A stretch of 64,000 nucleotides of DNA, from assembly GCA_964467345.1 (NCBI GenBank), contig CAYXPY010000006.1:5303-69302 (forward strand), given 5' to 3'. The position numbers were made by a program, and so were the translations under genes. Each line of letters starts with the position of its first letter. Within the stretch, counting starts at the first letter, position 1. This document shows, piece after piece, positions 1 to 64,000 of the stretch. The notes under the pieces are model-generated. The model had not been told where the DNA came from and ran no database searches. It saw only the letters and a program-made list of their open reading frames with translations. Source of the stretch: an uncultured Thermoplasmatales archaeon (GTDB lineage: Archaea > Thermoplasmatota > E2 > DHVEG-1).

Positions 1-1400
1 ATTTCGTAATACCCATTGATGTCTGATGTTGTTTGATTCTGGTAATATTGTTGTTCGGTTGCTTGCCAGAACAGACTGACATTTGCCATCTCTAGTGGGT
101 TTGTTGTTTCCTGGTCTGTAATATAGCCTTTTATGAATGCGGTCTCCGGTGGACGTTCGTACAGCGAGATGTTGGTCCATCTGGTCTGATTCTCCTGCAT
201 CTGATATGGTCCTACTTGCCGTTGACAATATCCCTCTGCCGAGACGGTCACCCGCAGTCGAATCGCAGGAGTGCTGATTGCGTAGAAGCCGGTTTGGTTT
301 GTCGTCGTTTGATTTTCGTAATACTCATAGTCATTGATCCGTCCTCGTACATTGACAATTGCGTTTTCAATCGGAATGGTGGTAGCAGCATCGGTGATGT
401 ACCCACAGATGATGGAGGTCTCATTATACATCATTGGCGCAGTCATCGTCTCATCGTTGTTTGGTGTGGTCTGTGGAACCACCGTACTGTCTGTCTCAGA
501 ATGTAGATGTGTTGTCAGCATCATGATTGGGAGTTCTCCTTCGTATCCATCGTAGATTGTTGGTTGCTGTCGTGGGCTGCGCGGCTCTGCGTAGACAAAC
601 GCCTCTTCAGCGGTGATGATGTTGTCTTGGTTTGTATCTGCGTATCCGCGTAATCCATCGATGAGATAGGGTCCGAAGCCTCCAGAAAAGGAAACCTCAT
701 CTTCGCAGGATGCCATGAGCACCACCCGGTTCTGTCCGCGGACGTCCTCACCAAATCCCCTCACCCAGTTCTGGACAGCAAGTTCATTGTGACGTGGAGA
801 GTGATAAGCAGTAGTTGTGAATAGCCAGTTTGGTGGGTCATTGAAACCACCCGCATAGCAGCTATCCACGATCAGGCAGACGCCTTTGGATTCCAACCGG
901 TTGAGTAACACATTCAGTTCGTCATCATAAATAACAAGTTTTTCATAGGCAAAACCCCAGTAACTCACCAATGCCTCATCTGTTCCGTCCGCCTCGTCTT
1001 TTGGTGGGATATCGATCCCTAAGGGAAATCCATGGGTGGTGAGATAGACAAGAGAGTAATCGTTCTTATCTTCCATCCTGTCGAGCCATCGAAACCCTGA
1101 GATGATGTTTGTCACTGTCGCTTCCTCGCCTTTGATGACCTTTATGTGATCCTCCTGCCACCACTCTGACTGCAGCAGCAATGCATAGAGGTCATCGACT
1201 TCTAAAAGCATGTCCGGGCGGTCTTGTTGCGGGTCATCAGCATATACCCCGACTGCAACAAGCAACGCCCAATACTCGGTGTCATCAGAAGTGTTCTCTG
1301 CGGTCGATATGATGTTTTGCAGTGGGAGAATACCTGCAGCAAGTAAAATGAAGACAACAGCATAGCTTTTCCTTAATTTAAACAATAATGTTTTATTCAT
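1..1400 (-). CDS. Secreted caspase-like (peptidase C14) protein; runs off the left edge
   Basis: Not in the ORF track because it has no stop in the window. Manual translation from ATG 1400: MNKTLLFKLRKSYAVVFILLAAGILP (signal-like), YWALLVAVGVY, YLTTHG (catalytic His-Gly), CLIVDSCYAGGF (catalytic Cys), ending ...TSDINGYYE at the edge. The N-terminal half and the last 60 nt were translated; the middle was only spot-checked. Confidence 0.85.
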   Translation of the reverse strand, partial: MNKTLLFKLRKSYAVVFILLAAGILPLQNIISTAENTSDDTEYWALLVAVGVYADDPQQDRPDMLLEVDDLYALLLQSEWWQEDHIKVIKGEEATVTNIISGFRWLDRMEDKNDYSLVYLTTHGFPLGIDIPPKDEADGTDEALVSYWGFAYEKLVIYDDELNVLLNRLESKGVCLIVDSCYAGGFNDPPNWLFTTTAYHSPRHNELAVQNWVRGFGEDVRGQNRVVLMASCEDEVSFSGGFGPYLIDGLRGYADTNQDNIITAEEAFVYAEPRSPRQQPTIYDGYEGELPIMMLTTHLHSETDSTVVPQTTPNNDETMTAPMMYNETSIICGYITDAATTIPIENAIVNVRGRINDYEYYENQTTTNQTGFYAISTPAIRLRVTVSAEGYCQRQVGPYQMQENQTRWTNISLYERPPETAFIKGYITDQETTNPLEMANVSLFWQATEQQYYQNQTTSDINGYYE

Positions 1401-1453
1401 CGTTCTGCCCCCTATCAAGGAAGAAATAAAGAACTGATTGTTTAAGTAATTTA

Positions 1454-1475
1454 TTCCCAAATCATGCCCAAATCT
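1454..1475. promoter_or_regulatory. Candidate operator: CCCAAAT direct repeat with 11-bp period in the divergent caspase/wHTH promoter region
   Basis: TTCCCAAATCATGCCCAAATCT; its reverse complement matches 1790-1811 at 17/22 positions. Confidence 0.5.
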
Positions 1476-1527
1476 AAACAAACGTATTAAAGAAGACTAT
1501 GAATTCCTCTACCAAAAGGTCTCTGGC

Positions 1528-1839
1528 ATGGACTCGTTGAAAAACGTCCTGTATTGGCTTATCGCCAATTCGCTGGGTGGGTTTAATCGAGGTCGGATTC
1601 TTTCGGAACTTTTTCAAAAACCGCAGAACGCAAATGAGCTGTCAAAGAACCTTGGAATCGAATATAAAACCATACGGTACCATCTGAAGGTTTTGGAGGA
1701 TAATGGTATTCTTATGTCGGTTGGTGGAGGGTATGGTAAAACCTACTTCCCGACAGAGAGTTTGGAACGCAATAAGCAATATTTTGTAGAGATTTGGGAT
1801 AAAATTGGGAAAAAATCAAATAAAGAAAAGGAACCATAG
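1528..1839 (+). CDS. Winged helix-turn-helix (ArsR-like) transcriptional regulator
   Basis: LYWLIANSLGGFNRGRIL...PQNANELSKNLGIEYKTIRYHLKVLEDNGIL...GGGYGKTYF; archaeal wHTH family. Confidence 0.85.
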   Translation: MDSLKNVLYWLIANSLGGFNRGRILSELFQKPQNANELSKNLGIEYKTIRYHLKVLEDNGILMSVGGGYGKTYFPTESLERNKQYFVEIWDKIGKKSNKEKEP

Positions 1840-1845
1840 AATAAG

Positions 1846-2412
1846 GTGAAGAGTCGTATGAATGAAGCTCCGATAAAGGAAGAAAAATTTCCGACATACA
1901 ATACAAAAGCACTAGGACTCCTCTTGGTATTGGTTATCGGCGGTGTTGTCTTAGGTTTGATACTATCTACTATATTTGTCACGGAGACAAACGAAAAGAT
2001 AAAAAAATTTAGTGATGAATTCGGTGGGTATGCCCCACCCCCTGGTTTCCCTGAGCTTCGGGTCACGCCCCTTACCCTTGCCGAAGTCTTTCTACCGACA
2101 CTTGGTGTGATTGCTGTCTGCATCAGTATCTTTCTTTTAATCGGCCTGATAGCGGTGTATTTCAAGATCTTTGCGAAAACAAAATCGAAGTACATCGCGG
2201 GGTTACTGTTCTTTTTGGTCCCCTTGTTTATTCAATCGATTTTTTCTGTGTCCACCTTGCGGTCCTTGTTTGTGGCACCAGCGCTTCCGTTCGGCCCCGG
2301 TATCCGTGAAAGTATTGGATTTGGATGGGGTGGTTTAGGGCAGATTATTGTCATCGTCTCCATTTTCGAAAGCATCGGGTTGAGTATATTATTATATCTG
2401 AGCAACGAATAA
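1846..2412 (+). CDS. Multi-pass membrane protein paired with the wHTH regulator
   Basis: About 4 hydrophobic segments; YFKIFAKTKSKYIAGLLFF motif; starts 6 nt after the regulator stop. Confidence 0.75.
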   Translation: MKSRMNEAPIKEEKFPTYNTKALGLLLVLVIGGVVLGLILSTIFVTETNEKIKKFSDEFGGYAPPPGFPELRVTPLTLAEVFLPTLGVIAVCISIFLLIGLIAVYFKIFAKTKSKYIAGLLFFLVPLFIQSIFSVSTLRSLFVAPALPFGPGIRESIGFGWGGLGQIIVIVSIFESIGLSILLYLSNE

Positions 2413-2522
2413 TCCGTTTAGCTAATACTTAGCGATGTACGATAAAAATGTACTTCAGCGTCATTTTTTTCCGATAACTATAAAAAAACTTCGTTCTTTT
2501 CCCCGCTCTGGAGGTATTTTAA

Positions 2523-3239
2523 ATGAAACTAAGAAGTTATGGAATTGTGGCAATAAGTGTGTTAATCATGCTGGGTTCGTGTTTCACGGCGTCAGCCATG
2601 AGTATTTCGGATGGAACGAATGATATCTGGCATTGGACAAACACGGGAACCGCATGGTCATGGAGCGGAAATATCGGAAATAAACCAAACATAGACATAA
2701 CAGAAATCTCCTATGAGGTCAATAATGACAAAATCACATTAAAAATGGAGGTCGCAGGTTCTATCCAATCATCAGAAAAAATCACCTATTGGGTTTACTA
2801 CAACAGCACTGATACAACATATTGGCTCTCGTATTCGAACGGAACTGGTCTTGGATACGCAATGAACCAAGTAAATATGGATATCAGATATTCAGAGAAT
2901 GTCTCGGTTTCTGGTGATACAATGAGTGTTGTTCTTGATGTTATCGGTGATACCACGGCGGTTACTCTCTGGGGCTGGGCTGCTGAGTATACTGATTATG
3001 AAAATCAAGCCACAAATGAATGGTGGGGTGACTGGGCTCCCAATGAAAAATTCGGCTATGATACCGGGGATGATGGAACCGATGATGACGATGGTACCGA
3101 CGGCACTGACGATGGCACTGACGATGGCACAGATGATGAAACTGATGATGGCAATGGCACAGGAACCCCTGGGTTCGAACTTATCTTTGTTGTCGCAGCA
3201 GTCGCAGTCGCGTTGATCCTTCTCAGAAAACGACGATAA
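2523..3239 (+). CDS. PGF-CTERM (archaeosortase A target) cell-surface protein with acidic linker
   Basis: N-terminal signal peptide; C-terminal TPGFE + hydrophobic helix + RKRR; GGAGGT Shine-Dalgarno upstream. Confidence 0.88.
   Translation: MKLRSYGIVAISVLIMLGSCFTASAMSISDGTNDIWHWTNTGTAWSWSGNIGNKPNIDITEISYEVNNDKITLKMEVAGSIQSSEKITYWVYYNSTDTTYWLSYSNGTGLGYAMNQVNMDIRYSENVSVSGDTMSVVLDVIGDTTAVTLWGWAAEYTDYENQATNEWWGDWAPNEKFGYDTGDDGTDDDDGTDGTDDGTDDGTDDETDDGNGTGTPGFELIFVVAAVAVALILLRKRR
3070..3160 (+). repeat. Imperfect 12-nt tandem repeat (GATGGCACTGAC) encoding a DDGT acidic linker
   Basis: Directly visible; translates as DDGTDDDDGTDGTDDGTDDGTDDETDDG. Confidence 0.8.
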
Positions 3240-3250
3240 ACAAAACGTCA

Positions 3251-3275
3251 TTTTCTTTTTCTCTTTTTTTTTCTC
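3251..3275 (+). terminator. Oligo-T archaeal terminator-like tract
   Basis: TTTTCTTTTTCTCTTTTTTTTTCTC just after the PGF-CTERM stop codon. Confidence 0.5.
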
Positions 3276-3307
3276 AAAAACATTCTTTTAACACAGAGTC
3301 ATATCGG

Positions 3308-3982
3308 GTGTCTATGGCAACTCAAATCAAACACATCGATACGATCTTTCAGTTACTAAAAAAACAAATGGCTCCCTATGGGACACCGATTGTCTCAAAA
3401 AAGAAACACGGCATCCCAGAAACCCCGTTTGTCACCTTAATCTCCTGTATCCTGAGCCTACGGACCAAAGACGAAGTCACCGCCCAAGCGTCACACCGGT
3501 TACTCACCAAGCATCACACTCCGCAGGACCTCATCAAATTGACCGACAAACAAATTGAAGCCTATATCTACCCCGTGGGTTTCTACAAGACCAAGGCGAA
3601 GAGAATCAAGGAAATCTCACAAACACTTCTTGACACATACCAAGGAAACGTCCCGGACACAATGGAAGGCCTCCTCAGCCTCAAAGGAGTCGGCAGGAAA
3701 ACAGCAAACATCGTCATGGTCTATGGTCATAAGAAACATGGATACCTCCCTATAGACACCCATTGCCATCGGATCCCAAACAGACTCGGATGGATACAGA
3801 CCAAGACACCTGAGGAGACCGAACAAGAATTACTCAAAATCCTGCCCTCAGAATACTGGGATGATTTCAATGATTTGTTTGTCAGATTCGGACAAACGAT
3901 TTGCGTACCGGTCTCACCATTCTGCAGCCGCTGTTCTCTCCAACGCTACTGTAAAAAAGTAACTGTGAAAACAAGCAGATGA
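3308..3982 (+). CDS. nth: Endonuclease III (HhH-GPD base-excision repair glycosylase/lyase)
   Basis: LKGVGRKTA HhH motif, PIDTHCHRI, and C-x6-C-x2-C-x5-C 4Fe-4S loop (CVPVSPFCSRCSLQRYC). Confidence 0.93.
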   Translation: MSMATQIKHIDTIFQLLKKQMAPYGTPIVSKKKHGIPETPFVTLISCILSLRTKDEVTAQASHRLLTKHHTPQDLIKLTDKQIEAYIYPVGFYKTKAKRIKEISQTLLDTYQGNVPDTMEGLLSLKGVGRKTANIVMVYGHKKHGYLPIDTHCHRIPNRLGWIQTKTPEETEQELLKILPSEYWDDFNDLFVRFGQTICVPVSPFCSRCSLQRYCKKVTVKTSR

Positions 3983-3989
3983 AGAGATC

Positions 3990-4199
3990 TTATTTCTTTG
4001 CTTGTATGAATCGTTCTATCTCCGGAACCGTGATATGCCGATCGGTCGTCATCAAATCCACAAGTTTGTCCTTCTCAGCCCAATTCTCATAGTATTTCTT
4101 CTGCACAGTGTTCAACTTAAAGATGATCCCTTTGCTTTCCGCAAGTTCCTTGAGCTGATGTTCTGTGAGTTCATTTAACAGTTCTTTCTTGATTGACAT
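3990..4199 (-). CDS. Small hypothetical protein
   Basis: 69 aa filling an intergenic gap; LNELTEHQLKELAESKGI resembles a helix-extension-helix motif. Confidence 0.6.
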   Translation of the reverse strand: MSIKKELLNELTEHQLKELAESKGIIFKLNTVQKKYYENWAEKDKLVDLMTTDRHITVPEIERFIQAKK

Positions 4200-4343
4200 A
4201 GGTATCCCATCTCAACAACCCATAAACAAAAACCCGCATTTATCTGTTTCGTTTCAAACGAAATTTTTTTGCCCATGCGATGACATCGAACCGATTAGTT
4301 TATTAATAGGATAAGTAATTCCAATTCTACTAAGTGGAATGGG

Positions 4344-4694
4344 ATGCAGGATGGAGAGAAAGCAGTTATTTCTCCAGAGATGTTAAAACCTCTCATTATC
4401 AGGTCACTTCGGAGAAGTAGCGTGCGAAAAAAGATAGCAGATTACCTGTTTGAGATTAGCCCAAGTGGCAGTTACACCTCGGAGATCGCCTATAACGTCA
4501 AGACCACTCCAACAAACGTCATTGGGGCGATCCGTGGGATGAATTCCCGGTACCGTGATGATGAATCACTCATGAGCCTGAATATCGTCGAGCAGATCGA
4601 GGGAGGCAAACATCGGGATATTAAATTGTATCGTCTGACTGATTTCGGTAAGGAAATCGTCGAAGGCCTGCGGGACAACAAGAAGCGGTACTAA
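4344..4694 (+). CDS. EarA-family archaeal winged-helix transcriptional regulator
   Basis: RSLRRSSVRKKIADYL...SYTSEIA...PTNVIGAIRG...RY...SL...YRLTDFG pattern. Confidence 0.75.
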   Translation: MQDGEKAVISPEMLKPLIIRSLRRSSVRKKIADYLFEISPSGSYTSEIAYNVKTTPTNVIGAIRGMNSRYRDDESLMSLNIVEQIEGGKHRDIKLYRLTDFGKEIVEGLRDNKKRY

Positions 4695-4776
4695 TCATCG
4701 TCTTTTGTTCTTCTTTTAGAGCGAAACTGATAAAATAAGGCGCTGCGTTATCCTCCAATTGGGAGTCAGATGACTT

Positions 4777-5844
4777 ATGGCTGAAGTGAACATAAAAGAA
4801 CTACTCTCCACCTATGATACAAAAAACCTCACGATTGCGACCGTCTGTTCTCATTCCAGTCTTCAGATTTTTCATGGCGCAAAAAAAGAAGGATTTAAAA
4901 CACTGGGGATCTCGGTTGGTGAGGTAAAGAAATTCTATGATGCGTTTCCCCTTGGAAAACCTGATGAGTTTTTCATAGTGGACAATTACAAGGACATCGC
5001 CAAATACGCAGAGGAACTGCGAAAGAAAAACGTCCTGGTGATACCCCATGGTTCGTTTGTCGAATACCTCGGCCCGAAGAATTTTCTAAACCTTGAGGTA
5101 CCCACGTTCGGTAATCGTCATGTCCTGATGTGGGAGTCAGACCGGGAGAAAGAACGGGTCTGGCTTGAGGGAGCAGGCATCACCATGCCTAAGGAGATTA
5201 AAGACCCCCGCAACATCGAAAAACCAGTCATCGTCAAATACCATGGTGCGAAAGGAGGGAAAGGGTTCTTCATCGCAAAAACATTCGCAGAGTTCTCCAA
5301 ACGAGTGAAGCACGATAAACCATACACCATCCAGGAATTCGTGATGGGGACCCGGTACTATCTGCATTATTTCTATTCACCTATCCAGGATAACGCCTAT
5401 AAGCTTTCGAAAGGAAGCCTACAGATGCTTTCCATGGACCGCCGAGACGAGACCACCATCGATGAGGTCCAGCGCCTTGGCTCTATCGCGGAGCTTGAGG
5501 AGCTTGGGATTCATCCGACGTTCGTCGTCACCGGCAACATCCCAATCGTGATGCGCGAATCACTCCTCCCTCAGGTCTTCAAGATGGGAGAAGCGGTCGT
5601 GGAAAAATCCCTAGAGCTGTTCGGCGGCATCATCGGACCATTCTGCCTTGAGACCGTGGTGACTGAAGATTTGGAATTCAAGGTCTTTGAGATCTCCGCT
5701 CGAATCGTCGCAGGAACCAACCCCTACATCGGAGGTTCATCGTATTCTGAGCTGATACAACCGGATCTATCGACGGGTCGAAGGATTGCTCAAGAGGTCC
5801 ACTATGCGACAAAGCACAACAAACTTGAAGAGATCCTCAGCTGA
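4777..5844 (+). CDS. purP: Formate--phosphoribosylaminoimidazolecarboxamide ligase (PurP, ATP-grasp)
   Basis: IATVCSHSSLQIFHGAKKEGFKT, IPHGSF, GAKGGKGFF, FEISARIVAGTN. Confidence 0.93.
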   Translation: MAEVNIKELLSTYDTKNLTIATVCSHSSLQIFHGAKKEGFKTLGISVGEVKKFYDAFPLGKPDEFFIVDNYKDIAKYAEELRKKNVLVIPHGSFVEYLGPKNFLNLEVPTFGNRHVLMWESDREKERVWLEGAGITMPKEIKDPRNIEKPVIVKYHGAKGGKGFFIAKTFAEFSKRVKHDKPYTIQEFVMGTRYYLHYFYSPIQDNAYKLSKGSLQMLSMDRRDETTIDEVQRLGSIAELEELGIHPTFVVTGNIPIVMRESLLPQVFKMGEAVVEKSLELFGGIIGPFCLETVVTEDLEFKVFEISARIVAGTNPYIGGSSYSELIQPDLSTGRRIAQEVHYATKHNKLEEILS

Positions 5845-5853
5845 GGAACACGC

Positions 5854-6534
5854 ATGTTGACCCTGGTATTGGCAGAATCTGAGCTTGAGCCAATACCTGT
5901 CGAACTGCACCGTCATCCCGCGGTGATTGCCCATGCCAGACAACGGAAAAAACAACCATGGCAGATTCTTCTTGATTCTAACTACGACCATGCTGCAATG
6001 ACTCCTCTTTCTGAGGGGCGCAGACGCGGACGGCCTGATATCACCCATCTGTTTTTACTCACAGCCCTGGAATCCATCGTCAATAAAGAAGGTCAGTTAC
6101 AGGTTCTTATCCATACCAGAAACGACCAGGTCATCACCGTCAGTCCGCAGACAAGGATCATGCGGAACTACGAACGGTTCCTTGGACTCATGGAACAACT
6201 CTTTGAGAAAACAGCTGTCCCTGATGATACGCACCCACTGCTGGTTTTAGAACAACACATGACCCTGAAGCAGGTTGTTGAGAAACAACAGGCAGAACGG
6301 GTCATCGTCTTCTCAAAAGAGGGCACGCCGGTGAAGCTTCATGAGTATTTGTTTGAATCGAAGAGACAAAAAACCATTGATCTGATTTGCATCATCGGGG
6401 GGTTTCCCTCCGGGACGTTTCATACGGATTTGAAGACAATCGCAACGGATGTGATATCCGTGTACCCGGAGATGCTCCCTGCCTGGACCGTGGCTAGCGA
6501 GATTCTGGTCACCTATGGGAACATGTGCCGATAG
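5854..6534 (+). CDS. nep1: 16S rRNA pseudouridine N1-methyltransferase Nep1 (SPOUT)
   Basis: LVLAESELEPIP, RGRPDITH, LESIVNKEG, IHTRND, MRNYERFLGLMEQL, IIGGFPSG. Confidence 0.92.
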   Translation: MLTLVLAESELEPIPVELHRHPAVIAHARQRKKQPWQILLDSNYDHAAMTPLSEGRRRGRPDITHLFLLTALESIVNKEGQLQVLIHTRNDQVITVSPQTRIMRNYERFLGLMEQLFEKTAVPDDTHPLLVLEQHMTLKQVVEKQQAERVIVFSKEGTPVKLHEYLFESKRQKTIDLICIIGGFPSGTFHTDLKTIATDVISVYPEMLPAWTVASEILVTYGNMCR

Positions 6535-7433
6535 AGCGTCACCATGATGCCGATCTGTGCCCACATCCTGTTTTCTGCTTCATCGAAAATCACGGATTGT
6601 GGTCCATGAGCCACTTCCTTGGTCACCTCATAGCCATAATACGCAGGGAGGCAGTGAAGGAAGATCGCCTTTGGTCGTGCCGCATCCATGAGCTTCTTAT
6701 CGATGGTATATCCCTTGAACTCCTTGATGCGTTTTTCTTTTTCCGTTTCGTCTCCCATCGAGACCCAGGTGTCGGTCGCTATCACATCAGCATCCTTTGT
6801 TGAGTCTTTGACCTTGTCTGTGATTTCGACATTCACACCGAATTTTTTTGCTTCTTCTACATAGTATTTCTCTGGCCAATATTGCTTTGGTGCGACGATT
6901 CGAACGTTCATCCCTGCTATCCCGCATCCAAGAAGATAGGAATGCGCCATGTTGTTGTTCCCATCCCCGAGGTACACAAATTGCAGTCCCTTGAGTTTTC
7001 CTTTATGCTCCTGAATAGTCATCAGATCGGTGATCACCTGACAGGGATGCTCCTTGTTGTCCAACCCGTTGATGACCGGTACCGTTGCATGTGTTGCCAG
7101 CTCTTTCATCGCCTCGTTGCTCTTCGCACGGTACATGATCATGTCGACGTAACGGGAGAGCACAAGAGCGGTATCCTGGATGCTTTCCCCTCGTCCGAGT
7201 TGGATATCCGTCGTAGACAGGAAGATAGCATGGCCACCAAGCAGGTTCATCCCGGTCTCAAAAGACACCCGTGTCCGTGTGCTTGGTTTCTCAAAGATCA
7301 TACCCAGGGTTTTTCTTTTCATATGTTCGATGCGTTTTCCCTTCTTCGCCTGTGCTTTGAGTTTTATGCTCAGTCCAATGATATCATGGAGGTCGTCTTT
7401 TACATCAAGCATGGAGATAAGGTCTCGTTTCAT
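6513..7433 (-). CDS. argF: Ornithine carbamoyltransferase
   Basis: FEKPSTRT, HPCQ, DTWVSMG, FLHCLP motifs; 3' end overlaps nep1 by 22 nt. Confidence 0.95.
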   Translation of the reverse strand: MKRDLISMLDVKDDLHDIIGLSIKLKAQAKKGKRIEHMKRKTLGMIFEKPSTRTRVSFETGMNLLGGHAIFLSTTDIQLGRGESIQDTALVLSRYVDMIMYRAKSNEAMKELATHATVPVINGLDNKEHPCQVITDLMTIQEHKGKLKGLQFVYLGDGNNNMAHSYLLGCGIAGMNVRIVAPKQYWPEKYYVEEAKKFGVNVEITDKVKDSTKDADVIATDTWVSMGDETEKEKRIKEFKGYTIDKKLMDAARPKAIFLHCLPAYYGYEVTKEVAHGPQSVIFDEAENRMWAQIGIMVTLYRHMFP

Positions 7434-7516
7434 CGAAGAAGGGAATAAGCCTTCCTTCCTTAAACATATCGGATGATGAGAAAGACATTTATCCCCTGAA
7501 AAGATGTGGATACCTG

Positions 7517-8548
7517 ATGGGTGTCGACCTCGGGGAATTGTTCACAAAGGAACCATGCACGTTTGAGGATTTTAAGGACCGTGTTATTGCCCTTGATGGG
7601 TACAATATCCTTCATCAGTTCCTCTCCAGCATCCGGCAGCGTGATGGTACACCACTGAAAGATTCCCAGGGTAGGATAACCTCACATCTGTCTGGGTTGC
7701 TGTATCGGACCGCACACATGATCCAAGCCAAGATTCATCCGGTGTACGTGTTCGATGGCCCGCCACATCCGTTAAAGGCACGGACCATCCAGCAACGTCG
7801 AGAACGGAAAGAACAAGCTGAAAAGCAATGGCAAGAGGCTCTTGAAAAAGGAGACCTTGTGACAGCACGTTCAAAGGCCCAGCAGACCTCCCGGGTTACG
7901 ACAGAGATTATAGCACAAAGCAGACAACTACTGGATGGGTTGGGGATTCCCCATATACAAGCTCTCTCTGAAGGTGAGGCCCAGGCAAGTTACATGGTTC
8001 AAAAAGGTGATGCGTTCGCTGTAGGTTCACAGGACTTCGATTGTCTCTTGTTCGGAGCGCCTGTCTTGGTGCGCAACCTTACCTCCTCTGAAAAACGAAA
8101 ACTACCCAATAAACAAGCGTATACCACGGTTCATCCTGAGCGCATTCGTCTTAAGCCTGGTCTTCAGAAACTCAGTATCTCCCGGCAGCAGCTCGTTGAT
8201 ATCGCCATCCTTATTGGGACTGATTTTAATGATGGGTTCAAGGGGTATGGCCCAAAAAAAAGCCTCAAGCTTCTTCAAGAGAAAGGAAGCCTTGAGAACG
8301 CACTGGAGGGTTTATCCGAGAGTGGGCAGTTGGTATCCTCTGAGGAGATTGCTGTTGTCAGAAAGCTCTTTCTTGAGCCTACCGTCACCGATGACTATGT
8401 GCTTGAATGGAGGAAACCTGATGCTGATACGGTGATGCGCTTGCTTTGTGACGAGCATCAGTTCTCCAGGGAACGGATCGAGCCGGTTCTTGAGCTTTTT
8501 ATAGGAGCACAACAGTCCACTAAGCAAAAGAACCTCTTTGATTTTTAG
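7517..8548 (+). CDS. fen: Flap endonuclease 1
   Basis: MGVDLG, ALDGYNILHQFLSSIRQRDGTPL, EGEAQAS, SQDFD, GTDFN; C-terminal PIP box QKNLFDF. Confidence 0.96.
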   Translation: MGVDLGELFTKEPCTFEDFKDRVIALDGYNILHQFLSSIRQRDGTPLKDSQGRITSHLSGLLYRTAHMIQAKIHPVYVFDGPPHPLKARTIQQRRERKEQAEKQWQEALEKGDLVTARSKAQQTSRVTTEIIAQSRQLLDGLGIPHIQALSEGEAQASYMVQKGDAFAVGSQDFDCLLFGAPVLVRNLTSSEKRKLPNKQAYTTVHPERIRLKPGLQKLSISRQQLVDIAILIGTDFNDGFKGYGPKKSLKLLQEKGSLENALEGLSESGQLVSSEEIAVVRKLFLEPTVTDDYVLEWRKPDADTVMRLLCDEHQFSRERIEPVLELFIGAQQSTKQKNLFDF

Positions 8549-8798
8549 TTTATAAAATATGAGAGGGTCGGCGTAGTCTGGTTGCATTGATGAAAAATGA
8601 TTAAATCTACCGGAGAAACGTTGTTTTCTTCTGTTCTTATTAAAATTTCTTTATATATGAATCATGAAAACAAAATTTACCTCTCTTTATGACTCACTTG
8701 TTTAATTTTTATCATAAAAGAAAAGTATATATAGAGAGTACTCAGTTAACTATTCAATACAAACACCTATTTCTATCGAGAAAAAATAGGGGGATACT

Positions 8799-11210
8799 AT
8801 GAGAGAAAGAATCATGAGAAAGTTAATCATCCTTTTTGTAGGCCTTTTTGTGATCGCAGCAAGCATACTGCCAACCATTGGTGGCATGCCCTCAGAAACA
8901 ACAACTGCCATATCATCCGGTTCCGATGATGTTTCGATCACCATTCAACAAACAGGAGACATCACCAGCATTCATTATACCATTAACGATTTTTCCTTAA
9001 CACCGGTGGATATCGACAGCAAACAATACGTCAAGGTAAGCTTACACAGTGAACCAACCAGCCTCATCGCCGGTGCACCTGCACTTCCCTCGATAGCCCG
9101 CAGTATCATCATACCATCACAGGCAACCATGGCCCTACATGTCACCGCCGCATCCTATGAAGACTATGAGAACATCCTGGTCGCTCCCTCAAAAGGTAAC
9201 CTGCTTCGGACCGTGAACCCAGCGGACGTCCCCTATGAGTTCGGCGCAATCTACACCCAAGACACCTGGTATCCCTCAACTCTTGCACAACTCGAGGAAC
9301 CCTATTACTTGCGTGATTTTCGAGGTCAGGTCGTACGAATTTTCCCCTTCCAATACAACCCTGTTCAAGGGACGTTACGTTTCTATCATGATATCACTGT
9401 TGAGGTCGCCCCCTTGAGTCAGGTTCCATCAAGCAGCCTTACCCAGTATGCACTCACAACGATAGACAGTGATTTCCTCCCCATCTATCAGAATCATTTC
9501 ATAAACTACAATACCGCTAAATACGACCCGGTGTCCGAACAGGGCAATATGCTGGTCATCACCTATGATGCGTTTTATACGACCATGATCCCCTTTGTCG
9601 AATGGAAAAACCTCAAAGGAATTCCCACAGAGATGGTCAATGTCTCATCGATCGGTAACGCAGCCGCGATAAAAACATACGTCGCTGATTACTATAACGC
9701 CCATGGCCTGACGTTCTTGCTCCTCGTTGGTGATGCTGCACAGGTACCAACGTATTCATTAAGCGGGGTGTATTCTGACCCTAGCTATGGATACATTGTA
9801 GGGTCTGACCATTATGCTGATCTTTTCGTCGGCAGGTTCTCCGCAGAAAACGTCGAGCAGGCAGCAACACAGGCCAACCGGACCATTGACTATGAGAGCA
9901 ACCCACAGATTGACGCACAATGGTATGCGAAAGGGGTCGGTATCGCATCAAGCCAAGGGGTTGGAGATGATAATGAATACGATTATGAACATGTTCGAAA
10001 TATCCGCACACTTCTGCTCAATTTCACCTATACGGTCGTCGATGAACTCTACGATGGAAGCCAGGGTGGTGCAGACGCCCCCGGAAACCCGACACCAACG
10101 ATGGTCGCAGCTTCCTTAAACGAAGGACGCAGCATCATAAACTACTGCGGGCATGGCTCTTCAACATCATGGGGCTCAAGTGGATTTAGCAACACCAACA
10201 TCTATGCTTTAACCAACGATAATATGCTTCCGTTCATTGTATCCGTTGCTTGCGTTAACGGGGCATTTGTCAGTGGGACTTGCTTTGCTGAAGCTTGGTT
10301 GCGGGCAACTCACAATGGTCAACCGATAGGTGCCATTGGAGCATATATGTCCACTGTTAGTCAAAGCTGGGACCCCCCAATGGAAGCACAAGATGAATTC
10401 AATAACATCCTCATCGGATTATACCCTGAGAACCAAAAGACCACCTATGGCGCTCTCTGTTTCCATGGTGCGATGTCCATGATCGATGACTACGGATCAA
10501 ACGGAGAATATGAAGCAGATGCATGGACTGTCTTTGGCGACCCCTCAGTACAGGTTCGCACAAACGTCCCCTCCGTCATGGAAGTGATTCATGACAATTT
10601 TATCTCCAATGGTGCTGAGACCTTCGAGGTTGAAGTGGTTGGTCTTCCCAATGCACTATGCGCAATCTCTGCAGAAGGAGACCTCTTAGGCAATGGATAT
10701 ACAGACCAAACCGGACATGCCACCATCCAGTTCTTCACGCCACTGGGCGTCTCCGGTGAAGTTCAGCTTATGGTGACCGGATTTAACATGATACCGTACA
10801 GCGCGACACTTTCGGTTGGGGAACCAAACCTACCACCAGAGACACCAGAGAAACCAACCGGGCGACTCACCGGTGAACCAGGAAAAACCTATATGTATTC
10901 GTCAGTAACAACAGACCCGGACGGCGACGGACTCTACTACATGTGGGACTGGGGTGACGGGACCTATAGCGACTGGCTTGGCCCCTATTCATCAGGAAAC
11001 ACGGTGTCGACGCAGAAATCATGGGACACAGAGGGCAACTACTCTATCAGAGTCAAAGCAAAAGACAACTATGACCATGAGACTGCTTGGTCGGAGCCGC
11101 TGGACGTCACCATGCCGTTTAACGTCCCCTTCATCGTCAGATTCGTCGATTTCTTCCAAAGTCTCTTCCCGCATCTCTTCCAATTCTTCGAAAGACTGCT
11201 AACACTCTAA
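8799..11210 (+). CDS. Secreted C25 (gingipain-like) cysteine peptidase with propeptide and C-terminal PKD domain
   Basis: Signal peptide; LLVGD, GRFS, INYCGHG (His), VSVACVNG (Cys), FGDPS; PKD DPDGDGLYYMWDWGDG. Confidence 0.92.
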   Translation: MRERIMRKLIILFVGLFVIAASILPTIGGMPSETTTAISSGSDDVSITIQQTGDITSIHYTINDFSLTPVDIDSKQYVKVSLHSEPTSLIAGAPALPSIARSIIIPSQATMALHVTAASYEDYENILVAPSKGNLLRTVNPADVPYEFGAIYTQDTWYPSTLAQLEEPYYLRDFRGQVVRIFPFQYNPVQGTLRFYHDITVEVAPLSQVPSSSLTQYALTTIDSDFLPIYQNHFINYNTAKYDPVSEQGNMLVITYDAFYTTMIPFVEWKNLKGIPTEMVNVSSIGNAAAIKTYVADYYNAHGLTFLLLVGDAAQVPTYSLSGVYSDPSYGYIVGSDHYADLFVGRFSAENVEQAATQANRTIDYESNPQIDAQWYAKGVGIASSQGVGDDNEYDYEHVRNIRTLLLNFTYTVVDELYDGSQGGADAPGNPTPTMVAASLNEGRSIINYCGHGSSTSWGSSGFSNTNIYALTNDNMLPFIVSVACVNGAFVSGTCFAEAWLRATHNGQPIGAIGAYMSTVSQSWDPPMEAQDEFNNILIGLYPENQKTTYGALCFHGAMSMIDDYGSNGEYEADAWTVFGDPSVQVRTNVPSVMEVIHDNFISNGAETFEVEVVGLPNALCAISAEGDLLGNGYTDQTGHATIQFFTPLGVSGEVQLMVTGFNMIPYSATLSVGEPNLPPETPEKPTGRLTGEPGKTYMYSSVTTDPDGDGLYYMWDWGDGTYSDWLGPYSSGNTVSTQKSWDTEGNYSIRVKAKDNYDHETAWSEPLDVTMPFNVPFIVRFVDFFQSLFPHLFQFFERLLTL

Positions 11211-11219
11211 TCTACCGCT

Positions 11220-11260
11220 GCGTTCTTACCTTCTTTTCGGTAAGAGCGCTCTCTCTTCCT
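11220..11260 (+). terminator. Stem-loop followed by a pyrimidine tract between the gingipain and deiminase genes
   Basis: GCGTTCTTACC / GGTAAGAGCGC 11-bp stem (one G-U), 8-nt loop, then TCTCTCTTCCTTT. Confidence 0.45.
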
Positions 11261-11338
11261 TTAAAAAAAAATAGGTTAAAACACAAAGAGATTCGACTAA
11301 AAAAAAGATTGTATGAAACATTAGGGGGATAACATACG

Positions 11339-13111
11339 ATGCTGAAAAAAAACAAATTATTGGTAAGCATGCTGATGGTGTGTCTTCTTCTTAGTATGAC
11401 TAACATCGGTGCTTCTCATGCTAGAGATCAAACCACTGGTATAAGTACAGATTATTCTTTTATCTTTTCATCATCATACAGTTCTATCCGTCAACCCGCT
11501 GAATTCGAGCCAATGGAAGGCGTACTCATCCGCTATCCTTTTGGTATTACCTATAATGTCATCAAGGAAATGGCAGAAGACGTCAATGTGGTGACCATTG
11601 TTGCCAGCGTCTCAGAAAAAAACACAGTTCTTACTCAATATCAGAACCAGGGTGTGGACATTAGTCATTGCTCTTTTCTCATTGCTCCCACGGATACGCA
11701 TTGGACCCGAGATTATGGCCCTTGGTTTATCGTAACAGAGGATGACGCGCAAGGGGTTGTTGATTTCACCTATAACCGACCTCGGCCGAATGACGATCAG
11801 ATCCCTACCAAATATGCGATTAACCAAAGTCTCCCGGTGTTCGATATGCCTCTTGTGGCTACCGGGGGAAACTATATGACCGATGGACAAGGGATTGCGA
11901 TATCAACGACCTTGATCTGGGAAGAAAACACAGGGTATACCCATGAACAGATCAATCAGATAGTAGAGCAGTATCTTGGGATTGACACCTACCATGTAGT
12001 TCCTGATGTCAATGGTGAATACATAAAGCATGTTGATTGTTGGGGGAAGTATCTATCACCAGACACGATTTTGATCAGAGAGGTTCCTACGAGCCATTCG
12101 CAGTACGACGAAATCGAGACAGCCGTGGATTATTTCGAGTCTCAACTCAGCTGTTATGGGACACCGTATACTGTTGTTCGGGTCTATACACCAGAAAATC
12201 AGCCCTATACGAACTCGCTTATTTTGAATGATAAAGTATTAGTTCCTATCACTGGGAGTCAATGGGATGATGATGCGATATTGTCCTATCAACAGGCGAT
12301 GCCGGGCTACGAGGTGTTAGGTTTTACTGGATCATGGGCTTCCACTGATGCACTTCATTGCCGAGCGATGGGGATAACTGACCGTTACATGCTTTACATC
12401 GAGCATACCCCTTTATACGGCGATCAAACCAGTCAAACAGGATATGATGTCCAAGCCAGGATTATCCCCTACAGCCAGCAGAACCTTGTTTCTTCAGCAA
12501 CAGGGGTCTATTGGGGGATTGATAACAGTAGCTGGAATTTTATTCAGATGCAGTCCTTGGGAAATGATTACTATCATGCGGTGATTCCCCCGCAGGTCAA
12601 TGGAACCATGGTGTCGTATTATATCCATGCAGAGGATAGCTCTGGTCGGACTGAGGACCATCCATATATCGGTGCACCTGATGCTCATTTCTTTACCGCA
12701 AAAGGAGATGTTCAGCAGAACACGGCTCCCGAGACCCCTCAGAGACCCTCCGGTCAGTCTTCTGGGAAGGTCGGCTCGATTTATCTGTATTCAACGACGA
12801 CTACCGATGCTGATAATGACATGGTGTACTATCTCTGGGATTGGGGGGACGGGAATTTCAGTGAATGGCTCGGCCCGTTTGGCTCAGGTGCGACTGCCAC
12901 GGCGCAACATTCATGGTCTGTCAAGGGGACGTATTCGGTTCGGGTGAAGGCAAAGGATGTATACGACGCTGAGAGCAACTGGTCTGAACCTCTTTCGGTG
13001 ACCATGCCACGAAGCTTTTCCAATGTATGGCTGTTCTTTGAGAAACTGCAACAACGGTTTCCTGTTCTCTACCTGTTTTTTGAGGAATTTTTCAGCCGGC
13101 TTGGCGTGTAA
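11339..13111 (+). CDS. Secreted agmatine/peptidylarginine deiminase (PAD_porph family) with PKD domain
   Basis: Signal peptide; PAEFEP, WTRDYGP, GGNYMTDG, HVDCW, ALHCRAM (catalytic Cys); PKD DADNDMVYYLWDWGDG. Confidence 0.9.
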   Translation: MLKKNKLLVSMLMVCLLLSMTNIGASHARDQTTGISTDYSFIFSSSYSSIRQPAEFEPMEGVLIRYPFGITYNVIKEMAEDVNVVTIVASVSEKNTVLTQYQNQGVDISHCSFLIAPTDTHWTRDYGPWFIVTEDDAQGVVDFTYNRPRPNDDQIPTKYAINQSLPVFDMPLVATGGNYMTDGQGIAISTTLIWEENTGYTHEQINQIVEQYLGIDTYHVVPDVNGEYIKHVDCWGKYLSPDTILIREVPTSHSQYDEIETAVDYFESQLSCYGTPYTVVRVYTPENQPYTNSLILNDKVLVPITGSQWDDDAILSYQQAMPGYEVLGFTGSWASTDALHCRAMGITDRYMLYIEHTPLYGDQTSQTGYDVQARIIPYSQQNLVSSATGVYWGIDNSSWNFIQMQSLGNDYYHAVIPPQVNGTMVSYYIHAEDSSGRTEDHPYIGAPDAHFFTAKGDVQQNTAPETPQRPSGQSSGKVGSIYLYSTTTTDADNDMVYYLWDWGDGNFSEWLGPFGSGATATAQHSWSVKGTYSVRVKAKDVYDAESNWSEPLSVTMPRSFSNVWLFFEKLQQRFPVLYLFFEEFFSRLGV

Positions 13112-13127
13112 AAAACCGTCTTTTTTT

Positions 13128-13331
13128 TTATTTTTTTACGACTTTGTATTTGTCGATGGGATCAAGTAACGCGAGTTGTTCACCGTTATCCCATTGAACC
13201 CAGACTAATGTTTCATCTGTCTCATGCTCTATTTTTGTTACCGTCCCTCGAGCCCCTGGCTTTAATCTCGTCATGGAGTCATTGATGAAGACCAGCTCGA
13301 TTCGGTCGCCGATACTTACTTTGTTTTTCAT
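13128..13331 (-). CDS. DUF4314-like small protein
   Basis: GDRIELVFINDSMTRLKPGARGTV...VQWDNGEQLAL. Confidence 0.75.
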   Translation of the reverse strand: MKNKVSIGDRIELVFINDSMTRLKPGARGTVTKIEHETDETLVWVQWDNGEQLALLDPIDKYKVVKK

Positions 13332-13356
13332 GTGTTATCCCCCTTATTTTTTTGGA

Positions 13357-13428
13357 TGCGGGTAACGGGATTCGAACCCGTGTGACTAGCTTGGGAAGCT
13401 AATATCATAACCACTAGATCATACCCGC
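13357..13428 (-). tRNA. tRNA-Gly(CCC)
   Basis: Reverse complement GCGGGTA-TGATCTAGTGGTTATGAT-A-TTAGC-TTCCCAA-GCTAG-TCAC-ACGGG-TTCGAAT-CCCGT-TACCCGC-A folds as a cloverleaf; CCA not directly encoded. Confidence 0.95.
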
Positions 13429-13535
13429 GTATGTGCAACCACTGGCCAAACCAGATTATGCTTGTACTTTTAAATATATCTCTCTAGGCTAGGTTCTTCC
13501 TTACCTTAAGAAAAAAACATCGATTTTTTTCCCCA

Positions 13536-16500
13536 TCATCTTTTGCGAGAGAATCCAGCGATGATTCGTTTTGTAAAAAACGTTACTATTAACAAAATTA
13601 GCGATATAATCGACAGATAAAAACTGATGCTTGGTCCCCATGAGCAGGGTACAGCTGTTTGCACTGATTGACCTGGTATCGAGATATCAAGAGTGCCACT
13701 CCCCATGAAACTGCCGACCCCTACCTGTGTTAATTGGCTTAGCGCATAATAAAAAACAACCACCGTAAGAAAGATGATTATGATGCTTAAAACAGATATC
13801 ATTATGGTTGTTTTCCGCAGTTTTTTCTCTGTTAACAGACTGAAAAAAATCAAAAGACAAGTGACACCGACTAGTATAGCTAATACTCCCAACACCATCG
13901 TGACTTCAGATGGCACAGCACTGATTTCCCCTCCTGTCGCATTCGATGATTTCGTCAGAGTGATCAATTTTGAGGGTATGACCATGGTCGTGGTCGCTGT
14001 TGATACGGTGTTAGTTTCGCCACTTAATGCCCACCATGGTGATATAAGTGCAATAATGAGCAAACCAATAGCAAAAAGTTTCAGACAGGTAATGACCTGT
14101 CGTTTCCATATGAGGAACCCAAGGGTAGCGATCAGGAAAGCAATGCCAAGATAGAGAACCACGGTATGAAGAAGTGACCCTTGCGAGGTAAGGATATCCA
14201 TTTTTTTATCTCCGCGGATTTGAATCTGTTGCTGGGCGATAGGTTCGTCATTTTCACGAACAAGGATTTCGTAATCCCCTGGTGGTAACGATGCTGTAAC
14301 AGTCCCGTTCTGTTGAATCGAAATCGACTTAGTTTTTTCGTGCCTCTGAAGAGATACCTCCCCTTTTGAAAGCAAGTCTGCATAGGAGTTAAAAACGGAG
14401 AGAACAAGAACAAACTCTGCAGGAAACATTACCGCCAGGCTTGTGGTTTGTTTAAGGCTGACTTCTTGCTCCACTCGAAATGACTTATAACTCAGACTCA
14501 GCTGATACGATGCTGGGAGAAGATTTTTGAACTGATGCGATCCGTCCTTGCTTGAGTCACCTAGTATAGTGGTCGGGATAGCCATCTCACTGCTCACCAG
14601 TGTTGGATTGACATCAACAGCAGGGGGAAAACCCCAGGTGTCAGTGACCGTCACGGAGAGGCTGTATCGGTCAAGGGAAAATGATTTTTTCATATCGATA
14701 AATCGACGGATGCTATTGAGCTTTACTTGTTCTTCTCCAATTAAAAATCCTTGATAGAAGAGTTTCAACTGATACGTTTTTAAAGAATAACACGGGGCTA
14801 AAAGATGAGAGTTACCCTCGGAATCGGTTAGAGTTTCTGCGATGGTCGTATTGTCAATTTCTAAGATACATCGGACATTCTCCACCCCTACGTTATCCTG
14901 ATCGACCAAAGAAACACGAATCCCACCCTGGGGTCGACAGCGGACCCGGATAGCGGTGTCTTTCGTTAGATTCACAAGACCAAAACCAATGTACTGACGC
15001 TGCTTGGCAAATCTTGGGTTCTCCCGATAGATTTTCACAAGATACTCACCGGAATCAAGATCAGGGAAACGGATCTTCTTGAACAAAGAGAGATTCTTCC
15101 AATCAAAAATCCCCAGGGCCATCTGAATCTTCTGTCGCAGGTTCTTCCCGGTCATATTCAGCGAAATGGACCCTAGGGAAAGACGACCGACTGACCCTGA
15201 GGAACGAAAACTGTTCTGCTGATACAGCTCTGCATAGATATATGATACGTTTTTCCCCAACGCCGCAGAGAACAAGGATCCCAGTGGGACCGATCGAGCA
15301 AAATGAGCATACACGGTCAATGTAAATCGTTCTTTTTGTTCCTCTCCCTCAGTGGCGTTTCCTCGAAAGACCGGGATATCTTTAATCAGTTTTTGATAGA
15401 TCGTGGATTCTTCGTCAATTCTGGGATATCCCCCGGTTTCAACAGTTAAAAACTCTACTTTGTATTGATAGATTTTTCCCTGGTCAAGGGTGGTTTGATG
15501 GTTGCCGTTTTCATAAGCGTTTCGTGTAAGATGTAAATTTCCTGTATCTGCTTCAAGTCCTGGTAATTTGATGTTCTGCTTCGCAAAAACTTTGATTTGA
15601 ACGCCGTCATCTGAGCCCTCGGTAATCCCTGTGTTCGAGTTAAAAATGAGTCCGTGGACTTTCCCTGAACCTGCATCACCAAGACAGATCCATCCCTTGG
15701 GCCCTAGTTCCACATCGTCCTCTGTAGAAAGCACTAGCTCGCGTTCTGTGCTCTCTGGGTTCTGAGGCACGGAATACTCTTGGACGGTGTTATCTGCTGA
15801 ATAGATATACACCATGGGTAATATTTCTCCAACGTTCATTTTCTCTATCGATGCACTCCGGGATTTAATAGAAGTGATGCCCCCGATAACACCATCCAGT
15901 ACTGTTGGTTCTTCAATCGTAATAGATTTTAACATCTCATGATGACCGTCGATTAGTATTTTTTTTGCATTCGTTGGGCTATAGTAATAGGTGTAAATGT
16001 TATCTGACTTCAGATCGCCGCGTGGGGATATGCATTCTAACCGTACCCGGACCATCAGATTTCCCTGCACCAGTATTGTTTTTGTAATCTCTGTAGACCA
16101 CGATGTACCAACATAATCAGGTTCACCAGGTACACCATAACGGAAATCAAAAAATCCTACCTGATCCAAATTGTAGGTCTCAACAGCAGTAGAATTTGGT
16201 TTAAATTTAATGGCGGAAAGAGCGATGGGATTGCCAAGCAGCTGACCCTTCTGTATCACTGCATAGATGACAAAGTTCTCCTGCTTGATTCCGTAATAAT
16301 CAAAATCTATTTTTTGACCAGGGATTGGTTCATAAAAATAATGAGTATCCTCGACAGTCACATGCGTTGGGTAATCTGCTGGTGCTGTTTCTTTTGAATC
16401 GTATAGGATAAAATATTTTTCCTTTCCTGTTGCTACCTCAGGAATTAAAAACACAAGGCTGCATGATTTGATATGCGTCTCATCAGCGTGTTCGATGTCG

Positions 16501-16799
16501 TAGACCTGTGATTCGATCTCCTGCATGCCTGATCCGTCGTCCACACCGACACGGACTGAATGGGCTATCTCGTTTGTCCCCCAGCAAGGGTTCTCGAATG
16601 TAATTCTGAAATCGATGGGTTGGTATTTGGCGGTTTCATTACTTGTATCATATGGAATTGTGATTTCTTGTTTGTACGCAAGGGTATCGATCGTCGTCTC
16701 AAGATAGTCCTGAGCAGGTATCCCTGGAACAACAACAGAGGATAGGAACAGTAAAGTAATTATTAACCTGAGAAAATCCTGCTGAATCGTCGATATCAT
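13536..16799 (-). CDS. Large exported multidomain protein (1087 aa) with Ig/carboxypeptidase-regulatory-like repeats and about 4-5 C-terminal TM helices
   Basis: Long ORF with a signal-like N-terminus, beta-rich repeats (VSLVDQDNVGVENV, VTVTDTWG) and a hydrophobic C-terminal region. Confidence 0.75.
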   Translation of the reverse strand: MISTIQQDFLRLIITLLFLSSVVVPGIPAQDYLETTIDTLAYKQEITIPYDTSNETAKYQPIDFRITFENPCWGTNEIAHSVRVGVDDGSGMQEIESQVYDIEHADETHIKSCSLVFLIPEVATGKEKYFILYDSKETAPADYPTHVTVEDTHYFYEPIPGQKIDFDYYGIKQENFVIYAVIQKGQLLGNPIALSAIKFKPNSTAVETYNLDQVGFFDFRYGVPGEPDYVGTSWSTEITKTILVQGNLMVRVRLECISPRGDLKSDNIYTYYYSPTNAKKILIDGHHEMLKSITIEEPTVLDGVIGGITSIKSRSASIEKMNVGEILPMVYIYSADNTVQEYSVPQNPESTERELVLSTEDDVELGPKGWICLGDAGSGKVHGLIFNSNTGITEGSDDGVQIKVFAKQNIKLPGLEADTGNLHLTRNAYENGNHQTTLDQGKIYQYKVEFLTVETGGYPRIDEESTIYQKLIKDIPVFRGNATEGEEQKERFTLTVYAHFARSVPLGSLFSAALGKNVSYIYAELYQQNSFRSSGSVGRLSLGSISLNMTGKNLRQKIQMALGIFDWKNLSLFKKIRFPDLDSGEYLVKIYRENPRFAKQRQYIGFGLVNLTKDTAIRVRCRPQGGIRVSLVDQDNVGVENVRCILEIDNTTIAETLTDSEGNSHLLAPCYSLKTYQLKLFYQGFLIGEEQVKLNSIRRFIDMKKSFSLDRYSLSVTVTDTWGFPPAVDVNPTLVSSEMAIPTTILGDSSKDGSHQFKNLLPASYQLSLSYKSFRVEQEVSLKQTTSLAVMFPAEFVLVLSVFNSYADLLSKGEVSLQRHEKTKSISIQQNGTVTASLPPGDYEILVRENDEPIAQQQIQIRGDKKMDILTSQGSLLHTVVLYLGIAFLIATLGFLIWKRQVITCLKLFAIGLLIIALISPWWALSGETNTVSTATTTMVIPSKLITLTKSSNATGGEISAVPSEVTMVLGVLAILVGVTCLLIFFSLLTEKKLRKTTIMISVLSIIIIFLTVVVFYYALSQLTQVGVGSFMGSGTLDISIPGQSVQTAVPCSWGPSISFYLSIISLILLIVTFFTKRIIAGFSRKR

Positions 16800-16973
16800 A
16801 GAACTATAATAGTATTATCATCTATTTATATAAATATTCTTTTTAACTAAATCCAGGTGAAATATCCATGACTTTAAGAAGGGGGATATGGTCCGTAGTA
16901 TTTATAGGAAAAAACGCCGAAAGACGGTATCTTACCTTGGAGCTGGGAGACGTATCAGAAATGATGCTATGTT

Positions 16974-17312
16974 CTACGGTGTAATAACGGTATCTGATTT
17001 CATTACAATAGAGACAACCTCTTGCATGTCGATAATGCGACCTATCGCTAGTTTCTTATCGAGTTCATAAAAACCAATACAGGTTTGACAAGCCACGAGG
17101 TCAACCCCTGCTTTGGAAAGCCCGGTGAGGGCATCAAGGACCGACGATTGGGTGGTAAGCAGATTGACTGCTGAGTTATAAAATATGATCGTATCTGGTT
17201 TTTTTGGTGATGCCCAGAGTTTACGTAGGAACCCACCTATCATGGTTTTTCCCAGCTCATCGCTTCCTTTCCCGAGAACCTCGCTATGTATAATGATTGT
17301 TGTTTTTGTCAT
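16974..17312 (-). CDS. DsrE-fold, YedF-like sulfurtransferase-related protein
   Basis: LGKGSDELGKTMIGGF...PDTIIFYNSAVNL...ACQTCIGFY...GRIIDM. Confidence 0.8.
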   Translation of the reverse strand: MTKTTIIIHSEVLGKGSDELGKTMIGGFLRKLWASPKKPDTIIFYNSAVNLLTTQSSVLDALTGLSKAGVDLVACQTCIGFYELDKKLAIGRIIDMQEVVSIVMKSDTVITP

Positions 17313-17412
17313 GGTTTCACCTTATAAGATACCTTAAAACAGGTGATGTCCTAAAAACTTATGTGTCCCATAAACTATTAGTTCTTCCTCCTTATATAGT
17401 TGGTATAGTCTT

Positions 17413-18291
17413 ATGAAAAAAACAAAGTTCATCCCCAGTATTGTTCTTCTTTTATTTTTCCTTATTTCTCTTTCTGTCCCTCCAGTAATTGGTCAAGAAC
17501 CCTCATCCTCCGTTATTTATGTTGGTGGAACTGGGCTAGGGAACCATTCTAGTATCCAGAGTGCCCTTCTTACCGCTCCGATTGGTAGCGTTATCTTTGT
17601 TTACAACGGTACCTATTATGAGCATCTCATCATTGAAAAATCGATTCACCTTATCGGTGAAAACAAGGATACGACTATTATTGACGGTAATGGCGGTTCT
17701 TTTGTTGTAACACTTGCCGCTGATCATATCACTCTTTCTGATTTTACCATCACAAATAGCCAGAAAAAATTCCCATTCGCTGGTATCTATGTCACCTCAG
17801 ATTTCAACACGATTTCAGACACCATCCTAACCGATAATTATTATGGGATGCAATTAGGCTATTCAGCCGGTGGTAATCTGATTGTCAACAATTCGATTTT
17901 CCAGAACAGACAATGCGGGATTTACTTTAACCATGCATCAAACAACCGACTCATCGGCAATGTCGTCTCCGATCATCCCGTGAACGGATTTGGGCTCTAT
18001 GAATTCTCAAATAACAATGTGATTGTGAATAACACGTTTTCTTTGAATCAGCATACAGGGATAAATATCCGAGACTCCTATCAAAACCAGGTGATTGGAA
18101 ATAGATTTGATCAAGACGAGATAGGGTTGCATACACCATCTCCTGAGTATCAGACCACAGCTCGTGACAATGTTTTTCTGCAGAATCCAGTGGCCTTGGA
18201 AGAAGAGCGTGATGCAATGGTGTTCACCGTTGTTATCTTCGATATTTTAGTGTTCTTTGTGTTTGTCCTGTTAAGAAAAATATCGTTGTGA
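17413..18291 (+). CDS. NosD/right-handed parallel beta-helix protein, membrane anchored
   Basis: IYVGGTG...SIQSA...NGTYYEHLII...IGENKDTTIIDG, repeated N-x-I-x-x-N units, C-terminal TM helix. Confidence 0.85.
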   Translation: MKKTKFIPSIVLLLFFLISLSVPPVIGQEPSSSVIYVGGTGLGNHSSIQSALLTAPIGSVIFVYNGTYYEHLIIEKSIHLIGENKDTTIIDGNGGSFVVTLAADHITLSDFTITNSQKKFPFAGIYVTSDFNTISDTILTDNYYGMQLGYSAGGNLIVNNSIFQNRQCGIYFNHASNNRLIGNVVSDHPVNGFGLYEFSNNNVIVNNTFSLNQHTGINIRDSYQNQVIGNRFDQDEIGLHTPSPEYQTTARDNVFLQNPVALEEERDAMVFTVVIFDILVFFVFVLLRKISL

Positions 18292-18315
18292 TTCCTGATT
18301 TTTTAGAGATGAGAC

Positions 18316-18750
18316 TTAGGAGCGTTTTTTTCGAAGAAAGACCACTGTGGCTGTCATGACAAGAGCAAAGAGGATAAGCAGCATTAGCACATAGACAAGA
18401 GTATAAGCGATGTACCGGTCAATGATTAGGACAAAGAGAGAGTAGGCGATAATAAACCCAATACCAGCAAAACCAAACATCTGAGCAGACGGTCTTGTTT
18501 GAATGAGACGTATACAGGCGATGATGAGCAGGGCACCAGAGACAAACAAGGCAAATGCTAACGTAATTGAGTTGATGATATACCTCGATGAATAGCTCCA
18601 GATAAATCCCTGGTATGCCGTGTTCAGAGCAACCAACGAGGCAAACAACGACACGCTTCCGACCGCAAGATAAGCTGAATAGACAAGCAGCGTTTTTTTA
18701 TTTGTAAACAAGCGTGTTTCTGCGTTATTTTCTCGGTCTGATGGCATCAT
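18316..18750 (-). CDS. Four-TM hypothetical membrane protein
   Basis: Hydrophobicity pattern; overlaps the end of the upstream TIGR04282-like gene. Confidence 0.65.
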   Translation of the reverse strand: MMPSDRENNAETRLFTNKKTLLVYSAYLAVGSVSLFASLVALNTAYQGFIWSYSSRYIINSITLAFALFVSGALLIIACIRLIQTRPSAQMFGFAGIGFIIAYSLFVLIIDRYIAYTLVYVLMLLILFALVMTATVVFLRKKRS

Positions 18751-19435
18751 CGTCCTCTGTCAGTATCTTCTTCTGCTGTAAGTATGTTATGGTCTGTGAG
18801 GATTTAAAAGATGTATTTTTGTTCCGTTTGATGAGCTGTTTCAAATCATCAAGGGTATCGACATCTCTCCATTGTGGTAAAAGAATAACGTTCTTTTTGG
18901 TGTCCTGAATCTTCTGTAAGGTCTGTGTAAGTACGGAACCTGTCCCCCACTCAACATCATCAAAGACCAAGGGTTCAAAGCTGCTGCGTTGAAACCCAAT
19001 CAAGTAGTATCCTCCATCTGAGGCGGGCCCCAGTACGATGTCATGGGTGTACAGCTCTTGAAATGCTTGTTCAAGGTATGTTACCGGGAGATCTGGGCTG
19101 TCACTTCCTATGAGGACGACCCGCTGGAACCCTTCCTGGCATACATCGGTTAAACACTGTTTCATCCGCTCCCCCAGATTAGACCCCTTCTGTGGGACAA
19201 ACACGAGGTTGTGACCAAGCCATTCTTGGAATTTTTCTTTTTCATGCATAGGCAGAAAACAGATGCGAAGCTGTGCATTGATTTTCTGTGTAGTGACAAG
19301 TGTATCATGAACAAAGCATCGATAGAGCTCTTGGACAATGGTCTCGTCTAGGTCTGCAGAAAGCCTTAGTTTTACTGTTCCCTTCTGTGGGTATTTTACA
19401 AACAAAAGGAGACAACAATCGTGTGTATCGGTCAT
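18725..19435 (-). CDS. TIGR04282-family (DUF2064) glycosyltransferase-like protein, arsenosugar/rSAM-associated
   Basis: FVKYPQKGTVKLRL, QKGSNLGERM, IGSDSPDL, VLGPASDGGYYLIG, DVDTLDDL. Confidence 0.88.
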   Translation of the reverse strand: MTDTHDCCLLLFVKYPQKGTVKLRLSADLDETIVQELYRCFVHDTLVTTQKINAQLRICFLPMHEKEKFQEWLGHNLVFVPQKGSNLGERMKQCLTDVCQEGFQRVVLIGSDSPDLPVTYLEQAFQELYTHDIVLGPASDGGYYLIGFQRSSFEPLVFDDVEWGTGSVLTQTLQKIQDTKKNVILLPQWRDVDTLDDLKQLIKRNKNTSFKSSQTITYLQQKKILTEDDDAIRPRK

Positions 19436-20577
19436 TGTTTCTGCTCCTGCGGTTCAGCAGCATCAAGAGCTTCTTCAAAGAGCTGGAGCACATCGATAAT
19501 TTCGACAGCGGTATGGGTTTTCTTCAGTTGCTCGTAGCAGGTCAGACAGGTACAGACCAGGGTTGGTGCATCCTTCTGCACCTCGGCGAGATACTGTAAA
19601 CGACGTGGTTCGTTACCCTTGTCGTATCCATGATTCCATTGATAACAGCATGAGGATCCTTGAGGTGTCGCCTGTTCAACAAGATCACCAAACATAAGGA
19701 TGGTTGTTCGGACTGCCGCACCCGGGGGTGTTTCTTTTTTGAACCGACAGGAATCATGCACAGTTAACTTTCCTCGTATTTTTCTGTCCGGATACTTGTT
19801 TTTGTATCTGAGGAGATATTCGACAACGCTGAGCACCTCGAAATGTTCGTTATATATTTTTTTTACTTGTTTCACCGCCTCGAAGCATTCCGCGCAAGAG
19901 GTGATAACGATCTTTGGATCGACTGCCTTGATTTTCTCATGAAGCAACCTTAGACAAGAGTCAGCCTGATCAAACTCACCTTGGAGCAGATGCGGTGCAC
20001 CACAACAAGCAGTCACTCCCCCAAGCACAGCATATCTCTCACCACTATGATCAAGGAGCCGTAGGGTCTGGCGCACTGTTTTTGTCGAGTAGATATAACA
20101 GCCAGGATAGAACAGCACGTCAGCGTTCTTCACTGGTACCTCCTCCATGAATCGTGCAAGATCCCGTGACATGATTTTTTTGGCTGACACATACAACTTT
20201 TGAATAATGGCTTTTATACCCTTAAGATTCGGTCCTTTGATGAGAAGATATCGATGGTAGCCCCATGGCTTCTGATCCCGAATCTTCCATTTGAGAACGC
20301 GCATCATGAGGTCTCTACGGATGTTGACTGGGCAGACGGGGACGCATTTCCCGCATTGAGTACAGTGGAAGGTGAACTGACTGATCATCGGAGGAACCGG
20401 TTGGTCCTCTTGTGTTGCCTGATTTAACTGCTGCATCGAAAAGGAGTCTTTTGTGACCGGACAAGCGTCCAGACAGCGATGACACCGGATACATAGATCA
20501 AGATAGTGACTGACTGTCTTTCTTAGGTAACCTTCGGTAGACAAAGGAGATTCTGATGCTTCACTATGAACAGGCAT
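19432..20577 (-). CDS. Fe-S protein with two 4Fe-4S motifs and CCG domains (HdrD/GlpC-like)
   Basis: CIRCHRCLDACP, CTQCGKCVPVCP, FYPGC, CCGAP, SCAEC, HDSC, CTCLTC. Confidence 0.85.
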   Translation of the reverse strand: MPVHSEASESPLSTEGYLRKTVSHYLDLCIRCHRCLDACPVTKDSFSMQQLNQATQEDQPVPPMISQFTFHCTQCGKCVPVCPVNIRRDLMMRVLKWKIRDQKPWGYHRYLLIKGPNLKGIKAIIQKLYVSAKKIMSRDLARFMEEVPVKNADVLFYPGCYIYSTKTVRQTLRLLDHSGERYAVLGGVTACCGAPHLLQGEFDQADSCLRLLHEKIKAVDPKIVITSCAECFEAVKQVKKIYNEHFEVLSVVEYLLRYKNKYPDRKIRGKLTVHDSCRFKKETPPGAAVRTTILMFGDLVEQATPQGSSCCYQWNHGYDKGNEPRRLQYLAEVQKDAPTLVCTCLTCYEQLKKTHTAVEIIDVLQLFEEALDAAEPQEQKQ

Positions 20578-20607
20578 GATGGTCTCACAATGTGTGTATG
20601 ATATAAA

Positions 20608-21327
20608 CTATTTTTCTGTTGATTGTTCCTCTGTGTTTTTCCTTTTTTGCTTCATTTGCCGTCGTGCATACCAGCTGATAAGCACGAGGATGCAAACACT
20701 GATAACAAGAACCCCTATCAGCTCCCAGGGAATGCGCCCCTGTGTTAGACCTTGAGTCAGAGCATCAGTTCCCACCACGACGATAATCGTCCCAGGGAGC
20801 ATGCACAACCAGGACCAGAACACATAGGTTCTAAAGGAGACCTTTGTCAGACCAAACCCATAGTTCAGTAAGGTAAAAGGAAACAGCGGAATCAGTCGTG
20901 TCAGTCCCACAAGGATCATCCCTTGCTCCTCGGTGAGCCGGTCAAGCTTTTGCATAGTCTTGTTTTTCAAAAGCCATCGTGCGACAGAGTCCCGGGCAAG
21001 GTACCGGGCGATGAGAAACGTAAGGCTTGCACCCACTGTTGATGAGATGCTGATGAGAATCACTCCGATGATGGAGCCAAACAACGCCCCTGCGATGACC
21101 CCAAAGATGGTACCAGGGATGGTCGCAATCACCGCACCGATGTAGATGACAAAGAACGCAATCGGTCCCCAGATACCCAGGGAGGTGATCCACTCCTGCA
21201 ACTCCTGGAGGTTGTCTCCGAAACCAAGGCTGTTCATCACGATAAAAAGAACGATGATAAGGGCAATGAAGACGACTGGTTTCACCCAGTCGTTTGTCTT
21301 TCTGGATTGACTGTTGTTTTCGTTCAT
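20608..21327 (-). CDS. TVP38/TMEM64 (DedA/VTT family) membrane protein
   Basis: GALFG...SSTVGASLTFLIARY, LTRLIPLFPFTLLNYGFGLT, MLPGT; start reassigned to ATG 21327 (MNENN). Confidence 0.88.
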   Translation of the reverse strand: MNENNSQSRKTNDWVKPVVFIALIIVLFIVMNSLGFGDNLQELQEWITSLGIWGPIAFFVIYIGAVIATIPGTIFGVIAGALFGSIIGVILISISSTVGASLTFLIARYLARDSVARWLLKNKTMQKLDRLTEEQGMILVGLTRLIPLFPFTLLNYGFGLTKVSFRTYVFWSWLCMLPGTIIVVVGTDALTQGLTQGRIPWELIGVLVISVCILVLISWYARRQMKQKRKNTEEQSTEK

Positions 21328-21343
21328 AGACCTCAGGGTGGTC

Positions 21344-21364
21344 TTTTTTTTTTTTTTTTTTTTT
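21344..21364. repeat. 21-nt homopolymer (T21 on +, A21 on the coding strand) between arsS and the DedA gene
   Basis: Counted directly; overlaps the arsS TAA stop. Confidence 0.85.
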
Positions 21365-22322
21365 ATACCAATGCTCCGCCGCAGGAAGACCCATGACCTG
21401 CAGTACATCCGAAGCAATGATCCGCGGTTGCTATCTCTCGGGTTGACAGCACTGATTTATTAAACTGTTTGATATGACGTGGAGTTGTTGCCATGACTGA
21501 GAGGTTTGCTGCAAGGTTAAAATCACAGTCATAGAAGGTCCCGTCCCATGCGATGTTGATCTGATGACGACACATCAATGAAGGAAGCGTCTGGGGGTTG
21601 AATGATTCTTTCAGCAGCCTCATGTAGTGTGGTTTTTTTTCTTTTAACACATCAAGAAAACGTCCCAGCGGCATGTTGGTGAGGGTGATTAGTCTTGTGA
21701 ACTGTATGTTGTAGTGTTCTGCAAGGTATTTCCGGTACTCATTCTCAAGGGCTTTCTGTTCTGGTGGGAGCACGGGTTCAAGCGGATTAAACACGAGCGT
21801 CAGAGGCAGATGTGGTTGGATCCCGTAGCCTAGGGTATTTAACAACTGTAGTGCTGTGATGCTTTTTTCAAAGATACCTTCTCCTCGTTGAAGGCGGACT
21901 TCTTCTTCGAGATAGCAGGGGAGTGAAGCGACCAGTTCTATCCCAAGCTCTTTGTACAACAAAGGTAAATCGTTATACTCTTGTTCAAGGAGGATGGTGA
22001 GATTTGTCCGTAGTTGTACTCGATGCTGTTGTGCCACAAGAGCTCTTAGGAATTGTGTGAGATGCGGATGAAGCTCTGGTGCTCCACCGGTGATATCAAC
22101 GAAGACTGAGGGGAGTTTTTCAGTGACCGCTAGGATATCTTTCATGGTTTCCCAGCTCATCTGTTCTGTGCGGTTTGGTGATGCTTGAATATGGCAATGG
22201 TGGCAGGTTTGATTGCAGATGAACCCAAGGTTGATTTGTATGGTCTGAAGGTCAAGGCATCGTAATGTAGTACCAGTCAGGTCGAAAATTCGCTGGTCGA
22301 ATTGGTTTTTCTTCTGAGACAT
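21363..22322 (-). CDS. arsS: Arsenosugar biosynthesis radical SAM protein ArsS-like (TIGR04167/DUF3641)
   Basis: QINLGFICNQTCHHCH (CxxxCxxC), DITGGAPELH, ASLPCY, LTNMPLGRF, MCRHQ...YDCDFN, HCFGCTAGHGSSCGGAL. Confidence 0.88.
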   Translation of the reverse strand: MSQKKNQFDQRIFDLTGTTLRCLDLQTIQINLGFICNQTCHHCHIQASPNRTEQMSWETMKDILAVTEKLPSVFVDITGGAPELHPHLTQFLRALVAQQHRVQLRTNLTILLEQEYNDLPLLYKELGIELVASLPCYLEEEVRLQRGEGIFEKSITALQLLNTLGYGIQPHLPLTLVFNPLEPVLPPEQKALENEYRKYLAEHYNIQFTRLITLTNMPLGRFLDVLKEKKPHYMRLLKESFNPQTLPSLMCRHQINIAWDGTFYDCDFNLAANLSVMATTPRHIKQFNKSVLSTREIATADHCFGCTAGHGSSCGGALV

Positions 22323-22395
22323 AAAGCTGGCTCCCTTAGGTATTGTTCTTTGATTGGAATTTACTTCCGCTATTTATCCATTTGCTTCCTTTTTT

Positions 22396-23100
22396 TTAGG
22401 GTTGTTGCCAGGGGTAGAAGCGTGCTAATTTTTCTGCTGGCATGCCACACCAGTATAAAAAGATAATGAGGGTGTCCCTGAATGCGGTATACAAGAGTCC
22501 TTCTTGGTTCCATCGTCGGTCTGAGGTGATGACTGTTACAGGAAGAATGATAATGTCGTCCTTGTGTTTTTTTATCCGACGCATCAGTTCAACATCCTCC
22601 ATTAACGGAATGTCAAGGTACGCTCCTATGGAATCAAAATAGGATTTCCGCAGGAAGATTGTCTGATCTCCATACGGCGCGCGGGTCATCCGGGATCGAA
22701 GCGTGGAAAACATCGCGATGATTCGCAGGAGAAACCGTGGTGAATCTATCTGTAAGCTGAATGCTCCGCCGACAAGCCCGGGGTCCTGAAGGGTTTCTTG
22801 GATACGTGTGAGTGCATTTGTTGGCAGCAAGGTGTCCGCATGCAGAAAGATGAGAATGTCGCCTGAGGCATGGGCTGCTCCGAGGTTCATCTGGCGGGCT
22901 CGCCCTGCTTGACAGCTGTATTTCTGGATGGTTTCATCGGTAATCACCTGAAGGCTATCTTGTGAGGGGCTCCCATCGACGACGATGATCTCAACAGGTT
23001 TCTCTGCTGCGAAACGTCGGAGTGACTCAAGAAGCCCATTAATGATGTTTCCTTCATGCAGGACCGGGATAATGATTGAAAATGCCGGGGAGTCTGGCAC
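22396..23100 (-). CDS. TIGR04283-family GT2 glycosyltransferase, arsenosugar/rSAM-associated
   Basis: SIIIPVLHE, VVDGSP, GRARQMNLGA, FLHADT, YGDQTIF, LMEDVEL, TSDRRW; likely GTG start at 23100 behind a GGGGA Shine-Dalgarno (track start 23124). Confidence 0.88.
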   Translation of the reverse strand: MPDSPAFSIIIPVLHEGNIINGLLESLRRFAAEKPVEIIVVDGSPSQDSLQVITDETIQKYSCQAGRARQMNLGAAHASGDILIFLHADTLLPTNALTRIQETLQDPGLVGGAFSLQIDSPRFLLRIIAMFSTLRSRMTRAPYGDQTIFLRKSYFDSIGAYLDIPLMEDVELMRRIKKHKDDIIILPVTVITSDRRWNQEGLLYTAFRDTLIIFLYWCGMPAEKLARFYPWQQP

Positions 23101-23110
23101 AGATTCCCCT

Positions 23111-24559
23111 TTACACGGACTCAAGGATTTTCAGCAGATACCGGTAGAATTTATCTACCGTGCTGATATGCAGCTGTTCCTCAGGGGAATGTGGGTTTTT
23201 CAGGGTCGGACCAATTGAGATCATGTCCATGCCTGGGAATTTCTCACCGATAATTCCGCATTCCAATCCTGCGTGAATCGCCTCTATCTTTGGTTCGGTT
23301 TTGAACATGTCTTTGAAGATTTTCTTTGAAAGCGCAAGGATTTTTGATTGCAGGTCCGGTTTCCACCCGGGATAGGGCGTTCCCTCTGATACCTTGGCTC
23401 CGGAGAGCATTGCGATGGCGTTGATGCGGTCTCGCATGTCCTGAAGCGCTGATTTCATCGGGCTGCGTGAGCTCATCCCGATCAGCACCGCGTGTTCTTT
23501 CAGGGAGATCGTGGCAAGGTTCGTGGAGGTGTTCACGAGTGTCTTTATGTCATAGTTCATCTGGTGGACCCCGTGCGGCAGCCCATGGAGCAGATTCAGG
23601 AGTTTGGTTTGGGATGGTTTGTCAAGGACTGTTTTCGGTGGCTCACCGGGTTGAACCTCGACCTTGAAGTTCGGGTCTATTGGTTTTATTTCCTCATAGA
23701 TGTCTTTTTCTTCAGCTTTTACAACGTTCAGAAACGTGGTTTTCTGTTTCTTATTAATGGAGAGCTTTGCATACGCCTCCCGCGGGATGGCGTTGTGTTT
23801 ATCCCCCCCTTTCATGTCAATGAGGGAAAAATCGCATTTCTGGGATACCTTCCAAAGCAGGCGTGCAAGGATTTTTATCGCGTTTCCCCGCTGTTCATGG
23901 ATGTCGACACCGGAGTGTCCCCCACGCAGACCAAAGACCTTTACGACCAGATGCTCTGATCCTGCAGGAACTGGTTGTGTTTTCACGGGAAGCTCGATTG
24001 CTGAGTCTCCTCCGCCAGCGCATCCGACTGTGATAACCCCGAAATCCTCGCTGTCAAGGTTCAGCATGATCTTACCGGTAAGCATGTCTGATTTCATGGC
24101 AAACGCACCGGTCAGACCGGTTTCCTCATCGACTGTGTATACTGATTCGATTGGCCCATGCCGTATCTTTTTGTCCTCTAGGATAGCAAGACTGATCGCT
24201 AGTCCGATACCGTTATCAGCTCCTAAGGTGGTCCCGTCAGCGGTAAGCAAGTCTCCTGTGATTTTCAGCTGTATCGGGTCTTTTGAGAAATCGAAACTCA
24301 CATCGCTGTTCTTCTCGCAGACCATATCCATATGTCCTTGCAGGATGATAGTGGGTTTGTTCTGCATGCCGGCTGTGCCTGGTTTTAGTATAACGACGTT
24401 TCCGACAGGGTCTATCTTTGATCTCAAACCCTGTTTCTGTGCGAAGTTAACGATATATTCTCTTATTTTTTCCTCATGTTTTGAGCAGCGTGGGATTTTC
24501 CTAATCTCATCAAAATGTTTCCATACAAGTTTTGGTTCTAAATTCTCAATACCTGGCAT
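23111..24559 (-). CDS. pepD: Aminoacyl-histidine dipeptidase (M20C)
   Basis: LQGHMDMVCEK, TLGADNGIG, TVDEETGL, NLDSED, GGHSGVDI, IHAGLECG, HSPEE; start reassigned to ATG 24559 (GGAGG upstream). Confidence 0.93.
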   Translation of the reverse strand: MPGIENLEPKLVWKHFDEIRKIPRCSKHEEKIREYIVNFAQKQGLRSKIDPVGNVVILKPGTAGMQNKPTIILQGHMDMVCEKNSDVSFDFSKDPIQLKITGDLLTADGTTLGADNGIGLAISLAILEDKKIRHGPIESVYTVDEETGLTGAFAMKSDMLTGKIMLNLDSEDFGVITVGCAGGGDSAIELPVKTQPVPAGSEHLVVKVFGLRGGHSGVDIHEQRGNAIKILARLLWKVSQKCDFSLIDMKGGDKHNAIPREAYAKLSINKKQKTTFLNVVKAEEKDIYEEIKPIDPNFKVEVQPGEPPKTVLDKPSQTKLLNLLHGLPHGVHQMNYDIKTLVNTSTNLATISLKEHAVLIGMSSRSPMKSALQDMRDRINAIAMLSGAKVSEGTPYPGWKPDLQSKILALSKKIFKDMFKTEPKIEAIHAGLECGIIGEKFPGMDMISIGPTLKNPHSPEEQLHISTVDKFYRYLLKILESV

Positions 24560-24669
24560 ACGATGCCTCCCTGTTTGTACGGACCGGTAACACCATAACA
24601 CATAAAAAAGGTTTGCCAAAAAAAATTAGGAGGAAACATTGGAGGATGTAATGTGCTTGGAAACGGATG

Positions 24670-25290
24670 TTAGGGGACGGTTATCGCTTTTTTTAAATAG
24701 GGAAGACCTGATCGTTCGCTGACCTGTACTTCGTATCCATCTGGGAAGATAGCTGGTGTTCCGCTTTTTGGTTTTCTTTTACTGAAAAAGTAGATAAGCT
24801 GTGTTTTACCGTTTTTGAGCTCGACTAACTTGGAGTATAAAGTGTACAGCCCATAGGTGTATTCTGTTGCTCTCTCTGAAGGGACCAGGGCCATGGTGAT
24901 GATCCCAAAGTATCGTTTCACTGGTGTCATGAGCAGATAGGCCAGGGAGCATATAAAGAATGTAAACAAGAGGAGACCTATGAGCTTCTCACCGGTCATC
25001 GTAATGTACATCAGAATCCGAACCACTGAATAGAGTAGGAAGACAAATGCGTACAGACGTGCCTCTTTTTTCCTTTTCACAAAACCAAACGGGATGATTC
25101 CCAGAGATAGAACCACGAGAAGGACGTCTAGCCATACCAAGAGTTCATTATATGAAAACGACAGAAACCGGCTCAGATTGCCGACGAAAACGAAAGAATC
25201 GACAAAAAAGAAGAGAAAGAGACAATTGACAAGAACAACGAAAATGAGGAATGCGACAATCCCTGCTGGGACCTTCTTTCCTTCATTCAT
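24670..25290 (-). CDS. Membrane protein (4-5 TM) with a small basic C-terminal soluble domain
   Basis: Hydrophobic N-terminal two-thirds; C-terminus YTLYSKLVELKNGKTQLIYFFSKRKPKSGTP...PDGYEV...RSGLPYLKK. Confidence 0.7.
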   Translation of the reverse strand: MNEGKKVPAGIVAFLIFVVLVNCLFLFFFVDSFVFVGNLSRFLSFSYNELLVWLDVLLVVLSLGIIPFGFVKRKKEARLYAFVFLLYSVVRILMYITMTGEKLIGLLLFTFFICSLAYLLMTPVKRYFGIITMALVPSERATEYTYGLYTLYSKLVELKNGKTQLIYFFSKRKPKSGTPAIFPDGYEVQVSERSGLPYLKKAITVP

Positions 25291-25459
25291 ACAAACAAAG
25301 AAATGTCAGAGGCAGACTTATATTTTTTCCCTCTCATCAAAATACGGTAACTACTTAAAAATAACAAACGGTTGTCACAAACTCTGTATCACGAAGGAGA
25401 TACAGTAATAAATTTATATAATGCTGCGACGTTTACCAGAAAAACGGAGGCAAAAGAGT

Positions 25460-26239
25460 ATGGATTGGGGTATGAAAAATCGGCTTTCAAAAATCATCAA
25501 ACCAAAAGACGGTCGCACCGTAATGCTCGCCGTCGATCATGGGTATTTCATGGGTCCTACGTCTGGGCTTGAGAAACTTGACGCGATGGTCAATCCCTTG
25601 TTACCCTATACCGATACTTTGATGTTGACACGGGGTGCATTACGCACCTACATCAACCCGACTATAGATGTCCCAATCGTCCTACGAGTCTCTGGAGGGA
25701 CCAGCATCATCGGACCACGGCTTTTAGAGGAAGGAACCGTCGTCTCAATTGAAGATGCAATCAGACTCAACGCCTCCGGGGTCGCGTACTCGATTCTGGT
25801 TGGTGCGGAATTCGAACGAGAAACAATCCTTGGCATGACCCAGTACATCGATGAGGCCGAACGATACGGGATCCCTGTTCTGGCGGTGACTGCCGTAGGT
25901 AAAGATATGAAACGTGACGCCCGCTACATGAGTCTTGCCTCACGGATAGCGGCTGAGCTTGGCGCTCATGTCGTTAAAACGTATTACGTCCCTGAGTTTG
26001 AGAAGGTCATCGAATCCTGTTCCGTACCAGTGGTCATCGCGGGTGGCAAGAAACAACCAGAGGACGAAGCATTGCAGATGGCCTATGACGCGATACAGGC
26101 AGGAGCTATAGGCGTTGACATGGGCAGAAACATCTTCCAAAGCAACCAACCAGTCAACATGATCAAAGCAGTCAACGCCATTGTCCATAAGAATGCCACC
26201 CCTAAGGAAGCCTTCGAGGTTTTCAAAGGGAAAAAATAA
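25460..26239 (+). CDS. lsrF: LsrF-like class I aldolase/thiolase (DhnA family)
   Basis: MDWGMKNRLSKII, AVDHGYFMGPTSGLE, LRVSGG, AELGAHVVKTYY, IAGGKK, DMGRNIFQ; start reassigned to 25460. Confidence 0.85.
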   Translation: MDWGMKNRLSKIIKPKDGRTVMLAVDHGYFMGPTSGLEKLDAMVNPLLPYTDTLMLTRGALRTYINPTIDVPIVLRVSGGTSIIGPRLLEEGTVVSIEDAIRLNASGVAYSILVGAEFERETILGMTQYIDEAERYGIPVLAVTAVGKDMKRDARYMSLASRIAAELGAHVVKTYYVPEFEKVIESCSVPVVIAGGKKQPEDEALQMAYDAIQAGAIGVDMGRNIFQSNQPVNMIKAVNAIVHKNATPKEAFEVFKGKK

Positions 26240-26320
26240 TACCTATCTGTTAGTATTATACTAATTACGATATGTTTAAATAAAACATTTTATTACACCT
26301 AGCTTTGAGGAGGCAAAACT

Positions 26321-26884
26321 ATGGACCTAATGTTGATAATAGGACTCGTCATACTTCTGATAGTAGTGGTAATCCTGTTATGGTTCTTCGGCTACTACAA
26401 CCGAGTCATACGATATGAAAACAGAATTGATAACGCATGGGCTCAGATTGATGTCCAGCTGAAACGAAGAGCAGATCTGATTCCGAACCTCATGGAGACC
26501 GTTAAAGGCTACATGAATCATGAGCGACAGACCCTTGAGGCGGTCACCAAGGCACGGTCTGCTATTATGACGGCAAAGACACCGCAAGAAAGCATCAATG
26601 CAGACAACATGCTTACCGGTGCGCTGAAGACCTTATTTGCGGTCGCGGAAAGCTACCCTGATCTGAAAGCAAACCAGAATTTCCTGCAGCTGCAAGACGA
26701 ATTAACCCACACTGAGGATAAAATCGCTTACTCCCGACAGCACTTCAACGATTCGGTTCTTTCGTTCAATAACCTCGTCGAAACCTTCCCAGGCAATATA
26801 TTTGCACGCATGATGGGCAGGAAAGAACGACAAATGCTGCAAATCCCAGAGGCATCTCGAGAGGTTCCAAAAGTATCGTTCTAA
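26321..26884 (+). CDS. lemA: LemA family protein
   Basis: N-terminal TM; AWAQIDVQLKRRADLIPNL, AVAESYPDLKANQNFLQLQ, FPGNIFA. Confidence 0.95.
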   Translation: MDLMLIIGLVILLIVVVILLWFFGYYNRVIRYENRIDNAWAQIDVQLKRRADLIPNLMETVKGYMNHERQTLEAVTKARSAIMTAKTPQESINADNMLTGALKTLFAVAESYPDLKANQNFLQLQDELTHTEDKIAYSRQHFNDSVLSFNNLVETFPGNIFARMMGRKERQMLQIPEASREVPKVSF

Positions 26885-26906
26885 ACAACGGTTCATCTCT
26901 GTTCCT

Positions 26907-27830
26907 ATGGCTGCTCAACAACCACGACTCATCGATGACCATATACGGAAAAACAAACGGGACACCGTCATTATCTGTATGTTCATGGTCATCCTTCTTT
27001 TTTCTGTCATTTTTGCCGTAGGCGTTATCCTTGGGGCTCCACCGATTCTTGTCATGATGATCGGACTTCCGATCGCTTTATTTTATATTTTCATTACCTA
27101 TTCTTTCTCTGTGCAAAGCGTGATTTCTGCTGCCAAAGCACGCCCAGCAAACCCTCAAGTCAGAGAAGAGAAGATACTCATCTACAAAGTCGAGGAGATG
27201 GCACTCGCAGCAGGGTTGCCAACACCCAAGGTCTATGTGCAGGAATCCAAGGATATCAACGCGTTTGCCACTGGCCATAAACCTGAGGATTCCATTATTT
27301 GTGCCAGCACCGGTGCCCTTCAGCAGCTGAACACCGCGGAACTTGAAGGAGTTATTGGCCATGAGATGAGCCATATCCGCAACCGGGATATCCTTGTGAT
27401 GACCGTTACCGTCGGCGTGGTCGGAGCAATTGCGCTTCTTGCTGAGATCGCATTCCGGATGCTGTTCTGGGGAGCGGCAACGGGGCGAGGAAGTAGTGGC
27501 AGGAAGAAAGGACAAGGCAACATCATCGTCGTGGTGATCGCAATCATTTTCATCATCCTGGCACCGATTTTCTCCAGGCTTACGTATCTTGCAATCTCAC
27601 GAAGAAGAGAATATCTTGCTGATGCAGATGGTGCGTATCTGACACGGAACCCGGAGGGTCTAGCAAAAGCATTGGAAAAAATCAAGGGAGATCTCCCTGA
27701 CGATCCCAAAGGATCCAAAACGGTCGCCCCGTTATATATCGCAAATCCCTTTAAACGAGCGCTGAAAGATTCCATCTGGTCGACACATCCCCCGCTTGAC
27801 GAGCGCATCAGACGACTACGGTCGATGTAA
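26907..27830 (+). CDS. htpX: HtpX-like M48 zinc metalloprotease
   Basis: INAFATG, GVIGHEMSHI (HExxH), SRRREYLAD, STHPPLDERI. Confidence 0.92.
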   Translation: MAAQQPRLIDDHIRKNKRDTVIICMFMVILLFSVIFAVGVILGAPPILVMMIGLPIALFYIFITYSFSVQSVISAAKARPANPQVREEKILIYKVEEMALAAGLPTPKVYVQESKDINAFATGHKPEDSIICASTGALQQLNTAELEGVIGHEMSHIRNRDILVMTVTVGVVGAIALLAEIAFRMLFWGAATGRGSSGRKKGQGNIIVVVIAIIFIILAPIFSRLTYLAISRRREYLADADGAYLTRNPEGLAKALEKIKGDLPDDPKGSKTVAPLYIANPFKRALKDSIWSTHPPLDERIRRLRSM

Positions 27831-27864
27831 CCCCTCTTACCGTTTTCCAAAGAAAAGAAGATTC

Positions 27865-28359
27865 TTATTTGGTTAGAACGGATCGGACGAATGCATCGAT
27901 ATGTTCTTTGCCGTTTTTTATCGTCCCTTTCCTCATCTGTAACCCCAGGAACGAATCTGATACCGCCATACCAAGACTACCAAGGGTTTGTTGCATCATC
28001 TGTCTGGGTTTCCCCTTTGGGTCTGGAATACCACCACCAGTGACAAACAGGAATACCTTTTTTCCTTTGATGTTCTGCGCAGAGGAAAAAAATGTACTAA
28101 TGAACGGTGTTGCGCTTCCTCCCCAGGTTGGTGACCCAACGATGACTGTCTCGTATTTCCCTAAATCGACGGTTGTGTTTTTTATTGGAAGCTGCTGTTG
28201 TTTCATCGCCGCCCGTCCCGCAGTAAAAAACCCTGGTCGTTTCAACGCCTCGATTTCGATTAGGTCGACATCTGCTTGTTTTTGTTGTAGTGTGTCTGCA
28301 AGTAGGGTTGCGATAGCTTTGGTGTTCCCGGTCCTTGAATAATAGACAATCCCAATCAT
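27865..28359 (-). CDS. Flavodoxin-family protein
   Basis: YYSRTGNTKAIA, IVGSPTWGG. Confidence 0.85.
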   Translation of the reverse strand: MIGIVYYSRTGNTKAIATLLADTLQQKQADVDLIEIEALKRPGFFTAGRAAMKQQQLPIKNTTVDLGKYETVIVGSPTWGGSATPFISTFFSSAQNIKGKKVFLFVTGGGIPDPKGKPRQMMQQTLGSLGMAVSDSFLGLQMRKGTIKNGKEHIDAFVRSVLTK

Positions 28360-28566
28360 CGTGTTTCCTTCCTTTTTTTTTGGGGTTGATATTTTCAGTC
28401 GGTATTTAAGAGTTCTTACCCTGTGATGTGCGAGTGTAAATAAGCAGGAAAATCAGAAAACCACCTGAGGGGCTCTTTCTTTTCGTACGTCCTATTCGAA
28501 ACGCTTTTTATGAGTCAAGAATCGAAAACTACATAAGGAAGAAATACATGGCAGCGGAGAATTCAT

Positions 28567-29373
28567 ATGAAGAAAACAGTAGTCGTTATCCTTGCAGCGT
28601 TCCTCGCCTTGACTGTTGTAGTCCCCATCGGTAGCGCAAGTGATGCTGGTGTGGTCGCCGACCAACACATCGTAACCATCTCCCTTGCAAGCACCGGTCT
28701 TCAGGTTGAAGAAACAATCAAGGTAACCAATGAGGGCGACCAGAATGTCACTTCGTTACGGTTCTGGATTCAGCAAAGCATCCTTGGTGCTGTCAAAATC
28801 GTTGAGCTGCAATCAGGAAAGGAACTTGTCCCGCTCATCACAGGAAACATCCGTACCTGTAATCTGAGTGCAGCGAATCTTTCAATACTCCCTCAGGGGT
28901 CTCTGACTCTGGAGGTCACCTATTTTCTGCCGGCAAATGAACAGGATTTCGTAAAAACCCTTCTCTATGATAGCACCTTTTTCTCAGTCACCTACGAGGA
29001 CCGGGATCTCTTCAAAGGGGAACATCTGCTGTATGGCTCTGATGTCAACAACGCGATTCGGATTCGTCTCTACAAGCCAACAGAAGCCCCGTTGAACATC
29101 ACCATGATCATCCTCATATTTGCTGTTGTCATCCTCGTGCTTGCCGCCCTTCTGTTCCTTCTGAAGAAGCAACGCTCGAAGACCAAAAAAACAGTCATAG
29201 AGTCAGAAGAGACCCTTACAACGAAAAAAACACTGCTGCTGTCCCTGTTAAAGGACTTGGAAAAACAATATCGTGCGCAATCCATCTCCGCTGAGACCTA
29301 CAACAAGATAAAGGATGACTACAAACAGCAAGCGGTTGACGCGATGAAAAAACTGGATGATCTGAAGAAATAA
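28567..29373 (+). CDS. Exported single-pass membrane protein with a cytoplasmic coiled tail
   Basis: Signal peptide, TM at about residues 180-200, tail LLKDLEKQYRAQSISAETYNKIKDDYK. Confidence 0.7.
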   Translation: MKKTVVVILAAFLALTVVVPIGSASDAGVVADQHIVTISLASTGLQVEETIKVTNEGDQNVTSLRFWIQQSILGAVKIVELQSGKELVPLITGNIRTCNLSAANLSILPQGSLTLEVTYFLPANEQDFVKTLLYDSTFFSVTYEDRDLFKGEHLLYGSDVNNAIRIRLYKPTEAPLNITMIILIFAVVILVLAALLFLLKKQRSKTKKTVIESEETLTTKKTLLLSLLKDLEKQYRAQSISAETYNKIKDDYKQQAVDAMKKLDDLKK

Positions 29374-29375
29374 CC

Positions 29376-30815
29376 CTAAAAATCAAAGATGCTGGGTTGT
29401 TTCAGATCACCGTCTTCTTTTTTTTCCTCTTCAACGATTTTCTTCTCAACAGATTCGATCAGGATCTCGCCTTGTTTTTCGTCAGATTTCTCAGCACATT
29501 GCACGATATCTTTCATCCGATGAAGGTACTTCTCTCCTAAAAGATATTTAACCTCGCTTTCAGAGAAACCCAACTGTTTAATCATCTTGCAGGCAAACCG
29601 GGGGCTGTTCCGAAACAATGATTGGAACTGGGGGAGAATGGCATCTCTGGTCTTCCGATCCGAGCTATGGCTTTTTTGCGAGATTTTTTTTACCACGCTG
29701 TCGCGTGTTGCTCGAGAGGCTTGGTTGGCCTTCATCTGCTTTATCCATGTGGGGAATGCATACTGGTTGTTACCGTAGCTATGTGTTTTTGCTACGGAGA
29801 CCCCTGCGCTCATCAGGTCGCAGGCGTAAGACCACAGCTCATAGGCTCGTATTTTGTTGACTCTTCCGAAGAACACATCTGCCTTTGAGACAGCGTCATA
29901 TCCTTGCACAAGATCCTCAGAATCGAGGTATTCTCTTGGGAGGTTTTCACTGATCCACAGGAGCAGCATCTCTGGTTGCACATCGGTGTTTCTCATACAA
30001 TCCCGGCTGTTCTGCATGTTTTTTGTCTTGAACACTTCCCGTAACGCATCAAAGATAAGGGTTTCTCTGTCGCGGTATCCAAGGACATCGATGTCTTCGA
30101 AGCTGAGCTGTTTGCGGTTCAGAGACAGGGATTGAAGATCATTGACCGCTGAGCGGACGTCTCCTTTTGACCGATCAGCGATGGTTTTTAACACCCGGAT
30201 GTCTGCTACGATGTCTTCTTGTCTGCAGATTCGTTTCAGCAACTCAACAATGGATGATGAGCCTACTTCGTAGAATTGAATGACCGTGCAGAGGGATTTG
30301 AGTATCTCCCCGCCTCCTTTTGTCAGATTATAAAAATCATTGACGATGAGGATGATTGGTTGTTTCGTTATCTTTATTGTGTCGATGATTGCTTTCTTGC
30401 CACCTTTATCTCCCAGTGAACTGTCTGCTTCTGATTTGTCGAGTTTCTCATAGAGGTTATCTGCCTCGTCAAGAACGATCAGCTTTCGACCTCCCTTCCT
30501 GGAGGGGGTGAATCCTCCGCTGCTATCAAACGTTTCGTTGATGGCACCTGCTGTAGCAACGCGTTTTATCGCAGTCTCATTGCGTGTATCTGATGCGTTC
30601 AATTCTAAGATGGTCCATCCAAGGTCTGCGGCAAGGGCAAGAGCACTGCTGGTCTTTCCGGTCCCTGGTTTTCCTGAAAGGATGGCTGCGCGTTTCTCTG
30701 GGATTTTCCCCTGGTTCCATCGTCCCGCCCAGAGACGTAGGCTTGAGAGGGCACGATCGTTCCCTACCACGTCACGCAATTTCCTTGGCCGGTATTTCTC
30801 AGTCCAGTCCTCCAT
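29376..30815 (-). CDS. rfcL: Replication factor C large subunit
   Basis: DWTEKYRP, GKPGTGKTS Walker A, ELNASD, LDEAD; C-terminal PIP box QPSIFDF. Confidence 0.95.
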   Translation of the reverse strand: MEDWTEKYRPRKLRDVVGNDRALSSLRLWAGRWNQGKIPEKRAAILSGKPGTGKTSSALALAADLGWTILELNASDTRNETAIKRVATAGAINETFDSSGGFTPSRKGGRKLIVLDEADNLYEKLDKSEADSSLGDKGGKKAIIDTIKITKQPIILIVNDFYNLTKGGGEILKSLCTVIQFYEVGSSSIVELLKRICRQEDIVADIRVLKTIADRSKGDVRSAVNDLQSLSLNRKQLSFEDIDVLGYRDRETLIFDALREVFKTKNMQNSRDCMRNTDVQPEMLLLWISENLPREYLDSEDLVQGYDAVSKADVFFGRVNKIRAYELWSYACDLMSAGVSVAKTHSYGNNQYAFPTWIKQMKANQASRATRDSVVKKISQKSHSSDRKTRDAILPQFQSLFRNSPRFACKMIKQLGFSESEVKYLLGEKYLHRMKDIVQCAEKSDEKQGEILIESVEKKIVEEEKKEDGDLKQPSIFDF

Positions 30816-30903
30816 ACTCTATTTGATAGAAAGAGACAGTATTTTAAGATTTGTTTTGACATAACCTTTTTATCGGTCTGGTTTATTATCTCCCACTCCG
30901 GAT

Positions 30904-30986
30904 GCGGGGATGGCCCAGCCCGGTAAGGCGTTGGATTGCTAATCCAATGGTCTCTGACCTCGGGAGTTCGAATCTCCCTCCCCGCG
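30904..30986 (+). tRNA. tRNA-Ser(GCT)
   Basis: GCGGGGA...TTGGA-TTGCTAA-TCCAA, long variable arm, GGGAG-TTCGAAT-CTCCC-TCCCCGC-G. Confidence 0.95.
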
Positions 30987-31042
30987 CTAACATATATTAC
31001 GGTAAATGTTGTTAGAAGAAATCAGAACCGTTTTAGTCTCTA

Positions 31043-31066
31043 GGGGTTCAAATCCCTTCCCCTGCA
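31043..31066 (+). repeat. tRNA 3'-end-like fragment, copy 1 (att-like)
   Basis: GGGGTTCAAATCCCTTCCCCTGCA = T-arm plus acceptor 3' strand; no D or anticodon arm upstream. Confidence 0.65.
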
Positions 31067-31130
31067 TACTTACCTATTGTTTTATATTTAATAATGATTT
31101 CTTTGAATAAAGACAAATCAGAGTGAAAAA

Positions 31131-32015
31131 ATGAAACAACCAGATGATGTAGTCTATGAACATACCCAGGTTGAGAATATTCTTCACCGTGTGAATGTAT
31201 GGTTTTTACCTTTTCGATGGGGAATCAATACATATCGTGGTTGTGAACACAACTGCATCTACTGTAACGCAAGATACACCCATGAGTACCTTGGGTTACC
31301 AACTGGTGAGTTCGCCTATCAAATAATAATTAAAGATAATGCAGCAGAGATTCTTGACAAAGAACTTTCAAAAGAAAAATGGAATAAGAAATGGACGGTT
31401 AATTTATCAACTGTTACCGACCCGTATCAACCAGCAGAGCGTCAATTTAAAATAACAAGAGACGTCCTAAAGGTGTTTCTCAAGCATCATAACGCTCTTT
31501 TGGTTACAACTAAATCAGATTTGATTATGAGAGATTTAGATATTCTTTCGGAGATAGCACAAACAGGTTTTCTTAATGTCGTCCTTACTATTCCTATGTT
31601 AGATGAAGAGTTAAGAAAAAAGATGGAACCCAAGGCACCAAGTATCCAAAAACGGGTTGAAGTCCTAAATAAGATTCATAGTGCAGGTGTTACAGTTGGT
31701 GTCACGGCAATTCCCCTTTTTCCTTACATATCAGATGGCGAGAAGGATTTGGAAAAACTCATTAAAACCCTGGCAGAGAATGGTGCTGATTATGTGATTA
31801 TAGATACGCTTAATTTCCGTGAAGAGTCAAGAAACAGAATCATACCTTTTATCAAAGAGCAGTATCCAACATTGGTTCCAAATTATGAAGAACTCTATAA
31901 AACAATTTACTGTGACAAAGAATATGCAAAACAGGTTAGAAAATATGCGAACAGATTTATTAAGAAATATAACGTAGATAAATACGATAAAATGTTTTCT
32001 TATCACAAAAGTTAA
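31131..32015 (+). CDS. SplB/Rv2578c-like radical SAM protein (COG1533 type)
   Basis: INTYRGCEHNCIYCNAR, STVTDPYQPAE, TTKSDLIMRDLD, MEPKAPS...R, PLFPYISD. Confidence 0.88.
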   Translation: MKQPDDVVYEHTQVENILHRVNVWFLPFRWGINTYRGCEHNCIYCNARYTHEYLGLPTGEFAYQIIIKDNAAEILDKELSKEKWNKKWTVNLSTVTDPYQPAERQFKITRDVLKVFLKHHNALLVTTKSDLIMRDLDILSEIAQTGFLNVVLTIPMLDEELRKKMEPKAPSIQKRVEVLNKIHSAGVTVGVTAIPLFPYISDGEKDLEKLIKTLAENGADYVIIDTLNFREESRNRIIPFIKEQYPTLVPNYEELYKTIYCDKEYAKQVRKYANRFIKKYNVDKYDKMFSYHKS

Positions 32016-32075
32016 TCTTTTTATGTCAACAGGAGTAAATCATCCTCTGTCAATCTTTATCGTACTGGTAATCGT

Positions 32076-32097
32076 GGGTTCAAATCCCTTCCCTGCA
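32076..32097 (+). repeat. tRNA 3'-end-like fragment, copy 2 (att-like)
   Basis: GGGTTCAAATCCCTTCCCTGCA; differs from copy 1 by one C. Confidence 0.65.
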
Positions 32098-32408
32098 CTA
32101 TTAATTTTATTTAATCGAAAAAACTCATGCAACAGATATGAAATTAACAAATATGTTAACAAATGCGAGTCTAAATCTCCTTCCTCGCGTATTATTTATC
32201 ATGGTTCTAATTGCTACGAATGTTAAAAGAAGGGACAAAACGAATCAATTTCGATAATTATAAGATTTGATTCTCTTTTCCACCCCTATCAATTTTAATT
32301 TGTTATAAAAAAAAAATCTACAACATGACCATAAATTAATGATAGAAAATAATAATTGGTTTTTATACTAAATAACTGATTTGGATATAACCGATACGGA
32401 GAATAGAA

Positions 32409-32861
32409 ATGAACATCAGCATCATATACGAGTCTAAATATGGGAATGGAAAACAAGCGATGACGTATCTTGAAAAAATCTTAAGCAATAAAGGATTTTC
32501 TGTCCAACTCCTGTCAATTCATGAACTTAAACCACACATGCTTCCCGAATCGGATTTGTATATTTTTAGTGCACCGAATGCGTTTGGAAAAATCGTACGA
32601 TCCATGAGGAAATTTCTAGAGAAAATAGAGATACAAAGTCCATCTGCGCGATATATTCTTTTTAACACCTGTCTAAATCCAACATCGAAACAGGACAGAG
32701 GTCTTGAACAGATGGAAGAAATTCTCCAGGAAAAAAATATCACGAAGTTATCTGAAGGAGTAAAACTCAAGGTCATGGCAATGAAGGGACCCCTTGAAAC
32801 AGGATATGAAAAAAAACTTGATGAGATGGCTGAGACGATTCAATCAACTCTTAAGATATAA
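32409..32861 (+). CDS. Flavodoxin-domain protein (Flavodoxin_5-like)
   Basis: IIYESKYGNGKQAM, FSAPNAFG. Confidence 0.8.
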   Translation: MNISIIYESKYGNGKQAMTYLEKILSNKGFSVQLLSIHELKPHMLPESDLYIFSAPNAFGKIVRSMRKFLEKIEIQSPSARYILFNTCLNPTSKQDRGLEQMEEILQEKNITKLSEGVKLKVMAMKGPLETGYEKKLDEMAETIQSTLKI

Positions 32862-32946
32862 GCACTGGTTATAAATCAACATTGAAAAATAAACATAAAC
32901 TCTAAAAATAATAACATAATATCAAAAAAAGAGAAGGCTACATAAC

Positions 32947-33519
32947 ATGAACGGAAGACCTCATGGGCTCATTGTTTATGGCACTAGTTTTGGTGCAACG
33001 AAGGCAACCTCTGAAGAAATTGCACAAATACTTCGAGCGGAAAACTTCGATATTAAGATTGTCAATGCACAAGAGGAAAAAATCAGAGACATCTCTGAGT
33101 ATCAACTCATCATCGTTGGTAGTAGCTTGGCAAATTGCAGATGGAATAACCAAGCAGAGGATTTTTTAAAAAGATTCCATAAAGAATTAGATCAGAAAAA
33201 GTTGGCTCTCTTCGTATCCTCTGTAATCACAATCGCTGAACGAGAAGGAAACAAAGAAGAAATTGTCAAAGCACGGAAATTTGCCTTAGAAGATAAAATA
33301 TCAAAGTATAGCCTCAAGCCTATCATGACAGGTATGTTTGGTGGTATCTTGAACTATAATAAAATGGGGCTCCTCGCACGGAAAGGGATGGAAATCGCTT
33401 TCAAATCGCGACTTCAAAAAAACGGATTTAAAGAGGTTCAACCTGGTGTTTATGATTTGCACAATTGGGATGAGATTCGAAGCTGGGCTAGAGATCTCGC
33501 CAAAAAGGCACGTGAATAA
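32947..33519 (+). CDS. Flavodoxin-domain protein (HemG-like)
   Basis: IVYGTSFGATKATSEEIA, IIVGSS, FGGILNY, YDLHNWDEIRSWA. Confidence 0.85.
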   Translation: MNGRPHGLIVYGTSFGATKATSEEIAQILRAENFDIKIVNAQEEKIRDISEYQLIIVGSSLANCRWNNQAEDFLKRFHKELDQKKLALFVSSVITIAEREGNKEEIVKARKFALEDKISKYSLKPIMTGMFGGILNYNKMGLLARKGMEIAFKSRLQKNGFKEVQPGVYDLHNWDEIRSWARDLAKKARE

Positions 33520-33566
33520 ACGCGTACAAAGAGCATAATTGGAAATCAGAAATGATGTGACAGTAT

Positions 33567-33938
33567 ATGAACCATGACAGCAAATCAAAGAAAGCGTTGA
33601 TTCTGTCTTTAGTAGCAGGTATTCTCATAATGAGTAATACGATACTGCTGGGAGTTGCAGCAACGTGGTTTCCGAAGATTATACCGACGCTTCCAGGAGG
33701 GACCGCGAATGATACTCAGACTCTTCATATGCTTACCGCTATTGGATTGATACTTGGTGTTCTGGTTTTATTTGCAGCAATACTGCTGCATATTAAACCT
33801 GTTCATAAAAGAGTATGGGGGATACTTGTTGTAGTGTTCTCGATACCAAGCGTCATCACGGGTGGGGGGTTCATCATCGGTTTCATATTAGGTATCATAG
33901 GTGGAGCGTTATCGCTTTCACGAAAACCTGACGTATAA
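33567..33938 (+). CDS. Small membrane protein (DUF6114-like)
   Basis: LSLVAGILI...FSIPSVITGGGFIIGFILGIIGGAL. Confidence 0.7.
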   Translation: MNHDSKSKKALILSLVAGILIMSNTILLGVAATWFPKIIPTLPGGTANDTQTLHMLTAIGLILGVLVLFAAILLHIKPVHKRVWGILVVVFSIPSVITGGGFIIGFILGIIGGALSLSRKPDV

Positions 33939-33944
33939 AGGACA

Positions 33945-34478
33945 GTGGGAATAATGGTTGAAATTATGGAAATTTCTGTTGCTGTTGCAGCAGTAGGTGT
34001 TTTGATCGGTTTTGTTTACTATATTTTACAGATGAGATATCAGAATAATGTCAGGAGAGCGGACTTGCTCATAAGACTTTATTCTACTACGAACAGCAAA
34101 GAAATCGCAGATTCAGCTTGGAACGTGTCCCGCCTCCAGGTTAAAGATTATGGGGATTATGTAAAACAGTATGGTTCATTTCTCTCAGAAAACCCAATGC
34201 ACAGAGATGTAGTGAAAATTCTTGGTATTTATGATTTAATCGGCAGTCTTCTTTTCAAGAAACTCATAGACCCGGATCTTGCTTCCAATATTTTGGGTGT
34301 GGGTCACACCAAGATGCTCTACGAGCGGCTCAAACCAATACTAGTAGGAATCAGAAGAGAAACTAATGAGCCAGGAGCATATTCTGGGTTTGATTACCTC
34401 GTTAAGGAACTTACAAGATTAGAGCCTCAATTAAAAAAAACAACAGCACTCATGCAGGGTTCCTCAGAATTACCTTAA
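33945..34478 (+). CDS. DUF4760-like protein with N-terminal TM
   Basis: AVAAVGVLIGFVYYILQMRYQNNVRRADLLIRLY...YDLIGSLLFKKLID...FDYL. Confidence 0.7.
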   Translation: MGIMVEIMEISVAVAAVGVLIGFVYYILQMRYQNNVRRADLLIRLYSTTNSKEIADSAWNVSRLQVKDYGDYVKQYGSFLSENPMHRDVVKILGIYDLIGSLLFKKLIDPDLASNILGVGHTKMLYERLKPILVGIRRETNEPGAYSGFDYLVKELTRLEPQLKKTTALMQGSSELP

Positions 34479-34596
34479 CAGAGTACACAATATTAATATT
34501 TTTCGAAGCACAGTCAATTCCTCCTACCAAATAATTCGTTTTCATATAACTGATATAAAACCATTTTTTTCCTTGATTTTTATGCACTGAAAATCG

Positions 34597-35541
34597 TTAT
34601 TCTAAAAAGTATTCACCAGTCCCAAAGTTGTACCGGGACTGAAAAATTTTTGATAGATGATCAGTACCAGTAGTAATATTCTCATATGCCTCTGGTTTGT
34701 TTTTGAGAAAATAGTCAAACCACCCGGTTGCATATCGGAGGCAGAGATCTTTTTGCCATGGGGGGCATAAACAATATTTTCCAAATGCTGCGGTAAAACC
34801 AATATGTGTCCCCCATTGTATTGCTATCAGCTCTTTTGGGGGATTTGCATTTTTATAACAAAGGGATGCTATCGGGATACTAAATGTGATATCAAAACAT
34901 CCTACTTGGAATTGAATAGGCACAGCTACATCATGTACGGTGACAACACTCCCCTGAGACAATGCGACTACAGCATCTATCCTTTTATCAACGGCAGCAG
35001 TCTGTGTCACTACGATACTGCCCATCGAATGGCCAATAAGACCAAGTCTTTCACCATCAACCAGATCTCTCACCGGGCTGTCATGTAGTAAATATGTTGT
35101 CGCATCCATGGTTGCCATCACGAATTCATCCCGAGCGTAATGAAAATAAACTTCAAAAAAGGTGCTAAACCGTAGATAAAAATTCAAGGAAGGAATTGAA
35201 ATGGATCTATTGCCTAGCATGCCTTCGGATCGGCCTTGGCCTGGGAAATCAAAGAATAAGACAACATAGCCTTGTTCTGCTAAGGCATTCGGTATCCAGT
35301 TATATGCCTCTGCATAACCAGCGAATCCTTCACAAAAAACGATCCCTGGGTATGTTTCAGATTGGTCGGAGGGATAGTAGATCTCACCATACAATGTATA
35401 ATTATTACTTTCAAATGTGACGGTTATCATTTCTACAGAGTCTGCGTTTGTAGTGTACGATGAGAGTGCTTTTTCTGGATGAACAACACAGGCACAACAA
35501 AGTAGTATGAGTAAGGAAACTGATACTAATCTTGGAAACAT
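34597..35541 (-). CDS. Secreted alpha/beta hydrolase
   Basis: Signal peptide, FDFPGQGRSEG, GLIGHSMG nucleophile elbow, GTHIGF. Confidence 0.85.
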   Translation of the reverse strand: MFPRLVSVSLLILLCCACVVHPEKALSSYTTNADSVEMITVTFESNNYTLYGEIYYPSDQSETYPGIVFCEGFAGYAEAYNWIPNALAEQGYVVLFFDFPGQGRSEGMLGNRSISIPSLNFYLRFSTFFEVYFHYARDEFVMATMDATTYLLHDSPVRDLVDGERLGLIGHSMGSIVVTQTAAVDKRIDAVVALSQGSVVTVHDVAVPIQFQVGCFDITFSIPIASLCYKNANPPKELIAIQWGTHIGFTAAFGKYCLCPPWQKDLCLRYATGWFDYFLKNKPEAYENITTGTDHLSKIFQSRYNFGTGEYFLE

Positions 35542-35746
35542 AACAAGATATCATGTATTTTCTCTCTTATAAGCATTTTTCATACTATTTATATCACTTC
35601 GGTTGACAAGGGTTATTTTTCGGTATGTTTTGTGTTCAAAGCCCTTTTCTCTTCTTATTTAATGGTGCAACAAAGTAGCACACTCAAAACCTTCGGAATA
35701 CTCAAAAAAAAAAATAGAAAGAAAGGCGAGGTGTTATATGATATCG

Positions 35747-36139
35747 TTATTTTTTTTGTTTTCGTCTGATGAGTAGTCCACTCCCAGCTAAACCAATAAG
35801 AACAACGACTCCAATGATTCCAAGCACGGGTAGGTTTAACGATGACGTCGCCTCTGAATTTGCTGTGGGATTTGGGCTGATCAACATATCGCCAGTATAG
35901 TTTTGATAATCGGGGAGTTCGTTGGTTTCGCCTTCCTCAACAATGTCATCGCCAGTAGCGATGAGCAGAGGTTCGGCAGTTCCTTCAGTCTCATCGATTG
36001 TATCGGTCATCCCCATATCTTCAGGGGCTTGGGTTTCCCTGACAATAGGGTCTTCTGCCGAGACGGATGCTGCCGTCATCATTATTACAAGGATTCCTAC
36101 AATGCTTATCATCGGTTTCCAACTTTTTTTTATTTTCAT
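35747..36139 (-). CDS. Small exported acidic protein with C-terminal TM anchor
   Basis: Signal peptide, acidic low-complexity middle, LGIIGVVVLIGLAGSGLLIRRKQKK. Confidence 0.7.
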   Translation of the reverse strand: MKIKKSWKPMISIVGILVIMMTAASVSAEDPIVRETQAPEDMGMTDTIDETEGTAEPLLIATGDDIVEEGETNELPDYQNYTGDMLISPNPTANSEATSSLNLPVLGIIGVVVLIGLAGSGLLIRRKQKK

Positions 36140-36449
36140 GGTCTTTCACCTTACTACCGATATTGTCGGTTTCCATTTATATAGTGTCTTAAAATGTTTG
36201 GAAAAAACCAAATAATAACCTCTATTTTTTTCATTTATTTCCAATTTATCTTATATAGATAAAGATTAACCAAAATAGCCTGAAAAACGAAAACGACCGG
36301 AGGAACTGAATCAGAATCCCCCTCTGGTCTATTATTATAATCAAGAATGTATCACATTTACTTTTCAGTATGAATGAATTGATATTTTTTATGGATTTTT
36401 ATCAAATTTTTTACTTATTTTTTTGTAAATACCCTAAAAGATTATTTTC

Positions 36450-37400
36450 TTATCTCCGGTAAGCTATATAGATATCTGCCTCAAGCATCACTCCCTCCTT
36501 ATAGAAATGATGCACAAAGTAGACATTCCCCAGAGAATCAAGGGTTGGCTCTCCAGCAAATTGAGAAACGATAAGTTCCGGTGATTGCCAGGTCCCATTT
36601 ATTTTTACAGATCGAAACACCGCCGGGGTACCAAGATACGTCCTGGTGAACCAGAGTTCCTTACCGTCAACGGAGAGATAGGGATAGCCTTCATCCTCAG
36701 CAGAATTGACCGTTTCGATATTCACCGGAACCTGCCATTCACCTGCGACTTTTGTTGACATCCAGATATCTCGTTTTCCGTTTCCCCCAACCCGTGAGGA
36801 ATGAAAATACAGCTCATCACCCTGGATGTGCAATTCTCCGACCTCATAGTCCGGGTTGAAAGCTGCTTGTTGCCAGTCCTGCCAACCCCCCTGTTGGAAT
36901 CGAGCGAAAAACCACTGAACACCACTATACCCTTCACGTGCGGAGCAAAACCAAAGAATGTTCTGGTCAACGCAGGCACATCCATCCAAAGCAAGCTTTC
37001 CTTTCTCCTGGAGCATGACCCGCTCTGGTTTCGTCCAGTTCCCCTCCTCCAAAAGGCAAACATAAATGCCGGTGACCTCGTCAAGAACCTGCCGTTCTGC
37101 TGGAACAGACACATCAGGGGTGAAGAAAAAATACAGCTCTGCCCCATCACTGGTAATAAAAGGTGAATCCTCAGCCCCCGCGGTGTTCACGGGTCCAGGG
37201 AGGGGGACTGGTTCGCTAAAATCAGATGAATGCATCTGAGGAGGATACTGATCGTCTGCAGGAGTAAGCTTGACGGCTGTCGATGGAATCTTACTGTCCC
37301 TCTCAGGAGTAATTATAGGCTCGCTTTTTTGTTGCTCCATACAACCCGTGACCATAAGTATGCTGCTGCAGAAAAGAATGATGATGCATAGTCTCTTCAT
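36450..37400 (-). CDS. Putative lipoprotein with PD40/TolB-like beta-propeller repeats
   Basis: ILMVTGC lipobox-like; PVNTAGAEDSPFITSDGAELYF, SSRVGGNGKRDIW, VNSAEDEGYPYLSVDGKELWF. Confidence 0.8.
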   Translation of the reverse strand: MKRLCIIILFCSSILMVTGCMEQQKSEPIITPERDSKIPSTAVKLTPADDQYPPQMHSSDFSEPVPLPGPVNTAGAEDSPFITSDGAELYFFFTPDVSVPAERQVLDEVTGIYVCLLEEGNWTKPERVMLQEKGKLALDGCACVDQNILWFCSAREGYSGVQWFFARFQQGGWQDWQQAAFNPDYEVGELHIQGDELYFHSSRVGGNGKRDIWMSTKVAGEWQVPVNIETVNSAEDEGYPYLSVDGKELWFTRTYLGTPAVFRSVKINGTWQSPELIVSQFAGEPTLDSLGNVYFVHHFYKEGVMLEADIYIAYRR

Positions 37401-37422
37401 GGGCCCTCATTTTTTTGATTAC

Positions 37423-38409
37423 TTATTCGTATGTATACCGCTCAAGTTCATAACTTTTCTTTGGCCGACTCTGTGTATACTGTGCTCGCTGGATGAACTG
37501 ACCACAGTTACTTCCGATCTGGTTCTCCTCAGGAACACCAATACTCAGTATCACATCATAACCTTTTTGTCGGAATTGTTCCACAAGTATTCCCGCTGAT
37601 GCCGCATCATAGGGGTTGATCACTGAGAGAAGACCGCGTTCCAATGATCGAACCGTCGGGTTCATCGGTGTAAGTTTTATCAGAAAGCAGTCAGAATCAA
37701 AAACAGCCCTGAGTTCTTCGACATCAAGAGGATATCCTTTTACCGCTGCGAAGTTCAGAGTGATTTTTTTATCGCCATTCTCCGGTTGAAAAAAACGTCC
37801 CCCATACTGTTTTATTTGTTCAAAAGACCATTTTTTCGCAGGAATCAGTTCATCGCGTTTCTTCTCATCAGAGGTGTGAAGCGAGAATTGGAGTTGAAAA
37901 CGCCCTTCAGGATAATATCTGTTTTTGATAACGATGAGCTCATCAAAAAACCGTTCCGCAGCTGTCGTGGAAGGGGCAATGGAAGAAAGTGATATATGCA
38001 ACGATCCTGCATCATATCGGGTGGGTAGTTCCTGTAGCACATCCAGTACCGCTGGATTAAGGGAGGGTTCCCCCATGCGCGCGAACTGGATTTTGAATTT
38101 TTCTGTGAGCGGTTTGCCCTCTGGGAATCTTCGGCGTACCATAAAATCAATCTGTGAAATGATCTCCTCAGCGGTAAGACTTCCTTGAAAATCCCCTCCT
38201 GCATCACACATCTTGCACTGGACCGGACAGCCAAACATTGAGGATACGATCAGCACCCATTTCTTCTCTCGGGACAAGGGCGGCTGAATCGATTCGACAC
38301 ATTCGATCAAGTATCTCGGATGACTTTGTTTTCCTGATAGGTCCTGCCGTAGTTGCATCACATAGACCTTTGCTATCTCATCCCGCCCGTACTCAGCAAT
38401 AATCCTCAT
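37423..38409 (-). CDS. RlmN/Cfr-like radical SAM protein (atypical)
   Basis: VSSMFGCPVQCKMCDAGG, ARMGEPSLN, QFSLH, GSNCGQ; lacks the Cys of the RlmN T-L-C-V-S-S-Q motif. Confidence 0.8.
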   Translation of the reverse strand: MRIIAEYGRDEIAKVYVMQLRQDLSGKQSHPRYLIECVESIQPPLSREKKWVLIVSSMFGCPVQCKMCDAGGDFQGSLTAEEIISQIDFMVRRRFPEGKPLTEKFKIQFARMGEPSLNPAVLDVLQELPTRYDAGSLHISLSSIAPSTTAAERFFDELIVIKNRYYPEGRFQLQFSLHTSDEKKRDELIPAKKWSFEQIKQYGGRFFQPENGDKKITLNFAAVKGYPLDVEELRAVFDSDCFLIKLTPMNPTVRSLERGLLSVINPYDAASAGILVEQFRQKGYDVILSIGVPEENQIGSNCGQFIQRAQYTQSRPKKSYELERYTYE

Positions 38410-39320
38410 GATGCGTCCTCTCTTTCCTTTAGATACCGCTGTACCATCATCGCAGCAAACATCCCATCACCAACAGCAATGCCGGTCTGCCGGTATGTTC
38501 CCCGGACCACGTCCCCAGCAAAATACAATCCTGGAAGGGATGTCTGCGGTAACTTGTTACTCTCCGAGTAATACCTCAAGAGACGAGAGGTGAGAAACGG
38601 GAGATTTGGTTCCCGTCCGCAGGCGATGAGAAGATAATCCGCGGACCGTTCGATTCCCTTATCTTGTTGTCTGCATTTCAGCAACAATCCTTTAGAATCA
38701 TGCTGGATTTTCTGTACGACACAACCTACCTGAATGCTTGCCCCCTTGGCTTGGACCTGCCTTTTCAGAATCGGTAAACAGACTGGCTGTGAACGGGACA
38801 GGATAGTAACCTCATGACCCTTCTCTAACAACGTCAACGTATAATCAAAAGCGATGTCTCCTCCACCGATCACACTGATCCTTTTTTTCGTCCTGGATGG
38901 TATTTTCCTTGGCTCGTAGAACAAACGTTTTTCTTCAATGGCAGCGGCACCAGGGATAGATAGTTTCTTAGGCTTGGTTCCTGAAGCGATGATAACCGCG
39001 GAGGAAACAACACGTCCCTTCTTGGTCTGGACAGTGAAAGCATTGTTACTCTGTTCCACACGCTGTACCTCTGATTTTGTAATGGAAACCCCCACCTTGA
39101 ATAGATGCTGGACAAACTGGTCTGCAAGTGTCGTCCCACTGATTCCTTGGGGGAACCCCGGGTAGTTCTCAACAAGGAACGCATGTCTGAGCAGACCACC
39201 AGGCTGCTGACTCTCCAGGACCATGGGGTGTAACCCGGCTCGTTTGAGAAAGATTGCCGCAGCAATCCCTGCAGGACCCGCACCAAGGATGATTACCGGT
39301 GTTTCTTTACCCATGTACAA
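38406..39320 (-). CDS. TrxB-fold NAD(P)/FAD oxidoreductase lacking the CXXC motif
   Basis: GAGPAGIAAA, VENYPGF, IIASGT, IGGGDIA, FAGDV; LFYEP where CATC normally lies. Confidence 0.85.
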   Translation of the reverse strand: MYMGKETPVIILGAGPAGIAAAIFLKRAGLHPMVLESQQPGGLLRHAFLVENYPGFPQGISGTTLADQFVQHLFKVGVSITKSEVQRVEQSNNAFTVQTKKGRVVSSAVIIASGTKPKKLSIPGAAAIEEKRLFYEPRKIPSRTKKRISVIGGGDIAFDYTLTLLEKGHEVTILSRSQPVCLPILKRQVQAKGASIQVGCVVQKIQHDSKGLLLKCRQQDKGIERSADYLLIACGREPNLPFLTSRLLRYYSESNKLPQTSLPGLYFAGDVVRGTYRQTGIAVGDGMFAAMMVQRYLKEREDAS

Positions 39321-39928
39321 AGCTCCTGTGTTGTTGTCAATGTCGCAAAACCATCAGAAAGGTTTGTAAGACTCGCGGTATGGAACCTTTTTTCATCGGA
39401 TGCGGTCGCATCGGTGACGAAGAACACGTCATACCCTCGCATGAACGCGTCCCGTGCCGTGGTCTCACAGCACAGATGTGTCAAGACCCCGGTGATGACA
39501 AGACTGCTCACCTGCTGGTCCTTTAGGAAAGACTCAAGATTGGTTTGAAAGAAGGCGCTGTACTGTGTTTTCCTGATCACTGGCTCTGTTGGAAGCGGCT
39601 GAAGGGACTCGATGAGCGATGCCATGGCTTGGTCATCATAAAGAACGTCTCTCCACCAGCGACCCATTGTCCCTGTTTGTTCTGTTCGAAGCAGCGCGTA
39701 ACGGGTGAAGATCACAGGACGTTGTTCCCCTCGGTACGTCGTGATGAGTTTTTGGATGTTAGGTACTATCCGAGCCGCTTCTTTGAAATAAGCATGGGAC
39801 TGTGGATTGCAGAAATACTGTTGCATGTCGATGACAAGTAAGGCTGAAGATTCCGGGTGAAAAACAGTGGTTCTCCGTTGATGAGGATGCCCTTTTTTTC
39901 TCCCTAACGTCTTTTTTTTTGTTGTCAT
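39293..39928 (-). CDS. Isochorismatase-family cysteine hydrolase
   Basis: Catalytic triad contexts VIDMQ (Asp), IRKTQYSAF (Lys), THLCCETTARDA (Cys). Confidence 0.9.
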   Translation of the reverse strand: MTTKKKTLGRKKGHPHQRRTTVFHPESSALLVIDMQQYFCNPQSHAYFKEAARIVPNIQKLITTYRGEQRPVIFTRYALLRTEQTGTMGRWWRDVLYDDQAMASLIESLQPLPTEPVIRKTQYSAFFQTNLESFLKDQQVSSLVITGVLTHLCCETTARDAFMRGYDVFFVTDATASDEKRFHTASLTNLSDGFATLTTTQELCTWVKKHR

Positions 39929-40116
39929 TTCTCTTCCGCCTCAATACCCTGTCTTGTTTCCTGGTTTGCGAGGCTGGAAACATAAAAAAAACACTGCCTC
40001 ATTCTCTAGGGACACATATCATCGGTGGTAAAAAAAGCTAATGCTTTGGATAAACTGCTTTACGCAGGGGGAACGGTTAAATAAAAACATGGTGATTTCA
40101 TCGGTGAGATGATAGG

Positions 40117-40737
40117 ATGGCTATTGAACAACTGCGAGTTGGGTTTGACAATTTCAGTTATGTGATCTATTGTCCCGTTCAGAAAAAAGCAGCGATTGTC
40201 GACCCTGGGTTTGATGCAAAAAAACTCATGCAATTTCTAAAAGAGAACCATCTTAGTCTGGAGTTTGTCATCCTTACCCATTACCATAGTGATCATTGCG
40301 CTGAACTTCCCTCTCTGAAAAAGATAACCCCGACCGCACAGGTAGTGGCTTCAAAGGAGGATGGACAGAGACTTCCTGTACCACCGGATGTTGTCGTCTC
40401 GGATGGAAACATGCTGTTGCTTGGGACAGTCCGTCTTTCTTTTTTAGCCACCCCAGGTCATACTCCTGGTGGGATTTGCATTATTGTTGGTGATGAGGCG
40501 GTAGTGACGGGAGATACGTTGTTTATCGGGGATTGTGGCAGGACTGATCTTGCTGGCGGGAGTCTTGAGCAGATGTTTCGCAGCCTCCAGGAGAAGATAC
40601 TCCCCCTCTCAGATGAATTGGTTGTGTATCCTGGTCATGATTATGGAGCGGTACCGTTTGACACCCTTGGTCATCAGAAACGTACAAACAAGACTTTACT
40701 AGCGAAAAATCTCAAGGAGTTTTCACTGATACCATAA
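40117..40737 (+). CDS. MBL-fold metallo-hydrolase (glyoxalase II-like)
   Basis: THYHSDH, TPGHTPG, TGDTLF, YPGHDYG. Confidence 0.92.
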   Translation: MAIEQLRVGFDNFSYVIYCPVQKKAAIVDPGFDAKKLMQFLKENHLSLEFVILTHYHSDHCAELPSLKKITPTAQVVASKEDGQRLPVPPDVVVSDGNMLLLGTVRLSFLATPGHTPGGICIIVGDEAVVTGDTLFIGDCGRTDLAGGSLEQMFRSLQEKILPLSDELVVYPGHDYGAVPFDTLGHQKRTNKTLLAKNLKEFSLIP

Positions 40738-40810
40738 TCATCCATATCTAATCATGTGTTTTTTTCTTTTATAATACCCTGTCATGACTTTTGTTTAGTA
40801 CGATAGAAAA

Positions 40811-40835
40811 GTTAATTAACAATCGTTAATTAACG
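40811..40835. promoter_or_regulatory. Tandem palindromes GTTAATTAAC x2 (14-bp period) upstream of the DUF362 gene
   Basis: GTTAATTAAC-AATC-GTTAATTAAC; the second copy extends to CGTTAATTAACG. Confidence 0.45.
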
Positions 40836-40944
40836 TAAAGTTCAAACAAAAACATAGAATACCAGTCTTCATCTCCACCCAAAGAACAACCACATAAGAA
40901 AAAGTACTACCTGCTCCCCTAATACTCTCCACCACGGAGTCGAT

Positions 40945-42045
40945 GTGAAAGAAATGGACCAAAAAAACGAATCAACAACCTCTCGTGTCAGTATTCAAAA
41001 AAGCAGCTACGAGAACATCAATATCCACACACTTTTAGAACCGTTTGGTGGGATGAAACACTTCATCAAAAAAGGAGACCGCGTCCTTTTAAAAACAAAC
41101 CTCCTCATCCCAAGCGACCCGAAAAAAGCAGTCGTGACCCATCCTGCGGTCATCAAAGCGATCGCACAGAGCGTTATAACAGAAGGTGGCGTTCCTTTCA
41201 TCGGTGACTCCCCCTCAGGTCCATTCACGAAAAGACGACTGGAAAAAGCGTATCAGAAATCAGGATTGGTCTCCGTAGCAAAAGATCTTGGAATCGACCT
41301 GAACTATGATACAAAAATTACGAAAATCACTATCCCGCAGGGGCGGAAATTAAAGAAAACAGTGTTCTGCAACTATGCTTTGCACGCGGAGAAGATTATC
41401 GCGGTTCCAAAGATAAAGACCCATTCATACATGATTATGACCCTGGCGACCAAGATAATGTATGGTGCAATACCCGGGTTGACCAAAGCAAAGTATCATT
41501 CTCGTTTCATCAGAAGAACCGCGTTTGCAGATATGCTCCTTGATGTGCTCTCTGTGAGAAGACCAGACCTCATCATCATGGATGGCGTGGTCGGTATGCA
41601 AGGAGACGGTCCCTCAGGTGGCACCCCTATCGAACTTGGTTTGCTGCTGGCCTCAGAAGATGCAGTCGCACTGGACCTTACCGTCCTTGACTTTCTTGGA
41701 ATAGAACCGGTCCGTATTCCCACACTTCGGCAAGCGAAAATCAGACGCCTCTGGCCATCCCAAATAGAGTACCCCCTGCTTTCACCCGAAAACGTCCGTT
41801 ACGAGGGTTTCCAGTTACCTTCCAGTGCACACTTTCTGATGTCTGCAACAAAGAATCATCAACGGCCACGACCAACAGAGAAATGCACTGCCTGCGGTGA
41901 CTGTGTAAAGATTTGCCCAAAGCAGGCCATCCAGATCAGAAACAATCGTGCGGTCATTGATTACACAAAATGCATTGCTTGTTACTGTTGCCACGAGGTC
42001 TGCCCCTACGAGGCACTCACACTAGAATCCAGAAAACAACAATGA
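40945..42045 (+). CDS. DUF362 domain protein with a C-terminal 2x[4Fe-4S] ferredoxin domain
   Basis: GDRVLLKTNL, VTHP, PKIKTH, IMDGVVGMQGDGPSGG; CTACGDCVKICP and CIACYCCHEVCP. Confidence 0.9.
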   Translation: MKEMDQKNESTTSRVSIQKSSYENINIHTLLEPFGGMKHFIKKGDRVLLKTNLLIPSDPKKAVVTHPAVIKAIAQSVITEGGVPFIGDSPSGPFTKRRLEKAYQKSGLVSVAKDLGIDLNYDTKITKITIPQGRKLKKTVFCNYALHAEKIIAVPKIKTHSYMIMTLATKIMYGAIPGLTKAKYHSRFIRRTAFADMLLDVLSVRRPDLIIMDGVVGMQGDGPSGGTPIELGLLLASEDAVALDLTVLDFLGIEPVRIPTLRQAKIRRLWPSQIEYPLLSPENVRYEGFQLPSSAHFLMSATKNHQRPRPTEKCTACGDCVKICPKQAIQIRNNRAVIDYTKCIACYCCHEVCPYEALTLESRKQQ

Positions 42046-42084
42046 ATTCCTTTTTTTATACGACCCGTACCAAAGATTTTTTTG

Positions 42085-43452
42085 TTACACCTCATGGAGA
42101 TTTCCCAGGGTCCTTAAGATTAATTCAGGGAGCGCTGGATGGATATGCATCCCATGGGAGACAAAGGCAATGTTTCCTGCCAATGCCATCGTATTGATTA
42201 CTTCCTGAATCAGAATTGATGCATACGGACCGATGATATGGAACCCAAGGATCTTCCCGGTGTGTTTCTCGATAATGGCTTTCGCAAAACCATCCTGTTC
42301 CATCATCGCCTCGCCTTTCGCTACATCAGAATAGCGTGCGGTGCCGACAAGAATCTCAAAGCCTTTCCTTGCTTCCTCCTCTGTTAAGCCAACAGCTGCA
42401 ATCTCCGGATGGGTAAAGACCGCGTAGGGAACCACTTGGTAGTCCAGTTTTGTTTTCTTCTCATGGAACGCGTTCTTCCAGGCGATTATCGCCTCCTCGT
42501 TTGCCACATGTTTAAACATAGCTTTTCCAATCGCATCCCCAAACGCCCAAATGTTCTTCTTGCTAGTCTCAAGGTACTCATTGACCTTGATATACCCTCG
42601 TGCATCGGTTTGGACTCCCGTATTTTCGACTTTAAGCAAATCTGCGTTAGATTTCCTTCCTGCTGCAACGAAAATCTTCTCAGCAGCGATAGTGATTTCT
42701 TTCCCTGAACTGCTCTCTTTCCCTCGTACAACATACTCATTTCCTTTCTTTTGTATCTCGAAGACCTCGGTGTTCAGGAAAATCTGCATACGTTTAGCTA
42801 ATTGTTCCTTCAACACCTCTGAGATTTCCGGCTCGGTGTTGGGTAGTAACCTGGCACCCCGCTGAAAAACGGTAACCTTCGTCCCAACCGCGGAGAAGAA
42901 ATGAGCAAACTCCATAGCGATATATCCACCTCCGATGATGACTAGACTTCGTGGTTGATCTTGTAAGGAGAACACATTCTCATTCGTCAGATACGGAACA
43001 GACTCGAGGCCTTTTACCGCAGGAATAAGTGGTCGTGCACCAGAACCAAGAAAAATTTTTTCACCCGTAATCTCCTCACCGGACACCTGCAATACATAGT
43101 CTTTTATGAAAGAACCAGTATCGTGATAGTAATCAAGGTTCTCTGACTGGGTAATCCCCTGTTCCATCGCTTGATGGCTCTCTTGAATGGGTTGTTGGAT
43201 GCGTCTCATAATCGCCTGAAAATCAATCTCTTTGATTTCTGCGGTTATCCCCAGTTTTTTTGCTTCCAGTATCTCCATGATTCTGTCTGCTGGATGGATG
43301 ATCATCTTAGAAGGGATGCAGCCTACGTTAAGGCATGTTCCACCCAAAGGTCCCCTATCCACCCAGGCAACCTTCTTACCATGGGAGAGCGCTGCATCAA
43401 CAATCTCCCCACCAGACCCACTCCCCACTACGATGACATCATATTTTTTCAT
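42085..43452 (-). CDS. Class I pyridine nucleotide-disulfide oxidoreductase (dihydrolipoamide dehydrogenase/mycothione reductase-like)
   Basis: GSGSGG, GGTCLNVGCIP, IIGGGYIAME, GDAIG, HIHPALPE. Confidence 0.9.
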   Translation of the reverse strand: MKKYDVIVVGSGSGGEIVDAALSHGKKVAWVDRGPLGGTCLNVGCIPSKMIIHPADRIMEILEAKKLGITAEIKEIDFQAIMRRIQQPIQESHQAMEQGITQSENLDYYHDTGSFIKDYVLQVSGEEITGEKIFLGSGARPLIPAVKGLESVPYLTNENVFSLQDQPRSLVIIGGGYIAMEFAHFFSAVGTKVTVFQRGARLLPNTEPEISEVLKEQLAKRMQIFLNTEVFEIQKKGNEYVVRGKESSSGKEITIAAEKIFVAAGRKSNADLLKVENTGVQTDARGYIKVNEYLETSKKNIWAFGDAIGKAMFKHVANEEAIIAWKNAFHEKKTKLDYQVVPYAVFTHPEIAAVGLTEEEARKGFEILVGTARYSDVAKGEAMMEQDGFAKAIIEKHTGKILGFHIIGPYASILIQEVINTMALAGNIAFVSHGMHIHPALPELILRTLGNLHEV

Positions 43453-44001
43453 CTACTCATTCTCCATTCTATCTTTTTCATTTATCATTTTTATTTTCAC
43501 CGCGACTTCATTTCTTCGTAAAAAACCAGGGGTGAATGGGCTGTTGTAACGCATCAAGACCGGTTCTGCGTTCATCTGCATTGCTTGTTCTTGCAGCAGA
43601 GTTTTTAGTTTCTGAATATTTCTTTCCACTAAAGCTTGTGTCGTACGACCACTAAAGCGAAGTACTGCCATGTCTTTTTCTGGTTCTACCACAATGGTCA
43701 CGGCAGGATTGGTTGGCTGGGGGGCCGTTTCCTTTTTATAGAATGCTGGAAGGACAAAAGCCATGGAATTTTTTCCTGTAACCACTGGTGTGGTCATGGG
43801 AATTCGTTCAGAGGTTATCACTGGAGCAGTCATTGCTATTTTCTGCTGTTTTTTATTTTCACCACTGATGTATTGAAAAAGAAGACCAAAACCAGAATCG
43901 TCCCTATTGTTCATGACCTTGGCAAGGATTACTTCAGGGTACCGGCGAATCTCAAGTTGTCCGATTTTTTTAACCAGCGTATAGGGCATTTCTTGTGTCA
44001 T
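43453..44001 (-). CDS. SOUL heme-binding protein
   Basis: EIRRYP, GFGLLFQYISGEN, KIAMTAPV, MAFVLP, RYNSPFTPGFLRRNEV. Confidence 0.9.
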   Translation of the reverse strand: MTQEMPYTLVKKIGQLEIRRYPEVILAKVMNNRDDSGFGLLFQYISGENKKQQKIAMTAPVITSERIPMTTPVVTGKNSMAFVLPAFYKKETAPQPTNPAVTIVVEPEKDMAVLRFSGRTTQALVERNIQKLKTLLQEQAMQMNAEPVLMRYNSPFTPGFLRRNEVAVKIKMINEKDRMENE

Positions 44002-44041
44002 CGATTGAATTGAATAATTTTCTGATATATATGGCTGTGGT

Positions 44042-45271
44042 TTACGGGAAAATCAAATGAGGACTAATGGTCGCATCGATCGAAACAGGGATTGACTGAT
44101 TTACTCCTGCGATTGAGAAATTCCCTTGGAGCCTGATAACAAACCAGTCCGGGAAGAGTTTCCCGGTCCCTGCGGTAACCATCTTCAGATACGGAAGCAG
44201 AATCTGAGTTTCAAGGAAATCCTGCCGTTCTGGCTCAAGCGTGGAGGCTTCCATGGGTTTTTGAGCGATTAATTTTTCATTTTTCCCAGTCAATCCATAG
44301 ATGCTACACATGAGGTCATGGGCTTGTAAGGGGATTTTGCTTGGATTATACAGTGCTAATCCTATGGTTGTCAGAAACCCGCGAAGACGTATCTTGGCTT
44401 CAAGAGAAAGGGTAATTCCTAATGACTCGTTCTGGAAGAGTAGTTCTTTGATATCGGGGATGAAGAGTTGAGCTGTCGCTGAGAGCGGTATGGTTTTATC
44501 GATGCCCATGAGATGTACCCCGGCGTTTCCTGTGATGATAAGGTTCAACGTCTTCGCATTTAAGGCTTCATAGAAGAGAGAGCCATTGAGATGGAACTCC
44601 GTGTTTCCTTTTGGGACGATGGTCCCCTGTATTTGAGAAATTTCTCCCACAAGGTCTCCTGTTTCTGTTTCGACCCGGACTGTGAAATTCTCCAGTGACA
44701 TTTCAAAAAGGTTCGGGTTGTTCACCCCTACACTTCCTTGGAACAGTATGCCCGTTTCGGTTATCTCTGTGACTTCTGCTCTGATGCTGAGTGCTGGTGA
44801 TGAGATATTCTTAAAGAGGTCCTGGAATGAGGCAGTGATATTGATGTGGAACGGGATGGTTTTTTCAAAAATACCAGCGAAGTTCAATCCGAATATCCCC
44901 TGGATAGAGCTATAGATTTTCGAGGAGAGATCCCCTGAAAAGGCAAGGGTTTCATTGGTCGTAAACACTCGCCGTTGTCTTGCGGGTATTGAACCTCCGG
45001 CGAAACGCACATCCAAGATTACGTCCCCGTCAGGTGTCCTTCCTATGATGTTGAGGTTTTTGATGACTAAATCATACTGATTATTGTTTGTCATGGAGAT
45101 TTTTGCTGTGAATCGTAGGTCATCGGTGGTTATCTGTGAAAGATTGAACTCCACATCGATTTTAGGTTCTCTGATGTCCTGGACAAAAAAGACAAGTACT
45201 CCTCCGATGACTACATTTATAATGATAAGGATACCAAGCAGAAGAACACCCAGGGAGATTTTTCTTTCCAT
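44042..45271 (-). CDS. Membrane-anchored protein with repeated LEA_2-like domains
   Basis: N-terminal TM; three repeats of the I-x-N-x-N/N-P-N-x-F pattern. Confidence 0.7.
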   Translation of the reverse strand: MERKISLGVLLLGILIIINVVIGGVLVFFVQDIREPKIDVEFNLSQITTDDLRFTAKISMTNNNQYDLVIKNLNIIGRTPDGDVILDVRFAGGSIPARQRRVFTTNETLAFSGDLSSKIYSSIQGIFGLNFAGIFEKTIPFHINITASFQDLFKNISSPALSIRAEVTEITETGILFQGSVGVNNPNLFEMSLENFTVRVETETGDLVGEISQIQGTIVPKGNTEFHLNGSLFYEALNAKTLNLIITGNAGVHLMGIDKTIPLSATAQLFIPDIKELLFQNESLGITLSLEAKIRLRGFLTTIGLALYNPSKIPLQAHDLMCSIYGLTGKNEKLIAQKPMEASTLEPERQDFLETQILLPYLKMVTAGTGKLFPDWFVIRLQGNFSIAGVNQSIPVSIDATISPHLIFP

Positions 45272-45416
45272 ATCCGTTCCAACACGATAACGATTTTTAA
45301 AGAAGTATACAATATATTATAGAGGTTCATATATAATATTTATGATGCTTATTTTTTCTTCTCCAGAGCCAAAAAGTATATAACAGAGTGTGAATTTTGG
45401 CTGCTGAGGTTTTTCT

Positions 45417-45896
45417 GTGCTCGATACAACACTTCTCATCGTCTATCTCGTCGTCATGCTACTGACGTTTCTATTCATGGAAGCAGTCGCGTGGTTCCTT
45501 CACAAATACGTCATGCATGGGTTTGGATGGTTCCTCCATGAAGATCATCATCGATATACAAAGAAACGTTTTGAAAAAAACGATGTCTTTGGGTTGTTCT
45601 TCGCAGGACTTTCAATCATTCTCATTTTCACCGGCTTCTTTGGAGGCTTTGATATACGCTTCTTCCTTGGTATTGGTGTTGCGATGTACGGTGCTGGGTA
45701 TTTCTTGGTACATGATATTTTCTTCCACCGGCGTGTAAAAATAAAATACCGACCGAAAAGCAAGTACATCAAACGCGTCTTACATGCCCATTCTGTCCAT
45801 CATCAAAAAAGCAAAGCACATGAAGGGATCTGCTTTGGATTTCTCTACGCAAGTAGGCAGTATGTGTTGCCTACGGAGAATTCAGCGTCAAACTGA
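45417..45896 (+). CDS. crtZ: Beta-carotene hydroxylase (CrtZ, fatty acid hydroxylase superfamily)
   Basis: MEAVAWFLHKYVMHGFGWFLHEDHH, FEKNDVF, YFLVHDIFFHRR, HAHSVHH, CFGFL. Confidence 0.92.
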   Translation: MLDTTLLIVYLVVMLLTFLFMEAVAWFLHKYVMHGFGWFLHEDHHRYTKKRFEKNDVFGLFFAGLSIILIFTGFFGGFDIRFFLGIGVAMYGAGYFLVHDIFFHRRVKIKYRPKSKYIKRVLHAHSVHHQKSKAHEGICFGFLYASRQYVLPTENSASN

Positions 45897-45921
45897 TTGG
45901 ATGTCTCCGTTCTTCTCTTTC

Positions 45922-46275
45922 TTAGACTGTGATTGATTTGGTTAGTTTTCCAAACAAACTGCAATATGCAGTGACTGTCAGTTCGTCACCACTTATCGCA
46001 GTGACATTATAATTATAGCGGAAAAAGAATAACCGTTGTTGATTCGTATAGGATTCACTAGTATACAGCTCCCCATTTTTTTCAACGTCAACCTTATACA
46101 CATAATGGACTTTGGGGGCTAGCGAAAAATGCAGGATTAAGACCTGCAGGGTGTCAGGTTCATAGTCGAGTCTCATGTACCGTGGGTTATGGGCGGCTGC
46201 CTGCATGCTTACCATCAGTGCTCCGATGAGAAGCATGATCACAAACAACGTATACGTTCTATACTTCATATTCAC
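45922..46275 (-). CDS. Small secreted hypothetical protein
   Basis: Signal peptide followed by AHNP; KVHYV...AYCSLFG; starts 6 nt downstream of the GSDH-like stop. Confidence 0.7.
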   Translation of the reverse strand: MNMKYRTYTLFVIMLLIGALMVSMQAAAHNPRYMRLDYEPDTLQVLILHFSLAPKVHYVYKVDVEKNGELYTSESYTNQQRLFFFRYNYNVTAISGDELTVTAYCSLFGKLTKSITV

Positions 46276-46281
46276 ATTCTC

Positions 46282-47856
46282 CTATTCAACCGTTAGATGC
46301 CAAATCTCCCCGGATCGTAAGAAGGATCCAATAAAACGTGTCGTCACCACATAGATCTCCCCGTTTTCATCCTCCCCGAAACCAAAGACGAACCGTTTCA
46401 AAGGTTTCTCATTTGCCAAAGAGAATTCGAATCGTTCCCATACGCCTGGCTCGATCTCAGCGAGATAATACAGCTTCCCATCAGGTTTTGTAAACTGTGT
46501 GCTCCAGTCGCCGAACACATATAATCCTATGAGCGACGATGACTGGGTGCCTCTATAGACATACCCCCCGATGATCGAACGTCCTACGAAATGACTGTAC
46601 TCATGGATCGGAGGCTTAAGCGTCTCGATACTGATGTTCAGATATTCCGCTAACTCCGGGTCATAGGGATGTGTCCCCTCAAGGATCCGCCATCCATAGT
46701 TCCCTCCGCTTTCCACGATATCGATTTCTTCCCATTCGTCCTGGCCTACGTCTGCGACATACAGCGCTCCAGTGAGCTGATCAAATGAGAATCGATATGG
46801 GTTGCGGAAACCATATGCGTAGATTTCGTCAAGGCCCTGGGTTCCGACGAAAGGATTGTCTGGTGGAATCGCATATGGTGTGTCTCCATCAACATCAATT
46901 CGAAGGATTTTACCAAGGAGCGTACTGGTATTCTGTCCGTTCCCGATGTCTCCATGCAGATCACCAGCTCCACCACCATCGCCCACCCCGATATACAAGT
47001 ATCCATCTGGTCCGAATGCCAGCTGACCACCGTTATGGTTTGCCTCTGGTTGGTCGATACGAAGGATGATGTTCTCCGAAGACGGGTCCGCGATGTTGGG
47101 ATCCTCAGCTGAGACCGTGTACTCTGCGATGATACTTTCATGGTCTACCCCTTCTGCGGTTTTTGGTCCACTGTAGTATACGAAGAACCGACCGTTGGTC
47201 TCATACTCTGGATGAAACGCAAGACCAAGCAGCCCTCGTTCATCATAGAGTAAGTTGAGCTTGACCATCTTGCTTGTCAGATCTAAAAAAGGTGGCGAAA
47301 CCTGGATTTCCCCGTCGTCAATGACATAGATGATCCCGGGTTGGTCTGCCACAAAGAGACGGTTTGTTCCATCTCCTGCGACGGTAAGCATTGTTGGCGC
47401 CTTCATGCCCGCGGCAACCAATTCTACTGTCGCGGTTAGTGCGTTGCTATCACCAGGGATAAGCTGGGTAAATAGACCACGCAGACGTGCCCGAATGGTT
47501 CTTACATCCTCGATACCTTCTGATGCATTTGCGGTGACCGTAATAGTTGTCTTCCCAAAACCAAACACAAAGGGGACTTTGATTCCCACCACGTTTCCTG
47601 GGCGTATTAAGGAAATCGCCCCTTCTGTTTTTTTACCAAAAACTATAAGACCACCATCAAGGTCGATATTCCAGGATATATTCGTCAAATTCACTATTCC
47701 CTGGTTACGGATCACAGCCTGGATACCCAGACCTCCCGTGATAGCCTCTACTTCAATGGCTAGCGATGGTAAAGAACTCACCTCTCTTCTGTCGTCTATG
47801 TGTAAACCAGTTGCATATAGACTTGGGGCTAAGAGCAATAAACAGCTTACGATCAC
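46282..47856 (-). CDS. Secreted PQQ-dependent sugar dehydrogenase-like (GSDH) beta-propeller with an N-terminal Ig-like domain
   Basis: ERGLLGLAFHP, NHNGGQLAFGPDGYLYIGVGDGG, GKILRIDVD, AYGFRNPYRFSFD, GGNYGW. Confidence 0.88.
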   Translation of the reverse strand: MIVSCLLLLAPSLYATGLHIDDRREVSSLPSLAIEVEAITGGLGIQAVIRNQGIVNLTNISWNIDLDGGLIVFGKKTEGAISLIRPGNVVGIKVPFVFGFGKTTITVTANASEGIEDVRTIRARLRGLFTQLIPGDSNALTATVELVAAGMKAPTMLTVAGDGTNRLFVADQPGIIYVIDDGEIQVSPPFLDLTSKMVKLNLLYDERGLLGLAFHPEYETNGRFFVYYSGPKTAEGVDHESIIAEYTVSAEDPNIADPSSENIILRIDQPEANHNGGQLAFGPDGYLYIGVGDGGGAGDLHGDIGNGQNTSTLLGKILRIDVDGDTPYAIPPDNPFVGTQGLDEIYAYGFRNPYRFSFDQLTGALYVADVGQDEWEEIDIVESGGNYGWRILEGTHPYDPELAEYLNISIETLKPPIHEYSHFVGRSIIGGYVYRGTQSSSLIGLYVFGDWSTQFTKPDGKLYYLAEIEPGVWERFEFSLANEKPLKRFVFGFGEDENGEIYVVTTRFIGSFLRSGEIWHLTVE

Positions 47857-48033
47857 AATATTTTTTCTTCGAATAATATAACCTCCTTCAATTGGTCATT
47901 ACATAGATAAGAAATACCATATAAAGATTGTGGTTAGACAAATAAATAAAAAAAATGAAATTTATTTTCGATAACCTCAACATTTAAATACCAAAGAACT
48001 TTTGTAAACATGTAATCCCGGGGAGTCATCGTA

Positions 48034-48942
48034 GTGAAACTCGTTTACCTGTGGCAGATAGTAAAATTAGCACGAATGCCGATTGTTCTGGCAGTGATAC
48101 CGATTTTCCTTATCGGTGTCTTGTTCGCACTTCGTTCTGGAGTGTCCTTTTCTCTTGTCAATTTCCTCTGGGGTTTTAGCATCTTATTTATCATTGAGAT
48201 AGCAGCGTCCTTTGCAAACGATTTCTATGATTACGACGCGGATAAACACAACAGACAATTTGGTTTCTCTGGCGGGAGTGGAGTCTTACTCGAATATCCA
48301 GAACTGCTCCCATTTGCAAAATGGGCATCAGTCATGATGTTTATCCTTGCCCTCATCTTAACAGGTTTGTTTATCGTTGTCGCATCACTGCCTCTTTGGG
48401 TCATCGCTTATATCGGTGTTGCCGTGTTTTTTTGTTGGTTTTACACCGCACCGCCACTTCGTCTTGTATATAGAGGTCTTGGTGAAATACCTCATCTATT
48501 CGCAGGAATCATGTTCCCTGGATGGGGGTATCTTATCCTGACTGGGACTATCACATCTGATCTCCTCATTTTTGCAATCCCCTTTGGGTTTCTTGGTCTA
48601 ACAGTGATACTGAATTTTGAGATACCTGACAGGGAAGCCGATATCCATGGGGGGAAACGAAATCTCGTCGTGATGAAAGGTCGGTATTTTTCTTTTCTCA
48701 TAATTTTTTTATTTTATCTGGTTACTTTTCTTTATTTTTTTATTCTCGCAGTCTTTGGCTGGTTTAATGATATCATCAATCCATGGGTGATTACAATTCT
48801 TGCGTTTCTCCCTGTATCCCTCTCTTTTATCGCTATCATTAAAAAATCTATACAACAAGATATCGCAACAAAATACGCCATACGAAATGCGATCGCTGGC
48901 TTTCTTTCGTCGTTTCTAATAATGGCATCCCTTTTATTTTAA
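48034..48942 (+). CDS. UbiA-family prenyltransferase (MenA-like)
   Basis: ANDFYDYDAD, SGGSG, YTAPPLRLVYRGLGE, EIPDREADIHGGKRNL. Confidence 0.85.
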   Translation: MKLVYLWQIVKLARMPIVLAVIPIFLIGVLFALRSGVSFSLVNFLWGFSILFIIEIAASFANDFYDYDADKHNRQFGFSGGSGVLLEYPELLPFAKWASVMMFILALILTGLFIVVASLPLWVIAYIGVAVFFCWFYTAPPLRLVYRGLGEIPHLFAGIMFPGWGYLILTGTITSDLLIFAIPFGFLGLTVILNFEIPDREADIHGGKRNLVVMKGRYFSFLIIFLFYLVTFLYFFILAVFGWFNDIINPWVITILAFLPVSLSFIAIIKKSIQQDIATKYAIRNAIAGFLSSFLIMASLLF

Positions 48943-49092
48943 CTGAAAACCTTGAGATATTGAATGTGTAACACATTTTTAGGGAATCTATATAAATATC
49001 TTTTGTAAAATTTATTTAAAGAGATCTTTTATTCCTAAAATATGGGAGTTATCTCCTAGAATAGAATCATCATGATTAAAGGGGAGTAAAGA

Positions 49093-49911
49093 ATGAAAAA
49101 AAGAACTGCAATAGTCTTGGCAATAATGCTGCTGCTCTCAAGCTTTGTCGTTGTAGGGACCACACAATCTCATCAATTAAATGACGATACTATTGAAATG
49201 AAACATGAGATTCAACCATGGTCAACACTCCAATCAGACGATGACATTACGATATCCTTTTCAAAGGCCCCATTGTCCTTAGGAGTAAATATTGAAATAC
49301 AAAACAACGGAAATGAGACCTATCAAGACGTACAATGGAGTTTTCGAGCAAAACCACAGATCTCTGGAACCGGGCTTATTTACAAAGACCAGATACGATC
49401 CGGGGTGATTGACCAACTTGGTTCCAATGAGCTGGTGACAATTCCCTTACGACCTTTGAAGGGGCAAACTTCGAGTCCTTTTGGGCTTGGGTTGTTCTAT
49501 TTTAACGCCTCGGTCAGCACCTCAGATGTCTTCTTCCGCTCTTCACAGCTGTGTTGGCTGGTGTTCTTTTTCATGGTTAATCTGAAACCAACCTACATGG
49601 ATATAGCGCCTGCAGAAGCATACAGCTTATATGAAAATGGGACTTTTAACCTCATCATCGATGTGGTTGGCTTGAATATCTATAGCCTTGGTCATCTCCC
49701 TGGCGCTGTGAATTATGTCTGGGCTGATGGGACATTAAATCAGACGATCCCCACTCTTGACAAAAACCTAACCTATCTTGTCTACTGTCACACCGATCCA
49801 CCTTCCACCGCAAGTGCTCAAGCGTTGGTCAATGCAGGGTTTTCCAAAGTCTATCGATTAGAAGGAAATTATCGAGCCTGGGTTGATGCAGGCTACCCTA
49901 CAGAAACCTAA
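49093..49911 (+). CDS. Secreted protein with an Ig-like domain and a C-terminal rhodanese domain
   Basis: Signal peptide; IIDV...GHLPGAVN...LVYCHTD...LVNAGFSKVYRLEGNYRAWVDAGYP. Confidence 0.85.
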   Translation: MKKRTAIVLAIMLLLSSFVVVGTTQSHQLNDDTIEMKHEIQPWSTLQSDDDITISFSKAPLSLGVNIEIQNNGNETYQDVQWSFRAKPQISGTGLIYKDQIRSGVIDQLGSNELVTIPLRPLKGQTSSPFGLGLFYFNASVSTSDVFFRSSQLCWLVFFFMVNLKPTYMDIAPAEAYSLYENGTFNLIIDVVGLNIYSLGHLPGAVNYVWADGTLNQTIPTLDKNLTYLVYCHTDPPSTASAQALVNAGFSKVYRLEGNYRAWVDAGYPTET

Positions 49912-50017
49912 ACACACCTTCCTTATCCCCTTCTTTATGCACCGTAACAAATAAAGTCACATAATCTTCTTAAACCACTGTAGTATACGACTAACAAGGT
50001 TTGAAAGCGGGAGACAT

Positions 50018-50737
50018 ATGATTATCAACTATCTTATCTTAGACATCCTTATAATCTTATTTCCGTTCTTACTTTCATTTAAGTGGAAATTTGCTTATTA
50101 TCGGTACTACAAGGCATTGTTCCCTGCGATTGCTATCGTAGGCACTGGCTATATCATCTGGGATGCGATTGTCACGGCGCGAGGAGACTGGTGGTTCAAC
50201 TATGAGTATCTCTCGGGAATCACCATCATCGGACTACCTCTTGAAGAGATCTTATTCTTCATTGTTGTCCCCTATTCCTGTATATTCATCTATGAGAACC
50301 TTGAGTATTTCTTTCCTGATAAAAAAATAAGATTCAACAAGATCTTCTATGTTGTTTTGATCGTATTGTTCGTTATCGGTGGACTTGCCTTCTATCATCA
50401 GGACTATACGATCCTTGCTCTGATGTCGTGTGCGTTCTTTTTCCTAGTAGCACTTTGGCGTTCCCCAGACATCCTGCAATCCCGGAACTACTGGCTCTAC
50501 ATCGGGATTTCGATGATTCCCTTCATCATTTTCAATTATCTCTTGACCTCCATTCCGATCGTTCTGTATAATCCAGCGGCCATATGGGGTGGCGATGGTC
50601 TTTGGAACGGACGGTTCTTCACCATTCCTCTTGAGGATTTCTTTTACAATTACTCGATGCTGTCCTTTTATCTCCTCGTATACGTATATTTCAAAAAACG
50701 ATGGATATCCAATAAAAAAGATAATTCTCACAGGTGA
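50018..50737 (+). CDS. crtY: Lycopene beta-cyclase, fused CrtYc/CrtYd (archaeal membrane type)
   Basis: Two repeats: IWDAIV...GDWWFN...GLPLEEILFFIVVPY and FNYLL...Y...IPLEDFFY. Confidence 0.88.
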   Translation: MIINYLILDILIILFPFLLSFKWKFAYYRYYKALFPAIAIVGTGYIIWDAIVTARGDWWFNYEYLSGITIIGLPLEEILFFIVVPYSCIFIYENLEYFFPDKKIRFNKIFYVVLIVLFVIGGLAFYHQDYTILALMSCAFFFLVALWRSPDILQSRNYWLYIGISMIPFIIFNYLLTSIPIVLYNPAAIWGGDGLWNGRFFTIPLEDFFYNYSMLSFYLLVYVYFKKRWISNKKDNSHR

Positions 50738-50746
50738 TACAACTTG

Positions 50747-50790
50747 TTTATGATTCTATATGATGTAATCATAAAATATTTATGCTATTA
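50747..50790 (+). promoter_or_regulatory. Inverted repeat overlapping a BRE/TATA-like element upstream of crtI
   Basis: TTTATGATT-N11-AATCATAAA (50747-50775) running into AAAATATTTATG. Confidence 0.35.
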
Positions 50791-50813
50791 CACATTCGTT
50801 GATAAAAAAAGGG

Positions 50814-52301
50814 ATGAACGTGGCTGAAAAAAAAATCATCATCATCGGTGCTGGATTCGGTGGCATGTCTCTTGGGGCACTGCTTGCCAAGGAAGGACAT
50901 CAGGTAACCATCCTTGAAAAAAACGACCAGCCAGGGGGACGAGCGATCGTTTGGAAAGAAAAAGGATTCGTCTTCGACATGGGACCGTCCTGGTACCTCA
51001 TGCCTGATGTGTTTGATAAATTCTTTGCGGAATTTGGGAAAAAACCAGATGATTATTACAAGCTTGTCCGACTCAATCCCGCGTACCGAGTGTTTTTCAG
51101 CAAAGATGAAATCGTTGATGTGTCACCTGACCTTGAACAGAACCTGCAGCTCTTCGAACGCTACCAGAAAGGAGGACGTGAACAACTAAAAAGATATCTT
51201 GCTGCAGCTGAGTATCAGTATCAAATTGCGATGAATGAGTTCATCTACAAGGAATACCGCCATCTCTGGGATTTCTTCAGCCTCCGACTGCTGCTTAAGG
51301 GCAGCAAACTGCATATCTTCACCAGCCTGGATGAATACGCCAAACGGTACATCACCGATCCCAAGATGCGGAAAATACTGGAATACACGATGGTGTTCCT
51401 TGGTGGGACACCCTTTGATACCCCTGCCTTGTATTCCCTGATGTCCCATGTCGACTTCAACTTAGGCGTCTGGTACCCCGATGGCGGATTTGGGGCGCTT
51501 GCAAAGGGATTTGAACGACTCGCTACCGAACAAGGTGTGGTTTTTGAGTATAACGCTGAGGTGGAAAAGATAACTGTCAGTGGCAATCGTGTCACCGGTG
51601 TGAAAACTGCAAAAGGCGACATGGCTGCTGATGTTGTGATCGCCAACGCTGATTACCCGTACGTCGAAACCCATCTGTTGGAAAAACAATATCAAACCTA
51701 TCCTGAGGAGTACTGGAACAAAAAAGCTATCGCTCCCTCAGCTCTCCTGATGTATCTTGGGGTGAAAGGAAAAATCAAGGCGTTTGCACATCATAACCTA
51801 TATTTCGCGCCTCAATGGGAGGACCATTTCAACACCATCTTCCATGACCCCCGATGGCCGCAGGACCCCTCCTACTATGTCAGCTGTCCATCGAAAACCG
51901 ACCCAACCGTGGCACCCGCCCAGGACGAAAACATTTTCATCCTCATCCCGGTAGCAGCAGGTCTACCAGACACGCAAGAAACCCGGGAGAAATATTTCAC
52001 GAAAGTCATGGACCATCTCGAGGAACTCACTGGGGAAAACATCAAGGACAGACTGATAGTGAAACGACTGTTCGCACATCAAGATTTCACACAACAATAT
52101 CATGCGTACAAAGGCACTGCTCTTGGTCTGGCACATACCTTAGGGCAGACCGCAATCTTCCGCTCCTCCCATAAGAGTAAAAAAGTAAAAGGGCTGTATT
52201 ACACCGGACACTACACACACCCAGGCATTGGAGTGCCTATGGTTATCATCTCCTCCCAAATCGTGGCTTCGGAGATAAGGAACGCATATGATCATCGATA
52301 A
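50814..52301 (+). CDS. crtI: Phytoene desaturase
   Basis: IIGAGFGG, GFVFDMGPSWY, YPDGG, YHAYKGTALG, HPGIGVPMVIIS. Confidence 0.95.
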   Translation: MNVAEKKIIIIGAGFGGMSLGALLAKEGHQVTILEKNDQPGGRAIVWKEKGFVFDMGPSWYLMPDVFDKFFAEFGKKPDDYYKLVRLNPAYRVFFSKDEIVDVSPDLEQNLQLFERYQKGGREQLKRYLAAAEYQYQIAMNEFIYKEYRHLWDFFSLRLLLKGSKLHIFTSLDEYAKRYITDPKMRKILEYTMVFLGGTPFDTPALYSLMSHVDFNLGVWYPDGGFGALAKGFERLATEQGVVFEYNAEVEKITVSGNRVTGVKTAKGDMAADVVIANADYPYVETHLLEKQYQTYPEEYWNKKAIAPSALLMYLGVKGKIKAFAHHNLYFAPQWEDHFNTIFHDPRWPQDPSYYVSCPSKTDPTVAPAQDENIFILIPVAAGLPDTQETREKYFTKVMDHLEELTGENIKDRLIVKRLFAHQDFTQQYHAYKGTALGLAHTLGQTAIFRSSHKSKKVKGLYYTGHYTHPGIGVPMVIISSQIVASEIRNAYDHR

Positions 52302-53181
52302 AACGTTCTTCTCTATCTTTCGCAAAGGAAGTCGTACCTACTTCTACAGTAGCATTTTTTTTCCAATGCACATACGACGAGAAGTATTCATCCTGTATGG
52401 GTTTGTCAGGAAAACCGATAATTACGTTGATGTCATCCCACAGGACCGTGACGGATTCTATGAGTTCAAAGAGAAATATTATCAGGCAAAACAAGGTAAA
52501 GAGACAGGAGATATCGTTATTGATTCGTTCGTCCGTTTAGCAGAAAAAAAGAAATTTCAGGATGAATGGATCGAGGCGTTCCTCCATTCCATGGAGATGG
52601 ATTTAACAAAGAAACGCTATGAGACCATCGATGAGGTGCTAGAGTATATCTACGGTTCTGCGGAAGTCATTGGTCTGATGATGGCAAAAATCATCGGACT
52701 GCCAAAAGAATCCTTCGAGCATGCCAAATACCTCGGACGAGCGATGCAATACATTAACTTCATCAGGGATATCGCCGAGGACCTGGATCTTGGACGGGTC
52801 TATTTCCCTCAAACTGATTTACGGAAACACGGACTGGCGAACCTCACCTATGACCATGTCAAAGACCATCCGGATCGATTCACGAATTTTCTTCAGACCC
52901 AGCTTGATCGGTACTGCCACTGGCAGGAGCATGCAGAGGAAGGATACCACTTCATCCCGAAACGATACCTGATATCCATCAAAACCGCATCGGAGATGTA
53001 TCATTGGACCGCTGAACAAATCTCAAACCATCCCTTTATCGTCTATGACATGAAAGTAAAACCTATGATATCAAAAATCCTTCTTACGGTGGTTTCCAAT
53101 CTCATCGATACCATGGGAACAAAATTCGGGACCTCCTTTTGTGTTGAAGCAACCCACGAAAAACATGATTCTTCAGAGTAG
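52288..53181 (+). CDS. crtB: Phytoene synthase
   Basis: KGSRTYFYSS, LYGFVRKTDNYVD, FLHSMEMD, YIYGSAEVIGLM, AMQYINFIRDIAED, GRVYFP. Confidence 0.95.
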   Translation: MIIDKTFFSIFRKGSRTYFYSSIFFPMHIRREVFILYGFVRKTDNYVDVIPQDRDGFYEFKEKYYQAKQGKETGDIVIDSFVRLAEKKKFQDEWIEAFLHSMEMDLTKKRYETIDEVLEYIYGSAEVIGLMMAKIIGLPKESFEHAKYLGRAMQYINFIRDIAEDLDLGRVYFPQTDLRKHGLANLTYDHVKDHPDRFTNFLQTQLDRYCHWQEHAEEGYHFIPKRYLISIKTASEMYHWTAEQISNHPFIVYDMKVKPMISKILLTVVSNLIDTMGTKFGTSFCVEATHEKHDSSE

Positions 53182-53186
53182 TTTCT

Positions 53187-54167
53187 ATGAATGGATTTGT
53201 CAAACCTCGCATCGTAATCAGTAAATGTATCGAATTCGAATTTTGTCGATATAATGGCCAGATAATCCGTAGTGACATCGTCAGTACGATGAAACCACAT
53301 GTTGAGTTCCTCCCGATATGCCCTGAGGTAGAAATTGGACTAGGTATACCCCGAGACCCTATCCGTATCATTGAAAAACAATCGAAAAAATATCTTGTTC
53401 AACCAACTACTGGCCGTGACGTCTCTGAAGATATGAAGAGGTTTACGGAGCGATTTCTTATTAGCCAAAAAGATATCGATGGTTTTTTGTTAAAATCCCA
53501 ATCCCCCTCCTGTGGGACCCGTGATGTGAAAATCTATCCTGCAATGACACCGTCTGCAGCAATCCGTCGAGAAGCAGGTTTTTTTGGTGACCACGTACTT
53601 ACAGATTTTCCTTTTTTGGCAATCGAAGATGAAATGCGTCTGCACAATCCAATCATACGAGAGCATTATTTTATGAAAATCTTTACGTTCGCTCGATTCC
53701 GCAGGATACAACAAGTTGGATTATTACAACCGCTACTTCGATTTCATACTGAAAATAAATTTTTACTAATGGCATACAGTCAAAAGGAGCTACGGAGTCT
53801 TGGCAACATCCTTGCCAACCAAGAAAAACAACCCTTACCTCGTGTCTTTTCAGAATACGAACAACATCTTCATACTGCATTTTCCAAAGCACCGCGGTAT
53901 ACCTCTCAAATCAACGTCCTTAATCATGTGTTTGGGTATGTCTCACAGGACCTCAAAGAAAATGAAAAAAAGTTCTATGCAAGCCTTTTACAGAAATTCC
54001 GTGATGGTCAGATTCCTCTGAGTGTCCTGATAAACCTTGTGAGATCCTGGGTGATACGATTTGATCAACCGTATCTCCTCCCGCAGACCTTTTTCCAACC
54101 CTATCCTGATGAGTTGTTCGATACTGAATCGATAAAAGCAAGCAACGTGAGAGATTTCTGGAAATGA
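53187..54167 (+). CDS. DUF523-DUF1722 protein (TudS/RudS-type 4-thiouridine desulfidase family, YbgA)
   Basis: ISKC...CRYNG, PICPEVEIGLGIPR, KSQSPSCG, AIEDEMRL, FHTENKFLLMAYS, YLLPQTFFQPYP. Confidence 0.9.
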   Translation: MNGFVKPRIVISKCIEFEFCRYNGQIIRSDIVSTMKPHVEFLPICPEVEIGLGIPRDPIRIIEKQSKKYLVQPTTGRDVSEDMKRFTERFLISQKDIDGFLLKSQSPSCGTRDVKIYPAMTPSAAIRREAGFFGDHVLTDFPFLAIEDEMRLHNPIIREHYFMKIFTFARFRRIQQVGLLQPLLRFHTENKFLLMAYSQKELRSLGNILANQEKQPLPRVFSEYEQHLHTAFSKAPRYTSQINVLNHVFGYVSQDLKENEKKFYASLLQKFRDGQIPLSVLINLVRSWVIRFDQPYLLPQTFFQPYPDELFDTESIKASNVRDFWK

Positions 54168-55066
54168 AGATAGGATACCCCTGCATTAACCGCTCCCTTT
54201 CCTGCAAGGGAGACCGTACGTTCCGTTTACGCTCGTATTCAGAAGAAAGACTGCAGCAGACCATTCAAAATAACCTTGAGTGCTTGTTCCATATATTACG
54301 ATTCAATCTCGACCACGGGCTGCTCTTTTTCAGAATCTCCTCAGACCTCATTCCCTTCGCATCTCATCCTGTCTGTACGTTCCCCTGGCAGAGGGTGTTT
54401 CAAAAACGTTTCGAGGAAATCGGTCAGTTCATTATAAAAAACGACATGCGCATCTCGATGCATCCAGATCAATTCATCGTACTTAATACACCTAGGGAGG
54501 ACGTCTTTCAACGCAGTGTCGCAGAGATAGCCTATCATGCCAACGTCCTTGACCTCATGGGCCTTGATACATCAGTAAAAATACAGCTTCATGTTGGTGG
54601 CGTCTATGGGGAGAAGCAAAAAAGCATGGATCGGTTTATCAGTCGGTATCGCTCATTAGATGCTACATTGAAGCATAGACTTGTTATCGAAAACGATGAA
54701 AAAAGCTACAGCATCAAGGATTGTCTCCTGATACATGAAAAAACCAAGATTCCGGTTCTTTTTGATTATTTTCATCATACCTTGCTTAATGATCATGAAT
54801 CCTTAAGCGACGTGTTAGAATCCTGTAAAAAAACCTGGAAACCAAAAGACGGGATCCCTATGGTCGATTATAGTTCACAGAAGCCTCAAATGAAAAAAGG
54901 ATCACACGCAGAACATCTAAACAACCATGATTTTTCCAAGTTTGTTCATCAATCAAAACCATATGATTTCGATCTGATGTTGGAGATTAAAGATAAGGAG
55001 CATAGTGCAATTAAGGCACTCAAGATTCTACAATCTGATTACCGACTTGTCTCTCCAACAAAATAA
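54164..55066 (+). CDS. uvsE: UV DNA damage endonuclease
   Basis: MKIGYPCIN, FFRISSDLIPFASHP, RISMHPDQF, HVGGVYG, IENDEK, FDYFHH, MLEIKDKE. Confidence 0.95.
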   Translation: MKIGYPCINRSLSCKGDRTFRLRSYSEERLQQTIQNNLECLFHILRFNLDHGLLFFRISSDLIPFASHPVCTFPWQRVFQKRFEEIGQFIIKNDMRISMHPDQFIVLNTPREDVFQRSVAEIAYHANVLDLMGLDTSVKIQLHVGGVYGEKQKSMDRFISRYRSLDATLKHRLVIENDEKSYSIKDCLLIHEKTKIPVLFDYFHHTLLNDHESLSDVLESCKKTWKPKDGIPMVDYSSQKPQMKKGSHAEHLNNHDFSKFVHQSKPYDFDLMLEIKDKEHSAIKALKILQSDYRLVSPTK

Positions 55067-55075
55067 GAGGTTCTT

Positions 55076-55531
55076 ATGAATGAAAATAATCTAAAGAAAC
55101 AGATATTGCAATTATTTGAACATCAGCGGTTCGCTGTGATTGCCACAGAGAGAAACGGTCAACCCTACACCCATCTTGTCGCTTTTACCTTCACCCCTGA
55201 TTTACGCACACTCCTCTTTGCCACCAGACGGGACACACAAAAATACCTCAATATCAAAGAAAATCCATATGTCTCTGTTTTAATCGATAATCGTGAGAAC
55301 ACTCCTTCTGATCTGTCTGAAGCGATAACGGTCAATGCCCAAGGGCTGGCAACGGAAACACCCGATCTGAGCAAAGCGTATCATAGATTATTGGTAGAAA
55401 AACACCCTGGTCTATCATCATTTTTCGATGATCCTGCTTGTGCTCTCATTGAAGTCCATGTCAGGACCTATCAGGTTGTTCAGAAATTCGAACACATAGA
55501 TATCTTAAAAATACCAGATGAGAAAGCATAA
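55076..55531 (+). CDS. Pyridoxamine 5'-phosphate oxidase-like (split-barrel flavin-binding) protein
   Basis: FAVIATERNGQPYTHLVAF, FATRRDTQKYLNIKENPYVSVLIDNR. Confidence 0.88.
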   Translation: MNENNLKKQILQLFEHQRFAVIATERNGQPYTHLVAFTFTPDLRTLLFATRRDTQKYLNIKENPYVSVLIDNRENTPSDLSEAITVNAQGLATETPDLSKAYHRLLVEKHPGLSSFFDDPACALIEVHVRTYQVVQKFEHIDILKIPDEKA

Positions 55532-55542
55532 TTCACTGCGGT

Positions 55543-56193
55543 TCAGATACTATCAGGGAGATGCAGCTCATAGCCTCGACGAATAAGAGGGGTGTTTATT
55601 AACGCCCTGATGATGTCTAAAGGAGGGAACTGTTCCTTATAACCTAACACCGCGACATAATCCCCACCTTTTTGATACGGATCCCAATAATATACAGAGT
55701 ACGTTCCCGGAGTATTGATCGTCTCATCAAACCGAGGTCCTTGATAGTATGATTTTCCACCGAACGGTTCATAGAACTCTTCTCGGGGAGTCCCTGGTGG
55801 TACGTCTTGTTTTACGATCACACCATATCCAGGCGGAACATCAAATGGTAATGTCTGATTCGGCGGGGGCAGTCCAGGCCCAACTAACGCGAACCATGGG
55901 GTAAAATTCGCGTAAAAACCATCACAAACCGGTACGATGGCCTCAATGAAGACCTGGAGCGGTTGATCCTTAATCTGGAAACTATACACATCGATATCGG
56001 TCGAAGGGTTGATCCAGTCTGTCTCCAACCATGAATACACCGCTATCGATTGAGTGATTGACCTTCGCACCTGAAATGGTTTTTGTATGGTGGAGTCACG
56101 ATGTTCTAAATACGGCACATGAGCTGAGAGAGATGGTAAAAGACAAAGACCGGCACATAAGCCAGCAAAGACTATTAGTACGGTTCTTTTCAT
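55543..56193 (-). CDS. Secreted hypothetical protein, divergent from the heliorhodopsin gene
   Basis: Start reassigned to ATG 56193 (MKRTVLIVFAGLCAGLCLLPSLSAHVP); FYEPFGGKSY, GTYSVYYW, GDYVAVLGYKEQF. Confidence 0.75.
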   Translation of the reverse strand: MKRTVLIVFAGLCAGLCLLPSLSAHVPYLEHRDSTIQKPFQVRRSITQSIAVYSWLETDWINPSTDIDVYSFQIKDQPLQVFIEAIVPVCDGFYANFTPWFALVGPGLPPPNQTLPFDVPPGYGVIVKQDVPPGTPREEFYEPFGGKSYYQGPRFDETINTPGTYSVYYWDPYQKGGDYVAVLGYKEQFPPLDIIRALINTPLIRRGYELHLPDSI

Positions 56194-56323
56194 ACTATTA
56201 TCTAAGGAGATTTCGCTATATAAACATTTTTTATTACGCATTTCTGGGTTATAACACAATTCCATAAAACAAATAAAGCATAACTGATTTCTCAATAGGG
56301 AGTGTTTGAGGGAGAAGATACCC

Positions 56324-57241
56324 ATGCATGAAATAAAAATTATGTGTCCAAAATGCCGCCACCAGTTCATCACCAAAGGTGAACCAAATGAAAAAATCTA
56401 TGTGACATGCCCGTCCTGCAAGACCTATGGGACGTTCACTGTTCCAGCAGGAACCTGTGATCCGAACAAAGTAGAGTGTTTCACCGATACCGGTGATGCC
56501 CGTTTCAAGAAACTACGAATCTTCAATGCAGTCATGGGTGTTATCCACATGATCCAAGGGTTCCTCATGCTTCTTTTAAGTAATGCATTTACACTTCCCC
56601 TGACATACACCCATCCTGAATACAATGCTATTACGAACACGATTTCTCCAGTATCTGAAACCTTTTTCAACGTCCAAATTGGACCACTCGTTGCCTTATT
56701 TCTCTTCATGTCTGCTACCGCTCATATTCTCATCTCAACAGTATTATACAAATGGTATGTAAAAAAACTTCAAAACCATATCAACCCTGCTCGATGGTAT
56801 GAATATTCTTTCAGCGCATCGTTGATGATCTTCCTTATCGCCATGCTTGTGACGATCTATGACTTTGGGACCTTGCTAGCCTTATTTACACTTACCGCAG
56901 TCATGAACCTCATGGGTCTCGTGATGGAGCTGCATAATCAAACAACGACAAAAACAAACTGGACTTCTTTTAATATCGGATGTATCGCTGGTTTTATCCC
57001 TTGGGTCGTCATCTTCATTCCCCTTGTTACTGCTGCTTCTGTACCAGATTTTGTCATTGCTATATTTATAACAATTGCAGTGTTCTTCAATCTGTTCGCC
57101 ATCAACATGTTCTTACAGTATAAGAAAATCGGGAAATGGAAGGAGTACCTCTACGGGGAACGCATGTACATAGTCCTAAGCCTTGTTGCGAAATCCGCCC
57201 TTGCCTGGCAGGTGTTTGCTGGGACGCTTCGACCGATGTAA
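56324..57241 (+). CDS. heR: Heliorhodopsin with an N-terminal zinc-ribbon extension
   Basis: IHMIQG, AHILIS, NPARWYEYSFSAS (counterion Glu), GLVMELHNQ, SLVAKS (retinal Lys); N-terminal CPKC-x17-CPSC. Confidence 0.95.
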   Translation: MHEIKIMCPKCRHQFITKGEPNEKIYVTCPSCKTYGTFTVPAGTCDPNKVECFTDTGDARFKKLRIFNAVMGVIHMIQGFLMLLLSNAFTLPLTYTHPEYNAITNTISPVSETFFNVQIGPLVALFLFMSATAHILISTVLYKWYVKKLQNHINPARWYEYSFSASLMIFLIAMLVTIYDFGTLLALFTLTAVMNLMGLVMELHNQTTTKTNWTSFNIGCIAGFIPWVVIFIPLVTAASVPDFVIAIFITIAVFFNLFAINMFLQYKKIGKWKEYLYGERMYIVLSLVAKSALAWQVFAGTLRPM

Positions 57242-57298
57242 AAAACCAACCCTATTTTCCTTTTTCTTTTTTTTTTTTTCCAAAAAATCATTTCAGCA

Positions 57299-58222
57299 TT
57301 ATATGTTACAAACCTCGGAGCCGTTTTCCGAACAAATCTGAATAGTGCATTCAATGATATTGAATTTCTTCAGGAGATAATCATTGATCCGTGAGATGAC
57401 CTCTTCTTGTTTCCCCTGGATCTTGCTTTCATTGATTTGTACATGAGCGGAGAACACAAGCATATCCGGGGTAATCGACCAAAGGTGAGCATTGTGGAGT
57501 TCCCGGAGTTCTGAAAAATTCTTTTTAAGATCATCAGAAATCATATCGACATTAAGACCTTTCGGGGAGGTCTCCAGAAGTATCCGTGTCGAGTCTTTCA
57601 GTACCCCCCATGCCCAGAGAACAATGATAAGAGAAATACCAATGCTGACAAAAGGATCGATAAACGTCCAATTGGTGAACATAATGATGATTGCCGCGAT
57701 CACAATCCCAACAGATGAGACCGCATCAGCAAACATATGATAAAAAATACTACGGATGTTCAGATCCCCCTTATGCGATCCCCGCAGGATCAGAATGCTT
57801 ATAATGTTGACCGTAAGACCGATGAATGCGATAAGAAGCATCTCCAAACCAAGGATTTCCACAGGGTTAAGCAATCGGAGGATCGCTTCATAGACAATGA
57901 GTCCAACAATCACAAGAAGGAACAATCCGTTCACAAACGCAGCCAACACCTCAGCGCGGTATAACCCAAACGTCCGGTGATGGCAGGGGGGTCTCCGAGC
58001 AATAACGATTGCGACAAGCCCAATGAGTAACGCGAACACATGCGTGAACATATGGCCCGCGTCGCTGAGTAACGCCATACTGTTGGTAAGATACCCCCCG
58101 ATGATCTCCAGGATCATCACGATCGAGGTAATACCAAGTGAAAAAACCAGTTTTTTTTGCTCGACATGTCGATATTCAAAGAGATGTTCAGAAAATGCTT
58201 TTTGGACTGGGTTCTTGGTCAT
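57299..58222 (-). CDS. Cation diffusion facilitator (CzcD/ZitB-like Zn/Co/Cd exporter)
   Basis: ALLSDAGHMFTH, TFGLYRAEVLAAFVNG, HMFADAVSS, HLW, AHV. Confidence 0.92.
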   Translation of the reverse strand: MTKNPVQKAFSEHLFEYRHVEQKKLVFSLGITSIVMILEIIGGYLTNSMALLSDAGHMFTHVFALLIGLVAIVIARRPPCHHRTFGLYRAEVLAAFVNGLFLLVIVGLIVYEAILRLLNPVEILGLEMLLIAFIGLTVNIISILILRGSHKGDLNIRSIFYHMFADAVSSVGIVIAAIIIMFTNWTFIDPFVSIGISLIIVLWAWGVLKDSTRILLETSPKGLNVDMISDDLKKNFSELRELHNAHLWSITPDMLVFSAHVQINESKIQGKQEEVISRINDYLLKKFNIIECTIQICSENGSEVCNI

Positions 58223-58259
58223 AGCACCGGTCTTCTTTCGTATGATTTTTTTTCAATAC

Positions 58260-60122
58260 TTAAAACAGATCGACTACTTTGAATTTTCCTTCCATCTGCT
58301 GAATTGCTTTGTTTGGCAGGGTGAAACGCATGACATTCCCCGTATTATTTTCATTTTCGACCCATATTTTTCCACCATGGGAAAGAACAATGCCCCGTGA
58401 GATAGAGAGCCCTAGCCCTATATCGCCACTTGTTCGGTCTGTACCCGCATCAGCTTGATAGATGACGTCGAACATTTTCTTCTGTTTCTGCTTTGGTATC
58501 CCACGTCCTTCATCCTGTATCTCAAAGAGCACCTCACCAGGTTCTTTATTTACTCTGACTGTTATCGTGGAATTCTCTGGGGACGATTGTATCGCGTTCT
58601 GCAGGAGGTTTATCAACACCTGTTTCACGCGTTCCTTGTCAATCGTAAGCTCAGGGAGCTCCTTGGGTATTTCTGTGCTTATCCGTATTTGTTTTACATC
58701 GGCTGCAGGCTCTGAGGTCCCAATTGCATCCTCTACTAACCGTTTGACATTGGTTTTCTGTGGGGAGAACTTCATTGTCCCTGACTCAAGATGAACGATG
58801 TCAAGGATATCCTGCAGAAGTTGTGTTGACCGGTTCGTATTTGCCACAACCACACCTAACCCTTTTTTCTGTTCATCATTCACCGGGCCAAGGCTTTCCA
58901 GAAGCAGGATCTCGGCATATCCTTTGATGGTAGACATCGATGATCGCAGCTCATGGGTGGTGATATCAAGGAAGTTTGATTTTGTCCGATCGAGTTTCTT
59001 TAACTTTGTGTTTTGTTGCTCAAGCCTCTTCTGCGACTTTTGCAATCTCTCCCGTTCGATATGGAGATCCCCTATGGTTCGTTTATATTCGTTCAATCTC
59101 TTTTTTAACAACGTGTTCTGTTTTGTCAGTTCAACAGTTCGCTCCTGGACCTTTTTTTCTAACCAATAATGGGCTTTCCGCAGCTCCCCTTCTATTTTTT
59201 TCCTATCTGTTACGTCATCCATGGTCGAATAGATAGAAAGCACAGCACCTGACTCGTTAAAACACAGGAAATCATTGATCACAAAAACACGAGGTTCACC
59301 GTTTTTCGCTAGATATGTCCGTTCGTGTCCACCGGTGTATGATTTTCTACTTGTTATTTTTTCCCTAAAAGAGTTTTTTGCGGTTTCTTGCTCGTCACAA
59401 TGGATGAAATTAAAAATCGGTTTCCCTATGATCTCCTGTCGTTCATATCCCAGCAATTGACACCATTTTTCATTCACATCGGTAATCGTCCCTTCTGCTG
59501 ATAGTGTATGATAGGGGACTGGGGCCTTCTCATAGAGCTGTTTGAACTTCTCCTCTGAGACCCGTAACGCCCGTTCCATCTGTTTGTTTTGCGAATTATC
59601 TTTAATGATCCCGATAGAACCGATCACATTCCCGATACGGTCCTTCAATACACTCAGGGAAATATCGACATCGACAAGGGCGTTGTCTTTCCGTATCATT
59701 TGTGTTTCCAGATGATGTTGAATCCCTTTCTGCCTGATGTTCTCCGATCTTATCTTTTGCCATTCTTCTTTTGGGTAGAGGTATTTGACCGGTTTCATCA
59801 TCAGCTCGTTTTTACTCATCCCAAGAAGCTTTTCTGTATAGGTGTTCCAATGCACGATCCGCTCGTTCTCATCAGTAAGCATGATAGCGACTGCGGAATT
59901 ATCAAAAATAATTCGATATTTTTCAATTGGATCTCCCAAATCAATCGTTGGTATGTCTTCCCCTTTATGATGCCGAAGGATTGAAAACATTGATACAAAA
60001 GAATCGTTTTCACATTCTTCGTCTACAGGTTTTTTTGGTTCTTCCATGCTTCGACTATGAAGCCGTCCCAATCGCTCCTCTGCTCGTAATGTTTTTATTA
60101 TCTCAGGATCATCGTTTTTCAT
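58260..60122 (-). CDS. Cytoplasmic PAS-PAS sensor histidine kinase
   Basis: Two PAS/PAC repeats; THELRSSM (H-box), NLLQNAI, DEGRGIP, GLGLSIS; no TM segment. Confidence 0.9.
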   Translation of the reverse strand: MKNDDPEIIKTLRAEERLGRLHSRSMEEPKKPVDEECENDSFVSMFSILRHHKGEDIPTIDLGDPIEKYRIIFDNSAVAIMLTDENERIVHWNTYTEKLLGMSKNELMMKPVKYLYPKEEWQKIRSENIRQKGIQHHLETQMIRKDNALVDVDISLSVLKDRIGNVIGSIGIIKDNSQNKQMERALRVSEEKFKQLYEKAPVPYHTLSAEGTITDVNEKWCQLLGYERQEIIGKPIFNFIHCDEQETAKNSFREKITSRKSYTGGHERTYLAKNGEPRVFVINDFLCFNESGAVLSIYSTMDDVTDRKKIEGELRKAHYWLEKKVQERTVELTKQNTLLKKRLNEYKRTIGDLHIERERLQKSQKRLEQQNTKLKKLDRTKSNFLDITTHELRSSMSTIKGYAEILLLESLGPVNDEQKKGLGVVVANTNRSTQLLQDILDIVHLESGTMKFSPQKTNVKRLVEDAIGTSEPAADVKQIRISTEIPKELPELTIDKERVKQVLINLLQNAIQSSPENSTITVRVNKEPGEVLFEIQDEGRGIPKQKQKKMFDVIYQADAGTDRTSGDIGLGLSISRGIVLSHGGKIWVENENNTGNVMRFTLPNKAIQQMEGKFKVVDLF

Positions 60123-60365
60123 ATCATCACTCCTTGATTCGATGGCCTGTTCTCATTACACTGTAAACCTACGTTAAACTGGTCAGTATCATCTAATGAA
60201 GACCTATGTGTCATTGCAGTTCCCATCCGTATTATAACAACAAAAGTAACCATTTTTTGGTATAAAACATTAATGGCTCTCAACATAAAATTTTTTGATT
60301 GGAAGAAACCATCTCAGAAAAACTTATATAGCATATTGTTTGTTAATGATACAAGGGGAATATAT

Positions 60366-62300
60366 ATGAAAAAACTACTCGCAATTGTCGTATTAGGGGT
60401 ATTGCTTGCAACTGGATTAGCAACAGGCAATTCCTTACACGCCGAAAATACTACTATGAAAACAAGCGAAACCATCGCATGTTCAGAGATAAACGTGGTC
60501 GAATCAAACGAATATATCTCACTGGCATTTGATGGATCAACCTCGTTTCTGATGCGACCCGACGAGCCGGTGATCCCAAGAATAACAAGGGTCTACGTCC
60601 TTCCGTTCCAAGCTTTTGACATCCAGGTCTCTGTTGATTTCTCATCACCACATGCATACACACTTGACCGGCTCATTCGCCCGGCGCCACACCCCATCAT
60701 CGATGGCAAAGAAACAACAGAGATGATAAGTACTCCCTCAGAAACCATCTATCAGAGCGCTGAGATTTACCCACGAGAATCATTTTCCTATTCCACAAGC
60801 ACTGGTCTTTCAGGGGCAGAGCATGTGGTCTTCCTCTCGGTGACCGTTTATCCTCTTCGGTACTCGCCTCTTGAGAACACGGTTTTTGTTTCTGACCAAT
60901 GTGTCATTACCATCTCCTACGAACCTCCTCGCAACCCACAGGTGTTTTCTGATGAGTACGACTTGCTTGTGATTGCTCCTGCTGACTATGAGGCTGCGCT
61001 GCAACCTCTTGTTGCTCATAAGAACTCTTTTGGGATGAGCACCCTGTTTGTCAGCCTTGAGTCAATCTACAGTGAGATTACTGCAGGCAGGGATGATGCA
61101 GAGAACGTAAAACTCTATATCAAAAAGGCGATAGAGGATCTTGGGGTGACGTATGTGTTGCTCGTCGGCGGCATGACACTTCAAAAGGAGGAATGGATTG
61201 TCCCTGTTCGGTATACAAACAATCATGTCGGAGTAGGCTATGAGCTTGGGGTTATCAGTGATTTGTATTTTGCTGATATTTACAAGGAAAATGGGACTGC
61301 GTTTGAAGACTGGGACAGTAACGGGAACGGGATTTTTGCTGAGTACACATCAACAAGTAAAGATATCATTGACGGATCGCCTGATATTTACATCGGTCGG
61401 CTTGCTTGCAGTTCTGTAAAAGAGGTGTCCCTCATGGTTGATAAAATTTTAGACTACGAGACGACCCCGGCGGATGATTCCTGGTTTAAACGGATGCTTC
61501 TCATTGGTGGGGATACCTATCCTGAATCCGGTGGTGTGGGTGCCTATGAGGCTGAGATAGATACGAACGTCTCTGCAGGTTACATGACGGGGTTTGAGTT
61601 CGAACGACTCTTTGCTTCCTCAGGGACGCTTACTGGCCAAAAAAGTGTTGAACAAGCGATAAACGCTGGTGTTGGATTTATCCACTGCGCGGGACATGCG
61701 AACCCTTCGACGCTAGTGACGCATCCTCCGCTGAATAAAACCGAGAAGATAACGATCATGGGGATGTATAATATCCCACCGATGAATGCGTTCTACGCTT
61801 TGATTTACCAGAAACGAGGTATCGCTGGTTTTCTTGAGGAACTTAAAGAGCGATGGATGCCAAGGTTACGGAACGGGGAAAAACAACCGGTTGTCGTGGT
61901 CGGTGGATGTCACAATAGCCAGTTCAACGTCACGCTCATGAACATTCGCACCTACGGTTTTACCCATGCGTATGGCTATGGTATTCACGTCCCGAAATGC
62001 TGGAGCTGGTGGTTGACAAGCAAAAAGGACGGTGGCGCGATTGCGACTATGGGTAATTCAGGACTGGGCATGGGATTACCCGGGTTTGATTACCCCAATG
62101 GTCTTGACGGCTGGCTTCTCCCCCGGTTCTTCTACAACTACAACCAACTAGGGCTACATCACGTCGGGGAGGCACATAGTGCTGCCATCGCTGATTATGT
62201 CAACGAATTTGATATCAATGCAGATGATGCAGATCGTCAGATGGTAGAACAATGGGTTCTTCTAGGAGACCCAAGCCTGATGATCGGAGGATATTCGTAA
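60366..62300 (+). CDS. Second secreted C25 (gingipain-like) peptidase, no PKD tail
   Basis: Start reassigned to ATG 60366 (MKKLLAIVVLG); YVLLVGG, YIGRL, HCAGHAN (His), VGGCHNSQF (Cys), WVLLGDPSL. Confidence 0.9.
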   Translation: MKKLLAIVVLGVLLATGLATGNSLHAENTTMKTSETIACSEINVVESNEYISLAFDGSTSFLMRPDEPVIPRITRVYVLPFQAFDIQVSVDFSSPHAYTLDRLIRPAPHPIIDGKETTEMISTPSETIYQSAEIYPRESFSYSTSTGLSGAEHVVFLSVTVYPLRYSPLENTVFVSDQCVITISYEPPRNPQVFSDEYDLLVIAPADYEAALQPLVAHKNSFGMSTLFVSLESIYSEITAGRDDAENVKLYIKKAIEDLGVTYVLLVGGMTLQKEEWIVPVRYTNNHVGVGYELGVISDLYFADIYKENGTAFEDWDSNGNGIFAEYTSTSKDIIDGSPDIYIGRLACSSVKEVSLMVDKILDYETTPADDSWFKRMLLIGGDTYPESGGVGAYEAEIDTNVSAGYMTGFEFERLFASSGTLTGQKSVEQAINAGVGFIHCAGHANPSTLVTHPPLNKTEKITIMGMYNIPPMNAFYALIYQKRGIAGFLEELKERWMPRLRNGEKQPVVVVGGCHNSQFNVTLMNIRTYGFTHAYGYGIHVPKCWSWWLTSKKDGGAIATMGNSGLGMGLPGFDYPNGLDGWLLPRFFYNYNQLGLHHVGEAHSAAIADYVNEFDINADDADRQMVEQWVLLGDPSLMIGGYS

Positions 62301-62365
62301 TCCTCTTTCTCTTTTTTTTTTTCTGGAAACATTCATACCATCATAATTCATGGTCCAGGTTTGAA

Positions 62366-63013
62366 ATGAAACCAAGAAAAAATGCAGGAAACACCCACCC
62401 TAGTTTATTTCACTATCATGATCTTGTCATCGAACTACATCCAGAGGTGTATGATCCTGCTGAGGATTCCTTTCTTCTTCTTGAATCACTCCAACTAAAT
62501 CCTCAGGATGTTGTGTTGGAGATCGGCACCGGGTGTGGACTGATTGCCTTGGGATGTGCTCAAAAAGGATGCAAAGTCTTCTGTACCGATATTAACCCGT
62601 TTGCGGTGCAGGTGACACGTCGGAATATCAGTCGAAACCAGCGGCTCCTTCATGGACCCATTGAAGTACGACACGGTGATCTCTTTTCCGCTTTCAAGGA
62701 CCATGAACGCTTCAACGTCATCATCTTCAACCCCCCCTATCTGCCAACCACAAAGGAAGAAAGAACCGGAGGATGGTTTGATATCGCGACAGACGGAGGA
62801 TGGGATGGTTTGAAAGTAACCAAACGATTTCTCGAAGGACTCTCCCGGCGTCTTCTCCCAAAGGGATCTGCGTATTTCGTATTTAGCTCCCTTTCTAATC
62901 GACATACACTGGAGCAACATCTGAAAAAACAGAAATTAACTGCACGCATCATCAGTCGTCATCTCTCTGAAGGAGAGGAGCTTGATGTGTACCGGGTCAT
63001 TCCGAAGGCTTAA
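62366..63013 (+). CDS. HemK2/MTQ2-type protein (Gln/Lys) methyltransferase
   Basis: EVYDPAEDSFLL, LEIGTGCG, TDINP, IFNPPYLP, ATDGGWDG; start reassigned to 62366. Confidence 0.9.
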   Translation: MKPRKNAGNTHPSLFHYHDLVIELHPEVYDPAEDSFLLLESLQLNPQDVVLEIGTGCGLIALGCAQKGCKVFCTDINPFAVQVTRRNISRNQRLLHGPIEVRHGDLFSAFKDHERFNVIIFNPPYLPTTKEERTGGWFDIATDGGWDGLKVTKRFLEGLSRRLLPKGSAYFVFSSLSNRHTLEQHLKKQKLTARIISRHLSEGEELDVYRVIPKA

Positions 63014-63057
63014 AATGAAATAAAACGGTTACCTGCATCATCTGAAGCTGAGTATGT

Positions 63058-63627
63058 ATGACCGATGAGTATTATCCGTGGGGCGGTGAATTCACTATTG
63101 GCGCATCAACAGGATGTGTCGCGGTCGTCTTACTCAACATCCACTACGACCCCCCTAAGACTGTTGCGATATACGGGCGTTTAAAAACTGAAAACATCGG
63201 CATCGAAAAGATAGTTGCCAACACCATTTCCAATCCATTTCTTCGCTTTCTGGTTCTCTGCGGAGAGGATATCAGAGGGCATCGTTCGGGGTCTTCGCTT
63301 ATCGCATTGCATAAAAACGGGATTGACCATAACAATCGGATCATCGATGCACCCGGTGCAATTCCCTACATAGAAAACATAACTGAAGAGGCGATCAAAC
63401 GATTTCAGTCTCAACTCAACATTGTTGATTTGATAGGAGAAAAAGACACAGCAAGAATCGACACCATCATTAATGAATGTACACAGAAATCCCCCCCATC
63501 ATTCGGAGAACCATACATCGCCATCCGATTAAAACCAGTAACAACCGTCGATGTCACAGACAACCGGGCGTTACATTCCCGGATTATCATTGATTATATG
63601 GGGAAAGTCAAAAAGAGAGGTGGATAA
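63058..63627 (+). CDS. mtrA: MtrA/MtxA-like corrinoid protein, soluble (no TM anchor)
   Basis: KTENIGIEKIVANTISNPFLRFLVLCGEDIRGHRSG (corrinoid His), IIDAPGAIPYIENI. Confidence 0.88.
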   Translation: MTDEYYPWGGEFTIGASTGCVAVVLLNIHYDPPKTVAIYGRLKTENIGIEKIVANTISNPFLRFLVLCGEDIRGHRSGSSLIALHKNGIDHNNRIIDAPGAIPYIENITEEAIKRFQSQLNIVDLIGEKDTARIDTIINECTQKSPPSFGEPYIAIRLKPVTTVDVTDNRALHSRIIIDYMGKVKKRGG

Positions 63628-64000
63628 ATGTTTTCGTTTACAAAAGAACAAAAAATCTATGACATCCAAGGGATATCATTCGGTGGACAGCCAGGGATGT
63701 ATCCCACGGTTCTTTTCGCAGGGCTGTTCTTCAAAGGAACCCCTGATTACACTGAAGCAACAAAACAGATTCTTGCTCTCTCCCATCTGAGTCAGCAAAC
63801 CGGAACCCCGGTCATCCCAGATATCTTCATACGTAAAACAGAGTATATCACACCCATCCTCTCCTTCATTGAAACCGCTCTTCCACAGAACATGCCCTTT
63901 TCAGTTGACATCATTGATCCTTGCATCAAAATCGAGGTCTTAGCACAACTTGCAGAAAGAAAACTACTGCCCCGGACCATCTATAATTCGGTTCATATCG
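63628..64000 (+). CDS. mtrH: MtrH/MtxH-like methyltransferase, truncated by the right edge
   Basis: Manual translation from the ATG directly after the mtrA stop: MFSFTKEQKIYDIQGISFGGQPGMYPTVLF...RTIYNSVH, open to the edge. Confidence 0.85.
   Translation, partial: MFSFTKEQKIYDIQGISFGGQPGMYPTVLFAGLFFKGTPDYTEATKQILALSHLSQQTGTPVIPDIFIRKTEYITPILSFIETALPQNMPFSVDIIDPCIKIEVLAQLAERKLLPRTIYNSVHI

Follow-up and report, generated by a model that had tools for sequence, protein, structure and literature searches.

The locus described here, which lies within a 64,000 nt stretch of DNA from an uncultured Thermoplasmatales archaeon (the window), is probably a light-protection 'light island' of Thermoplasmatota (Thermoprofundales-type) archaea, with heliorhodopsin (HeR) as its light sensor. 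A tight block of genes in this island unites carotenoid synthesis with repair of UV damage, and a zinc-ribbon heliorhodopsin (Znf-HeR) is encoded beside it. The arrangement of carotenoid (crt), UV-repair and Znf-HeR genes is already known from the literature. The genes of the locus, by window position, are:

45417-45896, plus strand: crtZ-like beta-carotene 3-hydroxylase, 159 aa (Pfam FA_hydroxylase), outside 50018-57241
45922-46275, minus strand: sec117, small secreted protein paired with the GSDH-like protein
46282-47856, minus strand: GSDH-like PQQ-type beta-propeller (Pfam GSDH 142 bits; TIGR03606 82.9 bits, under cut-off)
48034-48942, plus strand: UbiA-family prenyltransferase (Pfam UbiA 77.3 bits)
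49093-49911, plus strand: secreted protein with a C-terminal rhodanese domain (Pfam Rhodanese 48.2 bits) and a visible signal-like N-terminus
50018-50737, plus strand: crtYcd, fused heterodimer-type lycopene cyclase of CrtYc/Yd type (Pfam Lycopene_cyc, TIGR03462)
50799-52301, plus strand: crtI, CrtI-family phytoene desaturase (NF058655 CrtID, TIGR02734)
52288-53181, plus strand: crtB, phytoene-synthase-family enzyme, CrtB by context (Pfam SQS_PSY 178.4 bits)
53187-54167, plus strand: TudS (2-thiouracil desulfurase) fused to DUF1722, YbgA-like (Pfam 2-thiour_desulf 116 bits, DUF1722 138 bits)
54164-55066, plus strand: UvdE/UvsE, UV damage endonuclease (Pfam UvdE 228.5 bits; TIGR00629 202.7 against a cut-off of 124.45)
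55076-55531, plus strand: PNPOx-like split-barrel flavin/F420-type protein (Pfam PNPOx_N 52.6 bits; TIGR03618 under cut-off)
55543-56193, minus strand: sec215, orphan secreted beta-sandwich protein, divergent from HeR
56324-57241, plus strand: Znf-HeR, 305 aa (Pfam HeR 317.7 bits; NCBIfam HeR 341 bits against a cut-off of 100)
57299-58222, minus strand: cation diffusion facilitator, Zn/Co/Cd-type efflux (Pfam Cation_efflux 150.6 bits, ZT_dimer)
58260-60122, minus strand: PAS-PAS histidine kinase (Pfam PAS_9, HisKA, HATPase_c)

The six genes from crtYcd to that of the PNPOx-like protein are co-directional and separated by 61, -14, 5, -4 and 9 nt: crtI and crtB overlap by 14 nt, the TudS/DUF1722 gene starts 5 nt past crtB, and uvdE overlaps it by 4 nt. 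Such a block would form a single transcription unit. About half of 50018-57241 is taken up by non-carotenoid genes (TudS/DUF1722, UvdE, PNPOx-like and sec215). HeR is its own transcription unit, with the oppositely oriented sec215 between it and the crt-repair block. Soil metatranscriptome contigs of at least 99% identity span crtY/I/B, sec215 and HeR; these may include DNA and are uninformative on light induction.

A preliminary description had placed genes sufficient to make beta-carotene and to hydroxylate it within 50018-57241, next to HeR. The identity of the HeR beside the crt genes is borne out by both profile scores given above, and the profiles also support the cyclase, desaturase and synthase. 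Pfam Lycopene_cyc matches crtYcd in two stretches (E 3.2e-24), as for a two-domain cyclase, and TIGR03462 scores 83.5 bits against a cut-off of 39.4. CrtI reaches 706.3 bits with NF058655 CrtID (cut-off 640; the NCBI model is named bifunctional phytoene / 3,4-desaturase) and 509.3 bits with TIGR02734. CrtB is assigned at the family level only: the NCBIfam CrtB equivalogs, with cut-offs of 480-550 bits, give it about 93, and the HpnD equivalog likewise falls under its cut-off. The description is confirmed in part. No GGPP synthase gene lies in the window, and the GGPP step is taken to be supplied by the lipid synthesis of archaea. CruF was not found within the window. The hydroxylase gene lies not in the region first described but 4 kb upstream of the block, where its product would turn beta-carotene into zeaxanthin. 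It is the only CrtZ-like gene found, scoring 41.5 bits with Pfam FA_hydroxylase against a cut-off of 31, and its translation shows the histidine motifs HKYVMH, HEDHH, HDIFFH and HSVHH. No NCBIfam model matches the protein; aligned over 91% of its length with the product of a gene abutting crtB on Pantoea ananatis pPANA10, it shows 39.6% identity. The crtZ-like gene recurs in the island at 7 loci, thus the end product is probably a xanthophyll rather than merely a retinal precursor, and zeaxanthin is the probable one.

The HeR reading frame extends from 56306 to 57241, with the true start placed at the ATG at 56324 because homologues are 305 aa long. Over 252 aligned residues 187 (74%) are identical to TaHeR (PDB 6IS6). 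The N-terminal, cytoplasmic zinc ribbon consists of C8/C11/C29/C32 (CxxC-17-CxxC). The protein retains the retinal Schiff-base lysine K290 and counterion E160, as well as all six fenestration or proposed carotenoid-site residues, F216, C220, G223, F255, N256 and A259, which correspond to Y164, C168, G171, F203, N204 and A207 of TaHeR.

Linkage was counted among species representatives in Thermoplasmatota-type HeR loci of at least 12 kb (n=37), with crt genes scored within 10 kb of HeR. Such genes are present in 9 of the 37 loci, thus linkage is not obligatory. UV-repair genes are present in 8 of these 9 crt-positive loci, and the two counts together point to photoprotection first. Gene order is shared with close relatives, namely L068 (Thermoplasmatales archaeon SM1-50), L010, L053, L001 and L002, three of which have a class II photolyase between the PNPOx-like gene and sec215. 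The photolyase is missing from the window variant, L068, L010 and L011. In distant HeR lineages (72-76% and 61-63% identity) crtB/I/Y/Z, UbiA, DUF1722, UvdE, PNPOx and photolyase genes also lie near HeR, in shuffled orders. That HeR and the crt and repair genes are neighbours merely by descent in one lineage, with no functional link, is highly improbable. The 28 loci without crt genes within 10 kb, which include L043 with an HeR 89% identical, would fit such an account, but at HeR identities from 61% to 96% the island gene set recurs close to HeR in three or more gene orders, and chance would put a single-copy crt cluster within 10 kb of HeR in about 1% of cases, for a genome of about 2 Mb.

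Other neighbours are conserved to varying degrees. Among genes tested by homology in related loci sec215 is the commonest HeR neighbour, adjoining it in 18 of 80 genome loci. It has no match in Pfam or NCBIfam, yet 322 relatives, all named ones being from Thermoplasmatota; the family invariants are A|HVPYxE following the signal peptide and ELH close to the C-terminus. The AF2 model (pLDDT 87.5) has as its top Foldseek match a collagenase collagen-binding domain (E 3e-4), and its distant relatives carry fused metal-binding motifs. The UbiA-family gene is a conserved island member (13 loci); its product matches MenA-like NCBIfam models weakly, far under cut-offs, and its closest annotated plasmid relatives lie outside a carotenoid context. 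The GSDH-like and sec117 pair recurs with HeR and crt genes in L024, L035 and L039 in differing gene orders, and the rhodanese-domain protein is found, among relatives, in L068 and L023 only. The cation diffusion facilitator gene, convergent with HeR, also adjoins it in L001, L002, L010, L053, L068 and L043, and the histidine kinase gene is kept beside HeR in L001, L002 and L043. No response regulator was seen within the window.

Beta-carotene, as the cyclase product, would be the obvious retinal precursor, its cleavage being the step with no recognisable gene in the window. The reported lack of a Blh/Brp or RPE65-type oxygenase holds for the window: Pfam BCD (Blh/Brp) and RPE65 match none of its ORFs of at least 100 aa, and a three-seed Blh HMM finds nothing among its six-frame ORFs (best E 6.6). 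Sequence surrounding 87 related HeR genes, about 1.2 Mb in all, likewise gives no match to a small Blh profile. Retinal would therefore come from a blh or CCD gene elsewhere, an unrecognised enzyme or oxidative cleavage of an unspecific kind, or else enter through the fenestration from outside. Its origin is left unaccounted for by photoprotection. A trivial account, in which the genome has a blh/brp or CCD gene at another site or the cell takes up retinal from its surroundings, would leave crt genes beside HeR unremarkable; it is rather unlikely. The search covered just 64 kb of the genome, Blh is frequently unlinked to rhodopsin genes, and retinal uptake via the fenestration has been proposed for TaHeR, whose host is seemingly unable to make retinal (PMC9385722); on the other side, whole-genome surveys find HeR and blh together mostly where another rhodopsin is present, and the window has no type 1 rhodopsin. 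It is very unlikely that a conserved island gene makes retinal from beta-carotene in place of Blh, the candidates being the PNPOx-like protein, the GSDH-like propeller with sec117, a SOUL haem-binding protein, the UbiA-family protein and sec215. The lack of Blh or RPE65 homologues within the sequence searched leaves room for such an enzyme, as does the rarity of blh in HeR-only genomes (Chazan 2021; 10.1101/2021.02.16.431466); several genes of unassigned role are kept in the island despite rearrangements, and a blh-less bacterium reportedly makes retinal (PMC7734400). No candidate, however, resembles a carotenoid oxygenase. GSDH, sec117 and sec215 have signal-like N-termini and would be extracellular, sec215 is a beta-sandwich of the collagen-binding (PPC) type with metal-binding motifs among its distant relatives, and PNPOx, SOUL and photolyase genes turn up repeatedly beside rhodopsins in general, as oxidative-stress neighbours.

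The crt linkage could also reflect an endogenous antenna, in which island zeaxanthin (or beta-cryptoxanthin) binds the HeR fenestration and passes excitation energy to retinal, but this is unlikely. The six conserved residues, the likely hydroxylated product and a reported docking of zeaxanthin to a HeR all agree with it. That 2025 preprint proposes HeR carotenoid antennas from docking alone and finds the carotenoid-site residues in 91% of all HeRs (10.1101/2025.11.27.691015). The same six residues are present in 70 HeRs without crt linkage, thus the fenestration, being alike in linked and unlinked HeRs, gives an antenna no specific support. HeRs have Asn where antenna rhodopsins carry Gly, none of the papers examined gives spectroscopic evidence of a complex between HeR and a carotenoid, a slow-cycling sensor would gain little, and crt genes track UV-repair genes more tightly than HeR. 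A zeaxanthin antenna is compatible with a light island and unnecessary for explaining the linkage. The choice first offered, antenna or unknown cleavage, is favoured by the lack of a recognisable cleavage enzyme in the window, the retained fenestration and a recurrent hydroxylase, but is incomplete in that the crt genes are packed with UV repair; both ideas are already published (10.1101/2021.02.16.431466; 10.1101/2025.11.27.691015).

In the favoured light-protection island the carotenoids would be mainly membrane photoprotectants and antioxidants, co-produced with repair enzymes. HeR would sense light for the module and pass the signal on via its zinc ribbon and possibly via the adjacent PAS histidine kinase.

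Xanthorhodopsin, Gloeobacter rhodopsin, Kin4B8 and HeimdallR share with the HeR locus a fenestration by the beta-ionone ring and a xanthophyll in the same cell (predicted here). These antenna rhodopsins belong to type 1, pump protons, carry Gly where the carotenoid makes contact and show measured energy transfer, whereas HeR is inverted in topology, does not pump, has Asn at the contact and lacks measured binding of a carotenoid. The haloarchaeal bop regulon comprises bop-brp-crtB1, blh and crtY, and the lycopene branch point leads to bacterioruberin. As in the window, an archaeal opsin is linked to a CrtYc/d-type cyclase, CrtI and CrtB, with a UbiA-family enzyme nearby; haloarchaea encode Brp/Blh whereas none was found in the window, and no relation of the window UbiA protein to the lycopene elongase LyeJ is demonstrated. 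Aurantimicrobium minutum KNC, a cultured actinobacterium, has rhodopsins including HeR, carotenoid genes, no blh and a functional rhodopsin, as reported by Nakajima 2020 (PMC7734400). The evidence there is direct, whereas at the archaeal locus the absence of blh applies within 64 kb only.

TaHeR (Thermoplasmatales archaeon SG8-52-1; PDB 6IS6, 7U55) shares the counterion, lysine and fenestration residues with the window HeR, Y164 being replaced by F216. The crystallised chain is without the zinc ribbon of about 50 residues that the window HeR has, and its host is thought unable to make retinal, whereas the window genome encodes the pathway up to beta-carotene. In Thermoprofundales (MBG-D) subgroup E, HeR was found clustered with CrtZ/CrtB/CrtD and PhrB/UvsE, a zeaxanthin pathway was predicted and a light-sensor hypothesis was put forward (Mol Biol Evol 2022; PMC9585477). 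The window likewise combines HeR with CrtZ, CrtB, a CrtD/CrtI-type desaturase, a cyclase and UvsE, but without photolyase. HeR was there 'always' accompanied by carotenoid and repair genes, in contrast to the 9 of 37 loci counted among species representatives here. Bulzu 2021 described Znf-HeRs of Thermoplasmatales archaea whose flanking genes encode lycopene cyclase, phytoene desaturase, SQS_PSY, photolyase/UvdE and a histidine kinase (PMC8612252). These too have an N-terminal CxxC-17x-CxxC zinc ribbon, the window locus differs from them in nothing essential, and the six sequences of that study compare with 46 of 87 related HeR loci here in which the alignment includes the zinc-ribbon region.

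The carotenoid genes of the window stand beside genes for UV-damage repair and beside a heliorhodopsin (HeR) gene, in an order on the plus strand that was settled by ORF listing together with profile searches. The features of this island are as follows.

45417-45896, plus strand: crtZ-like FA_hydroxylase protein of 159 aa (Pfam 41.5 bits vs 31; CrtZ histidine boxes in the translation)
48034-48942, plus strand: UbiA-family prenyltransferase, a conserved island member (13 loci)
50018-50737, plus strand: fused two-domain lycopene cyclase of CrtYc/Yd type (PF18916 twice; TIGR03462 83.5 bits vs 39.4)
50799-52301, plus strand: CrtI-family desaturase (NCBIfam 'CrtID, bifunctional phytoene desaturase/3,4-desaturase', 706 bits vs a cut-off of 640)
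52288-53181, plus strand: SQS_PSY synthase, CrtB by context (family-level Pfam SQS_PSY)
53187-54167, plus strand: 2-thiouracil desulfurase fused to DUF1722
54164-55066, plus strand: UvdE
55076-55531, plus strand: PNPOx-like protein
56324-57241, plus strand: heliorhodopsin (Pfam PF18761 317.7 bits vs 26.7; NCBIfam NF038020 341.1 vs 100)

From crtY to the PNPOx-like gene the gaps are 61, -14, 5, -4 and 9 nt, small enough that the three carotenoid and three repair/stress genes appear to form a single transcription unit. HeR lies outside this block; beyond the PNPOx-like gene comes sec215, an orphan secreted-protein gene on the minus strand, and then HeR, the two being divergently transcribed about 130 nt apart. 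Downstream of HeR follow a convergent CDF metal exporter gene and then a PAS histidine kinase gene. This CDF-type exporter and PAS-PAS kinase pair (57299-60122, minus strand) stays directly downstream of HeR in the close clade. Contigs at least 99% identical to the window, from three soil metatranscriptome runs, cover crtY/I/B, sec215, HeR and the GSDH-like gene, a record of presence only, with DNA carry-over possible; the deepest contig coverage falls on the region of the GSDH-like gene and sec117, a small secreted-protein gene.

The start of HeR was placed at ATG 56324 rather than TTG 56306 because homologues are 305 aa long and begin MHEIKIMCPKC. The protein keeps the Schiff-base lysine (K290 in TM7, TaHeR K238) and the Glu counterion (E160 in TM3, TaHeR E108) of TaHeR, the heliorhodopsin of Thermoplasmatales archaeon SG8-52-1 (PDB 6IS6), with which it shares 74% identity over 252 residues. 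Given that identity to a solved structure, inverted topology, retinal binding and a slow photocycle would be expected of it. The N-terminal extra 50 residues carry a zinc ribbon, C8-P-K-C11 and C29-P-S-C32 separated by 17 residues (CxxC-17x-CxxC), matched weakly by Pfam Zn_ribbon_4 (E 7e-4), and to judge by its sequence the protein is one of the Znf-HeRs of Bulzu et al. Named HeR homologues come from Thermoplasmatota MAGs, and the window is archaeal; it encodes EMG1/NEP1, FEN1, PurP, an RFC-like protein and MtrA. A zinc theme recurs near HeR, in the zinc ribbon, in the published zinc binding of TaHeR and in the metal-binding hints of sec215.

The preliminary description had placed genes sufficient to make and to hydroxylate beta-carotene within 50018-57241. 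Profiles bear this out for the cyclase, crtI and crtB; the hydroxylase lies outside, at 45417-45896. The name CrtB for the 52288-53181 product is owed to context, since profiles reach the SQS_PSY family level only: CrtB equivalog models give 82-94 bits vs cut-offs of 480-550, and the HpnD model gives 118.8 bits vs a cut-off of 278.6. The crtZ-like protein gave no NCBIfam equivalog match; aligned over 91% of its length, it shares 39.6% identity with the product of the gene next to crtB in the crt cluster of Pantoea ananatis pPANA10. Pfam, histidine boxes and homology together point to a putative CrtZ-type beta-carotene 3-hydroxylase. A literature search for 'CrtID' returned nothing relevant, and a tblastn search of plasmids with the cyclase gave no match. 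No GGPP synthase gene was found within the window; archaea produce GGPP for lipids.

Since crtZ co-occurs, the cyclase is predicted to form beta-rings on a C40 substrate, not epsilon/gamma or C50 rings. With the conserved UbiA neighbour, the product could also be prenylated or C50. As lycopene elongase this UbiA-family protein found no tie, NCBIfam giving weak MenA-like matches only; its homologues are annotated as Thermoplasmatota 'prenyltransferase' or automatically as MenA, and its best plasmid relatives adjoin DUF547 and redoxin genes, not crt. It could act in carotenoid modification (C45/C50) or in making a prenylated quinone or chromanol antioxidant. Because crtZ recurs in the island, the end product is probably a xanthophyll, more than a mere retinal precursor, and such a product would probably suit photoprotection and an antenna equally. 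In L001, the closest relative, a second SQS_PSY gene, a crtZ and an HpnE-like amine oxidase gene lie upstream of crtY (1-2218). These are absent at that position of the window, whose own crtZ, only 50% identical to that of L001, lies 4 kb away in a different context.

The island was compared with looked-up contigs encoding HeR homologues and with 80 loci from one scan of species-representative genomes. Window gene order is kept in the closest relatives, with HeRs 85-96% identical: L068 (Thermoplasmatales archaeon SM1-50), L010, L053, L001 and L002. In L001, L002 and L053 a class II CPD photolyase gene (448 aa; L001 7869-9215) stands between PNPOx and sec215. It is missing in L068, L010, L011 and the window (55531-55543), each of which has just 11 nt at this place. 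Between the photolyase-bearing variant and the window, CrtY/I/B share 84-88% identity but DUF1722, UvdE and PNPOx no more than 51-64%, so the DUF1722/UvdE/PNPOx segment has been exchanged, replaced as a cassette. Where HeRs are 72-76% identical (L021, L023, L024, L035, L039) the island set remains near HeR in shuffled orders: crtB/I/Y/Z, UbiA, DUF1722, UvdE, PNPOx, photolyase, SOUL, a GSDH-like protein with a small secreted protein, and LEA2. The same set, again shuffled, lies near HeRs that are 61-63% identical and lack the zinc ribbon (L055-L059); in these the UbiA gene sits directly upstream of HeR, after the photolyase gene. The window region 43453-47856 encodes a SOUL haem-binding protein, LEA_2, a GSDH-like PQQ-type propeller and sec117 (for which His is predicted as the first mature residue), and these genes recur with the HeR/crt island in the rearranged loci L024, L035, L039, L021 and L023.

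Linkage was counted over loci of at least 12 kb with HeR at least 60% identical (n = 37), crt being scored within 10 kb. Carotenoid genes were near HeR in 9 of the 37 and UV-repair genes in 10, with both in eight of the nine crt-positive loci, so that the carotenoid genes are more closely linked to UV repair than to HeR. Chance placement would put a single-copy cluster of a 2-Mb genome beside HeR in roughly 1% of cases; the module is found there far more often, though not always. The most economical reading is photoprotection plus light sensing, and on balance it seems probable that the island is a photoprotection module, combining carotenoid synthesis and UV-damage repair, beside a sensory zinc-ribbon heliorhodopsin.

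The secreted product of sec215 (55543-56193, minus strand) has no Pfam or NCBIfam match. It has 322 relatives, all the named ones from Thermoplasmatota, an invariant A|HVPYxE after the signal peptide (His being predicted to come first in the mature protein) and, close to the C-terminus, an ELH motif. Its AF2 model is confident (pLDDT 87.5) and consists of a beta-sandwich followed by a C-terminal helix; in structure it matches best the collagen-binding domains of clostridial collagenases (E 3e-4, target TM 0.64-0.70), and MopE and CorA, both copper proteins, only weakly. A profile search gave 953 family representatives, some of the longer ones carrying a fused Cu-binding_MopE motif or YtkA-like domain. 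From the model and these matches the protein looks extracytoplasmic; it may bind metal, or it may partner HeR outside the cell. HeR is the neighbour of this gene in 18 of the 80 species-level loci; three orientations occur, and some of these loci lack crt. As a constant companion of HeR it was rejected, since distant homologues (58-61% identity) in L099 and L100 have no HeR alongside. A further homologue, on the metagenome contig L101, lies near SOUL, photolyase, PNPOx, DUF1722, UbiA and DUF2834 genes with no HeR within 5 kb; tests of the Trp-rich 271-aa multi-pass membrane protein beside it (L101 5633-6448, minus strand) identified that protein as neither HeR nor Blh.

Pfam scans of every window ORF of at least 100 aa not nested in a larger gene gave no match to BCD (Blh/Brp, PF15461), to RPE65/CCD (PF03055) or to type 1 rhodopsin. 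A Blh HMM built from three annotated plasmid Blh genes, located via a bacteriorhodopsin search of plasmids, was run against the six-frame ORFs of the window (best E 6.6) and of 87 related HeR loci (best E 0.3), together about 1.2 Mb, and gave no hit; all its seeds are proteobacterial, which limits its sensitivity for archaeal Blh. The earlier observation that the window holds no Blh/Brp or RPE65-type oxygenase thus stands on the Pfam scans and, for Blh, also on the HMM, and 'no blh' is valid for the window and the HeR neighbourhoods. ORF 55543-56376 (minus strand, 277 aa, no Pfam match) was rejected as a hidden Blh: it holds a secreted 216-aa protein, whose single signal peptide and beta-sandwich fold set it apart from a multi-helix membrane protein.

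Several accounts of the retinal and of the xanthophyll can be set beside photoprotection, not all of them mutually exclusive. That blh lies elsewhere in the genome, or that retinal is scavenged, is rather unlikely. Uptake of exogenous retinal through the fenestration has been proposed for TaHeR (PMC9385722), and Chazan et al. seldom found blh beside HeR or in HeR-only genomes (10.1101/2021.02.16.431466). For the retinal they suggest an unknown pathway and cite an actinobacterium that lacks blh (10.1101/2021.02.16.431466; PMC7734400). A novel carotene-cleavage enzyme encoded in the island is very unlikely. Conserved island unknowns are available for the role (sec215, the UbiA-family, PNPOx-like, SOUL, LEA2 and rhodanese proteins, and the GSDH-like protein with sec117), but sec215 shows no likeness to a carotenoid oxygenase in sequence, fold or fusions.

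A zeaxanthin antenna on HeR is quite unlikely. HeR keeps all six TaHeR fenestration/carotenoid-site residues (F216, C220, G223, F255, N256, A259), but the motif EK-[F/Y]CGFNA is identical in 15 of 15 crt-linked and in 60 of 70 unlinked HeRs, so that the site shows no trace of a nearby xanthophyll pathway. Antenna rhodopsins, moreover, carry Gly at the carotenoid contact where HeRs, that of the window included, have Asn; N256 occupies the position of XR G201 and Kin4B8 G198 in the alignment of a November 2025 preprint (10.1101/2025.11.27.691015). On structure comparison and docking alone, this preprint proposes exogenous xanthophylls as antennas of HeRs, and stoichiometric carotenoid binding by HeR with energy transfer stays putative, its published support being docking. 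The preliminary description had offered either a HeR antenna or an unrecognised cleavage enzyme; that the island equips its own HeR with chromophores in some undescribed way, whether endogenous zeaxanthin as a second chromophore or an island gene performing or aiding conversion of carotene to retinal or chromophore delivery, is very doubtful; sec215 would in that case partner HeR outside the cell.

Other genes of the window include two gingipain-like C25 peptidases, a PKD-domain peptidyl-arginine deiminase of Porphyromonas type that comes after one of them, and a large secreted protein that extends past the left window end. This secreted protease/deiminase set (1-1496, minus; 8799-13111, plus; 60273-62300, plus) is unusual for an archaeon. 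MtrA and MtrH homologues at 63058-64000 (plus), to which relatives add Meth_synt_2 and a pterin-binding protein (L001 16747-19431), form a methyltransferase system in a non-methanogen lineage. Positions 19432-23124 (minus) encode a radical SAM/DUF3641 protein, a VTT-domain membrane protein, a CCG/Fe-S protein, DUF2064 and a GT2 glycosyltransferase. The stretch 32000-36000, with low GC (0.365-0.393 vs about 0.45 elsewhere), three flavodoxin-like genes, DUF6114 and DUF4760, may be acquired DNA.

Heliorhodopsin function and the origin of retinal in blh-less genomes are open questions in the field, and the value of this locus is that of a well-defined system for experiments. With a close TaHeR relative, a complete beta-carotene/zeaxanthin route in the island itself and a short list of conserved unknown neighbours, it is a clean natural test case. 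Were zeaxanthin to bind HeR, it would provide the first experimental evidence for a HeR antenna; were an island gene to make retinal, the missing non-Blh pathway would be identified.

The gene cluster found here had been published before. In Thermoplasmatales, Bulzu et al. (2021) reported Znf-HeRs whose flanking genes encode lycopene cyclase, phytoene desaturase, SQS_PSY, photolyase, UvdE and histidine kinase (PMC8612252). A 2022 study of Thermoprofundales found subgroup E HeR clustered with CrtZ, CrtB, CrtD, PhrB and UvsE, predicted that both zeaxanthin and bacterioruberin are made, and suggested that HeR senses light and controls the cluster genes (PMC9585477). In Chazan et al., SOUL, photolyase and PNPOx are recurrent neighbours of rhodopsins in general (10.1101/2021.02.16.431466). 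Since prior papers cover the observation and both arms of the inference drawn from it, this locus adds one more instance to a cluster already described. An endogenous zeaxanthin antenna would differ from the exogenous xanthophyll antennas of the preprint (10.1101/2025.11.27.691015).
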